A DNA stretch of 64,000 bases from a virus, in IMG/VR virus record IMGVR_UViG_3300021400_000042, one strand, 5' to 3'. The notes below the pieces were generated by a model that was given only the letters and a program-made list of their open reading frames with translations, searched no databases and was not told where the DNA came from. The position numbers were made by a program, and so were the translations under genes. Of this stretch, positions 1-64,000 are shown piece after piece; positions within the stretch are counted from its first letter, which is position 1, and every line of letters begins with the position of its first letter.

Positions 1-2
1 AG

Positions 3-74
3 ACAGACCAGACAGAGAACGGAGGAAATGGCGGCGGTCCGCTTCCCACACCCGCAGGCGGTGATGAAGAGTGA
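3..74 (+). CDS. 3' end of a CDS truncated by the window edge (…TENGGNGGGPLPTPAGGDEE*); plausibly the portal C-terminus if the genome is circularly permuted
   Basis: Frame is open from the window edge to TGA at 72-74. The stop overlaps the GTG start of the next gene. Confidence 0.3.
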   Translation, partial: TDQTENGGNGGGPLPTPAGGDEE

Positions 75-1219
75 CACAGGCAGAACTTGAAAAGAAAGTC
101 GATATAATCATGCAGCGTTTCGATGAGGTAAACGCTTTTTTTATTGCCAAAGTAGCAGACCAGGTTATGAGAGTGGGGAAGCTCATACCTTCCACCATGA
201 ACATAATTTCTGTTATGGCAAGTATGAATGAGGATATCGCGGCGATCAATCAGAAGATTGCGGCAGCACTGAGAATGAGTATCCCGGATCTGTATGACCT
301 GTACAACGATGCCATGCAGAGCCATTACAGGGATCCGCGTTTTGTACGGGCGCTGCAGGAAACGCCTTTGACGGACAGCGCGAAAGCCAGGATCCGGCAT
401 TTTACGGAAGCGGTCAGCAGACAGACGGCCGGAACCATGATAAACCTGTCAAACACTACAATAGCGTCCAATGTATACCGGCATACCGTCGATAATGCGA
501 TCCTTGCAGTCAGCAGCGGATTGACTGATTACAGGTCAGCTACACGGCAGAGCATTAGGGACCTGGGACACAATGGCCTGCAGATGCAGTATCCTTCCGG
601 GTATCACAGACGGCTGGATACTGCTGTCCGACAGAATATCATAGACGGCGCGAACCAGATTGCACAGCAGGGGTCAATCCTGATGGGGGAAGAGTTGGGC
701 TATGATGCCTATGAGCTTTCCGCGCATGTACGATCAGCGCCGGATCATGAACCGATACAGGGCAGAGTGTTCCTGATTGCAGAGTTTGAGAAGCTGCAGA
801 ATCAGCAGCCCTTTGAAGACGTTGACGGGAACCAGTACGAAGCAATCCGCCGGCCTATCGGTGAGTGGAACTGTATGCATATCGCTATGGCCTTCTCTAC
901 GAAGTATTCAAAGCGGCAGTATACAGACGCACAGCTCAAAAAGTGGGCAGATGACAATGAGAAGGGCTGCATGATAGGCGGAAAGCACTATACCACCTAT
1001 GAGGCGGCACAGCTCATGAGACAGATTGAAACACAGGTCCGGCGGGAGAAGGATACAGCCAATGCCGCGAGAATTGCCGGTGACGATGTTCTCCGGAGAG
1101 AATGCCAGATCCGGATCAATAACCTGGCAAGGAAGTATCAGGAAGTTGTTCAAGCATCAGGCTTGAAAGCCCGAAAAGAGCGCATGAGCGTGGAGGGCTT
1201 CAGGATGGTTAAAGTATAA
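71..1219 (+). CDS. head morphogenesis / minor capsid protein (MuF / SPP1 gp7-like)
   Basis: 382-aa ORF located between portal and scaffold/capsid genes. The motif …SAHVRSAPDHEPIQGRVF… resembles MuF-type minor head proteins. Confidence 0.65.
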   Translation: MTQAELEKKVDIIMQRFDEVNAFFIAKVADQVMRVGKLIPSTMNIISVMASMNEDIAAINQKIAAALRMSIPDLYDLYNDAMQSHYRDPRFVRALQETPLTDSAKARIRHFTEAVSRQTAGTMINLSNTTIASNVYRHTVDNAILAVSSGLTDYRSATRQSIRDLGHNGLQMQYPSGYHRRLDTAVRQNIIDGANQIAQQGSILMGEELGYDAYELSAHVRSAPDHEPIQGRVFLIAEFEKLQNQQPFEDVDGNQYEAIRRPIGEWNCMHIAMAFSTKYSKRQYTDAQLKKWADDNEKGCMIGGKHYTTYEAAQLMRQIETQVRREKDTANAARIAGDDVLRRECQIRINNLARKYQEVVQASGLKARKERMSVEGFRMVKV

Positions 1220-1230
1220 AGGAGGCACAC

Positions 1231-1686
1231 ATGGAATTCAGAGAAGCATTCAAAGCAATGAGAGCGGGTAAGAAGGTTCGTCTTCCGAGTTGGTCCGGTT
1301 ACTGGGCGTGGGAGAACGGCACAATTATGATGCACTGTCATGACGGGAAGGTGCTGGACATCCGAAACACGGACGATCCTGCATACACCTTTACAAACAT
1401 CGCGTCTTCCGCCTGGAAGATTGTTGGTGAGATGACCGATCTGAAAGATACGGCAGCGGCCATGGTATCTGCTGACTACAAAGAGCGGTTCAAAGCAGAG
1501 TATTACCAGACCGTCATCCGGTTCAAAAAGCTGATGGTAATGCTGAAAAAGTGGGATGCTGGAAAACTGGACTTCACACCGACCTGCTGCAGAGGTATCT
1601 ATAATCTTCAGATCCGTGCTATGGCTGACTATATTGCAGCCCTGGAAGCACGCGCACAGATCGAAGGCATTAAGTTGGAGGGATGA
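1231..1686 (+). CDS. DUF2829 / Tad2-like (Thoeris anti-defence 2-like) N-domain fused to a C-terminal helical domain
   Basis: N-terminus MEFREAFKAMRAGKKVRLPSWSG…NIASSAWKIV matches my recollection of the DUF2829 pattern (FxEAlxAlkxGKKVrr…W…DWxiV). The C-terminal half is a helical domain (KERFKAEYYQTVIRFKKL…). RBS AGGAGG lies upstream. Confidence 0.6.
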   Translation: MEFREAFKAMRAGKKVRLPSWSGYWAWENGTIMMHCHDGKVLDIRNTDDPAYTFTNIASSAWKIVGEMTDLKDTAAAMVSADYKERFKAEYYQTVIRFKKLMVMLKKWDAGKLDFTPTCCRGIYNLQIRAMADYIAALEARAQIEGIKLEG

Positions 1687-1689
1687 GAG

Positions 1690-1938
1690 ATGCAGGAAAA
1701 AGCAAGACAGATTGTGATGGAATATTTCAACAGTCATGCTGATGTGACCGACGGCGTACAGATCAGCATGGAGGACGTGTATGTTGTCTGGTTCAGTAAG
1801 ACGCTGCAGAACTGGAAAGCTCTGGTAAGCACTAAGGTTCCGGATAACAAATATTATGAGCTTACCTACAACGGGGACAAGGGCGAAACCTATGTTGACG
1901 TTTACGTGAAACTGGACAACCAGGTTGTGAAGGATTGA
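1690..1938 (+). CDS. hypothetical small protein (accessory island)
   Basis: 82-aa ORF, tightly packed after the previous gene, with protein-like composition. Confidence 0.6.
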   Translation: MQEKARQIVMEYFNSHADVTDGVQISMEDVYVVWFSKTLQNWKALVSTKVPDNKYYELTYNGDKGETYVDVYVKLDNQVVKD

Positions 1939-1951
1939 GGAGGGCAGGAAC

Positions 1952-2428
1952 ATGAGAAAGTTCATAAATCTCAGCGCTCCGTGGGTCCTTTTTTACAGAG
2001 AGATAGAAGCCCTGTTTAAAGAGGATCCGGCTGTCAGGGTTGAATATGATGAGGCCAATCAGACGATCAGGCTGTATGTGGAAGGCGAAGAAAAAGCGGA
2101 CGCGCTGGCGCAGTTGCTTCCGACAGTGAGGACATTCGGAGATGTCGTGGTAAAGGTGGCGGTCATTCCGGCCAACTTAAAGGGTCCTTCCAAGCTGCAG
2201 TTGTTTCAGAAAGCATTTGAGGGCAATCCTGCACTTGCATTTATTCAGGGCGGCAGCAGTGGTGTTTTTGATCTCAACTATGTGGTGTTTAAGAGTAAAG
2301 TTGTTCAGTTCAAGAGTGATGATATCGGGGATGTGAACGGCCTGACATCTACTCTGTATCAGAACATCGCAAAGGATCTTTTTGAGGATGTCCGCGGAAT
2401 ATTCTTCTGCACGGAAATTGCAGAATGA
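1952..2428 (+). CDS. hypothetical protein (accessory island)
   Basis: 158-aa ORF with RBS GAGGAGG upstream, followed by terminators. Confidence 0.65.
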   Translation: MRKFINLSAPWVLFYREIEALFKEDPAVRVEYDEANQTIRLYVEGEEKADALAQLLPTVRTFGDVVVKVAVIPANLKGPSKLQLFQKAFEGNPALAFIQGGSSGVFDLNYVVFKSKVVQFKSDDIGDVNGLTSTLYQNIAKDLFEDVRGIFFCTEIAE

Positions 2429-2440
2429 AGCAGCAAATCT

Positions 2441-2462
2441 GCACATTATGTGCCGGTTTTTG
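2441..2462 (+). terminator. hairpin GCACA-TTA-TGTGC followed by a T-run
   Basis: Read directly; lies just after the stop at 2428. Confidence 0.45.
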
Positions 2463-2518
2463 TAAAAATTCCGCAAAAATCGGGGTTAAAACTCTGAAAA
2501 ACATAATTTTGTTGATAA

Positions 2519-2543
2519 GCCTCTGAGAAATCAGGGGCTTTTC
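2519..2543 (+). terminator. rho-independent terminator (8-bp stem, GAAA loop, T-run)
   Basis: GCCTCTGA-GAAA-TCAGGGGC followed by TTTTCAT. Confidence 0.65.
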
Positions 2544-2654
2544 ATATATCTACTACCCGGCGTTGCAGGGATATAAATGCGACGGTTCAGCCATACCGCT
2601 GAGTGGCAGCGGAAATACAAATTAAATCAAGCATGAACGACAGGAGGAACAGAC

Positions 2655-3326
2655 ATGGAATTTTTGAAAGCACTTTTCGGAGATGAAGCATTGACCTATG
2701 ACCAGCTTGCGGCAAAGGTGGCAGAGGGCAAACTGAATGTTGTCAATATTGCGGACGGGTCCTACGTGAGCCGGAACAAGTTTGATGACACAGTGAACGG
2801 CCTGAAATCTCAGGTAACTGACCTTCAGGGGCAGATAGCGCAGAGAGACACCGATCTTGCCGGCCTGAATGAACAGCTCACAGCTGCACAGGCGGACGCT
2901 GGACAGCTTGCAGAAGCTCAGAAACAGCTTTCCGCGCTGCAGTCCAAGTATGACAAGGACAGTAAGGCGTGGGAGGCAAAGAACGCACAGCAGGCCTATG
3001 AATATGCTGTCAGAAGCAAGGCCGGTGAACTGAAGTTCACGAGCGCGGCAGCAAAGAAAGACTTTATCAGGGAGGCCATTGCACAGGGATTCAAGATGGA
3101 TGGCGATACGCTGATGGGCTACACAGACTTTGTGGCGAAGTACCAGGAGAATGATCCGGGTGCATTCGTGAAAGAAACGCCTGCAGCAGATCCGAAACCG
3201 GCGGATCCGACTCCTACGATTGTGCTTCCGGGAAAGTCCAATCCTAACCCTCATAAGATGTCTCTGGCGGAAGCTATGAAGGCAAAAAATGAAAACCCGA
3301 ACATGGAAATCAATTTTGAAAGCTGA
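2655..3326 (+). CDS. capsid scaffolding protein
   Basis: 223-aa coiled-coil, Q/A/K-rich ORF immediately upstream of the major capsid gene. Confidence 0.65.
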   Translation: MEFLKALFGDEALTYDQLAAKVAEGKLNVVNIADGSYVSRNKFDDTVNGLKSQVTDLQGQIAQRDTDLAGLNEQLTAAQADAGQLAEAQKQLSALQSKYDKDSKAWEAKNAQQAYEYAVRSKAGELKFTSAAAKKDFIREAIAQGFKMDGDTLMGYTDFVAKYQENDPGAFVKETPAADPKPADPTPTIVLPGKSNPNPHKMSLAEAMKAKNENPNMEINFES

Positions 3327-3357
3327 TTTCCGCTGATTACCAGAAAGGAGAATAGAA

Positions 3358-4428
3358 ATGCCTGGTATTTTTGATAACAAACTTTTCAATGCAGAGGTAT
3401 TCCAGAAGTACGTTGATCGTATCCCGAACCTCAACAGAAACGAGCTGATTCGCTCTCGTGCGGTACGTCCGAGACCGGATCTTGCTGCAGCTATGGCCGA
3501 TCAGGTGGGCGGCAACTATCTGACCACTCCGCTGTATGGCCTCATCAATGGCGCTGAAGTCCAGAACTATGACGGTAACACTGACATCGATTCCAATGAG
3601 ACTGTGACCTTCAGTCACTCCCGTGTCGTTGTCGGCCGTGCGCAGTCCTGGGTTGAGCGTGATTTCAGTTACGATATCACCGGAGGCGTTGACTTCCTGG
3701 AGAACGTGGCACAGCAGATCGCTGAATACTGGGAGGAAGTCGATCAGGCTACGATCGTTCACATCCTGAACGGTGTGTTTGCTATGACCGATACCGAAGG
3801 TAAGAAGTTCGTCGATGGCCATACCCTGGACATCACTGCGAAGGAGAACAGTGAGGGTGTTACCGGTGTAATGGACGGAACTACTCTGAATATCGCTATG
3901 CAGCAGGCCTGCGGTGATAACAAGGGTAAGTTCTCCCTGGCTATCATGCATTCCTTTGTCGCGACGAACCTTGAAAACCTGAGACTTCTGGCCTATCTGA
4001 AGTACACGGACGCTTCCGGTATGCAGCGTGACCTTGCTATCGGTACGCTGAACGGCAGAACCGTCCTCGTGGACGATAACATGCCGGTCAAGACTACCGG
4101 AACCGGTGCGGAAGCAAAGACCACCTATACCACCTATGTTCTGGGTGACGGCGCTATCGAGTACACCGATTGCGGCGCAAAGGTCCCGTATGAGACTGAC
4201 CGTGATCCGGCCAAGAACGGCGGCCAGGATACCCTGTATTCCCGTCAGAGAAAGTGCTTTGCTCCGTATGGTATTTCCTTCACGAAGAAGAGCATGACTT
4301 CTCTGTCCCCGACTGATGCGGAACTGGAAAAGGGTCAGAACTGGGAGCTGGTAAACAGCACCGGAGACACCAAACAGTATATCGCTCACAAGGCTATCCC
4401 GATTGCACGTATCATTTCCCTGGGCTGA
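3358..4428 (+). CDS. major capsid protein
   Basis: 356-aa ORF after the scaffold gene with a strong RBS. Its size and position are typical of a major capsid protein. Confidence 0.8.
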   Translation: MPGIFDNKLFNAEVFQKYVDRIPNLNRNELIRSRAVRPRPDLAAAMADQVGGNYLTTPLYGLINGAEVQNYDGNTDIDSNETVTFSHSRVVVGRAQSWVERDFSYDITGGVDFLENVAQQIAEYWEEVDQATIVHILNGVFAMTDTEGKKFVDGHTLDITAKENSEGVTGVMDGTTLNIAMQQACGDNKGKFSLAIMHSFVATNLENLRLLAYLKYTDASGMQRDLAIGTLNGRTVLVDDNMPVKTTGTGAEAKTTYTTYVLGDGAIEYTDCGAKVPYETDRDPAKNGGQDTLYSRQRKCFAPYGISFTKKSMTSLSPTDAELEKGQNWELVNSTGDTKQYIAHKAIPIARIISLG

Positions 4429-4467
4429 TTGTCCAGGGATTTCTGCTGAAGACGGGAGGTGCTACAC

Positions 4468-4851
4468 ATGATGTACCTGACATACGAAGAGTACAAAGGA
4501 TACGGCGGGGATCTCCCGGAAACGGATTTCATTCTGTTTGAGCATAGGGCAAGAAAGCGGATTGACTACTGGACAGACTGCCGTGTTCAGAACATGGCAG
4601 CAGTGCCGGAAGCAGTCAAGCTGTGCATGATGCAGATTATTAAGCTGGACGGAAAATTCGGTGTGGACGCGCAAACGGATAATCCGGTTGTCGCGTCCTT
4701 CAATACTGACGGATATTCGGAAAGCTACGGAAGTGCATCTGACCAGGCGGCGGCTGCAGAGGCGAGTCTGTATAAAACCGTGAGAAGCCTGTTATACGGC
4801 GAAAAGGATGACTACGGTACACCGTTACTTTACCGGGGGGTGTACGGATGA
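4468..4851 (+). CDS. head-tail connector (gp6-like) protein
   Basis: Position after the capsid gene. ATG at 4468 is preceded by GGGAGG (the track ORF starts at GTG 4459). Confidence 0.5.
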   Translation: MMYLTYEEYKGYGGDLPETDFILFEHRARKRIDYWTDCRVQNMAAVPEAVKLCMMQIIKLDGKFGVDAQTDNPVVASFNTDGYSESYGSASDQAAAAEASLYKTVRSLLYGEKDDYGTPLLYRGVYG

Positions 4852-5255
4852 AAGAATGTAATGAGACGATAACTGTTTTTAACACACGCCTGGATGATGA
4901 CAAGGGGTATGACCTGTACGTCCCTACAATCATCCGGGGCGTTTCGTGGTTCTGTGAAATTGCATCGAATGTAGATTCTTCAGGATTGAAAGCAGCCAAT
5001 AAATTCATAATCCGTATCCCTGTTGACGCGGATTTCTCTGATAAGGCATATGTCCCGCCTGCGGCATATGCGGGAGGTGATCCTAATACCGTTTTTACCC
5101 TGAAACAAGGTGATGTCATAGTGCATGGAGAGGAAACGGAACCTATGCAGCCTGCACAGCTGCAGGAAAAGTATGGGGAACTGGTAACGATCCTGGGCGT
5201 GACGGACAGCAGCAGGCGGCCGCACGCGAAGCACTGGAAGGTGGTGGGGGCATGA
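4848..5255 (+). CDS. head-tail joining protein (head closure-like)
   Basis: Overlapping stop/start within the neck gene run. Confidence 0.4.
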   Translation: MKECNETITVFNTRLDDDKGYDLYVPTIIRGVSWFCEIASNVDSSGLKAANKFIIRIPVDADFSDKAYVPPAAYAGGDPNTVFTLKQGDVIVHGEETEPMQPAQLQEKYGELVTILGVTDSSRRPHAKHWKVVGA

Positions 5256-5710
5256 TCGAATTCAAAGCGAGAAAGGAATTCATGGATCTGGATACAGAAA
5301 AGCTGCTTGCGCGGTTTAATCTGGAATCCGGCGGAATGGTCCAGAAGGCCATAGACGCGGCGGTCATCCGCTACGATATGCAGTATGTTCCATGGGATAC
5401 CGGAACGCTTGCGAGAAGCCCTTACTCAGTTACAGCCATAGGCAGCGGTGAAGTGGTGTATCCCGGACCGTATGCCCACTATATGTATTATGGTGAGGTC
5501 TATGGTCCGAATATTCCGGTTTTTGAGGATGACAGCGGAGAGCCTACAAGATGGTTTTCGCCACCCGGGAGAGAGAAGCATCCGACGGGAAGACCGCTGG
5601 AATACAGTCAGGAACCGAACCCACTTGCCGGATCCTATTGGTTTGAGCGCATGAAGGCAGACCACCTTCAGGACATCATAGAAGAGGCACGAAGAGCAGT
5701 AGGGAGGTAA
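5252..5710 (+). CDS. HK97 gp10-like neck / tail-component protein
   Basis: Motif VPWDTGTLARS…GPYAHYMYYG resembles the HK97 gp10 family. Confidence 0.55.
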   Translation: MIEFKARKEFMDLDTEKLLARFNLESGGMVQKAIDAAVIRYDMQYVPWDTGTLARSPYSVTAIGSGEVVYPGPYAHYMYYGEVYGPNIPVFEDDSGEPTRWFSPPGREKHPTGRPLEYSQEPNPLAGSYWFERMKADHLQDIIEEARRAVGR

Positions 5711-5715
5711 TCGGA

Positions 5716-6153
5716 ATGCCGGACATAAATAACACAGAGGCATTGAGAGACTGGTTCCGTACCTGTCCCGTGATACAGAAAGGGAATCGGTTCCGTGTGG
5801 ATTATGTGGCGGAGAATCCGACAGAATACGCGATTTATGCGGTTCCTTCTACTCTGCGGTATCACGAAAACATTCTGGGTGAGGAAGTCCTGGACGATAT
5901 CCAAACACAGAATTTCATTTTTGCATCCAAAGAGCATTACGGCGCTGACATTCAGCAGAACCTTGCGAACCTGGGATTTCATCAGGCCGTTGTTGAATGG
6001 ATCTTAGAGCAGAATACAGCAAGGAATTTCCCGGAATGGTCCGGCGGATACGTCAAATCCATCGTACCTACACTGACCGGATATCCGGTACAGGTCGGGA
6101 GCAGCGCAGCAAAGTATCAGATACAGTTAAAAATCACATACAGGAGAGTGTAA
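5716..6153 (+). CDS. tail completion-like protein
   Basis: Synteny only: it lies directly upstream of the major tail gene. Confidence 0.4.
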   Translation: MPDINNTEALRDWFRTCPVIQKGNRFRVDYVAENPTEYAIYAVPSTLRYHENILGEEVLDDIQTQNFIFASKEHYGADIQQNLANLGFHQAVVEWILEQNTARNFPEWSGGYVKSIVPTLTGYPVQVGSSAAKYQIQLKITYRRV

Positions 6154-6155
6154 TC

Positions 6156-6635
6156 ATGGCAGGAAAAATTGAAAGAAAATACCTTGCACATTTTATTGAT
6201 GCCTCCTTCAATGGTACTCCCGTGAACTATATCCGTCTGGGTAAAGATCTGGAAGAGTACAACGAGGAGCTGAATCCGGATGTCGAGGTAAGCCAGAACA
6301 TTCTTGGTGAACAGAATGTTCAGCACAATGGCTATGAAGTTCAGAGTGAGGTTGATCCTTTCTATGCGTATGAAGGTGATCCGATGTTTACGCGCCTTTG
6401 CAAGATTGCAAATGAGCGCCTGACCGGTGATGCCTGCATGACCACGAAGGTTGACGTGCTGCTGAAGGCAGACGGGACCGTCGAGTGGGCGTATTGTGAG
6501 GACTGCTACGTCGTGCCTAATACGGTCGGCGGCGATACTTCCGGTGTCCAGGTTCCGTTTACGGTTTACAATGCCGGCAACCGGAAGAAGGGTACTTTCA
6601 ACATGAGTACGAAGAAGTTTACCGCTACCACCTGA
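6156..6635 (+). CDS. major tail protein
   Basis: Internal ATG at 6156 (MAGKIERKYLAHFID…) preceded by GGAGAG. It lies upstream of the chaperone pair and tape measure. The track ORF's N-terminal extension overlaps the previous gene. Confidence 0.6.
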   Translation: MAGKIERKYLAHFIDASFNGTPVNYIRLGKDLEEYNEELNPDVEVSQNILGEQNVQHNGYEVQSEVDPFYAYEGDPMFTRLCKIANERLTGDACMTTKVDVLLKADGTVEWAYCEDCYVVPNTVGGDTSGVQVPFTVYNAGNRKKGTFNMSTKKFTATT

Positions 6636-6709
6636 TAGCGGACGGCAGAAACAGATAACAGGGAGTTTGGTATAGACCAGGCTCCCTTTTCTTATGAATG
6701 GAGGCAAAC

Positions 6710-7192
6710 ATGGCAGAAGAAAAGAAACAGGCAGCATTAAAGATTGTCATTGATGACGGCAGTCAGCGGATCCCGATTGAAAACATGAACGGGGATGAAA
6801 TCGGTGTGTTCTATTTCCATCCTACGGATGTGGGTATCATCGAGCGCTACAACGAAACAATGTCCAAATTTGACGAGATCGTGGCTCCCCTGGAAGAGAT
6901 CGATATCAACGCGGACGGTACGGCAGATGCAAATGACGAGGCGGCCGCCAAAGCCCTGAAAGAAGCAGAAAAGCGGCTTTATGAGGCCTGTGATTATATA
7001 TTCGGCGGAAACATGTCCGAAGCATTTTTCGGGAAAATGCACCCGTTTTCCCCGGTGGGCGGACTCTTCTACTGTGAGAGTGCGCTGAATAAGGTTGGAG
7101 CCTTTATTTCAGAGCAGTTTGAACAGGAGACTACGAAGATCAACAGCCGCCTGAAACAGTATGTAGGAAAGTACGGTAAGGGCAAAAAATGA
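6710..7192 (+). CDS. tail assembly chaperone
   Basis: Acidic ~160-aa ORF upstream of the tape measure. GGAGG lies 5 nt before ATG 6710. Confidence 0.6.
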   Translation: MAEEKKQAALKIVIDDGSQRIPIENMNGDEIGVFYFHPTDVGIIERYNETMSKFDEIVAPLEEIDINADGTADANDEAAAKALKEAEKRLYEACDYIFGGNMSEAFFGKMHPFSPVGGLFYCESALNKVGAFISEQFEQETTKINSRLKQYVGKYGKGKK

Positions 7193-7749
7193 TCGGTGTA
7201 CTTCCGACAAGCCTTGAAGTAAGCGGAAAAGAGTATGCAATACGGAGTGATTTCCGGGACATCCTCACAATCATAACAGCTTTCAATGATCCGGATTTAG
7301 AGGACAAAGAAAAGATGTTTGCATGTCTGTACATTCTCTATGAGGATTTTGAGGATATGCGGAATGAGGAATACGAAGAGGCCTATATGCAGGCCATCCG
7401 CTTTATTGACTGCGGTGACGAACCCAAAGACGGGAAGCATCCGCGTCTGATGGACTGGGAACAGGATGAACGGATCCTGTTTCCGGCCATCAACAGTGTG
7501 GCAGGATATGAAACACGGTCCAGCAAATACGTTCACTGGTGGACGTTCGTTGGGTATTTTATGGAGATCCATGAAGGCGTGTTTTCACAGGTGCTATCTC
7601 TGCGACAGAAAAAGTCAAAGGGCAAAAAGTTGGAAAAATGGGAGCAGGAATTCTGGCGTTCAAACAGAGAACTATGCGTCCTGCAGCACAAACTATCCAA
7701 AGAAGAGAAGGAAGAAAGAGACCGGCTGAATGCCCTGTTAAATGGCTAA
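7189..7749 (+). CDS. Gp15-family tail assembly protein (-1 frame relative to the previous gene)
   Basis: N-terminus MIGVLPTSLEVSGKEYAIRSDFRDIL… resembles the phage Gp15 family. ATGA overlap sits next to an A6 run. Confidence 0.6.
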   Translation: MIGVLPTSLEVSGKEYAIRSDFRDILTIITAFNDPDLEDKEKMFACLYILYEDFEDMRNEEYEEAYMQAIRFIDCGDEPKDGKHPRLMDWEQDERILFPAINSVAGYETRSSKYVHWWTFVGYFMEIHEGVFSQVLSLRQKKSKGKKLEKWEQEFWRSNRELCVLQHKLSKEEKEERDRLNALLNG

Positions 7750-7765
7750 TGGGAGGTGAGAAAGC

Positions 7766-10700
7766 ATGGCTGGAAAGAGCGACGGCTCTATAACGATTGA
7801 TACAAAACTGGATAATAGCGGTTTTTCCAGAGGATCGGATGAGCTGAAGCACGCCGTCAAGTCCCTGACAGATCAGGTGAACGAGACTGGAAGTAAGATC
7901 CAGAATGCGTTCAAGTTTGATTTTGGGCAGCCCAAACAGGCTGTCAATTCATTCTCACGAGCAATTAAGCAGGTCAATGATGAAATTCAGAGTCTTGGAG
8001 AGCTTGGACAGAGAGCGCTGGAAGGTGATGCGGATGCACTGGCACGGTTCCGGTCTGAAAGCGGGGAAACCCTGAGTAAGCTGGAAGAAATGAAGGCTGA
8101 ACTGGAAAAGTTCGGCAGTACGGAATTCATGACACCGGAATACGCGAAAGCTGCGGACCAGTACCAGAAAGCAGCTACACAGGTGGATGAACTGGCAAAG
8201 TCCCTGGAAAATGCAGAAGCCGCCTTTGAACAGCTGACAAATGATTTTGGCAGCTCCGAAGAATATACGGCACTGGAAGACCGGATAGATGTCCTGAAGA
8301 TGTATCAGAAGGAATACGAAGCTGCTATGAAGCGCGGTGACAGCGGCGCGGCAGCACAGGCCTTCATGAATTCAGGTGTGGGAAAAGGGACGATTGCGGA
8401 TGCGGTAAAAGAAGCAGAAGCAGAAATGCAGAAGCTCTGGGATAAGTTTGAAAACTCCACTCCGTACAGATCAGCTCAGAAAGAGATTGATAAGATCACG
8501 GCAAAACTGGAACAGGCGAAAGCACAGGCTGAACAGTATAAAGCCGAAATGGACGCGACTCCGGCAACGTTTGAAGGGTATGCGTCTACAGAGTATGAAA
8601 GAGATCAGGCCGCACTGGAAAGAACGATTGACCGGCTCCTGGAATACAGGCAGCTTGTCAGAGAAGGCGTAGGAAGCGACACAGCACCGTCGGCAGAATG
8701 GCAGGCGGTACAGGAACGTTGGCAAAACATGACTACCATGAGCGGTCTTATCCGTAATGCCTTTACCAGTCTTTTCAGCACGATTACAAGCGGAGCGCGT
8801 ACCGTAGGAAGCGCACTCAGCACGGGTATTACTCATCCGATTCAGCTTGTAGATCGTGCGCTTGGCGGCGTTGCTGTGGGTGCATGGAAAGCAGTTTCTT
8901 CCCTTGGAAGGCTTGCCGGCAATGCGATTGTAAGCGGCATTCAGAGGATAGCGAGTGCCGCGAGACAGGCAGCCGTACACCTGGCGGGAATGGCGAAAAG
9001 TGCCATCACGAACGGTCTGAAGAAGCTGGGTAACGCGATTGCCAATGTCGGAAAGAAATCAAAGAGTACAAACGTTTCTCTTTCCGGCGGATTTAAAACT
9101 ATGTTGAAGTACGGACTGGGTATTCGTTCCATGTTCGTACTTTTTAATAAATTGAGAAATGCAATCAAAGAGGGATTCGGCGCACTGGCAGAACAGGATG
9201 CAGCGTTCGGTCAGACCGTGAATAACTTCAAAGCAGCTCTCACAAACCTGAAAATGAGTTTTGCAGCGGCATTCGCTCCGATTGCAGAGACGGTATTGCC
9301 CATACTGACAAACCTCATCAATACACTGGCAACAGCAATATCGAAAATAGGTCAGCTTGTGGCGGCGCTGTCGGGGAAAACGACCTATAAAAGAGCGATC
9401 ACTTCTCAGGCGGCTATGGCCGATAACACTTCAAACGCGGCAGACGCGATGAAGGATGAATCGAAGGCCGCAAAGGAAGCACAGAAAACACTGGCCGGTT
9501 TTGATGACGTGGAAATCCTTCATGATAATTCGTCAAATCTGGATCAGGGACAGACAGCCGGGAACGGTGGCGGTGGTGGTTTTGAAGAACTGCCGATTGA
9601 CAGTAAATTCGCGGACCTTGCAAAGAAGCTCAAAGACATGTGGAAGAATGCAGATTTCACAGAGCTTGGCCGGATGCTTGGACAAGGGTTAAAAGATGCC
9701 CTGGATAAGATCCCGTGGGATTACATCAAACAGGTAGCGGCGAAACTGGGAAAGAGCATAGCTACACTGTTCAACGGCTTTCTGGAAGTGCCGGGACTGT
9801 TTACGACGATTGGAAAGACAATCGGAGAAGGTATCAATACGATATTTGAATTCCTGGATGCGTTCGCCTCTAACTTCCATTGGGCAAGTCTCGGACAGGC
9901 TATCAAAGATGCGATCCTCGGAATGCTCAATACGATTGACTGGCCGCTGATTTATCACACCATGGCAACATTCGGTGAGGGTATCGGGACAGCGCTTGAA
10001 ACAGCACTGAATAATCCGGAGATATGGACAGCCATATTCACGGCAGTCAGTAACGGCTTGAATTCGATTGTGTACGGTATTGATGCATTTCTGAAAGCAG
10101 TGAACTGGGGTGAGCTTGGCGCGAACATTGGAACCGGCCTGAATGCCGGCGTAGAGGCCTTTGATTGGAGCGCACTGTCACAGACGTTGATAGATCTGAT
10201 AAACGGCGCATTCGATCTGTGGTACAACTTTGTGACCACATTCGATTTTTATAAATTCGGGTCTCATATTGGTACAGCCCTGTCCGATGCAGTAAAGGGT
10301 ATCAACTGGACTGAGGGCGGTGCAAGCGTCGCACAGACGATTAACGGCCTGTTTGAAGCTCTGAATGGGTTTATACAGTCTACAGACTGGAAAGCCCTTG
10401 GAGCGGCGGTTATCGATGCCATAGGCGGCTTTTTCGGTGAGATTGACTGGGGAACCATGGCGGAAACGCTGTCCAGTGCGGCGATAGGCCTGTTGGATGC
10501 CCTCACAGGTGCATTTCAGGAAGTTGACTGGAAAGCGCTGCCCGGACAGATTACAGAGGCAATTAAGACGTTCCTGACAGAATTTGACTGGGCGGGAGTC
10601 GCAACGGCAGCAGGTGAACTGATCGGAGCGGCATTCACAGCACTGATTGAAGTCGGCGGGGAACTGTGGGAGTCCATGAAATCTGTCGGTAAGAACATCA

Positions 10701-12646
10701 TGGAAGGAGGTTTTCAGGGTATTATAGATGCCCTGGCAAGTGTCGGTGAATGGATAAAGACAAACATCTTCGATCCGTTCATTACCGGGTTTAAGACCGC
10801 GTTTGGTATTGAATCACCTTCTACGGAGATGATGCCGCTTGGCGGTTACATCATCGCAGGTATGCTGCAGGGTATTATCGACGGCCTTGTAAATATCGGG
10901 ACCTGGATCAAAACAAATATCGTGGATCCGTTCGTATCCGGCGTGAAGAGTATGTTCGGTCTGGACGGTGAGGAGTCCGTTCTGGTAAGCGTCGGTAAAG
11001 ACCTGATTGCCGGCCTGAAAGCCGGTATCGGGGCAGTCATGACCGGTATCAGCGATTGGATCAAAACTGTTATCGTGGATCCGTTTGTATCCGGTGTGAA
11101 AAGCATGTTCGGTCTGGATGGTGAAGAATCCGTGCTTGTCAGTGTTGGTAAAAACCTTCTGGAAGGTCTGAAGAACGGTCTGCTTGGAGCAATGGACGGT
11201 ATCGGTGATTGGATCGGTACGAATATTACCGGCCCTATCTGCGGATTCTTTAAGGACCTGTTCGGAATTGCCAGCCCGTCAACTGTATTCTCTGAATACG
11301 GTGGTTTCCTGCTTGCCGGTCTGAAAAACGGTCTGCTTGCGGCAATGGATGGTATCGGTGATTGGATTAGCACAAACGTAACCGGCCCCATCTGCGGATT
11401 TTTCAAAGATTTGTTCGGTATTAACAGCCCGTCAACCGTGTTCAATGAATACGGCGGATACCTTATGCAAGGTCTGGAAGGCGGTATTGACGAGAATAAA
11501 GAGCTTCCGAAAACAGCTCTGTCAAATGCTCAGACTTCCATGGAAACGGTATTCAGCGCACAGAAACAACTGCTTGCATGGGCGCAGGTCGGTAGCAACG
11601 TGATGTCCCTCGGATTAAGAGCAGGTATCCTGCTGAAGACACCGGCTGTCCTGGCCACAATCACTAAGCTGGAAGACGATATGCGAAAGGTCATCACAAA
11701 ACAGTTCAATACCTGGAAAACAGCGGCGGGAACACTGCTTGACAATTTTAAGAACGGATTGACCGGGAAACAGGCAACACTGATAACAACAGTCAATACG
11801 ATTATTACTGCACTGAAGACAAAAATTGATAGCTTCAAATCTCAGCTGAATAATTCCGGACGTGATCTGATGACGGATCTGCAGAATGGGATGAACAGCA
11901 TGAGCGGCAGCATCTCTTCTTCAGCAAGTAATATAGCAACCGGAATACATAACAGCTTCAATAACCAGAACTGGAATAATCTTGGGTACAACATCGGGAT
12001 GGGTATTTATAACGGTCTGGTATCTTCCGGAAGCTGGCTGTCTACGCTTGCATGGAATACAGCTGTAAACATGTACAATTCGGCTTGTCGCGCCTTGGGG
12101 ATTGCATCACCTTCCAAAGAATTTGCATGGATTGGTGAAATGATTACCAGAGGTCTGGGCGGCGGAATTGAGGCTACACAGGACAATGCGGTGAGTGCGG
12201 TCACATCCCTGGCGGATGCCGTGACGCAGGAAGCAGAAGACAGCAATCCGATTATGCACATCGATACGGCCGTGAATGGGATAGACAGTGTGCTTTCCAC
12301 ATTCTCTGACAAGGTAGTACAGAGCTTTGATGCGATGATCTCTGCAATGGAGAGTATTGTAAATGGCTCTTCTCTCACACTGCCTGCAATGGCAAACGGC
12401 TCTGTAATGCCGTATTCTGCCCGTAGGAGCGCTTCGCAGGATGAGGGGGATAAACTATCGTCCCTCATCGAAACACTGGCACAGCGGGACGCTGACAGGC
12501 TCACACGGGATGATCTGAGTGAAGTCCTTATCAATGTACTCAGGCAGTATTTGAACATTGATTTTTACATCGGTGATGAACAAATTGCAAGACACGCGAA
12601 CGCGGGAAACGCAAAACTGAATCGCCGGTACAGTACAGCAACATAA
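7766..12646 (+). CDS. tape measure protein
   Basis: 1626 aa with a coiled-coil N-terminus, hydrophobic Gly/Ala-rich segments and internal tandem repeats. Position is canonical. Confidence 0.9.
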   Translation: MAGKSDGSITIDTKLDNSGFSRGSDELKHAVKSLTDQVNETGSKIQNAFKFDFGQPKQAVNSFSRAIKQVNDEIQSLGELGQRALEGDADALARFRSESGETLSKLEEMKAELEKFGSTEFMTPEYAKAADQYQKAATQVDELAKSLENAEAAFEQLTNDFGSSEEYTALEDRIDVLKMYQKEYEAAMKRGDSGAAAQAFMNSGVGKGTIADAVKEAEAEMQKLWDKFENSTPYRSAQKEIDKITAKLEQAKAQAEQYKAEMDATPATFEGYASTEYERDQAALERTIDRLLEYRQLVREGVGSDTAPSAEWQAVQERWQNMTTMSGLIRNAFTSLFSTITSGARTVGSALSTGITHPIQLVDRALGGVAVGAWKAVSSLGRLAGNAIVSGIQRIASAARQAAVHLAGMAKSAITNGLKKLGNAIANVGKKSKSTNVSLSGGFKTMLKYGLGIRSMFVLFNKLRNAIKEGFGALAEQDAAFGQTVNNFKAALTNLKMSFAAAFAPIAETVLPILTNLINTLATAISKIGQLVAALSGKTTYKRAITSQAAMADNTSNAADAMKDESKAAKEAQKTLAGFDDVEILHDNSSNLDQGQTAGNGGGGGFEELPIDSKFADLAKKLKDMWKNADFTELGRMLGQGLKDALDKIPWDYIKQVAAKLGKSIATLFNGFLEVPGLFTTIGKTIGEGINTIFEFLDAFASNFHWASLGQAIKDAILGMLNTIDWPLIYHTMATFGEGIGTALETALNNPEIWTAIFTAVSNGLNSIVYGIDAFLKAVNWGELGANIGTGLNAGVEAFDWSALSQTLIDLINGAFDLWYNFVTTFDFYKFGSHIGTALSDAVKGINWTEGGASVAQTINGLFEALNGFIQSTDWKALGAAVIDAIGGFFGEIDWGTMAETLSSAAIGLLDALTGAFQEVDWKALPGQITEAIKTFLTEFDWAGVATAAGELIGAAFTALIEVGGELWESMKSVGKNIMEGGFQGIIDALASVGEWIKTNIFDPFITGFKTAFGIESPSTEMMPLGGYIIAGMLQGIIDGLVNIGTWIKTNIVDPFVSGVKSMFGLDGEESVLVSVGKDLIAGLKAGIGAVMTGISDWIKTVIVDPFVSGVKSMFGLDGEESVLVSVGKNLLEGLKNGLLGAMDGIGDWIGTNITGPICGFFKDLFGIASPSTVFSEYGGFLLAGLKNGLLAAMDGIGDWISTNVTGPICGFFKDLFGINSPSTVFNEYGGYLMQGLEGGIDENKELPKTALSNAQTSMETVFSAQKQLLAWAQVGSNVMSLGLRAGILLKTPAVLATITKLEDDMRKVITKQFNTWKTAAGTLLDNFKNGLTGKQATLITTVNTIITALKTKIDSFKSQLNNSGRDLMTDLQNGMNSMSGSISSSASNIATGIHNSFNNQNWNNLGYNIGMGIYNGLVSSGSWLSTLAWNTAVNMYNSACRALGIASPSKEFAWIGEMITRGLGGGIEATQDNAVSAVTSLADAVTQEAEDSNPIMHIDTAVNGIDSVLSTFSDKVVQSFDAMISAMESIVNGSSLTLPAMANGSVMPYSARRSASQDEGDKLSSLIETLAQRDADRLTRDDLSEVLINVLRQYLNIDFYIGDEQIARHANAGNAKLNRRYSTAT
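10742..11480 (+). repeat. about five tandem ~45-50-aa repeats inside the tape measure (W-I-x-T-N-I-x-x-P-F/I…G-L-K-x-G)
   Basis: Two near-identical pairs are visible in the translation (WIKTNIVDPFVSGVKSMFGLDGEESVLVSVGK twice; WIGTNITGPICGFFKDLFGI.SPSTVF.EYGG twice). Confidence 0.85.
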
Positions 12647-12658
12647 GGAGGCAGGCGA

Positions 12659-13030
12659 ATGGCGTTCAAAAATCCTTTTAAGGTTGACGGGGTGGTTTTA
12701 CCCACCCCGGATGAATATAAGCCGGGAATTGAAGATCTGTCTTCTGAAGCAACCGGCAGAACTCTGGACGGTATCATGCACAAGGACGTTGTTTCCACAA
12801 AGGACTATTACGAGTTTGTGTGGAAGGTCGTTTCATGGGCGGATGCCGCAAAGATATTCAATGCAGTGGACGGAAAGACGCAGGTGACACTTACCTATGC
12901 GGATCCCCGGACACCAAACAGATTTCTGACCAACACATTCTATGTCGGAAAACGGAGTTGTTCGGCTTTGAATCTGAATGATCCGGTTCGTACCTGGAAG
13001 GACGTATCTCTGACATTCACAAGAATTTAA
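12659..13030 (+). CDS. small distal-tail-like protein
   Basis: Synteny only: first gene after the tape measure. Confidence 0.35.
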   Translation: MAFKNPFKVDGVVLPTPDEYKPGIEDLSSEATGRTLDGIMHKDVVSTKDYYEFVWKVVSWADAAKIFNAVDGKTQVTLTYADPRTPNRFLTNTFYVGKRSCSALNLNDPVRTWKDVSLTFTRI

Positions 13031-13043
13031 GGAGGTCGCACAG

Positions 13044-15263
13044 GTGATAAATCTTTCAAGAGCTTTCCGGCAGGAGCTTTTTTACAACAGAAGAAATTAT
13101 CTCACCTATGCGGATATTACTCTGTCAACCGGAAGAACATTGTCCCTGACCAATACACAGATATGGTCCGGTGGTTTTTCAACAGAGGATGCCGTATCGG
13201 AGGATAATTCTTTTACGGCCCTCGGTTCAACAATCATGGGAGCGGCAACGCTGGTCATAAACAATATGACAGAGGCCTATTCCAATTATGATTTCACCAA
13301 TGCAAAGGTTGTCCTTTATGTGGGTATGACCTTCAAAGTCAATGGATCCACCCGGACAGAGAAAATCAAAAAGGGAACCTATACCGTTGATGAAACGAGC
13401 TATAACGGTGGTACAATCACGCTCTCCCTGCTGGATTACATGGAGCAGTTTGACCGGCCGTACAGCAACAGTACATTGAGCTATCCTAATACTTTGGATG
13501 CCATTGTCAGGGATGCCTGTAATAAATGCGGTGTATCCCTGAATACCTATACTTTCCCGCATAGAGATTATGTGGTTCAAAATAGACCGGAGGATGAAGC
13601 AATCACCTTCCGGGAGGTCATCGGCTGGGCGGCCTGTATCGCCGGGTGCTTTGCCAGATGCAATGTTGATGGAAAACTGGAACTGAAATGGTTCGATCAG
13701 ACTACACTGGAAAGCCGCACAAATGTCATTGACGGTGGCAGGTCCTTCAGTTCTTCCGGAACGCTGATTGATGGCGGCGGGTTTGATACTGATTATGATG
13801 TTATCGACGGCGGCAATCTGGCAGACGATGACGGGATGCATTATGTCCATTCTCTGTATTCTCAGGATATCAGTGTAGACGATGTGGTCATTACTGGGGT
13901 CCATATTACGGTTAAAGATGAGACAGAAGAAGGGAAGTCTTCTACAAAGGAATTCAATTCCGGGCGAAAGGGTTATGTAATTGGGATTGAAAACAATGAT
14001 TTCATTACACCTGAAACCGGACAGGAGGTTGCGAACTGGTTAGGGGAGCAGCTGATTGGTCTGACCTTCCGGAAGGCTTCCGTTACACATGCCAGTGATC
14101 CTTCCATGGAGGCCGGTGATATCGGGATCCTGTGGGACAGGAAAGACAATGAATATCCTGTCCTGATTACCCGGACAAACTTCTCTGCTACTGCTTCACA
14201 GAAAACGGTAAGCGGGGCGGAAACGCCTTCACGAAACAGTGCTACACGGTACGGGTGGCAGACAAAAAGCTATGTGGAGTCCAGGAAGCTGCTGAAGAAG
14301 GAACAGACTACCAGAGAAGCCATGCTGAAAGATCTTGCCGATAAACTGGCAGCTCATTCCGGTCTGTATTCTACGGTTGAAACACAGTCGGACGGCAGCA
14401 GCATTTTCTACCTTCACGATATGCCTACTTTGAATGAGTCCGCGATTGTCTGGAAAATGACAAAAGAGGCCTGGGGCGTAACGACGAATTACAACAAGGG
14501 TAAAAATACAGTATGGAACGGCGGCATGACCGTTGACGGTGATACTATCGTTCGTATTCTTACAGCTGTCGGCGTGGACGCGGACTGGATCAATACCGGA
14601 AAGATACAGTCAAAAGACGGGTCTGTATCAATCGATCTGGACAAGAACACGATCAACCTGAAGGGTATCACTTCCTTTGATGGGTTTGAGACAAAGGACA
14701 ATCTGAAGACTGCCGGCAAAACCACGATCAACGGCGCGAATATCACAACCGGGTCCATAAAGGACGCAAACAGTAACACGGTATTCAATCTGTCAACCGG
14801 TTCCCTGACAATGAAGAAAGGAAGCATTGAACTGGGAACTCGATTTAAAGTAGACAGTAATGGTTATCTTACGGCTGAATCAGTTGACCTTAAAGGCCAT
14901 TTTCGGAGTGTTTCAGGAAGTACCTTTACAGAAATATATAATGGTCAATTCCGCGCCGGTACTACCAATGGTAGCTACGATACTTTGCACGGTGTTATTG
15001 ATGCAGATGCAAACTATAGCGGCGGAACACATGCCGTTTCAGTAATTGCAAAAACGGGTTTTTTGGTCCTTGGAGGAAATGGGACAATCTGGTTTACAGA
15101 TCAAACCGGATCCGGAAATGCATGGGGCTGGGCAAACAGTAATGGTCTGCATTCAAAAGGTGGATTAAGCGTAAGCAGTATTGCCATTCCTACCGCTTTT
15201 GATAGCGAAGGCAAAGCGGTAAGTTGGTATACCGGATACATAGATGACGGCATTATCAAATAG
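13044..15263 (+). CDS. tail-associated (Tal / prophage tail endopeptidase-like) baseplate protein
   Basis: 739-aa ORF with a GTG start, second gene after the tape measure. Size and position are typical. Confidence 0.55.
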   Translation: MINLSRAFRQELFYNRRNYLTYADITLSTGRTLSLTNTQIWSGGFSTEDAVSEDNSFTALGSTIMGAATLVINNMTEAYSNYDFTNAKVVLYVGMTFKVNGSTRTEKIKKGTYTVDETSYNGGTITLSLLDYMEQFDRPYSNSTLSYPNTLDAIVRDACNKCGVSLNTYTFPHRDYVVQNRPEDEAITFREVIGWAACIAGCFARCNVDGKLELKWFDQTTLESRTNVIDGGRSFSSSGTLIDGGGFDTDYDVIDGGNLADDDGMHYVHSLYSQDISVDDVVITGVHITVKDETEEGKSSTKEFNSGRKGYVIGIENNDFITPETGQEVANWLGEQLIGLTFRKASVTHASDPSMEAGDIGILWDRKDNEYPVLITRTNFSATASQKTVSGAETPSRNSATRYGWQTKSYVESRKLLKKEQTTREAMLKDLADKLAAHSGLYSTVETQSDGSSIFYLHDMPTLNESAIVWKMTKEAWGVTTNYNKGKNTVWNGGMTVDGDTIVRILTAVGVDADWINTGKIQSKDGSVSIDLDKNTINLKGITSFDGFETKDNLKTAGKTTINGANITTGSIKDANSNTVFNLSTGSLTMKKGSIELGTRFKVDSNGYLTAESVDLKGHFRSVSGSTFTEIYNGQFRAGTTNGSYDTLHGVIDADANYSGGTHAVSVIAKTGFLVLGGNGTIWFTDQTGSGNAWGWANSNGLHSKGGLSVSSIAIPTAFDSEGKAVSWYTGYIDDGIIK

Positions 15264-15268
15264 GAGGC

Positions 15269-15481
15269 ATGATGACGTACATTACAGTTTTAAACGGAGT
15301 AGAAACCATTATCACAAAAGATCAGCAAATGTACGATTGTATCAAACAAAATGGGGAGATCTATTCTATAGATGATGATGGGAGCAGAACGTTAATTGCA
15401 AACGGAAAAGAAGGTTTTCTTCGTGGAAGACCTGGTTTTCCGGTATATCCGACACATAGAAAGAAAACGGAGGACGAATAA
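15269..15481 (+). CDS. hypothetical protein
   Basis: 70-aa ORF, tightly packed. Confidence 0.5.
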   Translation: MMTYITVLNGVETIITKDQQMYDCIKQNGEIYSIDDDGSRTLIANGKEGFLRGRPGFPVYPTHRKKTEDE

Positions 15482-15792
15482 TGGATATCGGAGATCTTTT
15501 AACAGCTGTAGAAAACCATATTTACAGTTTTGCCAAAAAACAGTTTGATATCAATAATATTTCCCCTTCCATGCAAAGGTTAATCATGGAGGCCGTTTTC
15601 AGCAAATTTCAGGCGGAAGCCATCGCAGAAATGATTCTCAATCAGATTTCGTATGAGGGAGAAGATACACCGGATAAACAGATCGATCAGACCAAAGAAA
15701 CAGTCGAAGACATGGTGGATACCTTGAGAGAGTTTTACAATAACGAGGAGGGAGAGAATGGCGGAACAGAAGATAGTTCAGCACAGGCGTGA
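15481..15792 (+). CDS. hypothetical protein
   Basis: 103-aa ORF with a TAATG overlap. Confidence 0.5.
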   Translation: MDIGDLLTAVENHIYSFAKKQFDINNISPSMQRLIMEAVFSKFQAEAIAEMILNQISYEGEDTPDKQIDQTKETVEDMVDTLREFYNNEEGENGGTEDSSAQA

Positions 15793-16438
15793 CATTTATT
15801 CCAACTTTGCCCCGTCGAAGATAAAGCCCGGTGAGATCATCATGATTACCAGCGGCGATCCGAATTCATCCAGTGGTAAATCGGTATACGCCTGTATCGC
15901 TGCCGGTGATGTGATGCAGTTGGCTACACGGGACGAACTGAAGACTTACGATCAGGCAGCACAGACAGCGGCGGAAGCGGCGGCACAATCCAAAACGGAT
16001 GCAGCCACAATCAAAGGTCAGATCGATGAAGAACTGACATCTGCACAGAACGCAGCACAGGCGGCAGCTGAACAGGCAGAGGCCGCAGCGCAGGCGAATG
16101 GTCAAATCGCGGAGAAGACCACAGCTGCACAGAAAGCAGCAGAGGACGCGCAGGCTGCCCTTGAAAGTGTTCAGACAAAAGCAGCGGATATCGAGGACAT
16201 TCTGGTTCATAACTCCCATACAATCGAAACAGGGGACGGCGCTACAGATGAAAACGGGAGCGTTTACATTTATCTGAGTGATTACTTCAAGGAAATCCTT
16301 GGAGAAGGTCAAACAGGATATAGGGTTTTCCTTCAGGAAGAAGGAGAAGGCAAGGTGTATGTCAGTGAAAAGACAGACACCTTTTTTGTTGTATCCGGTA
16401 CAGAGAGCCTTGCGTTCTCTTGGATGATAATTCTCTAA
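15758..16438 (+). CDS. hypothetical tail-fibre-associated protein (Ala/Gln-rich coiled coil)
   Basis: 226-aa ORF within the tail-fibre gene run. Confidence 0.5.
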   Translation: MAEQKIVQHRRDIYSNFAPSKIKPGEIIMITSGDPNSSSGKSVYACIAAGDVMQLATRDELKTYDQAAQTAAEAAAQSKTDAATIKGQIDEELTSAQNAAQAAAEQAEAAAQANGQIAEKTTAAQKAAEDAQAALESVQTKAADIEDILVHNSHTIETGDGATDENGSVYIYLSDYFKEILGEGQTGYRVFLQEEGEGKVYVSEKTDTFFVVSGTESLAFSWMIIL

Positions 16439-16464
16439 AAGATTTTCAGGAAAGGAGAGGGCAA

Positions 16465-16809
16465 ATGGTTACACAGGAATTTGAACTGAGTGTCACGCCT
16501 ATTGGCAGTCCGCCTGTCATCCATCTGAATAAGGATGACGCGGATTTTCAGCTGATATTCAACATCGATTCCCGGTCAGGGAAGTTCACGATGGAGAATA
16601 ACACGTCTGCACAGATACGCGGAACAAAACCGGATGGAACAAAATTCCAGGCTTCCGGAACCGTGTCCGTAGCAAACAAAAGGGTAACTATCAACGGCGA
16701 TAAGAATATGACCAATGTTCCGGGTATCGGGATCTTTGAAATCTGTCTTATCCATGCAAGAAAGGAACTCTATACACAGAATTTCAAAGTGTGTATTGAG
16801 GATATTTAA
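16465..16809 (+). CDS. BppU N-terminal-like baseplate protein (paralog of the N-terminus of the next gene)
   Basis: MVTQEFELSVTP…IRGTKPDGTKFQASG…IFEICL parallels MIIHEFDLDMIP…VRGTKPDGNAYSAEA…IFEISL of the 2009-aa protein. RBS AGGAGAGGG lies before ATG 16465. Confidence 0.55.
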   Translation: MVTQEFELSVTPIGSPPVIHLNKDDADFQLIFNIDSRSGKFTMENNTSAQIRGTKPDGTKFQASGTVSVANKRVTINGDKNMTNVPGIGIFEICLIHARKELYTQNFKVCIEDI

Positions 16810-16838
16810 GCACATCACAAAGAAAGGAAGAAGGGCAA

Positions 16839-19800
16839 ATGATTATTCATGAATTTGATCTGGACATGATACCTGGTGGTAACGTGCCGTCAATCAGGGT
16901 GAATCAGTATGATGAAGATTTCAACCTGAAGATCAACCTGTTTTCCAGAAACGGGAATTTCTCTGTCCTCAGTGGCACAACCGCCCTGGTAAGAGGAACA
17001 AAGCCGGATGGAAATGCCTATTCTGCGGAAGCCTCCGTCAACGGGACCGTTGTTACCGTGACCGGAAATCAGCAGATCACAGCGGCAGCAGGCAGAGCGA
17101 TCTTTGAAATTTCCCTCCGCAGGAACGGAAGAGAACTGAATACGGCAAACTTTGTCATTGATATTGAGCAGGCGGCCATGGATAAGGATACCGTTGCATC
17201 CACGTCCGTTGTCAGAGAGCTTGTCGATATTATGGATAACTCTGAGGAAATCATCAATGCGGGTCAGCAGTATGAGAATTCTCAGAGGGCGATGGAGGAA
17301 CTGACTGCGAGATCTGAAGCGGCTGCTGAAACAGCAACCACGATGAAGACGCAGACGGAGGAAATCGCTACACAGACTGCTGAGAAATGGACAGAAGTCT
17401 CTGAACAGATGGACCGTAAATCTGCAGCTATCGCTACTCTGGTATCCAATGCGGATCAAGTGGCGGCAGAGGCATCTGAAAAGGCCGGCAATGCTCTGAA
17501 CGAGGCAGCGGAAGTATCCAACAGCCTTGAAGACATTCAGGGGAAAGTTACCGCTCTGGAACTGGGGCAGAACAACTATGTTGCGGATGGTTATGTGGAA
17601 GACGAAGAGGCCGTTTTTGTCGATAAGGACGGAAACGAGATGTTCCGTATTACGGGCATCGGCGGATCCGGCGGCGGTGGCGGAAGTTCTGACCAGACCG
17701 TGAAATCCCAGGTTACCATGGACAACATGACTGGATGGCTTTCCAAAACGATTGCTGCAGGTGCGGAATGCCCGGTATCCTTTGTATGGTCCTCCACGAT
17801 GGAAGGCATCCCGACCGGAAACGGCGTTGTCAGTGTGACTGTCAACAACGTGGTAAAGGCCACTATGGACGTTGCACAGGGAGCCGTAGAGATTGACCTG
17901 ACTCCGTACATGACTGCAAGCGTGAACCGTGTCGAAGTTCGTGTAACAGATATTGAGGGTCAGTACAAGAGGATCAATTACAGTATCACGATCATGCAGC
18001 TATCTCTCAGCTCCACATTCGACGTGGCCACACCGTATACCGGTGCTATCCCGTTCCCGTACACTCCGATTGGTGCGGTACAGAAGACCGTGCATTTCAT
18101 CCTGGATGGTACGGAAATCGGCACTCAGCAGACCTCCGTAACCGGCAGACAGATGACCTATACGATCCCGGCACAGGCCCACGGCGGCCACTCTATCAGA
18201 GTTTACTTTGAGGCAGAGATCAATGGTGAGACGGTGCGCTCCAATGAGCTGTACTATGAATTCACCTGCCTGGAAGCGATGAGCGATGAAGTCATCATCA
18301 CGAGTCCGTACAATCAGGCTACACAGCCGCAGTATACGTCCATCGCTATTCCGTTCACGGTTTACGATCCGGTATCCCCGACGGCCGAAGTCAAAATCTA
18401 TGCAAACGGTGAGCTGCTTTCTACTCAGACGGTTGACAGATCTGAACAGTCCTATACCTACAGGGCAACAGAGGCCGGTCCGCTGGTAATTGAGATCAAG
18501 AGCCATGAAACGACCAAAACCTTCAATATCGAGATCACCGAATCTGATGTCCATGCGGAAGCAGAGACGGAAAACCTTATGCTCTTCCTGTCTTCTCAGG
18601 GCAGAAGCAACAATGAGGAAAATCCGTGGACATGGGTTTCCAATGTTGGAGAGAACGATGTCAGTGCAGTTCTTTCCGGCTTCAATGGCGCGTCTGATGG
18701 ATGGCAGACCGATGAGAGCGGTATTACCTGCCTGCGCGTGACCGGCGGTGCAAGAGTCCAGATCCCGTATCAGATTTTTGCTGCTGACGCGAGAAGAACA
18801 GGTCTTACCTTTGAGATCGAGTATGCAACCAGAAACGTGTCTGATTACAACGCGACGATCCTTTCCTGCATGAATGGCGGCAGAGGACTTGAAATCACTC
18901 CGCAGAGAGCAACACTGAAGTCTGAACAGACCGAACTGTACATGCAGTACAAAGAGGGCGAACATATCCGCGTTGCCTATACCATCGGCAAGAGATCTGA
19001 AAACCGTCTGGTGAAGAGCTATATCGATGGTAAGATTGCGAGGGTTACACAGTATCCGGATGATGATGACTTTGCACAGGTAGCGCCCGTTGGAATTTCT
19101 ATCGGTTCCGATAACTGCACAATCGATATCTACTGCATCCGCGTATACACCAATGACCTTACCGCAAATCAGGTCATGGACAACTGGATTGCTGACACAC
19201 AGGACGGATCCCTGATGCTTGAAAGATATGCGAGGAACCAGATTTTCGATGCATATGGTCAGGTAGTTCCGGGACAGCTGCCGTCCAACCTTCCTTACAT
19301 GATTATCGAGTGCGAGGAGCTGCCGCAGTACAAGGGCGATAAGAAGACAGTGAATGTATCCTATACGGATCCGCTGTATCCGAGTCATTCCTTCACGGCA
19401 GAGAAGGTACAGGCGAACGTCCAGGGTACATCTTCCGCCCCGTATGCAGTGAAGAACCTTGACCTGCAGTTCAAGGGCGGCTTTGAGATGACCACAACCG
19501 GCCATTCCAAACTGTACAGACTGAGAGACGATTCCATGCCGACGGCAAGGTTCGTTCTGAAGGCTGACGTGGCCTCTTCCGAGTCCGCAAACAATACGCA
19601 GCTGGTAAGACTGTACAATGACCTTTGCCCGTATAAGACTCCGGAAATGGAGGAAGATGAGAGAGTCCGTTGGGGTATCGATGGTATCCAGATTGTCATG
19701 TTCTGGCGTGACACGGTGACCGGAGATCTGCACTTCAAGGGCAAATACAATTTCAACTTCCCGAAGAGGTTCCCGGAGGGGTACGGCTACACAGAGGATC

Positions 19801-22800
19801 AGGAGTCCTGGGAGTGGCAGAACAACACTTCCGACCGTATGCTTTTCAAGTCTGATGACTTTGACAGCATTTATACGGATCCGGAGACTCTGGAACAGTT
19901 CCCGGCATGGAAGAACGACTTTGAAGCACGTTTCCCGGAAGATACCTGGGAAGATATCGACAAACTGAAAGAGTGGATCAGCTGGGTAGTATCTACAGAC
20001 CGCGATCAGGCTACAGGTGATGCTCTTGAAGCTCCTGTAACCTATGACGGAACTGAGTACACTGCCGATACTGCGGAATATCGTCTGGCGAAGTTCAAAG
20101 CAGAACTGGCGGATTATGCAGAGGTTGACACTCTGATTTTCTACTATGTATGGACAGAATTCTTCCTGATGGTAGACTCCCGTGCAAAGAACCTGTTCAT
20201 GGGCTTCCATGGCAGCCCGTGTGAGATCGAGGGTAGCGCGATTGATCGTAAGATCGTCGCAGAGCCTTACGATATGGATACCGGCCTGGGAACCAACAAT
20301 GAAGGTACTCTGACATACACCTACAGTCTGGAAGATCTGGACACGATTGCCGGCGCGGATGTTTTCAACGGACAGCACTCTGTACTGTGGTGCAACCTGA
20401 GAGATACGCACAGAGCCGCAATCGTCAACATGTATCAGACGCTCCGTTCCTCCGGCGGCCTTAACTACAAAGCAGTTGAGAAGCGCTATGAGGATGCACA
20501 GAATATCTGGCCGGAAGCAGTCTGGAATGAAGACGGAAGGATCAAATATACCGATCCTCTGACCAATCCGGAGACCGGTAAAGAACCGACGGCCTTCTAT
20601 CTTCCCATGGCACAGGGATCAAAGGAGCAGCAGCGTAAATGGTGGCTGGGTAACCGTTTCGCGTACATGGACAGCAAATGGAATGCCGGTGATGCACTGG
20701 CACAGGTCATTCAGCTTCGTGGCTATGCAAAAGCGGATATCACGGTTACACCTTACATTGACCTGTATCCGACGGTCAAATATGGATCCTACCTGGTACA
20801 GCAGAGAGGTACGGCGGGGACACCTGCTACACTGGCCTGCCCGATGGATTCTGTGAATGATACTGAGATCTATATTTACAGTGCGCCGCAGATTGCAAGC
20901 GTGGGCGATCTGTCCGGGCTGAAAGTCGGTGTCGCTGACTTCTCTCAGGCTACAAACATTCAGGAGGTCAAACTGGGTGATGCGGATCCGAGTTACGAAA
21001 ACAACAACATGAAGCGTCTGAGCTTCGGCAGCAACGTTCTTCTGAAGAAGATCGATGTCCGGAACTGTGCGATGCTTGGAACCGACGAACAGAAGAGCGT
21101 GGACGTTTCCAACTGCGCTATTCTGGAAGAGGCTTACTTCGACGGCACAGCTATTCAGGGTCTTTCCCTTCCGAATGGCGGCGTGCTGAGAGTGCTGCAC
21201 GTACCGGCTACAATGTCGAACCTGACGATCAGGAACCAGAAGAACCTTGCAGAGTTTGTTATCCCGTCCTACAGCAATATCTCGACGTTGTGGCTGGAAA
21301 ACAACAGCGCCGTGATTGATACTCTGGATATTGTGAAGAAGGTTCCGGCAAATGCCCGTATCCATCTGGTAGGGGTAGCGTGGGAAGCGGCTGACGCGGC
21401 AGAGATCAGAACCGTCCTGGATCTTCTTGATACAATGAGAGGTCTGGATGACTACGGCAACAACCAGGATCAGGCGTATGTTTCCGGATCCATCCACACA
21501 AGCAGCCTGACCGGTGCTGAAGTGGCGGAGTTTGAAGGCAGATACCCGTATCTGAAGATCCTTGCTGACCACACAACGTCTTACCGCACCTATGCGGATT
21601 ATGACGGTACAGAGCTGAAGAAGGTTGCTTGCATCGACGGCGTACCGCAGGAGAGCGCACCGGCCAATCCGTCTAGGGCGCAGACAGCTCAGTACAGCTA
21701 TTCCTTCGTGGGATGGTCTAAGAGCATGAACGCTGAGACAGCGGACTCTGATGCACTGGATAACGTGATTGCTGACAGGACGATCTATGCGGCCTACAGC
21801 AAGACCGTGAGGGAATACACCGTAACATGGAAGAATGCGGATGGAACCACTCTCAGAACGGATACGCTGAAATATGGCGCAACACCGTCCTGGGGACAGG
21901 CTATGCCGACCAATTCCAGCGGCCAGACGGCACAGGGATGGACACCGACGATCAGCACGGTCACCGGTAACGCAACCTATACCGCGTCCTACATTCCGGT
22001 ATACAACGTATACTTCTACAACGGTACGACGCTGCTGAAGGAACAGCAGGTACAGCAGGGTGGAAATGCTACACCGCCGAGTGAAACACCTGTGAGCGCG
22101 GACGGTCCGGATTATGAATTCACCGGATGGCTGCCGGGGTACACGAACATTCAGGGTAACACTTCCTGCTATGCACAGTTCAAAGCTCCGAGTGCTGTGA
22201 AGGAAATCACGGATGACTGGGCAACCATTGTCTCAAAGATTGCGAACGGCACGGCAAATTACCAGGTAGGTAACTACAAGCCTCTGGACCTTGGTACAGA
22301 GGGCGTTGTCAATATGCAGATCGTTGGTAAGAATACCAGTCCTCTTGCATCCGGCAGCGGAACAGCTACTTATGACTGGCTGAGTATGGAACTGCTTGCA
22401 ACTGACCATAGAATGAACCCGTCCAACAACAATAACGCTGAAGGAACCGGGTCTATCGGTGGTTGGGAGAAGTGTGAAATGAGGAAGTACCTCAAAGAGA
22501 CCATTAAGCCGCTCATACCTGAGACGGTTAGAAATGCAATCAAAGAGGTTACGAAGTATTCGCGTATCTTTGATACAAGCGGAACTGCAGTCAACGATGT
22601 GGCATCGACAGAAGATGTCTGGATCCCGTCCAAACGTGAAATGTTTGGTGCAATCAGTAATGCAGAGACGATGGGACCGATCTATGACGGAATCTTCACG
22701 GATAATGCAAGCCGTGTGAAGAAGAAAGTAGGCGCGTCCAGCGCCTCGTTCTGGTGGTGCCGGTCCGCTGGTACCAACCATGGCTTCAGTGGTGTGAACA

Positions 22801-22868
22801 GCAGCGGCGGCAATAGCTATAACGGCGCGAGCAACTCCTACCCGCTGGCCCTGGGCTTCTCAATTTAA
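16839..22868 (+). CDS. giant receptor-binding / tail fibre protein; DGR target 1
   Basis: 2009 aa. Segments read by eye: BppU-N-like anchor, coiled coil, Gly linker, LamG-like segment, a CotH-like segment (DSRAKNLFM…EPYDMDTGLG), an LRR-like segment, and Listeria-Bacteroides-type repeats (YTVTWKNADGTTL…). The C-terminal domain ends …FWWCRSAGTNHGFSGVNSSGGNSYNGASNSYPLALGFSI, which is the VR. Confidence 0.9.
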   Translation: MIIHEFDLDMIPGGNVPSIRVNQYDEDFNLKINLFSRNGNFSVLSGTTALVRGTKPDGNAYSAEASVNGTVVTVTGNQQITAAAGRAIFEISLRRNGRELNTANFVIDIEQAAMDKDTVASTSVVRELVDIMDNSEEIINAGQQYENSQRAMEELTARSEAAAETATTMKTQTEEIATQTAEKWTEVSEQMDRKSAAIATLVSNADQVAAEASEKAGNALNEAAEVSNSLEDIQGKVTALELGQNNYVADGYVEDEEAVFVDKDGNEMFRITGIGGSGGGGGSSDQTVKSQVTMDNMTGWLSKTIAAGAECPVSFVWSSTMEGIPTGNGVVSVTVNNVVKATMDVAQGAVEIDLTPYMTASVNRVEVRVTDIEGQYKRINYSITIMQLSLSSTFDVATPYTGAIPFPYTPIGAVQKTVHFILDGTEIGTQQTSVTGRQMTYTIPAQAHGGHSIRVYFEAEINGETVRSNELYYEFTCLEAMSDEVIITSPYNQATQPQYTSIAIPFTVYDPVSPTAEVKIYANGELLSTQTVDRSEQSYTYRATEAGPLVIEIKSHETTKTFNIEITESDVHAEAETENLMLFLSSQGRSNNEENPWTWVSNVGENDVSAVLSGFNGASDGWQTDESGITCLRVTGGARVQIPYQIFAADARRTGLTFEIEYATRNVSDYNATILSCMNGGRGLEITPQRATLKSEQTELYMQYKEGEHIRVAYTIGKRSENRLVKSYIDGKIARVTQYPDDDDFAQVAPVGISIGSDNCTIDIYCIRVYTNDLTANQVMDNWIADTQDGSLMLERYARNQIFDAYGQVVPGQLPSNLPYMIIECEELPQYKGDKKTVNVSYTDPLYPSHSFTAEKVQANVQGTSSAPYAVKNLDLQFKGGFEMTTTGHSKLYRLRDDSMPTARFVLKADVASSESANNTQLVRLYNDLCPYKTPEMEEDERVRWGIDGIQIVMFWRDTVTGDLHFKGKYNFNFPKRFPEGYGYTEDQESWEWQNNTSDRMLFKSDDFDSIYTDPETLEQFPAWKNDFEARFPEDTWEDIDKLKEWISWVVSTDRDQATGDALEAPVTYDGTEYTADTAEYRLAKFKAELADYAEVDTLIFYYVWTEFFLMVDSRAKNLFMGFHGSPCEIEGSAIDRKIVAEPYDMDTGLGTNNEGTLTYTYSLEDLDTIAGADVFNGQHSVLWCNLRDTHRAAIVNMYQTLRSSGGLNYKAVEKRYEDAQNIWPEAVWNEDGRIKYTDPLTNPETGKEPTAFYLPMAQGSKEQQRKWWLGNRFAYMDSKWNAGDALAQVIQLRGYAKADITVTPYIDLYPTVKYGSYLVQQRGTAGTPATLACPMDSVNDTEIYIYSAPQIASVGDLSGLKVGVADFSQATNIQEVKLGDADPSYENNNMKRLSFGSNVLLKKIDVRNCAMLGTDEQKSVDVSNCAILEEAYFDGTAIQGLSLPNGGVLRVLHVPATMSNLTIRNQKNLAEFVIPSYSNISTLWLENNSAVIDTLDIVKKVPANARIHLVGVAWEAADAAEIRTVLDLLDTMRGLDDYGNNQDQAYVSGSIHTSSLTGAEVAEFEGRYPYLKILADHTTSYRTYADYDGTELKKVACIDGVPQESAPANPSRAQTAQYSYSFVGWSKSMNAETADSDALDNVIADRTIYAAYSKTVREYTVTWKNADGTTLRTDTLKYGATPSWGQAMPTNSSGQTAQGWTPTISTVTGNATYTASYIPVYNVYFYNGTTLLKEQQVQQGGNATPPSETPVSADGPDYEFTGWLPGYTNIQGNTSCYAQFKAPSAVKEITDDWATIVSKIANGTANYQVGNYKPLDLGTEGVVNMQIVGKNTSPLASGSGTATYDWLSMELLATDHRMNPSNNNNAEGTGSIGGWEKCEMRKYLKETIKPLIPETVRNAIKEVTKYSRIFDTSGTAVNDVASTEDVWIPSKREMFGAISNAETMGPIYDGIFTDNASRVKKKVGASSASFWWCRSAGTNHGFSGVNSSGGNSYNGASNSYPLALGFSI
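22735..22862 (+). repeat. DGR variable repeat 1 (VR1)
   Basis: 128 nt colinear with TR 23463-23590. All about 14 body mismatches fall on TR adenines (AAY codons). The 3' end reads GGGCTTCTCA versus TR GGGATCCTCA (IMH versus IMH*). Confidence 0.9.
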
Positions 22869-22880
22869 GCCCGTATCCAT

Positions 22881-22907
22881 GATCTGGCCCGCTTGTCGGG
22901 CCAGATC
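22881..22907 (+). promoter_or_regulatory. VR1-flanking hairpin (11-bp stem GATCTGGCCCG / CGGGCCAGATC, loop CTTGT)
   Basis: Perfect inverted repeat 18 nt after VR1. The same GCCCG-CTTGT-CGGGC core follows VR2. Confidence 0.7.
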
Positions 22908-22934
22908 CCCCGGCTTGCAAGGAACCCACCTTTT

Positions 22935-22965
22935 CCGCCGCGTAAGCGGCGGCGAATTTTTGGGG
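22935..22965 (+). terminator. rho-independent terminator after the RBP gene
   Basis: CCGCCGC-GTAA-GCGGCGG followed by CGAATTTTT. Confidence 0.6.
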
Positions 22966-22976
22966 ATTTTTTAGGG

Positions 22977-23005
22977 TAGACGAACGGCGTAAGCTGAAGT
23001 ATAAT
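22977..23005 (+). promoter_or_regulatory. candidate promoter of the avd-TR-RT unit (TAGACG - 17 nt - TATAAT)
   Basis: Consensus -10 at 23000-23005 and a 4/6 -35 match. Confidence 0.4.
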
Positions 23006-23030
23006 GACGTGCTGAAAGTAGGTGAAAGCA

Positions 23031-23435
23031 ATGTCGGTCATCCGTAGTAAACGCGCGGAGTCCGAAATGGAGTTTATCCATACTGCCCGACAGCTTCAGG
23101 TCTATACGATTCAGAAGTGTGTCGGATTTCCCAAACGGTACACATTTTACATCGCCCAACCGATTGCAAATGCAGCTACACGGGTGCATGAGCTGACGAA
23201 GATGGCGAATAGTGTCTATCCCACCAATTCCCATGAAGTCCAGCTTCGGCGGGACTATCTCCTCAGAGCAAATGCAGAATTGAACAGCCTTGTCTCACAG
23301 ATCGAAGTCGCTCATGAGCTATTCGGTCTTGAACCCAATGTCATGAAATTCTGGATGGATCTGGTGGATAAGGAGATCCGTTTGGTAAAGGGAACTCTGA
23401 AAAAGGACAAAGAGCGTTACAAGAATATCACATAA
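23031..23435 (+). CDS. avd: DGR accessory variability determinant (Avd-like four-helix-bundle protein)
   Basis: ~134-aa basic helical protein between VR and TR, the canonical position. ATG 23031 follows AGGTGA (the track starts at GTG 23022). Confidence 0.7.
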   Translation: MSVIRSKRAESEMEFIHTARQLQVYTIQKCVGFPKRYTFYIAQPIANAATRVHELTKMANSVYPTNSHEVQLRRDYLLRANAELNSLVSQIEVAHELFGLEPNVMKFWMDLVDKEIRLVKGTLKKDKERYKNIT

Positions 23436-23462
23436 GTTTATTTTGGGTTTTGTTCTAAACAT

Positions 23463-23590
23463 CGTCCAGCGCCTCGTTCTGGTGGTGCCGGTCCGCTAAT
23501 AACAACAATAACTTCAATGGTGTGAACAGCAGCGGCAACAATAACAATAACAACGCGAACAACTCCTACCCGCTGGCCCTGGGATCCTCA
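23463..23590 (+). repeat. DGR template repeat (TR)
   Basis: Non-coding copy of the VRs with a run of AAC/AAT codons, located between avd and RT. Confidence 0.9.
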
Positions 23591-23816
23591 TCTGTGAGAC
23601 AAAGTAACCCATGAGGGCGAAATCAGTGCAAGAGGATGAGAAGGAGAATAGAACCCTCCATGCGGAAGCATGGTAAATAATGCCCTTGATAGGTCTGGGC
23701 GGACGCTGCTTGCATGGCGGTGCTTGATGGTGATGCACCGTTTCATGCCCACTGACCTTACGCGGCTATATGTAACCATCCGGCAGCCGTACAGGGGCAA
23801 TTTTAAAAAAGGACTG

Positions 23817-24971
23817 ATGACAATGACCAGTGAAGAACGTCGGGAGGGACGGTATCAGAGAAGGATTGCAAAGCGCATGGCGAAGAGAAATCAGAGCCGT
23901 GCTTTTTGTGATGACTTCAACACCGTATTCTCTTATGAAAATCTTTACCGGTCATATAAGAAATGCCGCAGGAATGTGGCGTGGAAAGCATCCGTCCAGA
24001 AATACATCACGCAAGCGCCTTTGATGGTCAATCAGACATACGAAAAGCTGCAGGCGGGGAAATTCAAGTCCAGCGGCTTTTATGAGTTTGATATCAATGA
24101 GCGTGGGAAGATCCGGCATATTAAGTCGGTGACTATAACAGAAAGAGTGGTACAGCGCTGTCTGTGCGATAATGCGCTTGTACCCATGCTGAGTCCTACT
24201 TTCATCTATGATAATGGTGCTTCACTGGAAAACCGTGGATATCATTTCTCCATACGGCGGATGGTGAGACACCTGCAGGAGCATTACCGGAAACATGGTA
24301 CAGAAGGTTATGTCCTGCTTTTTGATTTTTCCAAATTCTTTGATAATGTCTCTCATGAACTGTGCAAGCAAATCATGAGAGAACAGTTCACCGATGAAAG
24401 GGTCATAGGTATCACAGATCATTTCATTGACATGTTCGGTGATGTCGGCCTGGGACTTGGAAGTCAGATCAGTCAGACATTCGCTCTGGCCTCTGCAAAT
24501 CGTCTCGATCATTATGTGAAAGAGGTACTGCGGATCAGAGGCTATGGACGGTATATGGATGACGGGTATCTGATTCACGAGAGTAAGGAATACCTGCAGC
24601 ACTGCCTGACGGAAATCCGGCGGGTATGTAGGGAACTTGGGATCACGATCAATGAGAAGAAAACGCAGATTGTGAAGATATCCCATGGTTTTACCTTCCT
24701 GAAAGCTCGTTTTTACCTCACTGAAACCGGAAAAGTTGTCCGGAAAATATATAAAAAGTCCATCGTCCGGGAGCGGCGCAAGCTGAAAAAGTTTGTGCCT
24801 CTTCTGGAAAACGGGGTCATGAGCTACACGGACGTTGCGACGGCCTTTCAGTCGTGGTGTGCGTATGCAAAGAACTTCAGCGCATGGCATACGATACAGA
24901 ATATGTGTCGATTGTATAATCAACTATTCATTTATCCCTGGATAATACAGGGAGGGACACAAGGTTGCTGA
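23817..24971 (+). CDS. DGR reverse transcriptase
   Basis: Motifs …LLFDFSKFFDNV…, GLGLGSQISQTFA (DGR-type SQ motif) and GRYMDDGYL. The start is uncertain (ATG 23817 or 23823; the track ORF starts at 23670). Confidence 0.9.
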   Translation: MTMTSEERREGRYQRRIAKRMAKRNQSRAFCDDFNTVFSYENLYRSYKKCRRNVAWKASVQKYITQAPLMVNQTYEKLQAGKFKSSGFYEFDINERGKIRHIKSVTITERVVQRCLCDNALVPMLSPTFIYDNGASLENRGYHFSIRRMVRHLQEHYRKHGTEGYVLLFDFSKFFDNVSHELCKQIMREQFTDERVIGITDHFIDMFGDVGLGLGSQISQTFALASANRLDHYVKEVLRIRGYGRYMDDGYLIHESKEYLQHCLTEIRRVCRELGITINEKKTQIVKISHGFTFLKARFYLTETGKVVRKIYKKSIVRERRKLKKFVPLLENGVMSYTDVATAFQSWCAYAKNFSAWHTIQNMCRLYNQLFIYPWIIQGGTQGC

Positions 24972-25030
24972 AAGCATCTTCCAGACGGGAGGTGCTTTTT
25001 TAATGCCCAAAAGAAAGGAGATTCAGCAAG

Positions 25031-25372
25031 ATGAAACTGGAAATGGTATTGATGGATGGAACGGCGGTGGAACTGATTGAGGCTTCTTATCCGCAGCACT
25101 ATGTCCTGTCCTGTGGGAGCCGGACGGCCTTCACAAAGATCTGGGGCAAGATGACGGATGAAAACATCTCGGAGATTCACATCAAAGAAGATGATGAAGA
25201 GAAGGCCATCATCGTAGGATCCCGGCTTGTCGGAACTCAGACAGTAAACTTCCCCAACAATGTAATGCTTGGTCATTTCTACTTCAGCGGCGGCGATGTG
25301 TACGGCCCCGGTGAGTATCCGCCTGCAGAGGAAGAGGAATTTATTGATGAGGAAGAGACACCTGACGAATAA
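25031..25372 (+). CDS. hypothetical protein with an acidic C-terminus
   Basis: 113-aa ORF with RBS AAAGGAG. Confidence 0.55.
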   Translation: MKLEMVLMDGTAVELIEASYPQHYVLSCGSRTAFTKIWGKMTDENISEIHIKEDDEEKAIIVGSRLVGTQTVNFPNNVMLGHFYFSGGDVYGPGEYPPAEEEEFIDEEETPDE

Positions 25373-25403
25373 TCACGGCTTCAACAGAAAGGAGAACTGA
25401 CCA

Positions 25404-25799
25404 ATGGACTTTCTTCAGACGCTCATCGGCGGATTGATCGGTGGTGGGCTTATAGGCTTTATCGAATTCCTTATCCGCCGAAAGGATGAAAAGGAAGACA
25501 AAAACAGCGAGATCCTGAAAGCTGTGAAAGATCTGTCGAAAAAGGTTTCTGACATTGAAACACGCCTCGATAAAGAAAACGCTGACAATGCCCGGAGAAA
25601 TATCCTGGCATTCGATGACGAATTGAGGCGCGGCATGGACCATTCAGAGGAAAGTTTTAACCAGATCCTCGAAGACACCAACTTTTATACCCGCTATTGC
25701 AAGGATCACCCTGAATACGAGAATAACAAGGCGATCAATGCGATAGCACATATCAACACAGTTTATCAGCATGTGAAAGCTGAAAACAAGTTCATCTGA
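25404..25799 (+). CDS. hypothetical membrane-anchored coiled-coil protein next to the lysis cassette
   Basis: N-terminal TM segment [22 protein letters not shown]; RBS AAAGGAG. Confidence 0.55.
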
Positions 25800-25813
25800 G
25801 AAAGGAGATCATC

Positions 25814-26008
25814 ATGAATAAGAGAACATGGATTCAGGCAGCAGGAGTAAGAGCGATTAAGACGGTTGCACAGACAGCAGTGGCCACCATCGGTACTGCC
25901 GCCGTACTCGGTGATGTGAACTGGGTTGCTGTGGCAAGCGCGTCCGTACTGGCAGGCATCCTGTCTCTGCTGACCAGCGTTGCCGGCCTTCCCGAAGTCG
26001 AAGCGTGA
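25814..26008 (+). CDS. holin
   Basis: 64 aa with two hydrophobic segments, immediately upstream of the endolysin. Confidence 0.7.
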
Positions 26009-26130
26009 GACACGCGCTCATTATCGGAGCCGTCCTGCTATGCGGGGCGGCTCTTACTTTTGGCGGCATGGTAATACATGAACTTGGACGATTTATCAAC
26101 GATGTAAGGGGAGATAACGAATATGAATAA
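26005..26130 (+). CDS. possible 41-aa single-TM protein between holin and endolysin (below the track's size cutoff)
   Basis: GTG overlaps the holin stop (GTGA). The translation is [41 protein letters not shown], and its stop overlaps the endolysin start. Confidence 0.3.
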
Positions 26131-27919
26131 AGAAAATATGGCCGTCCTGACAAATGTTATCGGCGCGGTAGAGTCTGGCGGTCAGATCTACGGGAAGCGC
26201 GACTATTCCGCGTATGCGGCCCCGTACACGAACAGCAATGTGGAGCATACAATCACCCTGGGATGGGCGCAGAACTACGGATCTGAAGCCCACAAGCTGA
26301 TTCAGATGATTTATGATGCGGATCCGGCAGCCTTCAAAAAGATTGATGGGAACGGCAGCATAAAGAAAGCGTTGGCGAAGGACTGGGTAGCTACACGGTG
26401 GAATCCGAGTGCTGCACAGAAGAAGACACTGATTGCCCTGATTTCTTCCGACGCAGGAAAGAAGTGCCAGGACGAACTGTTTGCACAGCTTATGGATACC
26501 TTCATCGCGGAGTGCGAGAAGAAATATACCAAAGATATCAAGGCGGTCATGATGTATTGTCAGATCCGGCATCTGGGTGGCGGTGGTCCTGTAAAGAGGA
26601 TCTTTGACCGGTTGGGAGGAGACTACAGCCTGGACGCGATCATGGCATCTCTGAAGAAGGATCAGAACGATACATCCAATGATAATCAGGTCGGGGACGC
26701 GAAGTTCTGGACCAGACATCAGAAGTGTAAGCAGTTCATTGAGAAGTATGCGGTAGTGGATAAAGTGGATAAAGTAGATGAAAGTGAGGATAAGACAATG
26801 GGAGTAACAGCTGAACAGGTCATTGCGGTATATAGGAGCTGGATCGGGCTGTCCCGTGCGGCCGGCACACACTCTGTTATCCTGGACACATATAACAAGT
26901 ACATTCGGAACCATCCGGGAGCAGGCCGTAACTATCAGGTTCAGAGAAGTGACGCATACTGCGATACTACGTTCTCTGCAGCATTCGTGAAGCTGAATGC
27001 GGTTGACCTGATCGGTGGCGTGGAATGCGGTGTGGAAGAACATGTGAAGATCTTCAAGGCTGCCGGTATCTGGGAAGAGGACGGCAGTATTACGCCTAAA
27101 CCCGGTTACGGCATCATCTATAACTGGGATGATGCGACGCAGCCGAATGACGGCTACAGTGACCATATCGGCATCGTAGAGAAGGTTTCCGGCGGGTACA
27201 TTACCTGCATTGAAGGAAACATGAACGGCGGTGTTGTCGGCCGCAGGACAATTCCGGTTGGCTGGGGGTATATCCGCGGTTTCGCAAAACCGAAATATGC
27301 GACATCCTCCGGTAAGACCGAAGAGAAGCAGGAGCAGACTGCTACACAGCAGCAGGCGGGTGGCGGAACGACACTCAGCAAAGCAAAGAAGTGGAACGGC
27401 ATTGTCGTGGATAAGACCGGCGCAAATGTACGGACCTGGCCGGGAACGGAGAACCATCAGGTTTCCTTCAGTCCTCTGAAATACGGAACCGTGGTAGATG
27501 TCTGCGATACCATCAAAGCGGCGGATCAGACAGACTGGTATTACATCCGGTATAATGGTCGGTATGGTTTTGTCAGTGCTGCCCTCATCCAGCGGAAGGA
27601 AACGGCGGCAGCAGCCCCGTTCACACCGAAGGAACAGGCCACAAAAAAGACGGCCACCTATGGCGCGTCTATCGGTCCTGACAAGTCTGTGGCCGGAACC
27701 TATAAGGTCACAGCTGACAGCCTGAATATCCGGAACCGTGCCGGTGTGGACACGGCTAAAGGGTGTACGATCCTGGGAGCAATTCCGGAGGGGACCAAAG
27801 TCCAGAACTACGGTTTCTATTCCATGGTCGGCGGTGTGAAGTGGCTTTACATTCAGGTCACCTATGACGGTGTGACCTATACCGGTCATTGTTCCGGCGA
27901 ATATCTGAAGAAGGTTTGA
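26123..27919 (+). CDS. multidomain endolysin (N-terminal glycosidase-like domain, CHAP amidase/peptidase, two SH3b-like domains)
   Basis: The CHAP-like segment has …SDAYCDTTFSAAF… and …YSDHIGIVEKV…. Two C-terminal SH3b-like repeats are present. Position after the holin fits. Confidence 0.85.
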   Translation: MNKENMAVLTNVIGAVESGGQIYGKRDYSAYAAPYTNSNVEHTITLGWAQNYGSEAHKLIQMIYDADPAAFKKIDGNGSIKKALAKDWVATRWNPSAAQKKTLIALISSDAGKKCQDELFAQLMDTFIAECEKKYTKDIKAVMMYCQIRHLGGGGPVKRIFDRLGGDYSLDAIMASLKKDQNDTSNDNQVGDAKFWTRHQKCKQFIEKYAVVDKVDKVDESEDKTMGVTAEQVIAVYRSWIGLSRAAGTHSVILDTYNKYIRNHPGAGRNYQVQRSDAYCDTTFSAAFVKLNAVDLIGGVECGVEEHVKIFKAAGIWEEDGSITPKPGYGIIYNWDDATQPNDGYSDHIGIVEKVSGGYITCIEGNMNGGVVGRRTIPVGWGYIRGFAKPKYATSSGKTEEKQEQTATQQQAGGGTTLSKAKKWNGIVVDKTGANVRTWPGTENHQVSFSPLKYGTVVDVCDTIKAADQTDWYYIRYNGRYGFVSAALIQRKETAAAAPFTPKEQATKKTATYGASIGPDKSVAGTYKVTADSLNIRNRAGVDTAKGCTILGAIPEGTKVQNYGFYSMVGGVKWLYIQVTYDGVTYTGHCSGEYLKKV

Positions 27920-27931
27920 TCGGGTTGCCCT

Positions 27932-27966
27932 GGTGAGGATTGAGGTCCTTGCCGGGGCATTTTTTA
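27932..27966 (+). terminator. terminator after the lysis cassette
   Basis: GGTGAGGA-TTGAGG-TCCTTGCC followed by GGGGCATTTTTT. Confidence 0.5.
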
Positions 27967-27967
27967 T

Positions 27968-28222
27968 ATTACAAACGCCTGTAATATTCTGTAATATTGC
28001 GTAATTTTGTAATTTGGAATTCGGGAATCTCATTACAAAATTACGGAGTATTACAAAATCTGTAATCCGTGAAAGCCGCATAGAATAAGGCTTTATCTGC
28101 ATTTATTACAATATTACAAACATTTCTAATAGACCTATTGAAATAGAGAAAATAGAGAGTACATGTCCCGCCTGTCCCGCCTAATGCGAACACGTCTATA
28201 CGCGCGTGCGAGAAACGTAATT
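27968..28222 (+). repeat. copy 1 of a ~250-bp TTACAA/TTGTAA iteron-rich element (partner at 52452-52694)
   Basis: Colinear blocks are shared with copy 2: ATTACAAACG, GTAATATTGCGTAATTTTGTAAT, TTACAAAATTAC, TATTACAAA, AAATAGAGAG, TGTCCCGCCTAAT, AACACGTCTATA. There is an internal inverted repeat at 28001-28013 / 28032-28044. Confidence 0.75.
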
Positions 28223-28265
28223 AACTCCCCTGATAAACGACAGTCGAAAATGTTCAACTTTAGCA

Positions 28266-28294
28266 TTGACAAGTCGAAATAAGTTTGCTATAGT
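28266..28294 (+). promoter_or_regulatory. early promoter (TTGACA - 17 nt - TATAGT)
   Basis: Read directly. It is flanked and overlapped by AGTYGAA operator-like sites at 28242-28259, 28272-28289 and 28301-28318. Confidence 0.6.
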
Positions 28295-28336
28295 GTACTC
28301 AGTAAAACAAATTCAACTGAACGGAGGAACGCAAAA

Positions 28337-28600
28337 ATGATGAAAGCAAAGGCGCTCAACCTTAAAAACATGAAAGAGACACTGGTGAACTACAGCGGCG
28401 ATCAGAAAGAACTTGAAAAAATTTGGGACGGATTACATCAAATGGCGTGCCTGGGATTTATCACACAGGATACATGGAGAAAATTCTATGAGGAGTGCAA
28501 AGGCTGGTTCGTAACGACGGACGGGGCGGAAGTCAGAGACAGCGAACAGGGCGATGCAGTTATCTGGACATACACGGGGGAGGCACAGTACAAAGCATGA
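28337..28600 (+). CDS. hypothetical early protein
   Basis: 87-aa ORF with RBS GGAGG. Confidence 0.6.
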   Translation: MMKAKALNLKNMKETLVNYSGDQKELEKIWDGLHQMACLGFITQDTWRKFYEECKGWFVTTDGAEVRDSEQGDAVIWTYTGEAQYKA

Positions 28601-28803
28601 AAGCGATCATCAAGTATTACGATCAGTGGGGCGGTAAAAGGCAGGCCACGGTAGAGATTGAAACGAATGAGCCGAACAGCATTCTTGTCAAGGCCATGAA
28701 AACGAAGAAAATCAGTCCGTGGGATGTGGTCAGAACGATCCGGTGCGGTCAGAGAGAATACCAGTGGATGGGCAGAGCTAAAGAGGCTATGAAGGAGGCT
28801 TAA
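28597..28803 (+). CDS. hypothetical early protein
   Basis: ATGA overlap; internal start of track ORF 28495-28803. Confidence 0.5.
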   Translation: MKAIIKYYDQWGGKRQATVEIETNEPNSILVKAMKTKKISPWDVVRTIRCGQREYQWMGRAKEAMKEA

Positions 28804-28805
28804 TC

Positions 28806-29021
28806 ATGAAGAAGGGTGATACCTACCAGAATTTCGGATGCACCTGGGTAGTAGATGACGTTTACGAGGTTCCGGACTCAGCATTGATGAGTCCGGAAAA
28901 CCCCTTCGGGCTGTGGCACAAAAAGCGCTTTAAAGCGCATGTGATAAAGGCTCCGGAAGGATATGAGGGGGTCAGAGAGATGGACGCGGCATTGACCGGT
29001 TTTATGGCAGAGGAGGAATGA
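28806..29021 (+). CDS. hypothetical early protein
   Basis: 71-aa ORF, tightly packed. Confidence 0.55.
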   Translation: MKKGDTYQNFGCTWVVDDVYEVPDSALMSPENPFGLWHKKRFKAHVIKAPEGYEGVREMDAALTGFMAEEE

Positions 29022-29285
29022 GTGATGAAAAGGACAATCAGTGCAAAGCGTGTTTTAGATGAGCTGGCAGAGGCTTATAACGATCACACTATTGCCTATG
29101 GCTATGCAATGGCAACCGGTGACAATAAGACGGCAAATGAGCTTCAAATAGCTATCAATGTTATCAGCAAACTGGTAAGGGATCTTGGCTTCACGTCCGG
29201 TGTGGACTATACAACGGAACGTGTCCATGAGGAAATGGCCAATGTATCGTTCATGTACTGGAAGATGGAAAAGTGCGGAGGTTGA
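29022..29285 (+). CDS. hypothetical early protein
   Basis: 87-aa ORF; start is GTG 29022 or ATG 29025. Confidence 0.55.
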   Translation: MMKRTISAKRVLDELAEAYNDHTIAYGYAMATGDNKTANELQIAINVISKLVRDLGFTSGVDYTTERVHEEMANVSFMYWKMEKCGG

Positions 29286-29287
29286 AA

Positions 29288-29530
29288 ATGATTGAAATCG
29301 TAAGCAGCAGGAATGCATTGTCAGCGGAGGACCTACGGGTCCTCTGCATTCGGGAAAACTGGTTCACCAATGGGGATAATTCACAGTATGAGAAACTGTT
29401 TGACTTGAACCGGGAAGGCGCTTCCCTGGACGATCTGGCCTTGGTGATCTGGCTGTGCAGTTCGGATGTGGAACGCGAGGAAGTGCTACACAAGCTGAAT
29501 GAAAGATGCAGGAGGGTAAACTATGGTTGA
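29288..29530 (+). CDS. hypothetical early protein
   Basis: ATG 29288 follows GGAGG. Confidence 0.5.
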   Translation: MIEIVSSRNALSAEDLRVLCIRENWFTNGDNSQYEKLFDLNREGASLDDLALVIWLCSSDVEREEVLHKLNERCRRVNYG

Positions 29531-29675
29531 CTATGAAGCTCTGATTTTGGAGCGGCAGGAGAATATCGAGATCTGGGAAGATGAACCGGACAGTCCGTAT
29601 CTTCAGCAGCCCTTTGACAGCGGTAACTGGTGGGACGATATCCCGGATGAAGAATTTGAGGAGGTAAGACGATGA
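29523..29675 (+). CDS. hypothetical 50-aa acidic protein (below the track cutoff)
   Basis: MVDYEALILERQENIEIWEDEPDSPYLQQPFDSGNWWDDIPDEEFEEVRR*; overlaps its neighbours. Confidence 0.35.
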   Translation: MVDYEALILERQENIEIWEDEPDSPYLQQPFDSGNWWDDIPDEEFEEVRR

Positions 29676-29833
29676 CTGTAGAACAGAGGTATCAGGCAGC
29701 TATCAGGGAGATCGGAGGAGCCGCAGGGCTTCTCAGTCTTCCGGAAGAGGTAAAGGATATTCTGAAAGAGACTATGGACCTGGAAACAAAAACAGTGCTG
29801 TTGGAAGCAATCGCAGAGAAGAAAGAGAGGTAA
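29672..29833 (+). CDS. hypothetical 53-aa protein (below the track cutoff)
   Basis: ATGA overlap; MTVEQRYQAAIREIGG…EAIAEKKER*. Confidence 0.35.
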   Translation: MTVEQRYQAAIREIGGAAGLLSLPEEVKDILKETMDLETKTVLLEAIAEKKER

Positions 29834-29837
29834 GGGC

Positions 29838-30023
29838 ATGAAGGTTATTTTTACGATGGAGAAGGCAACAAAGAACACGATCCGGTTCACGGAGAAACTG
29901 GAAAACGAACTGGATGCACCGAAGATCGGAACGATTTATGTTCCAAAAGCCACCCTGGGCGCTATCGGCTGGAAGGAAGGCCGCGTGTTGACGGTAGATC
30001 TGGGAGCGGAGGAACCAGCATGA
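29838..30023 (+). CDS. hypothetical early protein
   Basis: 61-aa ORF. Confidence 0.5.
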   Translation: MKVIFTMEKATKNTIRFTEKLENELDAPKIGTIYVPKATLGAIGWKEGRVLTVDLGAEEPA

Positions 30024-30409
30024 GGCAGATGAGGCGGAGAGTCAGATACAGTGTGAACATTCACGGGGAGCGCGTTGAGCGTACTCCCCGTGAGTACCCT
30101 TACAGCTATGATCCGTTTCAGGTCTTCAAGGATCCTGCCTGGGCAGATACGGACGCGGTTGTTTACTCTGACCGGATGCTTCAGTGGGATCGGGACAAAT
30201 ACGATCAAAGCTGTGAGAAGATCTGGAATAATCACGGTCAGTCCTTCAGCGGGAGAGAACCGGCAGAGATTGAGAAGTTTCTGCAGCTGTATTTTGAGGA
30301 TCCTACATTGGTGCTGACCGGCATTGAAGCGGGATGTAATTATTCAAACGGATATCCGTTCTGGGTGTTCTACATGAGAGGTGAGAAGGTGTGTACAAAT
30401 ACTATTTGA
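30020..30409 (+). CDS. hypothetical early protein
   Basis: 129-aa ORF with ATGA overlap. Confidence 0.55.
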   Translation: MRQMRRRVRYSVNIHGERVERTPREYPYSYDPFQVFKDPAWADTDAVVYSDRMLQWDRDKYDQSCEKIWNNHGQSFSGREPAEIEKFLQLYFEDPTLVLTGIEAGCNYSNGYPFWVFYMRGEKVCTNTI

Positions 30410-30972
30410 CAGAGCGGCCGCGTTCAATCGCTACACAGCCGGACGGATACAAGGACTGGATCGATTACGATGAGCGGACGTATATTAGCGAGATCGGGCG
30501 GTCCGTCTGGGGAGTGCTGTACTATGATCGGCAGCTCACGCCGGAAGAGATTGAACGGTTTGAACTGTATGACGCATCTCTGATCCTGGCAAATGTCCTG
30601 AGAGGGCCGACAGGAGATAACGAGAAGGATCTGAAGCAGGAGCTTTATGGCGTGAGATGGGCGTATCAGTTTCTCTCTAACGGAACGTGGGGATGCGTTG
30701 ATCTTCAGAGTACGGATAAGACAGACAAAGGTGAGTCCTGGGCTATGGGGGCATACGGGAACATGAAGATCTTTATCATGAGCGGGATTGCAGAGGAAAT
30801 ATACCTGCTGCGGGATGTTGACCGGCAGGAAGCGGTCAGGGCAGCAAATCAGAAAGTGCGAGAAACCGGCTGCAAGGATATGTCCATCCTGAAAGAAGAG
30901 GTTGCAAAGAGAGCGCTGACAATCATAGATCGGGAGTACGTGGAAGCACAGCGGGAAGCAAGGTGGAAATGA
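30391..30972 (+). CDS. hypothetical early protein (N-terminus YYLTERPRSIATQPDGY…)
   Basis: 193-aa ORF with a GTG start after a GAGAGGTGAGAAGG RBS region. Confidence 0.55.
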   Translation: MYKYYLTERPRSIATQPDGYKDWIDYDERTYISEIGRSVWGVLYYDRQLTPEEIERFELYDASLILANVLRGPTGDNEKDLKQELYGVRWAYQFLSNGTWGCVDLQSTDKTDKGESWAMGAYGNMKIFIMSGIAEEIYLLRDVDRQEAVRAANQKVRETGCKDMSILKEEVAKRALTIIDREYVEAQREARWK

Positions 30973-30973
30973 G

Positions 30974-31108
30974 ATGACGATTTCAAAAGGGAACCGGTAT
31001 GCGGTTGATAATGGTTTTGGTTACGACCTGTATGAGCGGGATCGGTATGTTTGCAGTGTGGCTACACTGTCAGAGGCAGAGTATTTTGTGGACGGAGGGG
31101 ACGAATGA
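30974..31108 (+). CDS. hypothetical 44-aa protein (below the track cutoff)
   Basis: MTISKGNRYAVDNGFGYDLYERDRYVCSVATLSEAEYFVDGGDE*. Confidence 0.3.
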   Translation: MTISKGNRYAVDNGFGYDLYERDRYVCSVATLSEAEYFVDGGDE

Positions 31109-31443
31109 AAAAGCGGCCTGAGATCGGTACGGTGCTGTGGTCTGTACATGAGCATCTGTATTATATTCCGGGCAGAGCAGGACCGGTGATGGAGTATTGT
31201 GTCTGCGACGCTGCAGTAACAGGATATTACGAGGGCGGATTTGTGGAGATTTGTGTTACGGGCAAGAGTCCGGACGGATACCGCACACCGTACCGTTACA
31301 AGTTGGCTGATCTGGGGAAGAGTATATTCTTCACTCCAAGGGAAGCGGCAGAACTGGCACAGAGGGAAACAGAACGATATGAGCGGACATGGAGTCGGAT
31401 GGGATACCCGCCTATGCGCCGGACATGGGAGGTGTATTTATGA
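31105..31443 (+). CDS. hypothetical early protein
   Basis: ATGA overlap; internal start (MKKRPEIG…) of the track ORF. Confidence 0.5.
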   Translation: MKKRPEIGTVLWSVHEHLYYIPGRAGPVMEYCVCDAAVTGYYEGGFVEICVTGKSPDGYRTPYRYKLADLGKSIFFTPREAAELAQRETERYERTWSRMGYPPMRRTWEVYL

Positions 31444-31667
31444 GCATAAGAGTAGGCGGCCCCATGACGGGCGTTACCGGAATAAAGGAATGTGATACAT
31501 GCAGGTGGGCCGATATTTACGAAGGGCCGCGCACGATCAGGAAAGGAAGCATGACTTTGATCCAGAACGGAAAGCATAACATTGACTGCACTCATACCGG
31601 CGATAAAACCATAAACTTTGATGACAAAGGGATGAAGTGCAGCGGATGGGAGCCGCGCGAGGAGTAA
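31440..31667 (+). CDS. hypothetical Cys-containing early protein
   Basis: ATGA overlap; MSIRVGGPMTG…. Confidence 0.45.
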   Translation: MSIRVGGPMTGVTGIKECDTCRWADIYEGPRTIRKGSMTLIQNGKHNIDCTHTGDKTINFDDKGMKCSGWEPREE

Positions 31668-31680
31668 CAGCTACACATAA

Positions 31681-31706
31681 CATTATCCAACATTATCCAA
31701 CATTTT
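31681..31706 (+). repeat. tandem decamer CATTATCCAA x2 plus a degenerate third copy
   Basis: Read directly in the gap between the convergent early operon and the recombinase gene. Confidence 0.7.
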
Positions 31707-31707
31707 A

Positions 31708-31741
31708 CCCCGGAGGCTATTGAGCTTCCGGGGTATTTCTT
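31708..31741 (+). terminator. terminator between convergent genes
   Basis: CCCCGGAGGC-TATT-GAGCTTCCGGGG followed by TATTTCTTTT. Confidence 0.6.
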
Positions 31742-33343
31742 TTACAGCAGGCCTTCAATGGCGAACACATCCAGGTGCATGTACCAGATCAGGCGGAGTG
31801 GTTCGCCTGTTGGTCGCTCAGGTACGGGTGAGCGACTACAGTCGAACACTTCAGAAGTGCCGTCTGTAGTCGCTTTTTCTATGTCTTCAACCTTGACTGT
31901 ATTCCCGTCTCCGCTGAAATTCAGCGTAATCAGGAAGTGATCGTCATACAGGAAGATGGCGTTGACAAAAGTATCGATCAGTCGCTTTTTAGCATCCAGA
32001 TTATCCGTGTCCATATCACGCATGGTTTCCAGGAAGAATTCAATGCGCTCTTTGGTCAGCTTTATTCCCTTTGCAAGCTCTCGGTCAGCGAGGGCCTTTT
32101 TTAATGCCGCTTTTTGCCCGTTCAGTTCATCCAGGCGCGTCTGTATCAGATCGAAGGGCATTCCGCTCTCAACCGATTTCACGAGGTTTGCAATTCCCTT
32201 TTCTACGCCGGCAAGTTCCGTCTGCATTGCCTGTATTTCTGTCTGTTCTGTATCTTGCTTCAGGTAGAATTCCCAAGTCTTATCTACGATCAGCTGGAAG
32301 ATCTCTGGATTGTGAAGAATCTCATGGATCTTTTCAAGGACCAGAGGTTCTATATAGTCTTGCCGGACGTTCTGCTTATCACAGCCTTTACCGTTATGCC
32401 GGTTCCAGCAGCCATAATAGCAGTGCTTATCTCCGGTTCTGCTGGTTCCGCTTTTTCCTACCATCGAGGATCCGCATTTTCCGCAGAACAGTTTTCCTGT
32501 CAGCAGATAATCAGAGTATGACCATTTATGCGATGGCATTCTTTTATTGATCTTCAGCATATCCTGTACCTTCCGGAACGTGTCCTTATCTACGAGGGCC
32601 GGAACCGCGTCTTCATCCCGGATTATGTCCTTGTAGATGTATGTGCCGATGTATAACTCGTTATGCAGCATCCTTTTCAGACTGCTGCGGTTAAAAGCTA
32701 CACCGCGTTGTGTGCGATGTCCCTGCTCATTCAGATACCGGATGATTTCAAATTCTGTGCTGCCGGCAGCATACATCTCAAAGATTTTCTTTGCAATCGG
32801 ACCGGTTACAGGATCGATCTCATATGTCTTATCTGCGGCAGCCCGGTATCCGAATGCGATTGCACGGCCGCCGGGGACGTGATGCTTCTTTGCGGCTTCC
32901 AGCAGGCCGCGTCTTACGTTCTGGGACAGCTGCAGGCTGTAATATTCAGCCATGCCTTCCAGGACGCTTTCCAGGATCACGCCTTCCGGTCCGTCTACTA
33001 CATTCTCAGCTACGTATTCGACGCGGACACCGTGCTTTTTCGCCTTGTATTTGTTGAACGTGATTTCTTCCCGGTTACGTCCGAACCGGTCAACCTTCCA
33101 GACGATGATGACACTGAACTGATGTTTTGCACAGTCGTGTAACATCTGCTGGAAGGCCTCTCTGTTGTCGTTTGTGCCGGTTTTAGCTCTGTCACAGTAT
33201 TCCCGGATGATAGTGTATCCCTTTTTCTCCGCGTATTTCTGTGCAGCGGCAAGCTGACCTTCAATGGAGGTCTCATGCTGTTTTGCTGATGAGAACCGGG
33301 CATATACGACAGCCATTTCTCCATCTGTCTTCTTACCAGTCAT
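31742..33343 (-). CDS. large serine recombinase (integrase)
   Basis: N-terminal resolvase domain (VVYARFSSAKQ…VWKVDRFGRN), recombinase domain, and a Zn-ribbon (CGKCGSSM…CYYGC) followed by coiled coil. Confidence 0.9.
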   Translation of the reverse strand: MTGKKTDGEMAVVYARFSSAKQHETSIEGQLAAAQKYAEKKGYTIIREYCDRAKTGTNDNREAFQQMLHDCAKHQFSVIIVWKVDRFGRNREEITFNKYKAKKHGVRVEYVAENVVDGPEGVILESVLEGMAEYYSLQLSQNVRRGLLEAAKKHHVPGGRAIAFGYRAAADKTYEIDPVTGPIAKKIFEMYAAGSTEFEIIRYLNEQGHRTQRGVAFNRSSLKRMLHNELYIGTYIYKDIIRDEDAVPALVDKDTFRKVQDMLKINKRMPSHKWSYSDYLLTGKLFCGKCGSSMVGKSGTSRTGDKHCYYGCWNRHNGKGCDKQNVRQDYIEPLVLEKIHEILHNPEIFQLIVDKTWEFYLKQDTEQTEIQAMQTELAGVEKGIANLVKSVESGMPFDLIQTRLDELNGQKAALKKALADRELAKGIKLTKERIEFFLETMRDMDTDNLDAKKRLIDTFVNAIFLYDDHFLITLNFSGDGNTVKVEDIEKATTDGTSEVFDCSRSPVPERPTGEPLRLIWYMHLDVFAIEGLL

Positions 33344-33824
33344 TTTGTAATTTCAACGCCTCCTGCATTGTCAGGACATCCATGTACGGATCAAAGAAGA
33401 TCACATAGTCCTGATATTTAACGTGCGTGCCGTATTTATCGTGATAGCATTCCAAGCAATCTCTGAGAAAGTTCTGTGGAACATCGAGATATTCTGCAGT
33501 CTCATACATGTTCTTACAGCCGGCCTCTTTTGCTTCGATAAGGCCGGGTAATCCGATCTGTACGTCAAAGGCCCACATCCTTGCTTTGCGCTCCTGCTTT
33601 CTGGATTCGGGCGTGTCATCGAGGATATCACCGGATGATGTGAAGTAATGTCCAAGCTCTTCAGCCAGGACGCACGCTTTCTTCCGGTAGGTGGGTATAG
33701 TGCGACGGATAGCTACACGGTTGCCTTTGATACGTCCGTCATAGGCCTGCAGATCCTTTTCTCTGGTTACAAGGCCAAGGCTGTCAGCTACGGCAAGTAA
33801 GCCATCATAAGTCATGTAAACCAT
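33333..33824 (-). CDS. ImmA/IrrE-family metallopeptidase
   Basis: HEXXH-type motif LAEELGHYF. It is adjacent to and co-oriented with the XRE repressor. Confidence 0.7.
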   Translation of the reverse strand: MVYMTYDGLLAVADSLGLVTREKDLQAYDGRIKGNRVAIRRTIPTYRKKACVLAEELGHYFTSSGDILDDTPESRKQERKARMWAFDVQIGLPGLIEAKEAGCKNMYETAEYLDVPQNFLRDCLECYHDKYGTHVKYQDYVIFFDPYMDVLTMQEALKLQNDW

Positions 33825-33875
33825 CCCCTTTTACAGTTACATACCAAAAGCGTTGTCCGCGCAGGGTTACAATGG

Positions 33876-34361
33876 TCAAAAGTCATCGCCGTCCATGATG
33901 TCTTCATCATGAGCGATCATCTCCGGAGTTACCTTCACATCTGTTCTGACATGGGCGGCATTCGGAAGGGAGTCAAGATACTTATCCTGCATGAGCATCC
34001 CCTGGATGACACCTTCAGCCCGTAGACGGTCAGCCGGATCCAGTTTGCTGATTAGCTGCATCAGGTTGCTGTCAGCAGCAGGCCGCTGAAATGAAACAGT
34101 TTTCTGGGGAGCCGGATCCGCCGGTTTTGTTTTTCCCTTTGCATAATCGGTCGGATCATCGGTCCGGCCTAAAAGATAGTCTGTCGATACTTCCAGCGCG
34201 TCAGCGACGGCGGCCACAGTATTACCCAACGGCGTGATGTCCTTAGTGTTCCATTTTGAGATTGTTGCTTTTGTCGATCCAAATAGGCTGGCGGCCTTCT
34301 GAGAACACGGTTCCAGTCCACGCTTTTCCGCGATTGCAGCATATCTGTCATAGAAAGACAA
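33876..34361 (-). CDS. XRE/CI-type repressor (ImmR-like)
   Basis: N-terminal HTH (…SQKAASLFGSTKATISKWNTKD…VADALEVSTDYLLGRTD). TTG start preceded by GAGGTGA. Confidence 0.8.
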   Translation of the reverse strand: MSFYDRYAAIAEKRGLEPCSQKAASLFGSTKATISKWNTKDITPLGNTVAAVADALEVSTDYLLGRTDDPTDYAKGKTKPADPAPQKTVSFQRPAADSNLMQLISKLDPADRLRAEGVIQGMLMQDKYLDSLPNAAHVRTDVKVTPEMIAHDEDIMDGDDF

Positions 34362-34401
34362 CTCTGTTCACCTCACAGTCGAAAGAATTCTATTTTTCCT
34401 C

Positions 34402-34430
34402 TTGACAAGTTGAATTTGTTTTGCTACACT
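34402..34430 (+). promoter_or_regulatory. rightward early promoter (TTGACA - 17 nt - TACACT)
   Basis: Its spacer is nearly identical to that of the 28266 promoter (AGTTGAATTTGTTTTGC versus AGTCGAAATAAGTTTGC). Confidence 0.55.
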
Positions 34431-34512
34431 CGCTATAGACAGTTGAACGAGGTAGACCAAAACAAAAAGCAAAGAGTTCCGGTCATAGAGGATAGTTAAA
34501 AGTGGTGTTCTA

Positions 34513-34541
34513 ATTATACTCTATTAGTTGAAATCTTTCAA
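34513..34541 (-). promoter_or_regulatory. candidate leftward promoter for the repressor operon (TTGAAA - 17 nt - TATAAT on the minus strand)
   Basis: Read on the reverse complement. The -35 box overlaps the palindrome at 34526-34543. Confidence 0.4.
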
Positions 34542-34543
34542 CT
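34526..34543. promoter_or_regulatory. perfect palindromic operator candidate AGTTGAAA-TC-TTTCAACT
   Basis: Read directly. Related half-sites recur at three promoters. Confidence 0.55.
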
Positions 34544-34582
34544 GTAAATACATAAGAAATTTGCAGAGACAGGAGGTAAGGA

Positions 34583-34888
34583 ATGGCACTGGTTCTTAAC
34601 GAGGACTGGACGGCGCATGTAGTCGGGCAAATGCACAAGTACCGGATCATGAATATCGAGCTGGCAGCGCGATGTGTGTACAAGGTGGATGAGAACGGAG
34701 AGAAGAAGAGCTATTCTCCGCAGTATCTTTCCACGGTTCTGAACGGTAACAAGGTATTTGAGAGTGAAGAAGCCGCCCAGAAGACACAGGAACGCATTTT
34801 ATCGGCTCTGGATGAGCTGATAGCGGAAAGAATGAGCGAGGTAGAAAAATCAGATGCAGGGAATGATGCAGGACCCGAAGGGGATTGA
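34583..34888 (+). CDS. possible Cro/regulator-like protein
   Basis: First rightward gene, opposite the repressor. It has an HTH-like stretch NIELAARCVY…SPQYLSTVLNG. Confidence 0.45.
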   Translation: MALVLNEDWTAHVVGQMHKYRIMNIELAARCVYKVDENGEKKSYSPQYLSTVLNGNKVFESEEAAQKTQERILSALDELIAERMSEVEKSDAGNDAGPEGD

Positions 34889-35036
34889 CCTTTCACTTAT
34901 CCCACCTGCAGAAATTCAAAACCTGGCAGCAACGTTTCTCGATGCCGTAAAGAGCTTTTATGAGGATCCTGGAAACGAGGCGAAGTTCCAGGCATGGTTA
35001 CGGCGGCGGGAAGAACAGAGGAAACAAGCGGTATAG
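34854..35036 (+). CDS. hypothetical protein
   Basis: 60-aa ORF overlapping the previous gene. Confidence 0.35.
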   Translation: MQGMMQDPKGIDLSLIPPAEIQNLAATFLDAVKSFYEDPGNEAKFQAWLRRREEQRKQAV

Positions 35037-35061
35037 CAATCACATACAAGGAGGCAAAACT

Positions 35062-35562
35062 ATGTTGGAAATCAAAGTAAACATCGAGGCAACCGCACCG
35101 GATCTTTCAGCAGCAATCGAAAAACTGGCAGTGGCGCTGAAAGGATCGGTGATCCTGAGTCCGGAAGGGGTGCAGACGCAGCTCAGTGGAGTACAGGTTG
35201 CAGGAAACCCTACAGTTACTCCTGCATCGGCTACTGTGGAAAGTGTTCCTGCAGTCAATACGAATGCGCAGCAGGCTGTAGCACAGAACGCGGTTGACCA
35301 GATTCCTGCAGCGCAGGCACAGCCGGGGCAGACGGCGCAGGTCGCACAGCAGCAGTTCATGAATCCGCCTGTTACGGCAGCAGCTCCGGTAATTGATCTG
35401 GAAACGATCAGCAGAGCAGGCGCGGCCCTTATCGATCAGGGAAAGACAGGGAATGTCCTTGCATTACTGAAGCAGTTCGGAGTACCGGCGGTCAATCTTC
35501 TGGATCCGAGTCAGTACCCGGCATTTGCAGAGGGCTTGAAAGCACTGGGCGCAAGTATCTGA
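35062..35562 (+). CDS. hypothetical Ala/Gln/Pro-rich protein
   Basis: ATG 35062 follows AAGGAGG. Confidence 0.55.
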   Translation: MLEIKVNIEATAPDLSAAIEKLAVALKGSVILSPEGVQTQLSGVQVAGNPTVTPASATVESVPAVNTNAQQAVAQNAVDQIPAAQAQPGQTAQVAQQQFMNPPVTAAAPVIDLETISRAGAALIDQGKTGNVLALLKQFGVPAVNLLDPSQYPAFAEGLKALGASI

Positions 35563-35571
35563 TGGAGGTGA

Positions 35572-43282: not shown

Positions 43283-44637
43283 GAGAAACGAACCTGATAA
43301 TAGATTGCTTTGCCGGCGGAGGAGGGGCTTCCGTCGGTATCGAAATGGCGGTAGGCCGCAGCGTAGATATCGCGGTAAACCATGATCCGCAGGCCATACG
43401 GATGCATACCGTCAATCACCCGAAAACACTTCATCTGACAGAGGATATCTTTGAGGTTGATCTGCAGAAATATGTTGGTGGCCGTCATGTGGCCCTTATG
43501 TGGGCTTCTCCGGACTGTACGCAGTTCAGTAAGGCCAAAGGTGGAAAGCCCCGTGTGAGCGGGATCCGGATGCTTCCCTGGGCGGTATATAAACACGCGA
43601 AGGCTGTACAGCCGGATGTCATCATTATGGAAAACGTCGAGGAGATCCAGCAGTGGGGTCCTCTGGATGAGAACGGCAGACCGATAAAAGAAAAGATGGG
43701 TGAAGAGTATTCCCGGTTCATATCGGCAGTCAAAGGTTTGGGCTATGTGTTTGACAGCAGAGAACTGATTGCAGCTGATTACGGCGCTCCCACGACACGG
43801 AAACGCTGGTATGCGATATTCCGCAGAGACGGCAGGCCAATTACCTGGCCGCAGCCGTCTCATTTCAGAGATGCGGAACCGCGCTGGAAGCCATGCGGAG
43901 ATTATATAGACTGGTCGGATCTGGGGCAGTCGATCTTTAACCGAAAGAGGCCGTTGGCGGAGGCTACACAACGCAGGATAGCGAACGGTATACGTAAGTA
44001 TATCGTCGAGAATCCGGATCCGTACATCGTGAAGGATGAAAAGGCCCTGGCCTTCATCATCCAGTATCACGGAGAACAGAAGGATGGGGATAGCCGGGGA
44101 CAGGTCCTCACAGAGCCAATCAGAACTATAGACACGTCAAATCGGTACGGACTGGTAACGGCCTTTGTGACGAAGTTCTATAAAACCGGGATCGGGCAGG
44201 GGTGTGACGAACCGCTGCATACGATCACAACAAGCCCCGGACACTTTGGCGTGATATCGGCATTCTTGGTCAAGTATTACGGGCAGGGATGCGGTCAGCA
44301 GGTATCAGAACCGCTGGCAACGATCACGACAAAAGACAGGTTTGGTCTGGTTAATGTACTGCTGACTATAGATGGTCAGAAATACGTTATTTCAGATATA
44401 TTTCTGCGAATGCTGAAGCCTACAGAACTGAAGGTTATGCAGGGATTTCCGAATGATTACATCATCGGATATGACCTGTCATGGAGGAAGATGTCTGTAG
44501 CAGAGCAGGTCGCAAAAATAGGAAACAGCGTTTCCCCGCCGGTTGCTAAAGCACTTGTGGAGGCGAACTGTGCATATCTCAAAGAGGGCGAGAGGAAACC
44601 GATAATCAGTTTTGACAGACTGGAAAAGACCGGTTGA
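43279..44637 (+). CDS. DNA (cytosine-5)-methyltransferase
   Basis: Motif I DCFAGGGG, motif IV SPDCTQFS, motif VI IMENV, and C-terminal QGFPNDY and GNSVSPPV. Confidence 0.85.
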   Translation: MRETNLIIDCFAGGGGASVGIEMAVGRSVDIAVNHDPQAIRMHTVNHPKTLHLTEDIFEVDLQKYVGGRHVALMWASPDCTQFSKAKGGKPRVSGIRMLPWAVYKHAKAVQPDVIIMENVEEIQQWGPLDENGRPIKEKMGEEYSRFISAVKGLGYVFDSRELIAADYGAPTTRKRWYAIFRRDGRPITWPQPSHFRDAEPRWKPCGDYIDWSDLGQSIFNRKRPLAEATQRRIANGIRKYIVENPDPYIVKDEKALAFIIQYHGEQKDGDSRGQVLTEPIRTIDTSNRYGLVTAFVTKFYKTGIGQGCDEPLHTITTSPGHFGVISAFLVKYYGQGCGQQVSEPLATITTKDRFGLVNVLLTIDGQKYVISDIFLRMLKPTELKVMQGFPNDYIIGYDLSWRKMSVAEQVAKIGNSVSPPVAKALVEANCAYLKEGERKPIISFDRLEKTG

Positions 44638-44650
44638 ATAAGGAGGCATT

Positions 44651-45256
44651 ATGAAAATCGGAAGAGAGATCAAAGAGACCTGGGCAGAAATCGAAGAGCT
44701 TCAGAAGAATGGCGCATTGCTGAATCGGTGCGTTCCCGGGGATTACAAGCTCGTAGATTTTGGAGAGGATGGCGTTATCAGAATGCGCTTTGCCGGATTA
44801 CATAAGGACGTAAGGGAATATGGAGAACCGGCTTATGCAACATGGGTTGCAGGAGATCTGACTGCAAAGAGACACCAGATGCACAATGACTGGTTTGGTG
44901 AGTACAGCAAATCGGATCTTAGAAAATGGCTGAACGATGAACTGTATAACCGGCTGCCGGATGACCTGAAGAGAATCATCGTTCCTGTGCTGAAACGGCA
45001 GGTGGCGTATGACGCGGACTGGAATTGCTACACAGATGAAGTGGTGGATAAAATCTGGATCCCGTCGTTTGCGGAGCTATTTGAGGGCGGATATCCTGAT
45101 CTGTTTACAGACGATGAGAGCCGCGCTATGGGTGCGTTTTATTGGTGCCGGTCCGCTTATAACGGCAATTACTTCAGTGGTGTGGACAGCAGCGGCAACA
45201 ATAGCCATGACATCGCGGACTACTCCTACCCGCTGGCCCTGGGCTTCTCAACCTGA
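44651..45256 (+). CDS. stand-alone DGR target 2 (C-type-lectin-fold / DUF6273-like variable protein)
   Basis: 201 aa, homologous to the last ~190 aa of the 2009-aa RBP (…IWIPS..E.F…FYWCRSA…SYPLALGFS). The C-terminus is VR2. Confidence 0.85.
   Translation: MKIGREIKETWAEIEELQKNGALLNRCVPGDYKLVDFGEDGVIRMRFAGLHKDVREYGEPAYATWVAGDLTAKRHQMHNDWFGEYSKSDLRKWLNDELYNRLPDDLKRIIVPVLKRQVAYDADWNCYTDEVVDKIWIPSFAELFEGGYPDLFTDDESRAMGAFYWCRSAYNGNYFSGVDSSGNNSHDIADYSYPLALGFST
45143..45250 (+). repeat. DGR variable repeat 2 (VR2)
   Basis: Colinear with TR 23483-23590. About 13 body mismatches all fall on TR adenines. It has the same IMH GGGCTTCTCA as VR1. Confidence 0.85.
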
Positions 45257-45265
45257 TCTTGAATC

Positions 45266-45286
45266 CGCGCCCGCTTGTCGGGCGCG
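45266..45286 (+). promoter_or_regulatory. VR2-flanking hairpin (CGCGCCCG-CTTGT-CGGGCGCG)
   Basis: 8-bp perfect stem 15 nt after VR2. The core and loop are identical to the VR1 hairpin. Confidence 0.65.
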
Positions 45287-45320
45287 TAAACCAAAAACAG
45301 GAAGGAGGAAAAGACCAAAT

Positions 45321-45527
45321 ATGAAGGTCACATTGTTTTCGACAAACTGTCCGCGCTGTAAAGTCCTGGCACAGAAATTAACGGATAAGGGTATTGAATT
45401 CAATATCTCGGAAGACGTTGATGAGATGATCCGCAGGGGCTTCAGAAGTGCGCCGGTATTGGATGTTGACGGAAACTCGATGAATTTTAGTGATGCAATC
45501 AACTGGGTTGACGGCAGGGAAGGATAA
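45321..45527 (+). CDS. nrdH: glutaredoxin-like protein (NrdH-like)
   Basis: MKVTLFSTNCPRCKVL… contains a CxxC motif. It lies upstream of nrdD; RBS GGAGGA. Only the 3' part of track ORF 45009-45527 is used. Confidence 0.65.
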   Translation: MKVTLFSTNCPRCKVLAQKLTDKGIEFNISEDVDEMIRRGFRSAPVLDVDGNSMNFSDAINWVDGREG

Positions 45528-45529
45528 CT

Positions 45530-47449
45530 ATGTACATACCTATCAAAGTAAACAAGGACTTTGAAAGAGTCCTTGACGGGTTGATTAAGAAGTATGGCGA
45601 AGACTTTGAAACCCTGAACGGTTTTCACGAGTCTCAGCTGAATTTTTCGGATTTTATCGATGGGTTCATTGATAAGAATGTGGCGGATGCTACGATTGAC
45701 AGCAATGCGAACGCCCATCATAAGGACATCCGAAGCATGATGAATGAGAAGGGCAAATCGGAAGACAAGCTCTTCTGCTACAACAAAATCTATTTTGAAC
45801 TGAAAAAGAAATATGGTCTCAGGACAGCAAACGAGTGGCTGGAAACGGAGTACAACGGCGGGTTCTATCTGCATAATGCTCACACGAGTTCCATGATCCC
45901 GTATTGCTATGCTTACGATCTCAGCAGACTGGCAACAGAGGGACTTTTCTTCCTGGAAAACTACAACAATGAAGCTCCGAAGCACCTGACTACATTCCTG
46001 GATGACCTGATCGAATTTATCAGTTTCATGTCTAATCGCAGTTCAGGGGCCTGTGGTATCCCGAATGTCCTTCTGTGGACTATGTATTTCTGGAAGAAGG
46101 ACTGTGATAACGGGTACTACATCAAAGATCCGGATTATTACATCCGGCAGTGTTTCCAGAAGTTTATTTACAGAATGAATCAGCCATTTATCAGGGTCGA
46201 TCAGAGCGCCTTTGTCAATGTATCGATCTTTGACCGACATTACTATGAAGCTCTTTTCGGTGGGGTAACCTTCCCGGATGGATCCTTTGCCATTGATTAT
46301 GTGGACCTGTTCATGGAGCATCAGAAAGTGTTCATGGAGGTTGTTTCGGACATCCGCAGCGCCAATATGTTCACGTTTCCGGTTCTGACCTATTCCCTGC
46401 TTTTCAAAGACGGAAAGTTTGCAGATGAGGAATTTGCAAGATGGTGTTCTGACCATAACTGTACCTGGAACGACAGCAATTTCTTCCAGAGCGAAAGCAC
46501 GGGAACGCTGTCAAACTGCTGCCGGCTTTTATCCGATACAACGAAGCTGGATGCCTTTATCAATTCCATCGGCGGCACGGCCCTTTCCATCGGATCCGTA
46601 CAGGTCAACACAATCAATCTGGTAAGGATTGCTTACGAGGCCGAAGGGGACGAAGAGAAGTATCTGGAAATCCTGAAGAAACGTGCGCTGCTTTGCTGTA
46701 AGGTGCTGGACGTTGTGCGGCACATCATAAAACGGAACATCGAAAAGGGCCTGCTGCCGAATTACTGTGACGGCGGGATCGAGCTGGAAAAGCAGTATGC
46801 TACACTGGGCATTTTGGGATTATTTGAAACGGTGGAAGCATTCGGTCATACGGTCCGGGATGAGTTCGGAAACGTCTCATACACGGATGAAGGTATTGCC
46901 CTGGCGGATCAGATTTTCAAGGTCCTCAATGATGTGAAGGATACCTTCCCGAAGGATTATTCCTTCAATATCGAGTCAGTGCCGGCGGAACGGGCAGCAG
47001 TCATCCTGTGCCAGAAGGACAATCTGCTGTATGAGAAGAACGAGAAGTTCATCTATTCAAATCAGTGGATCCCGCTCTCAGAGAAATGCACGATTCAGGA
47101 AAAGCTCAGACTCAGCTCTATTCTGGATGAGAAGTGTTCCGGCGGAGCGATAGCACATATCAACCTGGAACAGAATTTCCCGAATACGGAAGTAGCCTGG
47201 AAGATGCTGAACTATATCGCGTCTCAGGGAGTGTTCTACTTCGCTTTCAATACCCGGATCAATGAGTGCAAAAACCATCACGGTTTTGTGGGTACGGATA
47301 CATGCCCGGTATGTGGGGAGCCTGTCTATGACACCTATCAGCGGATCGTGGGGTTCCTGGAACCGCGCCGGACATATTCCAAAGACAGGAAGCGTGAGTT
47401 TGATACCCGTAAATGGTATGAGTATGCGGATCTGAAAGGTGAGATATGA
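45530..47449 (+). CDS. nrdD: anaerobic ribonucleoside-triphosphate reductase
   Basis: 639 aa with a C-terminal Zn site CPVCGEP and a glycyl-radical-like motif RIVGFL. Confidence 0.8.
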   Translation: MYIPIKVNKDFERVLDGLIKKYGEDFETLNGFHESQLNFSDFIDGFIDKNVADATIDSNANAHHKDIRSMMNEKGKSEDKLFCYNKIYFELKKKYGLRTANEWLETEYNGGFYLHNAHTSSMIPYCYAYDLSRLATEGLFFLENYNNEAPKHLTTFLDDLIEFISFMSNRSSGACGIPNVLLWTMYFWKKDCDNGYYIKDPDYYIRQCFQKFIYRMNQPFIRVDQSAFVNVSIFDRHYYEALFGGVTFPDGSFAIDYVDLFMEHQKVFMEVVSDIRSANMFTFPVLTYSLLFKDGKFADEEFARWCSDHNCTWNDSNFFQSESTGTLSNCCRLLSDTTKLDAFINSIGGTALSIGSVQVNTINLVRIAYEAEGDEEKYLEILKKRALLCCKVLDVVRHIIKRNIEKGLLPNYCDGGIELEKQYATLGILGLFETVEAFGHTVRDEFGNVSYTDEGIALADQIFKVLNDVKDTFPKDYSFNIESVPAERAAVILCQKDNLLYEKNEKFIYSNQWIPLSEKCTIQEKLRLSSILDEKCSGGAIAHINLEQNFPNTEVAWKMLNYIASQGVFYFAFNTRINECKNHHGFVGTDTCPVCGEPVYDTYQRIVGFLEPRRTYSKDRKREFDTRKWYEYADLKGEI

Positions 47450-47916
47450 AGATAAAGGTCGTGAATGTAATAGATGAGGATTTCTCAAATTACAAACGTG
47501 CATCCATGACCATAGGTTTTCCGTTCTGTACTTTCAAGTGTGGGCGGCAGGTGTGTCAGAACGGCACACTTGCCGCAGCCCCAAAGATCGAGATAGAGGC
47601 GGCGGATCTGGTAGAGCGGTACATGAAAAATCCCATTACGGAAGCAATCATCTTTCAGGGATTGGAACCGTTCGACTCTCCGGAGGTCTTTGATCTGGTA
47701 GCGGAATTCCGAGATAAGACGGATGACACGATTGTGATTTATACCGGCTACACAAGGGAAGAGGCGGATGACAGAGCATGGATAGATTACTTGAAGTTCT
47801 TCCCGAATATCATTGTGAAGTACGGCCGGTTTATCCCCGGACAGGAACCACACTTTGATGAGGTTCTGGGAGTAAACCTTGCTTCTGATAACCAGTATGC
47901 AGTGAAGGAGTCCTGA
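47446..47916 (+). CDS. nrdG: probable NrdD-activating radical-SAM-like protein
   Basis: Position after nrdD and a Cys cluster FCTFKCGRQVC. The cluster spacing is atypical, hence moderate confidence. Confidence 0.5.
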   Translation: MKIKVVNVIDEDFSNYKRASMTIGFPFCTFKCGRQVCQNGTLAAAPKIEIEAADLVERYMKNPITEAIIFQGLEPFDSPEVFDLVAEFRDKTDDTIVIYTGYTREEADDRAWIDYLKFFPNIIVKYGRFIPGQEPHFDEVLGVNLASDNQYAVKES

Positions 47917-47917
47917 C

Positions 47918-48310
47918 ATGAAAAAGATACATCCCTGGATCAGAGCAATGATTATTGTGATCGGGCTTTTGCTGATACTGACCGCTGTGCTGCACTTCCG
48001 GCAGCAGAGGCAGCAGCGGGAAATGGATAAGCAGGAGCTTCACTATGACGCTGACAACTATTTCCTCATGATCGATGCCACAAACGGGATTGCAGGATTT
48101 TACTTTTGCGCTCACCCGCTTACGCACATGCGGATCCGGACGGACGCGCTTGACGGTGTGTATGATGCATATTTCCATGATGGGTATATGTATTTGGAGC
48201 ATACAAAGCAGGACGCGACAATTCAGGTCCCATTGACAAGGCGGCAGGCGGCATGGATAGAGGCAGAATATGAGGACGGGTTTCCGGCCTTGGTGTACAG
48301 GAGGCGGTAG
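47918..48310 (+). CDS. membrane-anchored hypothetical protein
   Basis: N-terminal TM segment IRAMIIVIGLLLILTAVL. Confidence 0.5.
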   Translation: MKKIHPWIRAMIIVIGLLLILTAVLHFRQQRQQREMDKQELHYDADNYFLMIDATNGIAGFYFCAHPLTHMRIRTDALDGVYDAYFHDGYMYLEHTKQDATIQVPLTRRQAAWIEAEYEDGFPALVYRRR

Positions 48311-48313
48311 ACG

Positions 48314-48550
48314 ATGGCGATTGAGAAACGTTGGGAACATGGAGAAGAGATCTTCACACCGGTCTGTGATGGATGCGGTGATGAGTTGGCCGACGAATAT
48401 GATTTTTATGACGCGGTAGACGCGAAGAAACTTGCAGGATGGCGGTCAAAGAAGATTGATGGGGAATGGCAGGACTATTGTCCGGAATGCCAGGAGAGAT
48501 TTAATCACGAAAACGCTGTGGGCGATTTTGCAGGGATAGGGAGGTTATAA
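48314..48550 (+). CDS. small Zn-ribbon protein
   Basis: CDGCG…CPEC. Confidence 0.5.
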   Translation: MAIEKRWEHGEEIFTPVCDGCGDELADEYDFYDAVDAKKLAGWRSKKIDGEWQDYCPECQERFNHENAVGDFAGIGRL

Positions 48551-48552
48551 AG

Positions 48553-49017
48553 ATGGGACTGGTAGATTCTTTTGCAGCAGAAGACAGGGTTGAAGTAAAG
48601 TATTCGGACTTCTACAAACTGGTAAGAGCTGAAGCGGAAAGAGCGCTTTTGAAGAATGCCGTGTTTGCGGGGGTCCCGCGTGAGCAGATCCTTAAAATGC
48701 TGTCCGGTCAGAATGATGAGCTGGAAGAGTACAGAAAGACCGGGCTGTCTCCGGATCAGATCAGGGAGATGGATAAGTTTTACGCAGAGAAGTGTAAGGA
48801 AGTTGCGATAACCACGGCTGAAAAGGATGTGCTGAAAAAGCAGATCGAGGATCTGATGGTGCAGCGCGAAGCGGAAGAGGCAGCAGCGGCAGATGCAGCT
48901 GTCCAGGATGAGGCGGAAGCGGCGGCTGATGGGGGCGAAGCTACACAGGCGGAAACTGAGACAGAAATTACTGCGGATCCGGACAAAAAAAAAACGGTCT
49001 GGAAAAAGGAACATTGA
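48553..49017 (+). CDS. hypothetical acidic protein ending just after an A10 tract
   Basis: 154-aa ORF. Confidence 0.55.
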   Translation: MGLVDSFAAEDRVEVKYSDFYKLVRAEAERALLKNAVFAGVPREQILKMLSGQNDELEEYRKTGLSPDQIREMDKFYAEKCKEVAITTAEKDVLKKQIEDLMVQREAEEAAAADAAVQDEAEAAADGGEATQAETETEITADPDKKKTVWKKEH

Positions 49018-49171
49018 CAGGGGTAAGATCCTCGCTTTAAAGAAAGCGGGTTGGAAGGTGAAGGATATTGCGGAAGATATGGGGTTGGAAGCATCGACTG
49101 TATCACAGGTCCTCTGGCAGGAGAACCGGAAAGCAAAGCAAGTGGGGAAAGATGAGAACGCGCTGTTATAA
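48893..49171 (+). CDS. HTH-domain ORF (…RGKILALKKAGWKVKDIAEDMGLEASTVSQVL…) lacking a convincing start of its own
   Basis: Coordinates follow the track ORF. The first ~40 codons are an alternate frame of the previous gene. It is possibly joined to the previous gene by slippage at A10. Confidence 0.35.
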   Translation: MQLSRMRRKRRLMGAKLHRRKLRQKLLRIRTKKKRSGKRNIDRGKILALKKAGWKVKDIAEDMGLEASTVSQVLWQENRKAKQVGKDENALL

Positions 49172-49556
49172 GTGTTTTGGAGCGGCGATGGATGATTGTA
49201 AAGATTGTGAAAGGATATATGCCATGACAGTACAGGAATATCAGGATAAAGCAAGACGGACACAGGCGCAGGGATTGAATCAGGAAGAGAGAATGCTTCA
49301 TGCAGCTCTGGGCCTGACATCGGAAGCCGGTGAGGTGTCCGGGATCCTGCAGAAGAAATATCAGGGTCATCCGGTTGACCGGGATCATCTGATTAAGGAA
49401 CTGGGTGATTGCCTTTGGATGATCGCGGAAGCGTGCGACGCTATTGACGTTCCGATGGAATACGTGATGGCAGTCAACATTAAGAAGCTGGAAGAGAGGT
49501 TCCCGGAAGGGTTTTCTGCTGAGAAATCGCTACACCGGAAAGAAGGAGACATCTGA
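49152..49556 (+). CDS. MazG-like nucleotide pyrophosphohydrolase (possibly with an N-terminal CxxC…CxxC finger)
   Basis: …EYQDKARRT…LGLTSEAGEV…ELGDCLWMIA…NIKKLEERF. The start is uncertain (49152, 49188 or 49224). Confidence 0.65.
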   Translation: MRTRCYKCFGAAMDDCKDCERIYAMTVQEYQDKARRTQAQGLNQEERMLHAALGLTSEAGEVSGILQKKYQGHPVDRDHLIKELGDCLWMIAEACDAIDVPMEYVMAVNIKKLEERFPEGFSAEKSLHRKEGDI

Positions 49557-49558
49557 GA

Positions 49559-49759
49559 ATGAGCGGAACGGATATCCGGAAGAACGGTTCAGGATACAGA
49601 GACGATACAGCTTTTAGGGCGATTTGTAATGTAACACGGGAAGAAAGGAAAGCAAGGAGGCATGGTAACGCTAATATTCAGGCTCTTAGGCCTGGTCATA
49701 ATCATAACGATAATAGCGCTGTGGATAAGCGCAATGATCGCACCGACAATGCCGGATAG
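49559..49759 (+). CDS. hypothetical protein
   Basis: 66-aa ORF that overlaps the next ORF. Confidence 0.35.
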   Translation: MSGTDIRKNGSGYRDDTAFRAICNVTREERKARRHGNANIQALRPGHNHNDNSAVDKRNDRTDNAG

Positions 49760-49904
49760 TTGGGACGAAGACGCAGGCAGGTTTATCCCTTGCTCGGATT
49801 GCTGCTGGAAATGTGATGATGATTATTCCCTTTTCGGAGAGCCGGGACCGGGCTGCAAAAGTTGTCCGTTTTGTCATAAGCCGGGAAATAATACAGTCGA
49901 ATGA
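49662..49904 (+). CDS. membrane-anchored Cys-rich hypothetical protein
   Basis: TM segment LIFRLLGLVIIITIIALWISAMI followed by CSDCCWKC…CKSCPFC. Confidence 0.4.
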   Translation: MVTLIFRLLGLVIIITIIALWISAMIAPTMPDSWDEDAGRFIPCSDCCWKCDDDYSLFGEPGPGCKSCPFCHKPGNNTVE

Positions 49905-49918
49905 AGTTGTCTGTCTGA

Positions 49919-49947
49919 TTGACAGATGATTTCTTTTGACTTATAAT
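49919..49947 (+). promoter_or_regulatory. consensus promoter (TTGACA - 17 nt - TATAAT) for the primase operon
   Basis: Read directly. The operator-like AGTTGAACGAAATCGACT at 49956-49973 follows. Confidence 0.7.
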
Positions 49948-50009
49948 CGAAAGAGAGTTGAACGAAATCGACTCACGCTCTTAACCGGCAGTTAAAGGAG
50001 AGGCGATGC

Positions 50010-52478
50010 ATGAAACTACAGTATGACCGACAGCTCACTATTTCAGTAGGGAACAGTCGGAAGGACATGAATTGGAAACCACAAACACTGACGATCGGTG
50101 AGTTGTGGGAAAGACTCAAAGTACCGGCAAGGGGTACGGAAACCATATCTCAATACCTTGCACTCAAAAAGGCGCAGCAGGACGAACTGAAGGACGTTGG
50201 CGGTTTTATGGCCGGTACACTGAGCGGCGGCAGGCGTAAAGCCTCCGCCGTTACCGGCAGGGATGTGGTCACGCTGGACTTTGATACCATTCCAGCCTAT
50301 GGCACGGAAGGCGTGCTGAAGGCAGCCGATAACCTGGGCTGCGGGTATGCCGTTTATAGTACCAGAAAGCATATCGAGACAGCGCCGCGCCTGAGATTAC
50401 TTTTCCCTCTGGATAGAACAGTATCGGCAGATGAGTATGAACCGATTGCCCGGTGGATGGCTGCACAGATCGGCATTCAGATGGCGGATCCTACCACGTT
50501 TGAACCGTCACGCCTTATGTACTGGCCTTCCTGTAGCGTGGACAGCGACTATGTATTCAAGTACAAGGACGCGCCACTTGTGAAGGCCGACGGCGTGCTG
50601 AACAGCTACACAGACTGGCGGGACTTCTCATCCTGGCCGCAGGTTCCCGGAGCTGTCAGCTATCAGCGCCTTGCTACAAAGCAGGGTGATCCGGATACAA
50701 AACCGGGTGTCGTGGGCGCTTTTAACCGGGCATACGGGGATGTCTATACCGTCATGGACAAGGTTATCCCTGGTATCTATGATCCGGTTGACGGAGATCC
50801 GAACAGATTCACGTATCTGGGCGGCAGCACGACAGGCGGCGCGGTGGTGTACGACAACGGAAAGTTCTTGTATTCCCATCATGCGACGGATCCGTGCGGC
50901 GGAAAGCTGGTCAACTGTTTTGATCTGGTACGCCTTCACAAGTTTGGTGACAAGGACGATGAGGCAGCGGCCGGCACTCCGAATAACCGTCTTCCGTCCT
51001 ATCTGGCCATGTGTGAGTTCGCGGTTGCGGATCCCTTGTGTTCTGCACTGATGGCGAAGGAACGCCACGAAGAGGCCATGAAGGATTTTGACGGCGTTGG
51101 GGCAGATAATCACGATGACCCGGCCAACTGGATGCAGAAGCTCGATCTGAACGCCAAATCAGGCCTTGTAAAGCCTACCATTGACAACATTCTCATAATC
51201 CTTGACAACGATCCGATGCTGAAGAAAAAGTTCGCACTGAATCAGTTTGCAGGGCGCGGGGAGATCCTGGGGCAGCTTCCCTGGTCGAACGATAAGACGC
51301 GCCGGCTGTGGTCCGATACGGACAGCAACGGCCTTTACTGGTATCTGGAAAAGGCCTACCAAATCACCGGCAGAGGGAACATTGACGCGGCGCTGGATAT
51401 TCACGCAGCCACGCACGCATTCAATGAGGTGCAGGATTATCTGAAGAGTCTGGAATGGGACGGTGTGCCGCGTCTGGACACGCTCTTTATCGACTATCTG
51501 GGGGCGGAGGATGACGCGGCGGGATACTGCAGGGCAGTGTGTCGGAAGTCCTTCACGGCGGCCGTAGCGCGTGCCATGGAGCCGGGTTGTAAGTTCGATA
51601 ACATGCTGATTCTTTGTGGTCCGCAGGGCATCGGAAAGTCAACCATATTAGACCGCATGAGTCACGGCTGGTTCAATGACAGTATCCGGACGTTTGAAGG
51701 CAAGGAAGCGGCGGAGCTGCTGCCGGGTGTCTGGATCGTGGAGGTGGCGGAGCTGGATGCATTTCGGCGGACGGACGTTGCCCGTATCAAACAGTTCCTC
51801 TCACTGAGATCTGACAGGTACAGAGCAGCATACGGACGGAACATGAAGGAACAGCCACGGACATGCATCTTCTTTGGAACCTGTAACCAGATGGACTTCC
51901 TGCAGGATACGACAGGAAACCGGAGGTTCTGGCCGGTGGACGTGGGGAAAAAGCTACACCCTAAGAATGTATGGAAGGATCTGACCGATGAAACGGTAGC
52001 GCAGGTCTGGGCGGAAGCAAAAGTCAGATGGCAGATGGGTGAACAGCTCTATCTCACGGGTGATCTGGAAGAGGCCGCAAAGGAACATCAGGAGCAGCAC
52101 AGAGACACTTCACCGTGGGAAGGCATGATACATGAATTCATGGCAAAGCCGGTTCCGGATGACTGGTTGAAATGGGATCTGGACAGGCGGCGCGACTTCT
52201 GGGCGGCAAACGTGAAGGGCAGTTATAACCTGGTTCCCCGTGATCGGATAACAGCTATTGAAGTATGGTGCGAAATGTTCATGGGGAGAAAAAACGATAT
52301 GAAAGCTAATGATCGGAAGGAAATAAATGCGTGTTTGGCGAATGCAAAGGGCTGGATCCGGGCAGATAAGCCGTTTTATGCAGGAATACCCTATGCGACG
52401 CAGAGAGGGTTTATTTCCAATATGACAGGCGTTCAGGCGGCATATAACCAAATTACAAACGGATGTAATATCCCGTAA
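50010..52478 (+). CDS. primase-helicase (primase-polymerase N-terminal domain plus VirE/D5-like P-loop domain)
   Basis: 822 aa with Walker A LCGPQGIGKST and a VirE-like region …VEVAELDAF…. Confidence 0.8.
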   Translation: MKLQYDRQLTISVGNSRKDMNWKPQTLTIGELWERLKVPARGTETISQYLALKKAQQDELKDVGGFMAGTLSGGRRKASAVTGRDVVTLDFDTIPAYGTEGVLKAADNLGCGYAVYSTRKHIETAPRLRLLFPLDRTVSADEYEPIARWMAAQIGIQMADPTTFEPSRLMYWPSCSVDSDYVFKYKDAPLVKADGVLNSYTDWRDFSSWPQVPGAVSYQRLATKQGDPDTKPGVVGAFNRAYGDVYTVMDKVIPGIYDPVDGDPNRFTYLGGSTTGGAVVYDNGKFLYSHHATDPCGGKLVNCFDLVRLHKFGDKDDEAAAGTPNNRLPSYLAMCEFAVADPLCSALMAKERHEEAMKDFDGVGADNHDDPANWMQKLDLNAKSGLVKPTIDNILIILDNDPMLKKKFALNQFAGRGEILGQLPWSNDKTRRLWSDTDSNGLYWYLEKAYQITGRGNIDAALDIHAATHAFNEVQDYLKSLEWDGVPRLDTLFIDYLGAEDDAAGYCRAVCRKSFTAAVARAMEPGCKFDNMLILCGPQGIGKSTILDRMSHGWFNDSIRTFEGKEAAELLPGVWIVEVAELDAFRRTDVARIKQFLSLRSDRYRAAYGRNMKEQPRTCIFFGTCNQMDFLQDTTGNRRFWPVDVGKKLHPKNVWKDLTDETVAQVWAEAKVRWQMGEQLYLTGDLEEAAKEHQEQHRDTSPWEGMIHEFMAKPVPDDWLKWDLDRRRDFWAANVKGSYNLVPRDRITAIEVWCEMFMGRKNDMKANDRKEINACLANAKGWIRADKPFYAGIPYATQRGFISNMTGVQAAYNQITNGCNIP

Positions 52479-52694
52479 TATTGCGTAATTTTGTAATGCG
52501 GTTGTCTTACAAAATTACAGGATATTACAAACGTTGTAATCTCGGAAAGCCTTATTTTATCAGGGTTTCAAGAGAATATTACAAAATTACAATTATTTCT
52601 ATAGAGGTATAGAAATAGAGAGAACAGGGGGTATATGTACTCCCTGTCCCGCCTAATCGCAACACGTCTATAACGCGCGCGCGAAAGTGTAATT
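52452..52694 (+). repeat. copy 2 of the iteron-rich element; candidate replication origin
   Basis: It starts inside the last 9 codons of the primase-helicase gene. Inverted repeat GTAATTTTGTAA / TTACAAAATTAC lies at 52485-52518. It is colinear with 27968-28222. Confidence 0.75.
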
Positions 52695-52799
52695 GTTCAT
52701 TCCGGAAATCGGATTTTGCGGTTATGGGGGACGAGCGCGAACCGTGTGCAGGTGTTCACTCTTACGCGCGGGGAATTTTTCGACGGGAGGCCGGCAGGG

Positions 52800-53102
52800 A
52801 TGGCAGAGAAGGATATTGAACGGAAACTGAAGAAGCGCGTCGAGGCGCTGGGCTGTATGTGCCTGAAGTTTGAGAGTCCGGGTTATACGGGAGTACCTGA
52901 CCGGATCGTTCTCATGCCGGGAGGCGAGGCGTTCTTTGTGGAGCTGAAAGCACCTGGGAAGAAGGAACGGCCCCGGCAGGAATACGTACAGCAGCAGTTC
53001 CGGAATCTCGGATTTATCGTAGTCAGTTCAGTAGACAGCGAGGACGGCATCAATCGGGTTGTCGCACTGATCGAGTCTTATTTGCAGAGGGAACAGTTTT
53101 GA
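52800..53102 (+). CDS. VRR-NUC domain nuclease
   Basis: …GVPDRIVLMPGGEAFFVELKAPGKK…; internal ATG 52800 of the track ORF. Confidence 0.7.
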   Translation: MAEKDIERKLKKRVEALGCMCLKFESPGYTGVPDRIVLMPGGEAFFVELKAPGKKERPRQEYVQQQFRNLGFIVVSSVDSEDGINRVVALIESYLQREQF

Positions 53103-54487
53103 AAGAGTATAAGCCGCACAGATATCAGCAATATGTTACAGAGAAGATGATAGAGCTTCCCTTCATGGGTGCATGGCTGGACATGGGACTGGGAAAGACG
53201 GTCTGCACGCTGACGGCGCTACACAGCCTGAAGTATTACCGGTTCTGCATCCGGAAAGCTCTTGTCATCGCACCGAAAAAGGTTGCTGAGAATACATGGT
53301 CCGCAGAGGCGGCAAAATGGGAGCATCTGAAGGATCTGAGAGTGTCGGTTGTCCTGGGATCCGCAAAGGAACGGTTGGCGGCCCTGAAGGTGACCGCTGA
53401 CGTTTATGTCATCAATCGGGAAAATACACAGTGGCTTGTCAAGCTGTACGGGAATAAGTGGCCGTTTGACGTGGTTGTCCTGGATGAAAGCAGTTCTTTC
53501 AAAAGTCATCAGGCAAAGCGCTTCAAGGCGCTGAAAGCGGTTCGGCCTCATATCGGCAGACTGATAGAGCTGACTGGCACACCGTCCCCGCATGGCCTTA
53601 TGGATCTGTGGGCGCAGGTGTATTTACTGGATGGAGGGGAGCGCCTGGGAAAGACGATCTCATGTTATCGGGAAATGTACTTTGTGCCGGATAAGCGCAG
53701 CCGTACAACGATATTCTCATACGCGCCGAAGGACGGCGCGGCGGATGCGATATACAGACAGATACAGGATATCTGTATCAGCATGAAGTCAGAGGATTAT
53801 TTACAACTGCCGGATATGGTCATTGATGATATTCCGGTTGCCCTGGATCCGAAGGCAAAGAGAGCCTATACAGAGCTTGAAAAGACCATGCTTTTGACTG
53901 TAGACGAAGACCAGCTTGTCACGGCAACGACGGCGGCCACACTGACCGGGAAGCTGCTGCAGCTGTGCAATGGGGCAGTGTATGACGAAAACGGGGATGT
54001 TCTGGAAGTCCATGACTGCAAACTGGAAGCATTCATGGAGACGATAGAACAGCTGAACGGACAGCACGCACTTGTCTATTATTACTTCAAGCATGATCGG
54101 GAAAGACTTCTTACGGCCCTGGGAAAAACGGGGTTGCGCGTGCGCGTGTATATGGGGGCGCATGATGAGAAGGACTGGAACGCGGGAAAGATTGACATAT
54201 TATTGGCGCAACCGGCCTCATGCGGTTACGGTCTGAATCTGCAGGACGGCGGTCATCATGTAATATGGTTCGGCCTGACGTGGAGTCTGGAAGAGTACCA
54301 GCAGGCAAACAAACGCCTTCACAGGCAGGGGCAGCAGTTCCCTGTAATCATCCATAGATTGATTGTACAGGGCGGAACGGATGAGGATGTGATCCGGTCA
54401 CTGGAAAGTAAAGACGGAGCGCAGGAGGCGTTACTTGCGGCCCTGAAAGCAAGAGTGGATAGAGCAAAGGAGGGGTTACCGGGATGA
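53099..54487 (+). CDS. SNF2-family DNA helicase / translocase
   Basis: Motif I GLGKT, motif II VLDESS, and C-terminal helicase motifs …LLAQPASCGYGLNLQ… and …QANKRLHRQGQ. TTG start. Confidence 0.85.
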   Translation: MKEYKPHRYQQYVTEKMIELPFMGAWLDMGLGKTVCTLTALHSLKYYRFCIRKALVIAPKKVAENTWSAEAAKWEHLKDLRVSVVLGSAKERLAALKVTADVYVINRENTQWLVKLYGNKWPFDVVVLDESSSFKSHQAKRFKALKAVRPHIGRLIELTGTPSPHGLMDLWAQVYLLDGGERLGKTISCYREMYFVPDKRSRTTIFSYAPKDGAADAIYRQIQDICISMKSEDYLQLPDMVIDDIPVALDPKAKRAYTELEKTMLLTVDEDQLVTATTAATLTGKLLQLCNGAVYDENGDVLEVHDCKLEAFMETIEQLNGQHALVYYYFKHDRERLLTALGKTGLRVRVYMGAHDEKDWNAGKIDILLAQPASCGYGLNLQDGGHHVIWFGLTWSLEEYQQANKRLHRQGQQFPVIIHRLIVQGGTDEDVIRSLESKDGAQEALLAALKARVDRAKEGLPG

Positions 54488-54678
54488 TGTATTTGATGGC
54501 GGCTGTATTTGTCGGATGGACAATCGGAGTTGTCGCAATCGTGATTGACTGGCGGAAAGACTGCAAAGAGATTGGCAGGGAGAATCTTGCGGTTTCATTG
54601 GGAGAACGGTTACGGGCATTTTTCCTTTGTTTTGTCCTTCCTGTGATCCTGGGATTGCTGACCAGAAGAAAGGGGTAA
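54484..54678 (+). CDS. small membrane protein
   Basis: 64-aa ORF with two hydrophobic segments. Confidence 0.45.
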   Translation: MMYLMAAVFVGWTIGVVAIVIDWRKDCKEIGRENLAVSLGERLRAFFLCFVLPVILGLLTRRKG

Positions 54679-54679
54679 G

Positions 54680-54871
54680 GTGATGAAATGTCCGTACTGT
54701 GGGGGCCGTATGGTCATTGAATACTTTGGCAGCTATGGGAACGTGTACCCGCTGAAAAAGGACGGGGAGCCGGGAAAGAAAAGAATACGGCGGTTCCTGT
54801 ATGAAGAATCTGGGGATTATCCGTTGATTTACTGTCTGGACTGCAGGAGACCGAAGGAGGATGAAGCATGA
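54680..54871 (+). CDS. small Zn-ribbon protein
   Basis: CPYCGG…CLDC. Confidence 0.5.
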   Translation: MMKCPYCGGRMVIEYFGSYGNVYPLKKDGEPGKKRIRRFLYEESGDYPLIYCLDCRRPKEDEA

Positions 54872-55068
54872 AAGGTTTACGTCCATGCCCGTTTTGTGGC
54901 AGCGAAGTCAAAATAGTGATTCATAGCTATGGTGTGGCGAGTGTGATTGATTGTGGGAAATGCCATGCCCGGTTTATTTTCCCATGGAGCAAGACAGAAA
55001 CAACAAACGATTTATGCGAGGTCTGGAATGAAAGAGTCGGAGAGCCTGAAGTATCAGGCAATAGGTGA
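54868..55068 (+). CDS. Lar-like restriction-alleviation-type Zn-ribbon protein
   Basis: MKGLRPCPFCGSEV…CGKCHARF…WNER resembles the Lar family as I recall it. Confidence 0.5.
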   Translation: MKGLRPCPFCGSEVKIVIHSYGVASVIDCGKCHARFIFPWSKTETTNDLCEVWNERVGEPEVSGNR

Positions 55069-55408
55069 AGAGCTGGCAGAGGGGTTAAGAGTTGGGGCAT
55101 CAAAAACGAAGGATCCTAAATTGGAGCCGTGCCGATGCGGAAGGCCGGTAGAGGTCAACTATATAGCAGGCCTGGGGCGCGGTGTGATCGAGCATGTAAG
55201 CAATCCATTCAAGAGCAGCTATCCGACGTATTACATTCACTGTCCCGTGTGCAATCGGAATCTGTGCATCCGGATAACCAGAGGATCCGCAGTGGAGTAC
55301 AGAGACAGAGCGCGGCGGAAGCTGATACGGAAATGGAATGCAGTCATGAGGTCGGATATCGATCTGATACCGGCAAATACAAAGAATGTGTGGGAGGTAA
55401 CGAAGTGA
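55028..55408 (+). CDS. second Lar-like / Zn-ribbon protein
   Basis: …PCRCGRP…HCPVCNRNL…KWN; the start is uncertain. Confidence 0.4.
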   Translation: MKESESLKYQAIGEELAEGLRVGASKTKDPKLEPCRCGRPVEVNYIAGLGRGVIEHVSNPFKSSYPTYYIHCPVCNRNLCIRITRGSAVEYRDRARRKLIRKWNAVMRSDIDLIPANTKNVWEVTK

Positions 55409-55557
55409 GCTGGGCGATAAGGTTTTTCTACAGGGTAATACCGCTTTGTATCATCATGCAGACGTTCGCAATAATGTGGATGGCGTGGGTAATGACCAGA
55501 GTTGCAATGAGGAGGAGAAAGCGTGGCAGAAGAAAAGTCAGTCATCATAATGGGTGA
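55405..55557 (+). CDS. possible 50-aa membrane protein
   Basis: GTGA overlap; VSWAIRFFYRVIPLCIIMQTFAIMWMAWVM…. Confidence 0.25.
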   Translation: MSWAIRFFYRVIPLCIIMQTFAIMWMAWVMTRVAMRRRKRGRRKVSHHNG

Positions 55558-55879
55558 GCTGTGGCGCATCAAAGAGGGGACAGAGGAAGAGTTTCCCGGA
55601 TTGATCGGGGCGGACGGGTACACCGATTCAAGTATCAGATCGATTGTGATAGAGGCCACAATCACGCATGATACGGATCCGGCGGCAAAGGCCAATTTGG
55701 AAGAGTACAAGAAACAAGTCATCAGACATGAAATCATTCACGCCTTCCTGTATGAGAGCGGGTTAGAGGGTAACACGAACAAGAGTAAGAATTGGTCGCA
55801 GAATGAAGAGATGGTGGACTGGATCGCTATTCAGTTCCCGAAGATCCTGAAGGTATTCAAATCACTGAACGTGCTGTAG
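55523..55879 (+). CDS. putative zinc metallopeptidase-like protein (HEIIH)
   Basis: HExxH motif VIRHEIIHAF; GTG start. Confidence 0.5.
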   Translation: MAEEKSVIIMGELWRIKEGTEEEFPGLIGADGYTDSSIRSIVIEATITHDTDPAAKANLEEYKKQVIRHEIIHAFLYESGLEGNTNKSKNWSQNEEMVDWIAIQFPKILKVFKSLNVL

Positions 55880-55890
55880 GAGGTAGAGGA

Positions 55891-56097
55891 ATGTCAGCAA
55901 ACGTAAATCCGGAAGATAACGAAAGATGGCTGTCAGATGGTAACTGTACATACTGCAGACGGAAGAAATACTGCAGCAAGGCCTGTACAGCACAGAAGAG
56001 GCGGAAAGAGGCAATTATACGGGCTATGGTCCGCAATATGACCGGCATAGGGCAGCTGAAAAAAGCGGTAGAGGGAAAGCTGAATGAGAGCATCTGA
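55891..56097 (+). CDS. small Cys-rich protein
   Basis: CTYCRRKKYCSKAC. Confidence 0.45.
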   Translation: MSANVNPEDNERWLSDGNCTYCRRKKYCSKACTAQKRRKEAIIRAMVRNMTGIGQLKKAVEGKLNESI

Positions 56098-56443
56098 AGA
56101 GGTAAAAGCATTCCTGGATTTTATCAGAGAAGCAGAGCCGCGTTACATGCTTGCCCTGGAAGCGATGAAGACCGAAGAGAAGCGGACGCAGGACTTTCTT
56201 CACGCTATCGAGTTTGAACCACATGCAGGGGAACGAAGCAAGATAGCAACGAAGATGAGGGCAAGCCGGATAGCACGGCGGGAGAATAAGGACATCGTGG
56301 AAGAGCTGGAACCTATCATTGACTTTCTGAGCGTACAGAGCAACAAGAAGGCCATTGACCAGCTCACACAGCTATTAGGCAGGATCCGGAAAGTGGAAAA
56401 GTACCACGAGAACCGGTCCTATCATCCGAGGGTGGAGAGGTGA
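56084..56443 (+). CDS. hypothetical protein
   Basis: 119-aa helical ORF. Confidence 0.5.
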   Translation: MRASEEVKAFLDFIREAEPRYMLALEAMKTEEKRTQDFLHAIEFEPHAGERSKIATKMRASRIARRENKDIVEELEPIIDFLSVQSNKKAIDQLTQLLGRIRKVEKYHENRSYHPRVER

Positions 56444-56628
56444 CCATGGACAGGAAGAAATACTACAAGCTGATAACAGACATGCGCGAGGCGGCGCGGC
56501 TGGCGCTACACACTGCGGAGGACCGGACATTGGTCTGTGAGCTGTGCGGCCTGAAGCTGACACAGTGTGCGAATGAGTTTGAAAAGCTGCTGCGGAAACT
56601 GGCAGATCAGGAGGATGACGGGAAATGA
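56440..56628 (+). CDS. hypothetical protein
   Basis: 62-aa ORF; start is GTG 56440 or ATG 56446. Confidence 0.45.
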   Translation: MTMDRKKYYKLITDMREAARLALHTAEDRTLVCELCGLKLTQCANEFEKLLRKLADQEDDGK

Positions 56629-56804
56629 AATCAGCGGGTTGTTCATGTGCGACGATAACAGATCAATGGCATGGTTACGAGTGTGAGGTAACCGGCGGCG
56701 CTTGTGTCTTCCTGAGACCAAATAGTAAAGCGTGTGCAGAGATCTATGGAGAAGGCCCGGACGCATGGCCTGATGATTCAGAAGAAGAAGAAACAGAGGA
56801 TTGA
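56625..56804 (+). CDS. 59-aa Cys-rich acidic-tailed protein (below the track cutoff)
   Basis: ATGA overlap; MKSAGCSCATITDQWHGYECEVTGGACVFLRPNSKACAEIYGEGPDAWPDDSEEEETED*. Confidence 0.4.
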   Translation: MKSAGCSCATITDQWHGYECEVTGGACVFLRPNSKACAEIYGEGPDAWPDDSEEEETED

Positions 56805-56998
56805 TTATGTGCGTGAGGATCTGTGAGTGTTCGCGGTGCGGACGGAAAAGGCGGTGCCGGAATTGTAGTTGGATAGGGGCAGCCCTGGCACAGATGACAA
56901 AACACGGCGCGGACATCACAGCATCCGTAATGTGCAGGACAGGTGACGGTGTGCAATGGTGTCCGGGCTTCATACAAAGGGGAGGTAAGCAGAATTGA
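56801..56998 (+). CDS. small Cys-rich protein
   Basis: CECSRCGRKRRCRNC. Confidence 0.4.
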   Translation: MIMCVRICECSRCGRKRRCRNCSWIGAALAQMTKHGADITASVMCRTGDGVQWCPGFIQRGGKQN

Positions 56999-57399
56999 CC
57001 ATCAAAGAGTTATCACAGCTCTATTACCTTAACCGGGAAATAGAGGACTGTCAGAAGAAACTGGAAGAACTGGAATCACAGAGAGGTGTCAGCGCGGTCA
57101 TGATCGATGATATGCCGCACGGTAAGGGACCGGCGAAAAGCAGGGTTGAACAGCTGGCACTGGAAATTGTGGATCTGAAAGCAATCATACATGCAAAGCA
57201 GATCGAATGTATCCATGAGCGGAACCGTTTAGAACGGTACATAGCAGAGATACCGGATTCATTGACACGTCAGATCTTTGAATACCGTTTTGCAAATTGC
57301 CTTCCTTGGCATCAGGTAGCATTGCACATCGGTGGTGACAATACAGCGGACAGCGTGAGAATGGCCTGTAAGAGATACCTTGAAAAAGTGGCAGGCTGA
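56995..57399 (+). CDS. sigma-70 region-4-like late transcription regulator candidate (RinA/ArpU-like)
   Basis: …YYLNREIE…DMPHGKG…IPDSLTRQIFEYRF…SVRMACKRYLEK. It lies upstream of the packaging and late genes. TTG start. Confidence 0.5.
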   Translation: MTIKELSQLYYLNREIEDCQKKLEELESQRGVSAVMIDDMPHGKGPAKSRVEQLALEIVDLKAIIHAKQIECIHERNRLERYIAEIPDSLTRQIFEYRFANCLPWHQVALHIGGDNTADSVRMACKRYLEKVAG

Positions 57400-57588
57400 A
57401 GGTTGTTCGTTTTGTTCGGTCAGTCTGTGATATGCTTTATCATGGAATTCGTATGATACGGAGTGGGAGTTGCCTCCGCTCCCGGCCGGCAGAGTGTTCT
57501 CCGTAACATGCACATAGAATTTCCAACAGGGCCTCTGGCGCGTGGTAAGCACACGTCAGGGGTCTTTTCAATGGTGGAGGTGAAGAAC

Positions 57589-58209
57589 ATGTCATATAGA
57601 CAGCAGCGGGACTATGAGAACCTGAATAAAGCGATATTCGATGGAGTGGGTGAGTATGACATTCCGGTCATCGAACCAGACAGTCCGCAGGTTGATAACT
57701 GGATCAGTTTCAACTATGCGAAAGGGTGCGAGGAACCGGAGATACACGGCATCCACTTTTTCATTGACGATTATCAGTTTGTCCGTGTCTGGAAGCAGCC
57801 GGATGTTTACCTGGATATGCTGAGAAAGTTTCAGGCAGTATGCACGCCTGACTTTTCCACGTATACAGACTTTCCGAAGACGATACAGCTGTATAACCAC
57901 TATCGGAAGCACTGGTTAGGTGCGTACTGGCAGATGAACGGGATCCGGGTGATACCTACCATCAGCTGGGCGGATCGGGACAGCTACGAATGGTGTTTTA
58001 CCGGTGAGCCGGAAGGCTACACGGTCGCGGTCAGTAGCGTTGGAACGCAGGGCAGTCAGGAGACACGACAGTTATTTCTGGACGGATATCGGGAAATGAT
58101 GACCAGGCTGCAGCCGCAGAGGATCATCATGTATGGCAACGTACCGGATGAATGCCAGGGAAATATTATTCCCGTCAAAGCGTTTCAGCAGAAATGGAGG
58201 AATGGCTAA
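57589..58209 (+). CDS. DUF4417 domain protein
   Basis: …IHFFIDDYQFVRVWKQPDVY…PDFSTYTDFP…YRKHWLGAYWQMNGIRVIPT… matches my recollection of DUF4417. ATG follows GGTGGAGG. Confidence 0.65.
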   Translation: MSYRQQRDYENLNKAIFDGVGEYDIPVIEPDSPQVDNWISFNYAKGCEEPEIHGIHFFIDDYQFVRVWKQPDVYLDMLRKFQAVCTPDFSTYTDFPKTIQLYNHYRKHWLGAYWQMNGIRVIPTISWADRDSYEWCFTGEPEGYTVAVSSVGTQGSQETRQLFLDGYREMMTRLQPQRIIMYGNVPDECQGNIIPVKAFQQKWRNG

Positions 58210-58823
58210 TGGGCGGTCGTGGGGCAAGTTTTACCACAGCCAGAGAAATAGTCGGACAGTATGAGTTGACGGATATAACCGACAGTAAATCAAAGATTGT
58301 CAGTTTCTTCCGTGACATTGATAAGAACGGCGGTATTCGAGTTGATGAAGAGGCCGGAAAGATCAAAGTCACGAAGTCAGCAATGCAGAAGGCACGGGAT
58401 CTGGCAGATGAGCTTTCTGAAAGAATGGTCGAAAGGGATGAACAATCCCTGAGAGATTACAGAGATATCCGTCAGATAATGAATGGTGAGTATTCGATCA
58501 GCGATCAGGACCGCAGTAACATTCCTGATTTCAATGCTTATGTCCGGTCGAGTGAGAATTTCATAAAGATCCGGCGCAATGGTATGAGCATTGACACAGC
58601 ATATCAGGAACTTGCGTCCATGTATCCATATTACTTTGATGCAGACCGGGTAACCAATCCTGCGGATCAGCTGCAGGACATTAACCGTGTCCTGGCAGAT
58701 CTGAAGAACAGCACGCGACAGATACCGCGTGAATACCGGCAGGAAGCGGCGGATGACTTGCGAACTACCATTATCCGGGGTTATATCGCACTGCAGTACA
58801 GGAAGGGGCGCAGGACGGCATGA
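58209..58823 (+). CDS. MGGRG-leader protein 1 (function unknown)
   Basis: Starts MGGRGASF; TAATG overlap; RBS GGAGGA. Confidence 0.6.
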   Translation: MGGRGASFTTAREIVGQYELTDITDSKSKIVSFFRDIDKNGGIRVDEEAGKIKVTKSAMQKARDLADELSERMVERDEQSLRDYRDIRQIMNGEYSISDQDRSNIPDFNAYVRSSENFIKIRRNGMSIDTAYQELASMYPYYFDADRVTNPADQLQDINRVLADLKNSTRQIPREYRQEAADDLRTTIIRGYIALQYRKGRRTA

Positions 58824-58954
58824 CGGAGAAAAGCAAGACTGATATCAGCAAGGCAGTCGAAACGGTGATGAGAAAATGCGGTGTAACTATTCCTGACAGG
58901 ATAAAAGAGTATACCGTAGAAGAGGAAGATGACAAAACGGTTGAAAAAAGTTGA
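58820..58954 (+). CDS. possible 44-aa acidic protein
   Basis: ATGA overlap; below the track cutoff. Confidence 0.3.
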   Translation: MTEKSKTDISKAVETVMRKCGVTIPDRIKEYTVEEEDDKTVEKS

Positions 58955-58977
58955 CTGTTTACACAGGAGGTGCTATC

Positions 58978-59631
58978 ATGGGAGGTAGAGGAAGTGGAAG
59001 CGGATTAAAACAAAGCGACGGCCCTCGTGGAGGTGGCGGCGGTGATACAAAATGGAATCAGCCGAATACGCCACAAATGCGGCCGCCGGCCCCGAATATC
59101 AGAGGGGTCATAGGCGCGAAAGGCAAGCCTATATCCGCCACACAAGCAGTTAAAAGCATCAATCCTTTCAGAGATGCTGAGTATGGCGATTACAGCGAGA
59201 ATTGCCAGCGTTGCGTTGTTGCTTTTGAGCTGAATCGAAGAGGTTACAAAGTAGAGGCAGAAGCGACGTGGGAGAATGATACATACCCGCGTGGAAACCA
59301 TTGGCTGTCCGCATTTAAAGGCGGAAAGCTGGAAGATGTTGGCGCTCGTAACACAGCGGCGATCAATAAAAACATTCTTTCAAAAATGGGATCTTGGGGT
59401 GAAGGTTCCAGGGCTATTGTCAAAGTACAGTATCCCGGAGGCAATTCAGGGCATGTATTCAATGTTGAATACCATCGGGGAAAACTTTATTATTACGACG
59501 CTCAAACCGGCGTTTCGTATAAAAACCGAACGGTGTTTGACCATGTTGTAAAGGGTAACGTCCAAATCGTTAGAAGCGATAATCTTGATATTGCCGATAA
59601 TGTTAGGGATATGGTGAGAAAGCGCAGGTAA
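58978..59631 (+). CDS. MGGRG-leader protein 2: papain-fold toxin-like (glutamine-deamidase/transglutaminase-type) domain
   Basis: Starts MGGRGSGSG, then a Gly/Pro linker. Candidate Cys in SENCQRCVVAFELNRRG and candidate His in NSGHVFNV…YYDAQTG. RBS AGGAGG. Confidence 0.55.
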   Translation: MGGRGSGSGLKQSDGPRGGGGGDTKWNQPNTPQMRPPAPNIRGVIGAKGKPISATQAVKSINPFRDAEYGDYSENCQRCVVAFELNRRGYKVEAEATWENDTYPRGNHWLSAFKGGKLEDVGARNTAAINKNILSKMGSWGEGSRAIVKVQYPGGNSGHVFNVEYHRGKLYYYDAQTGVSYKNRTVFDHVVKGNVQIVRSDNLDIADNVRDMVRKRR

Positions 59632-59653
59632 GGTAACCAGTTAGGAGGCAAAC

Positions 59654-59884
59654 ATGGGGACTAAAGAAGCTATCGAAAAAGCCAAAAAATTAAATCCAAA
59701 TTATAACAAGTGTGTTGAGCATTCAAACGCGTGGGCATTTAGCCGTGACGATGATGAAGAACGCGTCGGAGGGCCGGATGCAGGTATCGTTATCATGAAA
59801 GATGACGGGCGCGTGCTTAGAATGTACGAGTATTACATGACAGATCTTGGTGAGAGTGAAATCATAAGCGAACAGAAGATCTGA
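59654..59884 (+). CDS. small protein following the toxin-like gene (immunity-like position)
   Basis: 76-aa ORF with RBS AGGAGG. Confidence 0.5.
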   Translation: MGTKEAIEKAKKLNPNYNKCVEHSNAWAFSRDDDEERVGGPDAGIVIMKDDGRVLRMYEYYMTDLGESEIISEQKI

Positions 59885-59900
59885 CACAGAAAGGCGTAAA

Positions 59901-60485
59901 ATGGGCGGTAGAGGCGGTTCATTCACCAGTGTTGGTGAAAGCATCGCATACAGAAACGCCTTAAATGCAGCGGAAAACGGGATAAAGCGTGATAGGGTTG
60001 AAACAGCTATCCTTCTGGACAAAGACGGGAATACCATTTTCACCGAGTCACAGGGCAGTGCTGATTCGGTACAATTCTCACCGGATCAGTTCAATCAAAT
60101 GAAGGACGGCACGCTCACGCACAATCATCCGAGTGGATCAACCTTCAGTTGGCAAGATCTTGACTTGCTGGTGCGAAGTGGATTGAAAGAGATCCGCGCC
60201 ACATCTGCAAACAGGACGTATCGAATGATAGACCTTGGAGGATCCTTCTCTGGAAAAGGAAATTTTCCACAGGATTTCTTTAACGCTTATCAGGCCAACA
60301 AAGCTGTATGCGATGCGAAATATCAGAAGATCGAAAACAATTACAATTCAGGAGCCATATCATACAATGAGTATGCTGACCAGTGTTCAAACCTCAATAA
60401 AGAGCTGAACATGATGAACAGTAAATGGTTAAGGTCAAATGCTCGATTGTATGGATACAGGTATGAAATGATCGGGAGGAACTGA
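59901..60485 (+). CDS. MGGRG-leader protein 3: JAB/MPN (RadC-like) metallopeptidase-like domain
   Basis: Starts MGGRGGSF. JAMM-like motif THNHPSGSTFSWQDL with an upstream Glu (RVETAILLD). Confidence 0.55.
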   Translation: MGGRGGSFTSVGESIAYRNALNAAENGIKRDRVETAILLDKDGNTIFTESQGSADSVQFSPDQFNQMKDGTLTHNHPSGSTFSWQDLDLLVRSGLKEIRATSANRTYRMIDLGGSFSGKGNFPQDFFNAYQANKAVCDAKYQKIENNYNSGAISYNEYADQCSNLNKELNMMNSKWLRSNARLYGYRYEMIGRN

Positions 60486-60486
60486 T

Positions 60487-60645
60487 ATGCCTAAAACAAA
60501 AGACGGCGGATATTTATTACATGAACCGGATGCAGCGGCCGGCCCGTATGCTCCGAAGGCAAAAGAAGAGGAAAAGAAGTCCGGAAAGGGTAAAAAACCC
60601 GGAACGGTGAAGAGATCAGGAAACAAGCGAACAGGAAAGAAGTAA
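60487..60645 (+). CDS. possible 52-aa Lys-rich protein
   Basis: MPKTKDGGYLLHEPDAAAGPYAPKAKEEEKKSGKGKKPGTVKRSGNKRTGKK*; below the track cutoff. Confidence 0.3.
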   Translation: MPKTKDGGYLLHEPDAAAGPYAPKAKEEEKKSGKGKKPGTVKRSGNKRTGKK

Positions 60646-60680
60646 AACCCTCTACCACATACGGCGGAGGGTTTCTTTAT
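60646..60680 (+). terminator. rho-independent terminator
   Basis: AACCCTC…GAGGGTT followed by TCTTTAT. Confidence 0.55.
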
Positions 60681-60705
60681 GCCCTGAGAAAGTGAGGTAT
60701 GCCGT

Positions 60706-61233
60706 ATGGCGTTCGCAAAGGGGAATCAGTACGGCAAAAAGCCGAAGTATAAGACACCCGAAGAAATACAGGAAAAAATAGATGCATACTTTGAGGAGTG
60801 TAAAGGTACACTCCTTGAAGATCATAACGGAGATCCGATCATTGACAGGTGGGGCAATCCGGTATATCTGGACAGGAAGCCGCCCACGGTCACGGGGCTG
60901 GCGCTTGCCCTGGGATTTAAAACGCGCCGCGCCTTAATGCTCTATCAGGCAAAGAAAGAGTTCATGGACGTGATACTGGAAGCGAAGTCCCGGATAGAGA
61001 TGTACAACGAAGAACAGCTCTTTTCCCGCGACGGGTCCAGAGGCGCACAGTTCTCTCTGCAGCATAACTTCCAGGGGTGGCAGGAAGAGAAGGAAGACGA
61101 TAAGAAAGGTGCAGCGGTCAATATCATCAATGATATTCCGAAGGGGACTGTCACGGTGAACACGGACACGGCGGTGTTCAATGCATTGCAGAAGCCGGAG
61201 GATGAAGCTACACAGGATGCCGGCGAAGAGTAA
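60706..61233 (+). CDS. terS: terminase small subunit
   Basis: MAFAKGNQYGKKPKYKTPEEIQEKIDAYFEEC…PPTVTGLALALGF… is typical of TerS. It is adjacent to TerL. Confidence 0.75.
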   Translation: MAFAKGNQYGKKPKYKTPEEIQEKIDAYFEECKGTLLEDHNGDPIIDRWGNPVYLDRKPPTVTGLALALGFKTRRALMLYQAKKEFMDVILEAKSRIEMYNEEQLFSRDGSRGAQFSLQHNFQGWQEEKEDDKKGAAVNIINDIPKGTVTVNTDTAVFNALQKPEDEATQDAGEE

Positions 61234-62476
61234 CCTTTCCGGGGTTCGTCTCACAGACCTGATAGCCCCGGCGTTCTATCCCGTGTACTGGGACGTAAGA
61301 GAGGGGAACCATACATATTACGATCTGTACGGCGGTCGAGGATCCACAAAATCATCCTTTATCAGTCTGGACCTGGTAATGGGTATCATGGAGGATCCGG
61401 CAGCGAATGCAGCTGTCTTCCGTAAAGTGGCAAGCACTATCGGGACATCTGTATTTGAACAGGTTTTGTGGGCGATCAATGCGTTAGGTGTGGAAGAACT
61501 GTGGAAGACCACAACCAATCCATACAAGGCCACGTATAAACCGACGGGGCAGGTTATATTATTCCGAGGCCTGGATAAAGCCAAAAAGCTGAAGTCCATC
61601 AAAGTATCACGCGGATATCTGAAATATCTGTGGTTTGAAGAACTTGACGAGTTTTCAGGCGAAGAAGAGATCCGATCTGTACAGCAGTCAGTCCTCCGAG
61701 GCGGCCCGAAATACGTTGTATTCAAGTCCTTCAACCCGCCGATCAGTAAATCAAACTGGGCGAATAAATACGTCCTGAAGCCGCACAGAGGCGCGTACAG
61801 GCACAAATCCTGTTATCTGGATGTGCCGCGTGACTGGTTAGGACAGCAGTTCTTTGATGATGCGGAAGATCTGAAGAACACGAATTATCGTGCCTATCAG
61901 CATGAGTACCTGGGGGATGCCGTCGGAACTGGCGGTGAAGTCTTTGACAACCTGGAAATCAGGGCAATCACTGACGCGGAGATTGCGAGTTTTGCCAATA
62001 TTTACATGGGTATTGACTGGGGCTGGTTCCCGGATCCGTACCACTGGGGCAAAATGAACTATGATGCAGCCCGTAGGACCTTATACATCTACGATGAAAT
62101 GCGGTGCTGGAAGACATCGAATGCAGAGACCTGGAACCGGCTTGTTATGCAGCACGGCGTAACGAGTCAGGATCTTATCACTGCGGATTCTGCGGAAAAG
62201 AAATCTGTCGGAGACTATCGTGATTATGGCTCTCTGTGCCGGCCGGCAATCAAAGGTCCGGACAGTGTGCGGTATGGTATGAAATGGCTGCAGTCTTTAG
62301 TAAAGATTGTCATTGATCCGTACCGATGCCCGTATACGGCGCAGGAGTTTACAGAGTATGAGTATGAACGGACAGACGATGATGAGATAATCAGCAGCTA
62401 TCCGGATGCAAATAACCATAGCATTGATATGACCAGATATGCTATGGAACGCGTATATAAGCGCAAAGGCCAGTAA
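61217..62476 (+). CDS. terL: terminase large subunit (PBSX-type)
   Basis: Walker A-like GGRGSTKS, …WFEELDEF…, and a nuclease half with …DWGW.PDP…. The start is set at the internal ATG 61217. Confidence 0.9.
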   Translation: MPAKSNLSGVRLTDLIAPAFYPVYWDVREGNHTYYDLYGGRGSTKSSFISLDLVMGIMEDPAANAAVFRKVASTIGTSVFEQVLWAINALGVEELWKTTTNPYKATYKPTGQVILFRGLDKAKKLKSIKVSRGYLKYLWFEELDEFSGEEEIRSVQQSVLRGGPKYVVFKSFNPPISKSNWANKYVLKPHRGAYRHKSCYLDVPRDWLGQQFFDDAEDLKNTNYRAYQHEYLGDAVGTGGEVFDNLEIRAITDAEIASFANIYMGIDWGWFPDPYHWGKMNYDAARRTLYIYDEMRCWKTSNAETWNRLVMQHGVTSQDLITADSAEKKSVGDYRDYGSLCRPAIKGPDSVRYGMKWLQSLVKIVIDPYRCPYTAQEFTEYEYERTDDDEIISSYPDANNHSIDMTRYAMERVYKRKGQ

Positions 62477-62566
62477 TGAAAAAACAGCCCTGGCAAGGGC
62501 TGAGAGGATTGCAGTTGTCATGGAGCAGCTGCGGGATAGCGGTAGGCGTAGGGGCCGCTATTATTT

Positions 62567-62649
62567 GGGTGAGTGTGCCGAGAGGCGAAGGCAGCGGACT
62601 GTAAATCCGTGACAGAGAAACACCGGTGGTTCGATTCCACCTTCACCCA
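62567..62649 (+). tRNA. tRNA-Tyr (anticodon GTA), class II with a long variable arm
   Basis: Acceptor GGGTGAG/TTCACCC, anticodon arm GCGGA-CTGTAAA-TCCGT, T arm GGTGG-TTCGATT-CCACC, discriminator A, no encoded CCA. Confidence 0.85.
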
Positions 62650-62792
62650 CGATGCCCTCCGAGGTCTGCGGACCGGCGGTGAAAGCTCATTCTTTTTGGA
62701 GATTATGAGAAAGGCTACACAGTAAAAAGAGTTTTACTTTTCCCGTCGTTGTGGTAGAATCTTTTTATCACAATATGAGGGAGGCGTTTATA

Positions 62793-63020
62793 GTGGCAAA
62801 CTATGTAACGATCACGTCAGATAAGAGCAAAAAGACAGCTTATCTGATTTGCCTCTTTACCGGAATGTTCGGCGGTCATTACTATTACGTCGGGCGAACG
62901 ATGAGAGGATTACTTGCAACATTCACTTTGAATTTTGCATTCATCGGTTGGATTCTGGATCTCCGGAAGATCCGGAAAGGAAAATTCAAAGACAATGTTG
63001 GTCAATATTTGAGGCAGTGA
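62793..63020 (+). CDS. TM2-domain membrane protein (moron)
   Basis: …AYLICLFTGMFGGHYYYVGR…FIGWILDL…. GTG 62793 is 8 nt after GAGGGAGG (the track starts further upstream). Confidence 0.6.
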   Translation: MANYVTITSDKSKKTAYLICLFTGMFGGHYYYVGRTMRGLLATFTLNFAFIGWILDLRKIRKGKFKDNVGQYLRQ

Positions 63021-63034
63021 TAATCACATCAAAA

Positions 63035-63060
63035 GCAGAGCAGAAATGCCCTGCTTTTTT
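63035..63060 (+). terminator. rho-independent terminator
   Basis: GCAGAGC-AGAAAT-GCCCTGC followed by TTTTTT. Confidence 0.6.
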
Positions 63061-63085
63061 CATGCAGAAAATGAGGTGAGGACGA

Positions 63086-64000
63086 TTGAATATCTTCACG
63101 GGCCTTATGGCAAAAATACGGGAGGTGTTAAGACGATTGATCCCATATAGAAACATAGAGCAGGTGGAGAATATCGAAACTCCCCTGTCAACAGATATGA
63201 CGAACGCCCTTGACCTGTGGTACAAGCTGTATCTGAATCAGGCGTACTGGTTAGGCGGCGAAGCGAATGTGAAATCTTTGAACCTTCCGGCTTTTATCAG
63301 TTCCGAGATTGCACGTCAGATTGTGCTTGAAATGAAATGGAATATCACCGGCAAGGATGCCAACGGGAACACGCAGAACGATGACGGCGATGACGTGATG
63401 AATCCGCGTGCGGAATACCTGAAGGCAGAATTTGAAAAGTTAATATCGGTCCTGCGGCTGAAGCTGGAACAGGGATGTGCTGCCGGCGGCATGGTTATCA
63501 AACCGTATCCGAATGTAGATGATGGACATCTCTATTTTGACTGGGCAATGGACTGGGGTATTTATCCTCTGGCCTTTGACGATGACGGGAATCTGTCAGA
63601 CTGTATCATTCCGGATATCTTCCGGGATGGGAAAACAATCTATACCCGCCTGGAACGTCATACGGTCAAAGGGAAAGACGTAGAAATCACGCAGAGGGCT
63701 TTTAAATCGACCGTAGAGGACAGTCTGGGCATGGAAATCAGTCTGTCAGACGTGGAGAGATGGAGCAGCCTGCAGGAAAAGGCGATTGTGAAAGACTCTG
63801 AAGGTCCGCTTTTTGGCTGGTATAAGGTGGCAGCGGCAAATAACGTAGACATTGACAGCCCCCTGGGGGCTTCCGTATTTGCCAAAGCCATTGACGTGAT
63901 AAAGGAAGCGGACATGCAGTATTCCCGCCTTCTCTGGGAGTATGAAGGGTCCGAGCTTGCGATTGACGTAGATCCGACAGCCCTGAGACCGAAACGGGCA
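63086..64000 (+). CDS. portal protein (SPP1 gp6-like), 5' part, runs off the window
   Basis: Frame is open from TTG 63086 (or ATG 63107) to the window end, about 305 codons. It is not in the ORF track because there is no stop. Position after TerL fits. Confidence 0.8.
   Translation, partial: MNIFTGLMAKIREVLRRLIPYRNIEQVENIETPLSTDMTNALDLWYKLYLNQAYWLGGEANVKSLNLPAFISSEIARQIVLEMKWNITGKDANGNTQNDDGDDVMNPRAEYLKAEFEKLISVLRLKLEQGCAAGGMVIKPYPNVDDGHLYFDWAMDWGIYPLAFDDDGNLSDCIIPDIFRDGKTIYTRLERHTVKGKDVEITQRAFKSTVEDSLGMEISLSDVERWSSLQEKAIVKDSEGPLFGWYKVAAANNVDIDSPLGASVFAKAIDVIKEADMQYSRLLWEYEGSELAIDVDPTALRPKRA

Follow-up and report, generated by a model that had tools for sequence, protein, structure and literature searches.

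A free-standing DUF6273 gene in the early region of a temperate gut phage is very probably a second, remote target of its single DGR

The DNA analyzed here, called the window below, is a 64,000-nt stretch from one IMG/VR virus record (IMGVR_UViG_3300021400_000042). It belongs to a temperate gut phage, and genes for a repressor, an ImmA-like protease, and a serine integrase lie on its minus strand at 31742-34361. The gene under study encodes a stand-alone 201-aa protein and ends in a variable repeat, VR2. The features around it are as follows.

43279..44637, plus strand: C5 cytosine DNA methyltransferase gene, directly upstream of the VR2 gene (PF00145, E = 7.6e-26)
44640..44646, plus strand: Shine-Dalgarno sequence AAGGAGG, 4 nt before the ATG of the VR2 gene (read from the sequence)
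44651..45256, plus strand: gene of the 201-aa stand-alone DUF6273 protein, very probably the second DGR target (ORF list, Pfam, AF2 model, scaffold dN/dS)
45123..45250, plus strand: VR2, the variable repeat at the 3' end of the 201-aa ORF, with an ungapped core homologous to the template repeat (TR) from 45143
45241..45250, plus strand: VR-type 3' end (IMH) GGGCTTCTCA, common to VR1 and VR2 and kept in relatives L001-L005
45266..45286, no strand assigned: GC-rich hairpin CGCGCCCG-CTTGT-CGGGCGCG, 15 nt 3' of VR2, with an 8-bp GC stem (DNA fold z = -3.4)
45321-45527, plus strand: nrdH-like glutaredoxin gene, directly downstream of the VR2 gene (Pfam Glutaredoxin)
45530-47449, plus strand: nrdD (Pfam NRDD, PF13597, E = 2e-88)
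47446-47916, plus strand: nrdG-like gene (Pfam Fer4_12)

The original prediction placed the gene between a C5-methyltransferase and nrdH/nrdD, and the Pfam matches agreed. The distance of 13 nt between the methyltransferase stop and the ATG of the VR2 gene was found as described, together with the gene's own AAGGAGG ribosome-binding site. The remaining parts of the retroelement are located elsewhere in the window.

22735..22862, plus strand: VR1, at the 3' end of the 2009-aa tail-fiber gene (16839-22868), with 14/14 mismatches at TR adenines; DUF6273 is found in the fiber C terminus
22881..22907, no strand assigned: GC hairpin GATCTGGCCCG-CTTGT-CGGGCCAGATC 3' of VR1, with an 11-bp stem (DNA fold z = -3.5)
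23022..23435, plus strand: Avd-like accessory gene, 137 aa (position as Avd; weak NCBIfam DivGenRetAVD match)
23463..23590, plus strand: TR, lying between the avd-like and RT genes (three-copy repeat; 150/150 nt identical in the independent IMG/VR contig L017)
23670..24971, plus strand: DGR reverse transcriptase (RT), 433 aa (RVT_1, E = 5e-18; 49% identical to the Shimadzu DGR RT; GSQISQ and YMDD motifs)

The window holds a cognate RT and an accessory protein on either side of the TR. The Avd-like protein matched NCBIfam NF033474 (DivGenRetAVD) at E = 9e-4 and 19.5 bits, far under the cutoff of 80, and was 30% identical to the Avd-position protein of Dulem virus 34 and 26% identical to the Avd of Roseburia phage Shimadzu. 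Position and 26-30% identity make it a putative Avd, an assignment weaker than that of the RT.

A repeat search recovered a three-copy family consisting of VR1 (22735-22862), the TR (23463-23590), and VR2 (45123-45250), with 21.7 kb separating the TR from VR2. The segment originally predicted, 45143-45250, aligned without gaps to the TR at 23483-23590, which agrees with the colinearity claimed for it, and the family alignment begins slightly earlier, at 45123. VR2 and the TR differ at 14 positions. All 12 mismatches in the repeat body were at TR adenines (33 A in 101 nt; hypergeometric P = 3e-7); the predicted confinement to adenines therefore held, while the predicted count of about 13 did not. 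The codon changes cited in that prediction (AAT>TAT, AAC>GGC, AAC>TAC, and AAC>ATC) were correct. The two remaining differences (A>C and C>T) belong to the terminal decamer. For VR1, 14 of 14 mismatches to the TR were at A (P = 2e-9). At the sites mutated in both VR1 and VR2 of this genome, the residues were the same in 2 of 6 cases, which is uninformative, as A>G predominates anyway.

The terminal decamer distinguishes targets from template. As predicted, GGGCTTCTCA closes both VR1 and VR2, whereas the TR ends in GGGATCCTCA (IMH*). The hairpins 3' of VR1 and VR2 have their core and the CTTGT loop in common, and DNA folding gave no such hairpin downstream of the TR. The hairpin after VR2, which is kept in relatives L001-L005, is a DGR target-recognition element. 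A role as a terminator was rejected, because the hairpin lacks a T-tract and is followed by the nrd genes.

Diversification of VR2 was evident from its natural variants. The 90%-identity cluster of the 201-aa protein has 116 members. In 25 homologue pairs with identical residues 1-165, a mean of 14 of the 25 VR residues differed; the variable columns coincided only with the AAY codons of the TR, the residues fitted AAY>NNY, and the amino acids at these sites were rich in Y, S, G, and N. IMG/VR pattern scans yielded one TR contig and one VR2 contig, both from a single metagenome: the TR of L017 (150/150 nt identical to the window TR) shares its metagenome with relative L001, and 18 of 18 body mismatches between the L017 TR and the L001 VR2 were at A. 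Outside the variable sites, the scaffold of the 201-aa protein is under purifying selection (dN/dS of 0.10-0.135 at dS of 0.57-0.79), and the full-length ORF of 199-201 aa is kept in relatives down to 58% identity.

The 201-aa protein matched Pfam DUF6273 (PF19789) at 41.1 bits (gathering cutoff, 23.5; E = 2.3e-10). Its residues 5-200 align to fiber residues 1788-2008 with 32% identity (E = 3e-29), and the fiber C terminus also matches DUF6273, in keeping with the kinship to the C-terminal ligand-binding domain of the 2009-aa fiber that had been proposed. Since the whole protein equals the fiber's binding domain, the stated lack of a virion-anchoring domain was also confirmed. An Mtd-like N-terminal beta-prism or beta-sandwich is absent, and no match to Mtd was obtained in a PDB sequence profile search, which returned spurious TIM-barrel matches only, or among the top Foldseek PDB matches. 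The protein is predicted to have neither a signal peptide nor a transmembrane helix, again as proposed: its N terminus, MKIGREIKETWAEIEELQK, is charged, and no hydrophobic segment was found (maximum Kyte-Doolittle value over 19 residues, 0.45).

The DUF6273 fold is called C-type-lectin-like in the literature. When the fold was checked by structure modeling, AF2 gave a confident single-domain DUF6273 model (pLDDT of 95.5; 44-sequence alignment), and its likeness to solved C-type lectins was weak (best Foldseek E = 0.025). Structural matches in BFVD were to DUF6273 phage proteins and fibers (E down to 3e-10). An earlier model from a shallow 24-sequence alignment (pLDDT of 59.8) was dropped. No match was obtained in NCBIfam or in PADLOC, which holds defense models only. 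The features of tentaclin (Baykov 2023) are absent: the protein is 201 aa long with one domain and a C-terminal VR, and neither Pfam nor the model shows an Ig domain.

The timing of VR2 gene expression was judged from gene order, tight spacing, and consensus scans for promoters and terminators. Two candidate boundaries of an early unit were found.

34402..34430, plus strand: candidate promoter for early rightward transcription, TTGACA-17-TACACT with TG, next to the divergent repressor gene (consensus scan only)
49903..49947, plus strand: terminator-like hairpin that overlaps a promoter with a 12/12 match to the sigma-70 consensus; the early unit may end here (consensus scan only)

Transcription of a unit that includes the VR2 gene may start at the candidate promoter. 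A promoter of its own is unlikely for the VR2 gene, because it is packed tightly into the early/replication block, and we infer that it is cotranscribed with the early genes. This placement is kept in relatives at 81%, 67%, and 58% identity. Two more distant families of small stand-alone DUF6273 proteins are also encoded in the early region and show hypervariability at the corresponding C-terminal segment. The gene was early/replication or lysogeny-proximal in each of the eight stand-alone lineages examined and never in the structural block, with a gap of 9-59 nt to the upstream early gene. The adjacent methyltransferase was considered as a functional clue and rejected: strict adjacency holds in the window, L005, Dulem virus 34, and Shimadzu, but it fails in L012, L013, and L015, and gp24 of FP_Toutatis is several kilobases off. 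What the relatives conserve is the early module rather than the methyltransferase.

The original prediction regarded this use of a DGR as unusual. However, the same layout exists in Roseburia phage Shimadzu, Dulem virus 34, and FP_Toutatis, and the window DGR belongs to an already described two-target phage type (Shimadzu orf43, Toutatis gp24). Common to these phages are a fiber or decoration target by Avd-TR-RT and a small early DUF6273 target, often right after a methyltransferase. Shimadzu (LR596903) is likewise a temperate Firmicutes gut phage, in which a tail-fiber gene with VR1 is followed by Avd, TR, and RT. Its VR2 lies in the early region at a distance of 13.9 kb and occupies the 3' end of orf43, a gene for a single-domain DUF6273 protein of 209 aa that directly follows a DNA methyltransferase gene and precedes genes for recombination and replication. 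Both Shimadzu VRs have been shown experimentally to mutate (Cornuault et al., bioRxiv 10.1101/575076, later ISME J). As in the window, mismatches are only at A, GC hairpins follow both VRs, and the 3' ends of VR and TR differ by C versus A. The RTs are 49% identical. The 201-aa protein and orf43 share about 26% identity over a short stretch, a weak but detectable similarity (E = 2e-9). Everything that marks the orf43 type is present in the window: a single-domain DUF6273 protein of ~200-260 aa, a C-terminal VR, an early-region location, and a cassette-adjacent tail target. The two phages differ in size (a 45-kb myovirus with a 431-aa fiber versus a genome of at least 64 kb with a 2009-aa fiber), in the downstream neighbors (Erf/SSB in Shimadzu versus nrdH/D/G in the window), and in the TR-VR2 distance (13.9 versus 21.7 kb).

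Dulem virus 34 (PP511788), a 45-kb myovirus from lemur feces, carries VR1 in a 900-aa Big_3+DUF6273 fiber, followed by an Avd-like gene, TR, and RT. Its VR2 is 14.8 kb away, at the 3' end of a gene for a 221-aa DUF6273 protein immediately after an adenine methyltransferase. This small protein is 27% identical to the window protein over its full length, while the RTs share only 34%; in the Dulem virus 34 record we saw no DGR annotation or description. In Faecalibacterium phage FP_Toutatis (NC_047915), the second VR lies in gp24, the 'small DGR target' also of Lelie, a 215-aa DUF6273 protein 17.5 kb from the TR on the circular map and among early genes (methyltransferases, prohibitin, and replication initiator). 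This gene, the equivalent of the VR2 gene, is core in 98.8% of Toutatisvirus genomes (Egorov et al., bioRxiv 10.1101/2024.10.15.618418; PMC11792537). BLASTP found no similarity between gp24 and the 201-aa protein. Unlike VR2 of the window, the gp24 VR is not at the extreme C terminus, and the cassette-adjacent target of Toutatis is a Hoc-like/tentaclin protein rather than a giant fiber.

Target2 of nd4/nd12, also a second phage DGR target, is a single globular DUF6273/C-lectin-like domain of 234-294 aa whose VR is C-terminal (Baykov et al. 2023, PMC10743442); its genes are in the DGR cassette by the tail genes, whereas the VR2 gene of the window is in the early region. Mtd of Bordetella phage BPP-1 resembles the window system in its C-terminal VR on a lectin-like domain, the Avd/TR/RT genes, the IMH, and the downstream GC hairpin. 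In contrast to the window protein, however, Mtd (381 aa, trimeric) adjoins its cassette and attaches to the fiber through an N-terminal beta-prism and beta-sandwich.

The proposed mechanism would begin with transcription of the TR (23463-23590). The RT (23670-24971), probably together with the Avd-like protein, would then copy it into cDNA. During copying, template adenines would be read as any base, and the mutated cDNA would replace VR2, 21.7 kb from the TR. Two elements present on VR1 and VR2 and not on the TR would direct targeting, namely the 3' end of VR type, GGGCTTCTCA, and the GC hairpin with the CTTGT loop. The expected outcome is the randomization of 15 AAY codons, giving ~4e17 combinations, near the C terminus of a free-standing DUF6273 domain.

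The 201-aa ORF is very probably a real second target of the phage's single DGR, hit in trans and still diversifying. Chance, plain paralogy, or recombination between lectin-domain genes, with no retroelement involved, has as its sole point that both proteins are paralogues, and it is refuted. VR2 is ~87% identical to a noncoding TR, whereas the paralogues are just 32% identical outside the repeat; every body mismatch is at A (P = 3e-7), and homologues with identical scaffolds are near-saturated in differences at AAY codons only. The gene could also be a functionless bystander, a decaying duplicate of the fiber tip that is still hit by the DGR via its IMH and hairpin. Paralogy with the fiber C terminus and the common cis elements would fit such a duplicate, but it is highly improbable and largely refuted by the low scaffold dN/dS (0.10-0.135 at dS up to 0.79), by the intact 199-201-aa ORF in relatives to 58% identity, by the equivalent gene that is core in 98.8% of Toutatisvirus genomes (10.1101/2024.10.15.618418), and by the recurrence of the layout in several phage lineages.

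The function of the diversified protein is less certain. We consider the chance nearly even that it acts off the virion, within the infected or induced cell, where it would serve as a variable binder produced with the methyltransferase and the replication genes. The conserved early placement of the gene is a genuine lead toward such an adaptive cytoplasmic binder made early, and together with the lack of an anchoring domain and the purifying selection on the scaffold it makes a circumstantial case. To our knowledge, the functionally characterized phage DGR targets are all virion surface proteins. This record, and relatives that include fiber tips, favor for the functional part a virion component, that is, an accessory receptor-binding or adhesin module docked noncovalently on the fiber, baseplate, or capsid, encoded apart from the structural genes and providing a second, independently variable specificity. 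Such a component is a genuine though doubtful possibility. The protein is homologous to the fiber's own tip domain, its structural neighbors are annotated as tail-collar fibers and receptor-binding proteins, and a receptor-binding role is assumed for single-domain DUF6273 targets (PMC10743442; 10.1101/2024.10.15.618418). The richness of the variable sites in Y, S, G, and N fits a binding surface, as it would under the other hypotheses. On the other hand, the binding domain makes up the whole protein, and an additional N-terminal docking module is lacking; none of the eight stand-alone lineages has the gene in the structural block; and the 9- to 59-nt gap to the upstream early gene makes a late promoter of its own unlikely. 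An extracellular soluble lectin, freed by lysis or nonclassical release to coat debris, neighboring cells, or gut glycans, e.g., against dead-end adsorption, or acting in lysogenic conversion, is improbable. The phage is temperate, and a prophage DGR-diversified DUF6273 (tentaclin) protein was reported in a bacterial secretome without particles (2026 preprint, 10.64898/2026.05.08.723808), but the window protein has no signal peptide or hydrophobic segment. In addition, a diffusing product would be uncoupled from its encoding genome, so selection on single VR2 variants should be weak, and yet scaffold and cis elements are well maintained.

The intracellular reading can be extended from one protein to a class. 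The small early DUF6273 targets (the window protein, Shimadzu orf43, Toutatis gp24, the Dulem virus 34 protein, and the P0028 and P0191 families) would then be conserved DGR-diversified intracellular binders, an adaptive, antibody-like countermeasure made with the early genes and directed against variable proteins of the host or rival phages (defense systems, superinfecting phages) rather than surface receptors. We regard this extension as rather unlikely. Cytoplasmic DGR targets of multicellular bacteria and cyanobacteria are a precedent for diversified lectin-like domains that act as intracellular sensors or binders (PMC10907252, PMC7517822); they are cellular rather than phage genes and are fused to signaling or STAND domains.

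Taken together with the three described phages (Shimadzu, Dulem virus 34, and FP_Toutatis), the window indicates that the retroelement also randomizes a free-standing binding domain whose gene lies among early genes. Phage DGRs have been explained almost entirely as receptor-specificity switches. The window lineage adds many natural variants, a scaffold under purifying selection, and intact cis elements in common with VR1, and with the cultivable Shimadzu it makes the question of on-particle versus in-cell action testable. An in-cell role, if true, would be the first phage case of programmed hypervariation aimed at an intracellular partner; a virion role would show that a soluble lectin module can be recruited without a docking domain.

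A megablast search of 42000-48000 against annotated phages gave no match, a profile-based homologue search added almost nothing over the single-sequence search, and Dulem virus 34 was the sole tblastn match of the 201-aa protein. A scan of genome contigs recovered one close prophage-like relative only, in a Eubacterium sp. MAG.

A single DGR cassette is present in the window, and outside it a repeat search found exactly one additional repeat copy, at the end of a gene encoding a 201-aa protein with a single DUF6273 domain (the small target). The elements are as follows.

16839-22868: tail-fibre ORF (2009 aa), with VR1 at its end
22735-22862: VR1, the variable repeat at the 3' end of the tail-fibre ORF (repeat search)
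22881-22907: GC-rich hairpin 3' of VR1, GATCTGGCCCG-CTTGT-CGGGCCAGATC
23022-23435: Avd-like ORF (137 aa)
23463-23590: TR, the template repeat (repeat search)
23670-24971: reverse transcriptase (RT, 433 aa)
45123-45250: VR2, the further copy, at the 3' end of the small-target ORF (44651-45256, plus strand)
45266-45286: GC-rich hairpin 3' of VR2, CGCGCCCG-CTTGT-CGGGCGCG

When 45143-45250 was aligned without gaps to 23483-23590 of the TR, 14 mismatches were found. All 12 in the body of VR2 fell on TR adenines (33 A in 101 nt; hypergeometric P=3e-7), and the remaining 2 lay in the terminal decamer, which is GGGCTTCTCA in VR1 and VR2 versus GGGATCCTCA in the TR. The mismatches of VR1 likewise fell on A (14/14). 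The small-target gene follows the methyltransferase stop codon after a 13-nt gap and has the ribosome-binding site AAGGAGG. The original prediction had described a second, remote DGR target here, and its direct description, gap and AAGGAGG included, was right in all checkable details. The VR2 observation is confirmed and is strengthened by a common hairpin, population-level hypervariability, purifying selection, and conserved context.

The core and loop of the hairpin are common to VR1 and VR2. Folding of both was well above that of shuffled sequence (z about -3.4), and the same comparison revealed no comparable hairpin downstream of the TR. In Bordetella phage, the target-recognition signature of the DGR is the VR-type 3' end (IMH) followed by a GC inverted repeat (summarized in PMC5758913). 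Five related contigs, one of them with a protein just 67% identical, keep both hairpin and IMH 3' of their orthologue. A terminator role for the post-VR2 hairpin was rejected because it lacks a T-tract and is followed by nrd genes.

Among 5.8 billion proteins searched, 27 close homologues of the small target came up, and one 90%-identity cluster of homologues comprised 116 distinct sequences. Among close relatives, residues 1-169 were nearly invariant and residues 170-194 hypervariable; the variable columns coincided exactly with the TR's 15 AAY codons, and their residues were consistent with AAY>NNY. In 25 protein pairs with identical residues 1-165, a mean of 14/25 VR residues differed. VR divergence stayed flat as scaffold divergence grew and is therefore saturated. 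An independent replicate was provided by two related contigs from one IMG/VR metagenome, L017 (IMGVR_UViG_3300026549_000747), whose TR is identical to that of the window (150/150 nt), and L001, whose VR2 differs from the L017 TR by 18 body mismatches, all on A. The 150/150-nt identity (window 23463-23612) takes in the TR and its 3' flank and is set against a dS of 0.6-0.8 in other genes of related phages; either the TR is under very strong constraint or L017 is a very close relative. In L001 (10470-10500, versus window 45123-45143), the TR homology of VR2 extends ~12 nt further 5' (GCCTCGTTCTGGTGGTGCC), reading ASFWWCRSA versus GAFYWCRSA. This points to another 5' cDNA crossover site in that lineage; mutagenic retrohoming is expected to give variable 5' crossovers (PMC5758913).

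Between the window and its relatives, dN/dS over codons 1-165 of the small target was 0.10-0.135 at dS 0.57-0.79, whereas dN greatly exceeded dS within the VR. An ORF length of 199-201 aa was retained down to 58% identity. Because of this low scaffold dN/dS and retained length, it is very unlikely that the gene is a decaying bystander copy without function. Both the small target (E=2.3e-10) and the fibre C-terminus match Pfam DUF6273. Residues 5-200 align with fibre residues 1788-2008 at 32% identity (E=3e-29); thus, the small target is essentially that single fibre domain alone. No hydrophobic segment was found in it, and PADLOC and NCBIfam gave no match. A confident AlphaFold2 model (44-sequence alignment; pLDDT 95.5, pTM 0.91) resembled predicted viral proteins from metagenomes of gut phages (E down to 3e-10), namely DUF6273 proteins, tail-collar fibres, and receptor-binding proteins. 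Solved structures resembled it weakly: the C-terminal domain of Legionella Lcl came first (E=0.025), ahead of classical C-type lectins and 4eps, a fimbrial protein of Bacteroides ovatus (E about 0.25-2).

The surrounding genome is organized as follows.

71-27919: head, tail, DGR, and lysin genes
31742-34361, minus strand: lysogeny module (large serine integrase, ImmA-like metalloprotease, repressor)
34402-34430: promoter-like site beside the repressor gene (consensus scan, pattern match only)
49903-49947: long terminator-like hairpin (13-bp stem) overlapping a 12/12 sigma-70 consensus, TTGACA-17-TATAAT (pattern match only)
61181: TerL

Since an integrase, ImmA-like protease, and repressor are present, the phage is temperate; Roseburia phage Shimadzu likewise relies on a large serine recombinase. 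The rightward early block comes after the lysogeny module. In it, a DUF2800/PD-(D/E)XK nuclease, Enc34-type ssDNA-binding protein, DNA polymerase A, ThyX, and DUF6378 are followed by the C5 methyltransferase, the DUF6273 target, and NrdH-like, NrdD, and NrdG-like proteins; VapE primase and SNF2 helicase come next. Gene order and the short intergenic gap suggest early co-transcription of the small target. Two early/middle transcription units may meet at the element at 49903-49947, which lies shortly before the VapE primase gene.

In relatives at 81% identity, gene order around the small target is identical to that of the window. The 67% relative (L005) keeps the methyltransferase-target pair with different downstream genes, and in a 58% relative the gene lies between DUF551 and NADAR, still in the replication block. 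Two more distant stand-alone DUF6273 families, both hypervariable in the same C-terminal segment, also occupy early regions. DNA polymerase A and ThyX flank P0028 (210 aa); P0191 (256 aa) has early HTH genes on one side and an integrase on the other. A Band_7/prohibitin-family gene is a second recurrent neighbour alongside methyltransferases, found a short distance 5' of the small DUF6273 target gene in L005 (7712-8572) and phage FP_Toutatis (NC_047915, 9627-10538).

Phage-associated DGRs commonly have nonadjacent second targets within about 50 kb (PMC5758913), and distant ones are on record in Bacteroides uniformis phages (PMC8143477). Shimadzu, with an RT 49% identical to that of the window, carries VR1 (18935-19063) in tail fibre orf22, followed by Avd, TR (19582-19710), and RT. 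Its VR2 (33466-33594) ends orf43, a 209-aa DUF6273 protein encoded directly 3' of DNA methyltransferase orf42 and followed by Erf, SSB, and a replication initiator. Cornuault et al. labelled orf43 "of unknown function"; 2% of their virion reads over both VRs had 10-15 DGR-type mismatches, and every ultravirulent mouse isolate had about 10-15 changes per VR (10.1101/575076). In FP_Toutatis, the VR of gp24 (215 aa, DUF6273) matches a TR at 49076-49179, and its neighbours are methyltransferases, prohibitin, and a replication initiator. Egorov et al. placed gp24, at 17,480 nt from the TR, among the core genes and suggested a receptor-binding role (10.1101/2024.10.15.618418). An equivalent "small DGR target" was described in phage Lelie (PMC11792537). 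Dulem virus 34 (PP511788) is laid out like the window, with VR2 in a 221-aa DUF6273 protein encoded directly 3' of an adenine methyltransferase. Thus, the window system is a well-sampled member of a kind already described, the Shimadzu type of two-target phage DGR. Of the original interpretation, placement in the early block stands and is conserved in relatives; the claim of an unusual use of a DGR does not, given the close matches in Shimadzu, FP_Toutatis, and Dulem virus 34 and the P0028 and P0191 families.

The Dulem virus 34 record lacks DGR annotation, the genes concerned being labelled "Ig-like domain protein" or "hypothetical protein", and yet all parts of a two-target DGR (VR1, Avd-like gene, TR, RT, and distant VR2) are present, at 18094-22877 and 35648-36313. 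In the RefSeq record of FP_Toutatis, the 50-aa "DUF6273 domain-containing protein" gp80 (49048-49200) coincides with the TR and is probably a spurious CDS call.

As for function, an intracellular or nonvirion role has, in our estimate, close to an even chance. The small target is a binding domain alone, without a docking module; in 8/8 stand-alone lineages examined its gene lies in an early or lysogeny-proximal region (structural block, 0/8), 9-59 nt behind the preceding early gene; and bacteria offer precedents for lectin-like domains that are diversified by DGRs and cytoplasmic (PMC10907252, PMC7517822). We consider a virion accessory adhesin a serious possibility, if a somewhat less probable one: characterized phage DGR targets are all particle surface proteins, relatives of the small target include fibre tips and annotated receptor-binding proteins, and published authors prefer receptor binding. 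A soluble lectin released from the cell has a recent precedent in a tentaclin (10.64898/2026.05.08.723808) but is improbable here, as the protein has no export signal and release would separate phenotype from genotype. Within the nonvirion reading, an adaptive anti-defence binder is an attractive but speculative idea. What the recurrent early-region targets do is a question worth taking to experiment, and Shimadzu, being cultivable, is suited to that.

Two further features were observed in the window. Tandem 153-nt (51-aa) repeats of 76-80% identity occur at 10904-11460 within a 1626-aa ORF (7766-12646), presumably the tape-measure protein. A ~230-nt noncoding block full of TTACAA/TGTAAT-type short repeats is present in two copies of 74-91% identity, one after the endolysin gene (27968-28200) and the other between the VapE primase and SNF2 helicase genes (52452-52672); these may be regulator-binding arrays or promoter regions at transcription-unit boundaries.

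Follow-up and report, generated by a model that had tools for sequence, protein, structure and literature searches.

The question raised by this locus is why three consecutive viral genes, encoding proteins with unrelated bodies, should all open with the same residues, MGGRG, immediately upstream of the terminase genes. The genes lie in a contig of 64,000 nucleotides, referred to here as the window, in which six-frame translation contains only three MGGRG strings, all of them the starts of the tagged open reading frames (ORFs). The recurrence of this tag on unrelated toxin-like proteins suggests that it represents an undescribed address label for phage effectors. The argument for this view, and the alternatives to it, are set out below.

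The tagged cassette and its bodies

The cassette and its flanks are listed in Table 1. An earlier note on this DNA had placed MGGRG starts at 58209, 58978 and 59901, and these ORFs are as it described them, each ATG being preceded at 6–8 nt by a ribosome-binding site (GGAGGA, AGGAGG or GAAAGG). It could be argued that the true starts lie further upstream and that MGGRG is internal, but in sister phages an in-frame stop codon occurs 0–1 codon before the tagged Met, and thus the starts cannot be further upstream. Pfam matches place DUF4417 on the upstream side of the cassette, and terS and terL on the downstream side, in agreement with the original description. The claim that the cassette ends with a terminator holds in part, as folding returns a moderate hairpin with a U-tract (dG −16.4 kcal/mol, z −2.0) that a simple consensus terminator scan did not pick up.

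Table 1. Features of the cassette region and related genes in the window
Feature	Position	Strand	Remarks
DUF4417 gene (206 aa)	57589..58209	+	PF14386, E 3.8e-58; conserved upstream flank; start set after gene calls in sister contigs
ORF1 tag, M-GGRGASFT	58209..58235	+	start read in sequence
Effector 1, tagged, 204 aa, MGGRGASF start	58209..58823	+	body is a polyvalent-protein domain
Acidic small ORF, 44 aa, effector 1 partner	58820..58954	+	gene call in sister contigs
ORF2 tag, M-GGRGSGSG	58978..59004	+	start read in sequence
Effector 2, tagged, 217 aa; papain-fold glutamine deamidase toxin domain, joined to the tag by a Gly-rich linker	58978..59631	+	PF15644
Immunity-like ORF, 76 aa, effector 2 partner	59654..59884	+	weak Imm-NTF2-2 match
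ORF3 tag, M-GGRGGSFT	59901..59927	+	start read in sequence
Effector 3, tagged, 194 aa: JAB/MPN (RadC-like) metallopeptidase-like domain, then helical hairpin	59901..60485	+	
Lys-rich small ORF, 52 aa, 3' of effector 3	60487..60645	+	present in all sister phages
Hairpin and U-tract, terminator-like	60646..60680	+	between cassette region and terS
terS, small terminase subunit	60706..61233	+	PF16677, E 4.8e-15; phrog_606; downstream flank of variable slot
terL, large terminase subunit	61181..62476	+	PF04466, E 8e-39
MuF-like gene (Phage_min_cap2)	71-1219		separate from tagged ORFs

The three bodies are indeed unrelated, and all are modules that elsewhere occur in polyvalent proteins, as had been proposed, or on MuF head proteins. 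That of effector 1, originally listed as unknown, matches phrog_22978 at profile positions 2130–2269 of 3513, and phmmer finds the domain inside giant polyvalent proteins of 2000–4300 aa, while a tblastn search of isolated phages with ORF1 gave no match. As GGRG is missing where the domain adjoins its neighbours in these giant homologues, a general role for GGRG in polyvalent proteins, as a linker or cleavage site between domains, was rejected. The 44-aa partner ORF travels with effector 1 in sister contigs.

The papain-fold, toxin-like character assigned to effector 2 is borne out by a Gln_amidase match (PF15644) across residues 75–178, at 54.6 bits against a gathering cut-off of 24.1 (E 2.9e-14). 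In isolated phages the same domain is fused C-terminally to MuF or minor head proteins, and in phage Fontainebleau a small ORF lies 3' of such a MuF-fused toxin; none of the three tagged ORFs matched a MuF domain (PF04233 or PF06152) in Pfam. The match of the 76-aa partner ORF to Imm-NTF2-2 is below the Pfam cut-off (E 0.034). In sister phages a different tagged gene replaces effector 2 together with this partner. Phages of M. smegmatis display the same order, with gp1 a DUF4417 protein, gp2 an MGGRG toxin and gp3 an immunity-like protein, and in Piro94 the small ORF after gp2 is annotated ‘immunity protein'.

Effector 3 gave no Pfam match, and a profile search against PDB sequences returned only noise. 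The top Foldseek matches of its model are the JAMM1 structure 5lda_A (probability 1.0), RadC 2qlc and JAB1/MPN AF2198, with weak E-values (0.012) and a TM-score of 0.51 on the target. Across 22 sequences there is no variation at E34, H74-x-H76, S83 or D86, and this E...HxH...S..D signature, carried on a predicted MPN fold, supports the JAB-like assignment made in the earlier note. Sister phages contain a 220-aa paralogue of ORF3 that is tagged too. Searches of NCBIfam and PADLOC provided no match for any protein of the cassette.

The tag and its predicted mature N-terminus

Across phages the tag conforms to GGRG-[GAS]-[SG]-S-G-[LI] and precedes more than 30 unrelated bodies in several hundred phage contigs (at least several hundred tagged viral contigs in three collection scans). 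Among the matches listed, 210 unique tagged proteins fall into 32 unrelated body clusters; GGRG is present in every member, which, as GGRG was the selection criterion, is no independent measure of conservation, and S7 and G8 are each found in ~70%. The codons of the three tags in the window differ, as was reported previously, and among tagged genes Arg is encoded by both AGR and CGN, Ser at positions 6–7 by both AGY and TCN, and Gly codons vary freely at their third base. These switches between codon families support the earlier contention that the motif is kept at the protein level, and a recent DNA duplication was rejected as its origin on the same evidence. Conservation of the tag in homologues, which the earlier note had proposed to check, extends to all three families. 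MGGRG starts occur in 22/34 homologues of ORF1, a further 2/34 having GGRG preceded by an xQ(W/Y)F leader, and in 30/32 homologues of ORF3. For ORF2, the 120 homologues among the matches listed include 53 with an MGGRG start, 24 with a leader-xQFF-GGRG and 17 with M-x-GGRGG. In the model of ORF3, whose mean pLDDT is 91.5, residues 1–11 score below 50, and on this structural prediction the tag is an exposed, disordered linear motif. Taken as a whole, we regard it as highly likely that the tag is a selected N-terminal recognition motif.

In place of M-GGRG, many homologues start M-x(0-8)-(N/D)LQFF-GGRG. Both forms occur within 8 body clusters, and this exchange between M-GGRG and a Prp-type leader within the same families indicates that the tag is tied to N-terminal processing. 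In 120/120 viral contigs among the matches listed, N-L-Q-F-F-G-G-R-G marks the start of a small ORF, at most 44 codons past an upstream stop, and leader-type genes place GGRG 6–16 codons 3' of the start codon. Met aminopeptidase removes the initiator Met when residue 2 is Gly, and in the MGGRG proteins this would leave an N-terminal GGRG. Prp is a host protease that cuts the leader of ribosomal protein L27 and of the 80alpha capsid and scaffold proteins, with the published motif MLxx(D/N)LQ(F/L)F'A and Ala at P1' in the known substrates (PMC9405229, PMC9261936). The leader consensus of the tagged homologues, M-x-(N/D)LQ(F/L)F, is identical to this motif on the P-side; in contrast to the known substrates, in which A-S/H-K-K follows the site, the P1' residue is the Gly of GGRG. 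Cleavage by Prp would thus be expected to expose the same GGRG end as Met removal, so that both routes would lead to one N-terminus, and the tagged effectors are candidate new substrates of this essential host protease. It should be emphasized that the variant MAKGGRGGKRGG (MAKGGRGG) retains two residues ahead of GGRG, and a free Gly at the N-terminus is thus no strict requirement. The window proteins themselves start directly at MGGRG, with no leader ending in (D/N)LQ(F/L)F, and no Prp-type leader was found on the capsid and scaffold proteins of the window phage. As to whether the Prp-type leader keeps to taxa that possess Prp, the matches derive mostly from Clostridia; three are in MAG bins labelled Bacteroidales, a label to be read in the light of the unreliable binning of phage contigs. 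With respect to the original suggestion that the leader is a targeting or processing signal, what has been strengthened is the existence of a selected, protein-level N-terminal signal and, through the interchangeable forms, its tie to processing; targeting is considered below.

The earlier note did not contain the Prp-type leader variants, the link to DUF4417, the paired small ORFs or the wider spread of the tag.

Exchangeable cassettes and comparable systems

Tagged ORFs recur beside the packaging and portal genes of other phages, as a search proposed at the outset had anticipated for the terminase. In sister phages with identical TerL, different tagged genes and partner ORFs occupy the same slot; each tagged ORF of the window is followed by a small ORF, and in the sister phages the two are swapped as pairs. 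This first slot, DUF4417–tagged ORFs–terS, is present also in Streptococcus phage A25, and the same layout is displayed by the Mycobacterium and Gordonia phages Piro94, XianYue, Itos and Nebulosus. A second slot is located directly after the portal gene, where the tagged ORF starts at the portal stop in 27/40 loci lacking DUF4417, and holds at least 8 different bodies. Some tagged genes follow an endolysin gene or reside in bacterial chromosomes, and these are often truncated and accompanied by a DUF4417 fragment. The tagged bodies include glutamine deamidase, JAB/MPN, ADP-ribosyltransferase (ADPrib_exo_Tox, PF03496), Zn-protease-like and polyvalent-protein domains, although most are without any family match, and the sources comprise phages of gut Clostridia, of streptococci (among them A25 of S. 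pyogenes) and of Mycobacterium and Gordonia. It is likely that the tagged genes are polymorphic effector cassettes, and the small downstream ORF is probably the cognate immunity protein or inhibitor.

The cassettes share with polymorphic toxins a common N-terminal region and variable C-terminal domains, the common element here being a motif of nine residues and not a domain. A close parallel is with MuF polymorphic toxins (PMC5576092), which likewise combine phage toxin or toxin-like domains, variable at the C-terminus, with a downstream immunity-like ORF and the packaging or head module. In contrast to these, the tagged polypeptides lack a MuF domain, the MuF-like gene of the window phage being separate, and their genes usually lie ahead of terS or immediately behind the portal gene. 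Neither DUF4417 nor the glycine motif is mentioned by Jamet et al. 2017 (PMC5576092). Polyvalent proteins (Iyer et al. 2017, PMC5512222) draw on the same repertoire, including the ORF1 domain, JAB/RadC-like and papain-like peptidases and ADP-ribosyltransferases, and are proposed, as are the tagged proteins here, to be effectors delivered with the DNA. Polyvalent proteins, however, carry at least two effector domains per polypeptide, whereas the tagged proteins of the window have 194–217 aa and a single effector domain each, and the GGRG motif, absent from the junctions of the giant proteins, is not described in that study (PMC5512222). The S8-PTS (PMC9424270), a three-component polymorphic toxin system, follows the same logic of a conserved accessory gene, a common N-terminal part, variable toxin domains and immunity genes; the tagged system differs in lacking a signal peptide, BetaH domain and S8 peptidase, in being phage-borne and intracellular, and in having an accessory gene, DUF4417, that is frequent but not obligatory. 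The impression that the strategy had not been described is upheld, as the literature searched, including virion proteomics of mycobacteriophage toxins, contains no description of the tag.

A possible virion address and its rivals

Short N-terminal segments common to unrelated cargo are a feature of the internal proteins of T4, whose capsid targeting sequences direct packing into the head prior to injection and are removed by the prohead protease, and the Dar proteins of phage P1 are loaded into the head in an ordered manner; packaging has been demonstrated for both T4 and P1. The tag is unrelated in sequence to these signals, and the window phage has no evident gene for a prohead protease. By analogy, the disordered tag would be an address peptide read by a packaging or head-assembly component, and effectors made late would enter the virions and reach the next cell along with the DNA, making them a non-covalent counterpart of MuF-fused toxins. 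Two considerations lead to this encapsidation and co-injection reading, namely gene position, beside terS or after the portal gene, and the MuF-toxin analogy; MuF-fused toxins of the VIP2 type are predicted virion components (PMC7302621). Against it, LC-MS/MS of virions of Streptococcus phage Str01, the only tagged phage with a published virion proteome, identified 12 proteins, among which holin, TerS and amidase were detected and the tagged APZ81907 and the DUF4417 protein APZ81899 were absent; the filters applied were stringent, and thus a low-copy protein could have escaped detection. Against one universal partner is the mixture of portal types, with no single family common to tagged phages (SPP1-like in most, HK97-type in one, unmatched in some), and the lack of DUF4417 in many of them. 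The tagged genes that follow an endolysin gene or reside in bacterial chromosomes also tell against an address. We consider the chance that the tag is a virion or packaging address to be slightly below even, while the broader view that the three ORFs are members of a large, unannotated class of phage accessory effectors, defined by the N-terminal motif instead of a common domain, as virion- or packaging-addressed cargo, is evenly balanced. The most far-reaching version, in which GGRG-[GAS]-[SG]-S-G-[LI] would be a general cargo-loading peptide of Firmicutes and Actinobacteria siphophages, read by the packaging or head machinery once it is exposed at the N-terminus, with DUF4417 the loader in many lineages and the cargo injected with the DNA, is tentative and more doubtful than the address itself.

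In an alternative reading, DUF4417 is an enzyme or chaperone for which the tag serves as substrate or handle. By way of the GGRG end it would modify, process, activate or restrain the effectors, with acylation, nucleotidylation and ligation as examples, and regulation in the producing cell, and not packaging, would be the purpose. The association is two-way, as DUF4417 lies upstream of the tagged ORFs in 70/106 motif-found loci, among the matches listed, and a tagged ORF lies downstream in 70/78 loci found through DUF4417, and it persists to 33–38% DUF4417 identity across Firmicutes and Actinobacteria phages. In the window the stop codon of DUF4417 overlaps the ATG of ORF1 (TAATG), which suggests translational coupling. 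The eight polar residues invariant in 131 DUF4417 sequences (H56, D60, D61, D88, S90, N103, R106 and Q115) resemble an active site, orphan tagged genes are often truncated and retain a piece of DUF4417, and fusions to the NTP-binding ParB_N fold exist. For many post-portal tagged ORFs, however, as much as 12 kb of sequence on the upstream side contains no DUF4417, no effector fusion occurs among 172 DUF4417 genes, and adjacency could be no more than the mark of a recombination hot spot whose flank is conserved. A DUF4417 profile found nothing among PDB sequences, and the AlphaFold2 single-sequence model was unusable (mean pLDDT 39.6). An obligatory partnership was rejected on the tag-first sample, in which many tagged ORFs directly follow the portal without DUF4417; that DUF4417 is a direct partner of the tagged proteins at all is possible but rather doubtful, and that it uses the tag as its handle in the producing cell we judge unlikely.

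The tag might also be viewed as a flexible tail of no particular specificity, rich in Gly, Arg and Ser in the manner of an RGG box, which binds nucleic acid or improves solubility without a dedicated partner and has spread from one ancestral gene by cassette shuffling at packaging-side hot spots. Long Gly-rich, RGG-like stretches do often follow the tag, as in GGRGGGSGRGGGSGRG and actinophage linkers, many bodies have very basic C-terminal tails, and the slots are classic variable (‘moron') positions. Such a tail, however, would not demand that GGRG be fixed at the extreme N-terminus in two phyla despite synonymous codon turnover, a precisely placed Prp-type leader restoring the same end would be needless, and the same domain in giant polyvalent proteins does without GGRG at its borders; we view this explanation as quite improbable. 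Least credible is that the element acts as DNA or RNA, whether as a G-rich translation enhancer directly past the start codon or a TerS/ParB-like site near pac, the amino acids being a by-product. The G-rich motif (GGNGGNMGNGG) does repeat close to terS, but the codon families switch for both Arg and Ser, leader-type genes displace the motif past the start, conservation runs on as the amino-acid classes [GAS][SG]SG[LI], and the motif occurs in genomes of very different G+C content. A DNA-level signal was accordingly rejected as the cause of the tag on the codon evidence, and we attach hardly any weight to it.

Should the tag prove to be an address label, it would define a widespread new family of effectors delivered by phages and recognisable from nine residues, and DUF4417 would gain a functional context that can be tested. 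Should the general cargo-loading peptide prove correct, phages would deliver swappable toxins and counter-defence enzymes, Prp would acquire phage effectors as a third class of substrate, and any tagged protein would be packed into the capsid, such that the tag could serve as a reusable handle to load foreign proteins into phage particles and deliver proteins of choice. Dozens of ‘hypothetical' genes beside terminase and portal genes could gain annotation, and systematic start-codon errors that conceal the tag could be mended; in both A25 and Str01, the tag is hidden by misannotated start codons.

Three tagged genes between DUF4417 and the terminase

The three ORFs beginning MGGRG (ORF1, ORF2 and ORF3) that had been reported from the sequence alone are all present, flanked, as claimed, by a gene of the DUF4417 family and by terS and terL, which encode the small and large terminase subunits. 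A ribosome-binding site (GGAGGA, AGGAGG or GAAAGG) lies 6-8 nt ahead of each ATG. It could be argued that the true starts lie upstream, a possibility raised by the earlier note, and the window sequence does permit in-frame extension of ORF1 and ORF2. In sister phages (related viral contigs), however, a stop closes the reading frame 0-1 codon ahead of the Met, and MGGRG is therefore the true start. Six-frame translation of the whole window yields ten GGRG strings, only three of which are MGGRG; these are the starts of ORF1-ORF3, within 1.7 kb, excluding a chance origin. Recent DNA duplication was also rejected as the source of the shared motif.

A small ORF follows each tagged gene (44, 76 and 52 aa, respectively). 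The 52-aa ORF is Lys-rich (MPKTKDGGY...KRTGKK), is found behind the JAB-like gene in every sister phage and matched no family. The terminator proposed to end the cassette corresponds to a hairpin with a U-tract, which is, however, moderate and was not reported by the consensus terminator scan.

With respect to the bodies, described previously as unknown, papain-fold toxin-like and JAB-like, the latter two assignments stand. ORF2 scores 54.6 bits with PF15644, above the cut-off (24.1 bits), and is a predicted papain-fold glutamine deamidase toxin. ORF3 matched no Pfam family, but E34, H74-x-H76, S83 and D86 are invariant across its family, and the best structural matches of an alignment-based AlphaFold2 model (mean pLDDT 91.5) are JAMM1, RadC and a JAB1/MPN protein; the modelled protein is therefore classed as JAB/MPN-like. 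The body of ORF1 aligns with positions 2130-2269 of a PHROG profile with 3513 positions and also occurs inside proteins of 2000-4300 aa, and is thus, by homology, a polyvalent-protein domain, in line with the proposed resemblance to such modules.

The window appears to be a whole, circularly permuted phage genome. [quoted passage not shown] The length of sister contigs is 54-64 kb. A tRNA-Tyr gene separates terL from a small ORF with a TM2 domain and precedes the portal gene; a tRNA-Leu gene is present elsewhere in the window.

Coordinates of features in the window and in comparison loci (L-numbers)
Sequence	Feature	Positions	Remarks
Window	MuF-like gene	71-1219	
Window	Capsid	3358-4428	
Window	Tape-measure	7766-12646	
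Window	2009-aa ORF	16839-22868	
Window	tRNA-Leu	38611-38708	
Window	DUF4417 gene	57589-58209	PF14386, E 3.8e-58; stop overlaps ORF1 ATG
Window	ORF1	58209-58823	204 aa; begins MGGRGASF
Window	ORF2	58978-59631	217 aa; begins MGGRGSGSG
Window	ORF3	59901-60485	194 aa; begins MGGRGGSF
Window	52-aa ORF	60487-60645	
Window	Hairpin, then U-tract	60646-60680	dG -16.4 kcal/mol, z -2.0
Window	terS	60706-61233	downstream flank
Window	terL	61181-62476	downstream flank
Window	tRNA-Tyr	62567-62650	
Window	TM2-domain ORF	62751-63020	
L002	Variable slot after Phage_min_cap2	15960-16415	example
L125	Streptococcus phage A25 tagged gene	4001-4411	NC_028697 positions 11357-11767
L208	Str01 tagged gene	2501-2911	
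L213	S. pneumoniae phage phiBHN167 gp19	3563-4309	
L206	Orphan tagged toxin gene	11549-11722	DUF4417 C-terminus fragment upstream, E 8e-13
L216	Orphan tagged toxin gene	5637-6008	DUF4417 C-terminus fragment upstream, E 0.003

Conservation of the tag and its two gene forms

The tag, non-conservation of which the earlier note had named among the conditions refuting its proposal, is kept in all three families. MGGRG starts occur in 30/32 homologues of ORF3, in 22/34 of ORF1 and in 53 of the 120 listed homologues of the ORF2 deamidase. A leader ending RLQWF or NLQYF immediately precedes GGRG in two of the 34 ORF1 homologues, and among the 120 listed deamidases 24 begin M-x(2-8)-(N/D)LQ(F/L)F-GGRG and 17 carry a basic variant (MAKGGRGGKRGG). 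The tag is far more general than was visible from the window alone. A motif scan found N-L-Q-F-F-G-G-R-G in at least 120 viral contigs, and among the matches listed it lies at most 44 codons from an upstream stop and begins a 60-240-aa ORF in 120/120. All loci pooled, there are at least 210 unique tagged proteins in at least 32 unrelated body clusters, at least eight of which mix Met-initiated and leader-bearing members. The consensus following either Met or leader is G-G-R-G-[GAS]-[SG]-S-G-[LI]. Its Arg codons are 59% AGR and 41% CGN, Ser is encoded by both AGY and TCN, and Gly codons are unconstrained at the third base; judged by this codon usage, selection on the tag is at the protein level, as had been claimed.

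The conserved feature is probably an exposed GGRG end. Met aminopeptidase removes Met when the second residue is Gly, and would therefore expose GGRG in the Met-initiated proteins. In leader-type proteins putative cleavage by Prp, a Firmicutes protease, would generate the same end. The published Prp motif is MLxx(D/N)LQ(F/L)F'A(S/H)KK (PMC9405229), and the P-side of the cut site in its substrates (pre-L27 and the capsid and scaffold of phage 80alpha) is identical to the tagged-protein leader; the P1' residue, in contrast, is Gly in the tagged proteins and Ala in known substrates. Residues 1-11 are disordered in the ORF3 model.

Two genomic slots and cassette exchange

The search for MGGRG ORFs beside terminase genes of other phages, suggested by the earlier note, revealed that the order DUF4417, tagged ORF, terS recurs. 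Among the matches listed, 70 of the 106 loci found by the leader motif have DUF4417 one or two genes ahead of their first tagged ORF; of 78 viral contigs retrieved through DUF4417 alone, 70 encode between one and four tagged ORFs in the 3.5 kb that follow, with one directly adjoining in 61. L198, an apparent exception, encodes relatives of these bodies whose tags are degenerate. The order persists where DUF4417 is only 33-38% identical, as in Streptococcus phage A25, a ParB_N-DUF4417 fusion (followed by a MAKGGRGG variant), Mycobacterium phages Piro94, XianYue and Itos, and Gordonia phage Nebulosus. In the four actinophages the gene behind DUF4417 begins MGGRG, is annotated 'VIP2-like toxin' in three, and precedes an immunity-like gene. 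The genes of A25 and Streptococcus phage Str01 are publicly annotated (in RefSeq for A25) from an internal Met, 27 nt too far downstream. The sequence at the real start, behind a ribosome-binding site, is MGGRGASSGMSDKG, and the deposited proteins YP_009191530 and APZ81907 consequently lack the tag. Behind a ParB-DUF4417 fusion, phiBHN167 gp19 contains ...KINFTLGGGRGANF... about 66 codons from its annotated start, reflecting either a misplaced start or a different kind of leader. Orphan tagged genes, located after the endolysin or in a bacterial chromosome, have a 3'-end fragment of DUF4417 immediately upstream, and the post-endolysin copies are often truncated.

Scanning for the tag first (MGGRG together with a ribosome-binding site) returned at least 38 loci with DUF4417 upstream and at least 53 without, some of the latter being chance or MGGSG matches. 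Among the matches listed, in 27 of 40 examined loci without DUF4417 the tagged ORF begins where the portal gene ends, overlapping its stop (on the reverse strand in L274). DUF4417 is thus frequent but not an obligatory partner; what the loci share is the terminase, portal and head module. These 27 loci, from another phage group, hold at least eight different tagged bodies. In L300 the portal gene precedes a pair of tagged ORFs, after which come an ORF on the opposite strand, a MuF-like gene, a probable scaffold ORF and a capsid-like gene.

Contigs with identical TerL differ in content between DUF4417 and terS, and every large ORF in this slot starts MGGRG. In sister contigs a 220-aa tagged ORF3 paralogue with a 56-aa acidic ORF takes the place of the deamidase and its 76-aa partner, and a tagged 102-aa protein that of ORF1 with its 44-aa ORF. 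The small ORFs move with their upstream partners, as in toxin-immunity pairs. The slot behind the MuF-like gene (after Phage_min_cap2, L001-L004) also varies: some sister phages have an ORF with a Sequestin domain (151 or 187 aa), another an unrelated 105-aa ORF.

Relation to MuF toxins and polyvalent proteins

In isolated phages (Acutalibacter phage Fontainebleau and Arthrobacter and Microbacterium phages) the ORF2 toxin domain forms the C-terminal part of minor head/MuF-like proteins, and in Fontainebleau a small ORF lies next downstream. One tagged protein is an ADP-ribosyltransferase (PF03496) and several from actinophages are annotated as VIP2-like toxins; MuF-VIP2 fusions have been noted as predicted virion components (PMC7302621). 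Thus, tagged proteins, MuF toxins and polyvalent proteins share a toxin repertoire. MuF toxins, however, carry the MuF domain in the toxin polypeptide, which tagged proteins lack, and polyvalent proteins combine several domains where tagged proteins have one each. GGRG was not found at domain borders of the giant ORF1-domain homologues. The papers on MuF toxins and polyvalent proteins mention neither motif nor DUF4417, and MGGRG or LQFFGG in this sense was not found in the literature searched, consistent with the view that the leader-tagged strategy is undescribed.

Directly observed are a conserved motif at the N-terminus, its occurrence in Met-initiated and leader-bearing genes, the exchange of cassettes, the two slots and the shared domain repertoire. 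The reading best supported by them is that swappable effectors carry an N-terminal address peptide. The effectors would be produced alongside packaging and head proteins, a putative head or packaging component would recognize the tag, and the effectors would probably be packed into particles, a non-covalent equivalent of the MuF fusion. Counting against encapsidation, tagged APZ81907 and DUF4417 are both absent from the 12-protein Str01 virion proteome (PMC6195288). Less probably, the tag could instead belong to a DUF4417-centred modification or regulation pathway, a rival favoured by the frequency of that gene beside tagged ORFs and disfavoured by the loci that lack it, or could be a generic RGG-like tail. 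A nucleic-acid-level signal is unlikely, as the codon data speak against it. The tagged cassettes probably represent a variant of phage polymorphic-effector systems, set apart by a nine-residue N-terminal motif, the putative address.

ORF1-domain homologues without GGRG (P0196, P0197, P0201, P0206, P0208 and P0209) share a different conserved N-terminal motif, M..(I/L)LKFNPYHD(R/K)LGRF, which may represent another type of address for this cargo domain.
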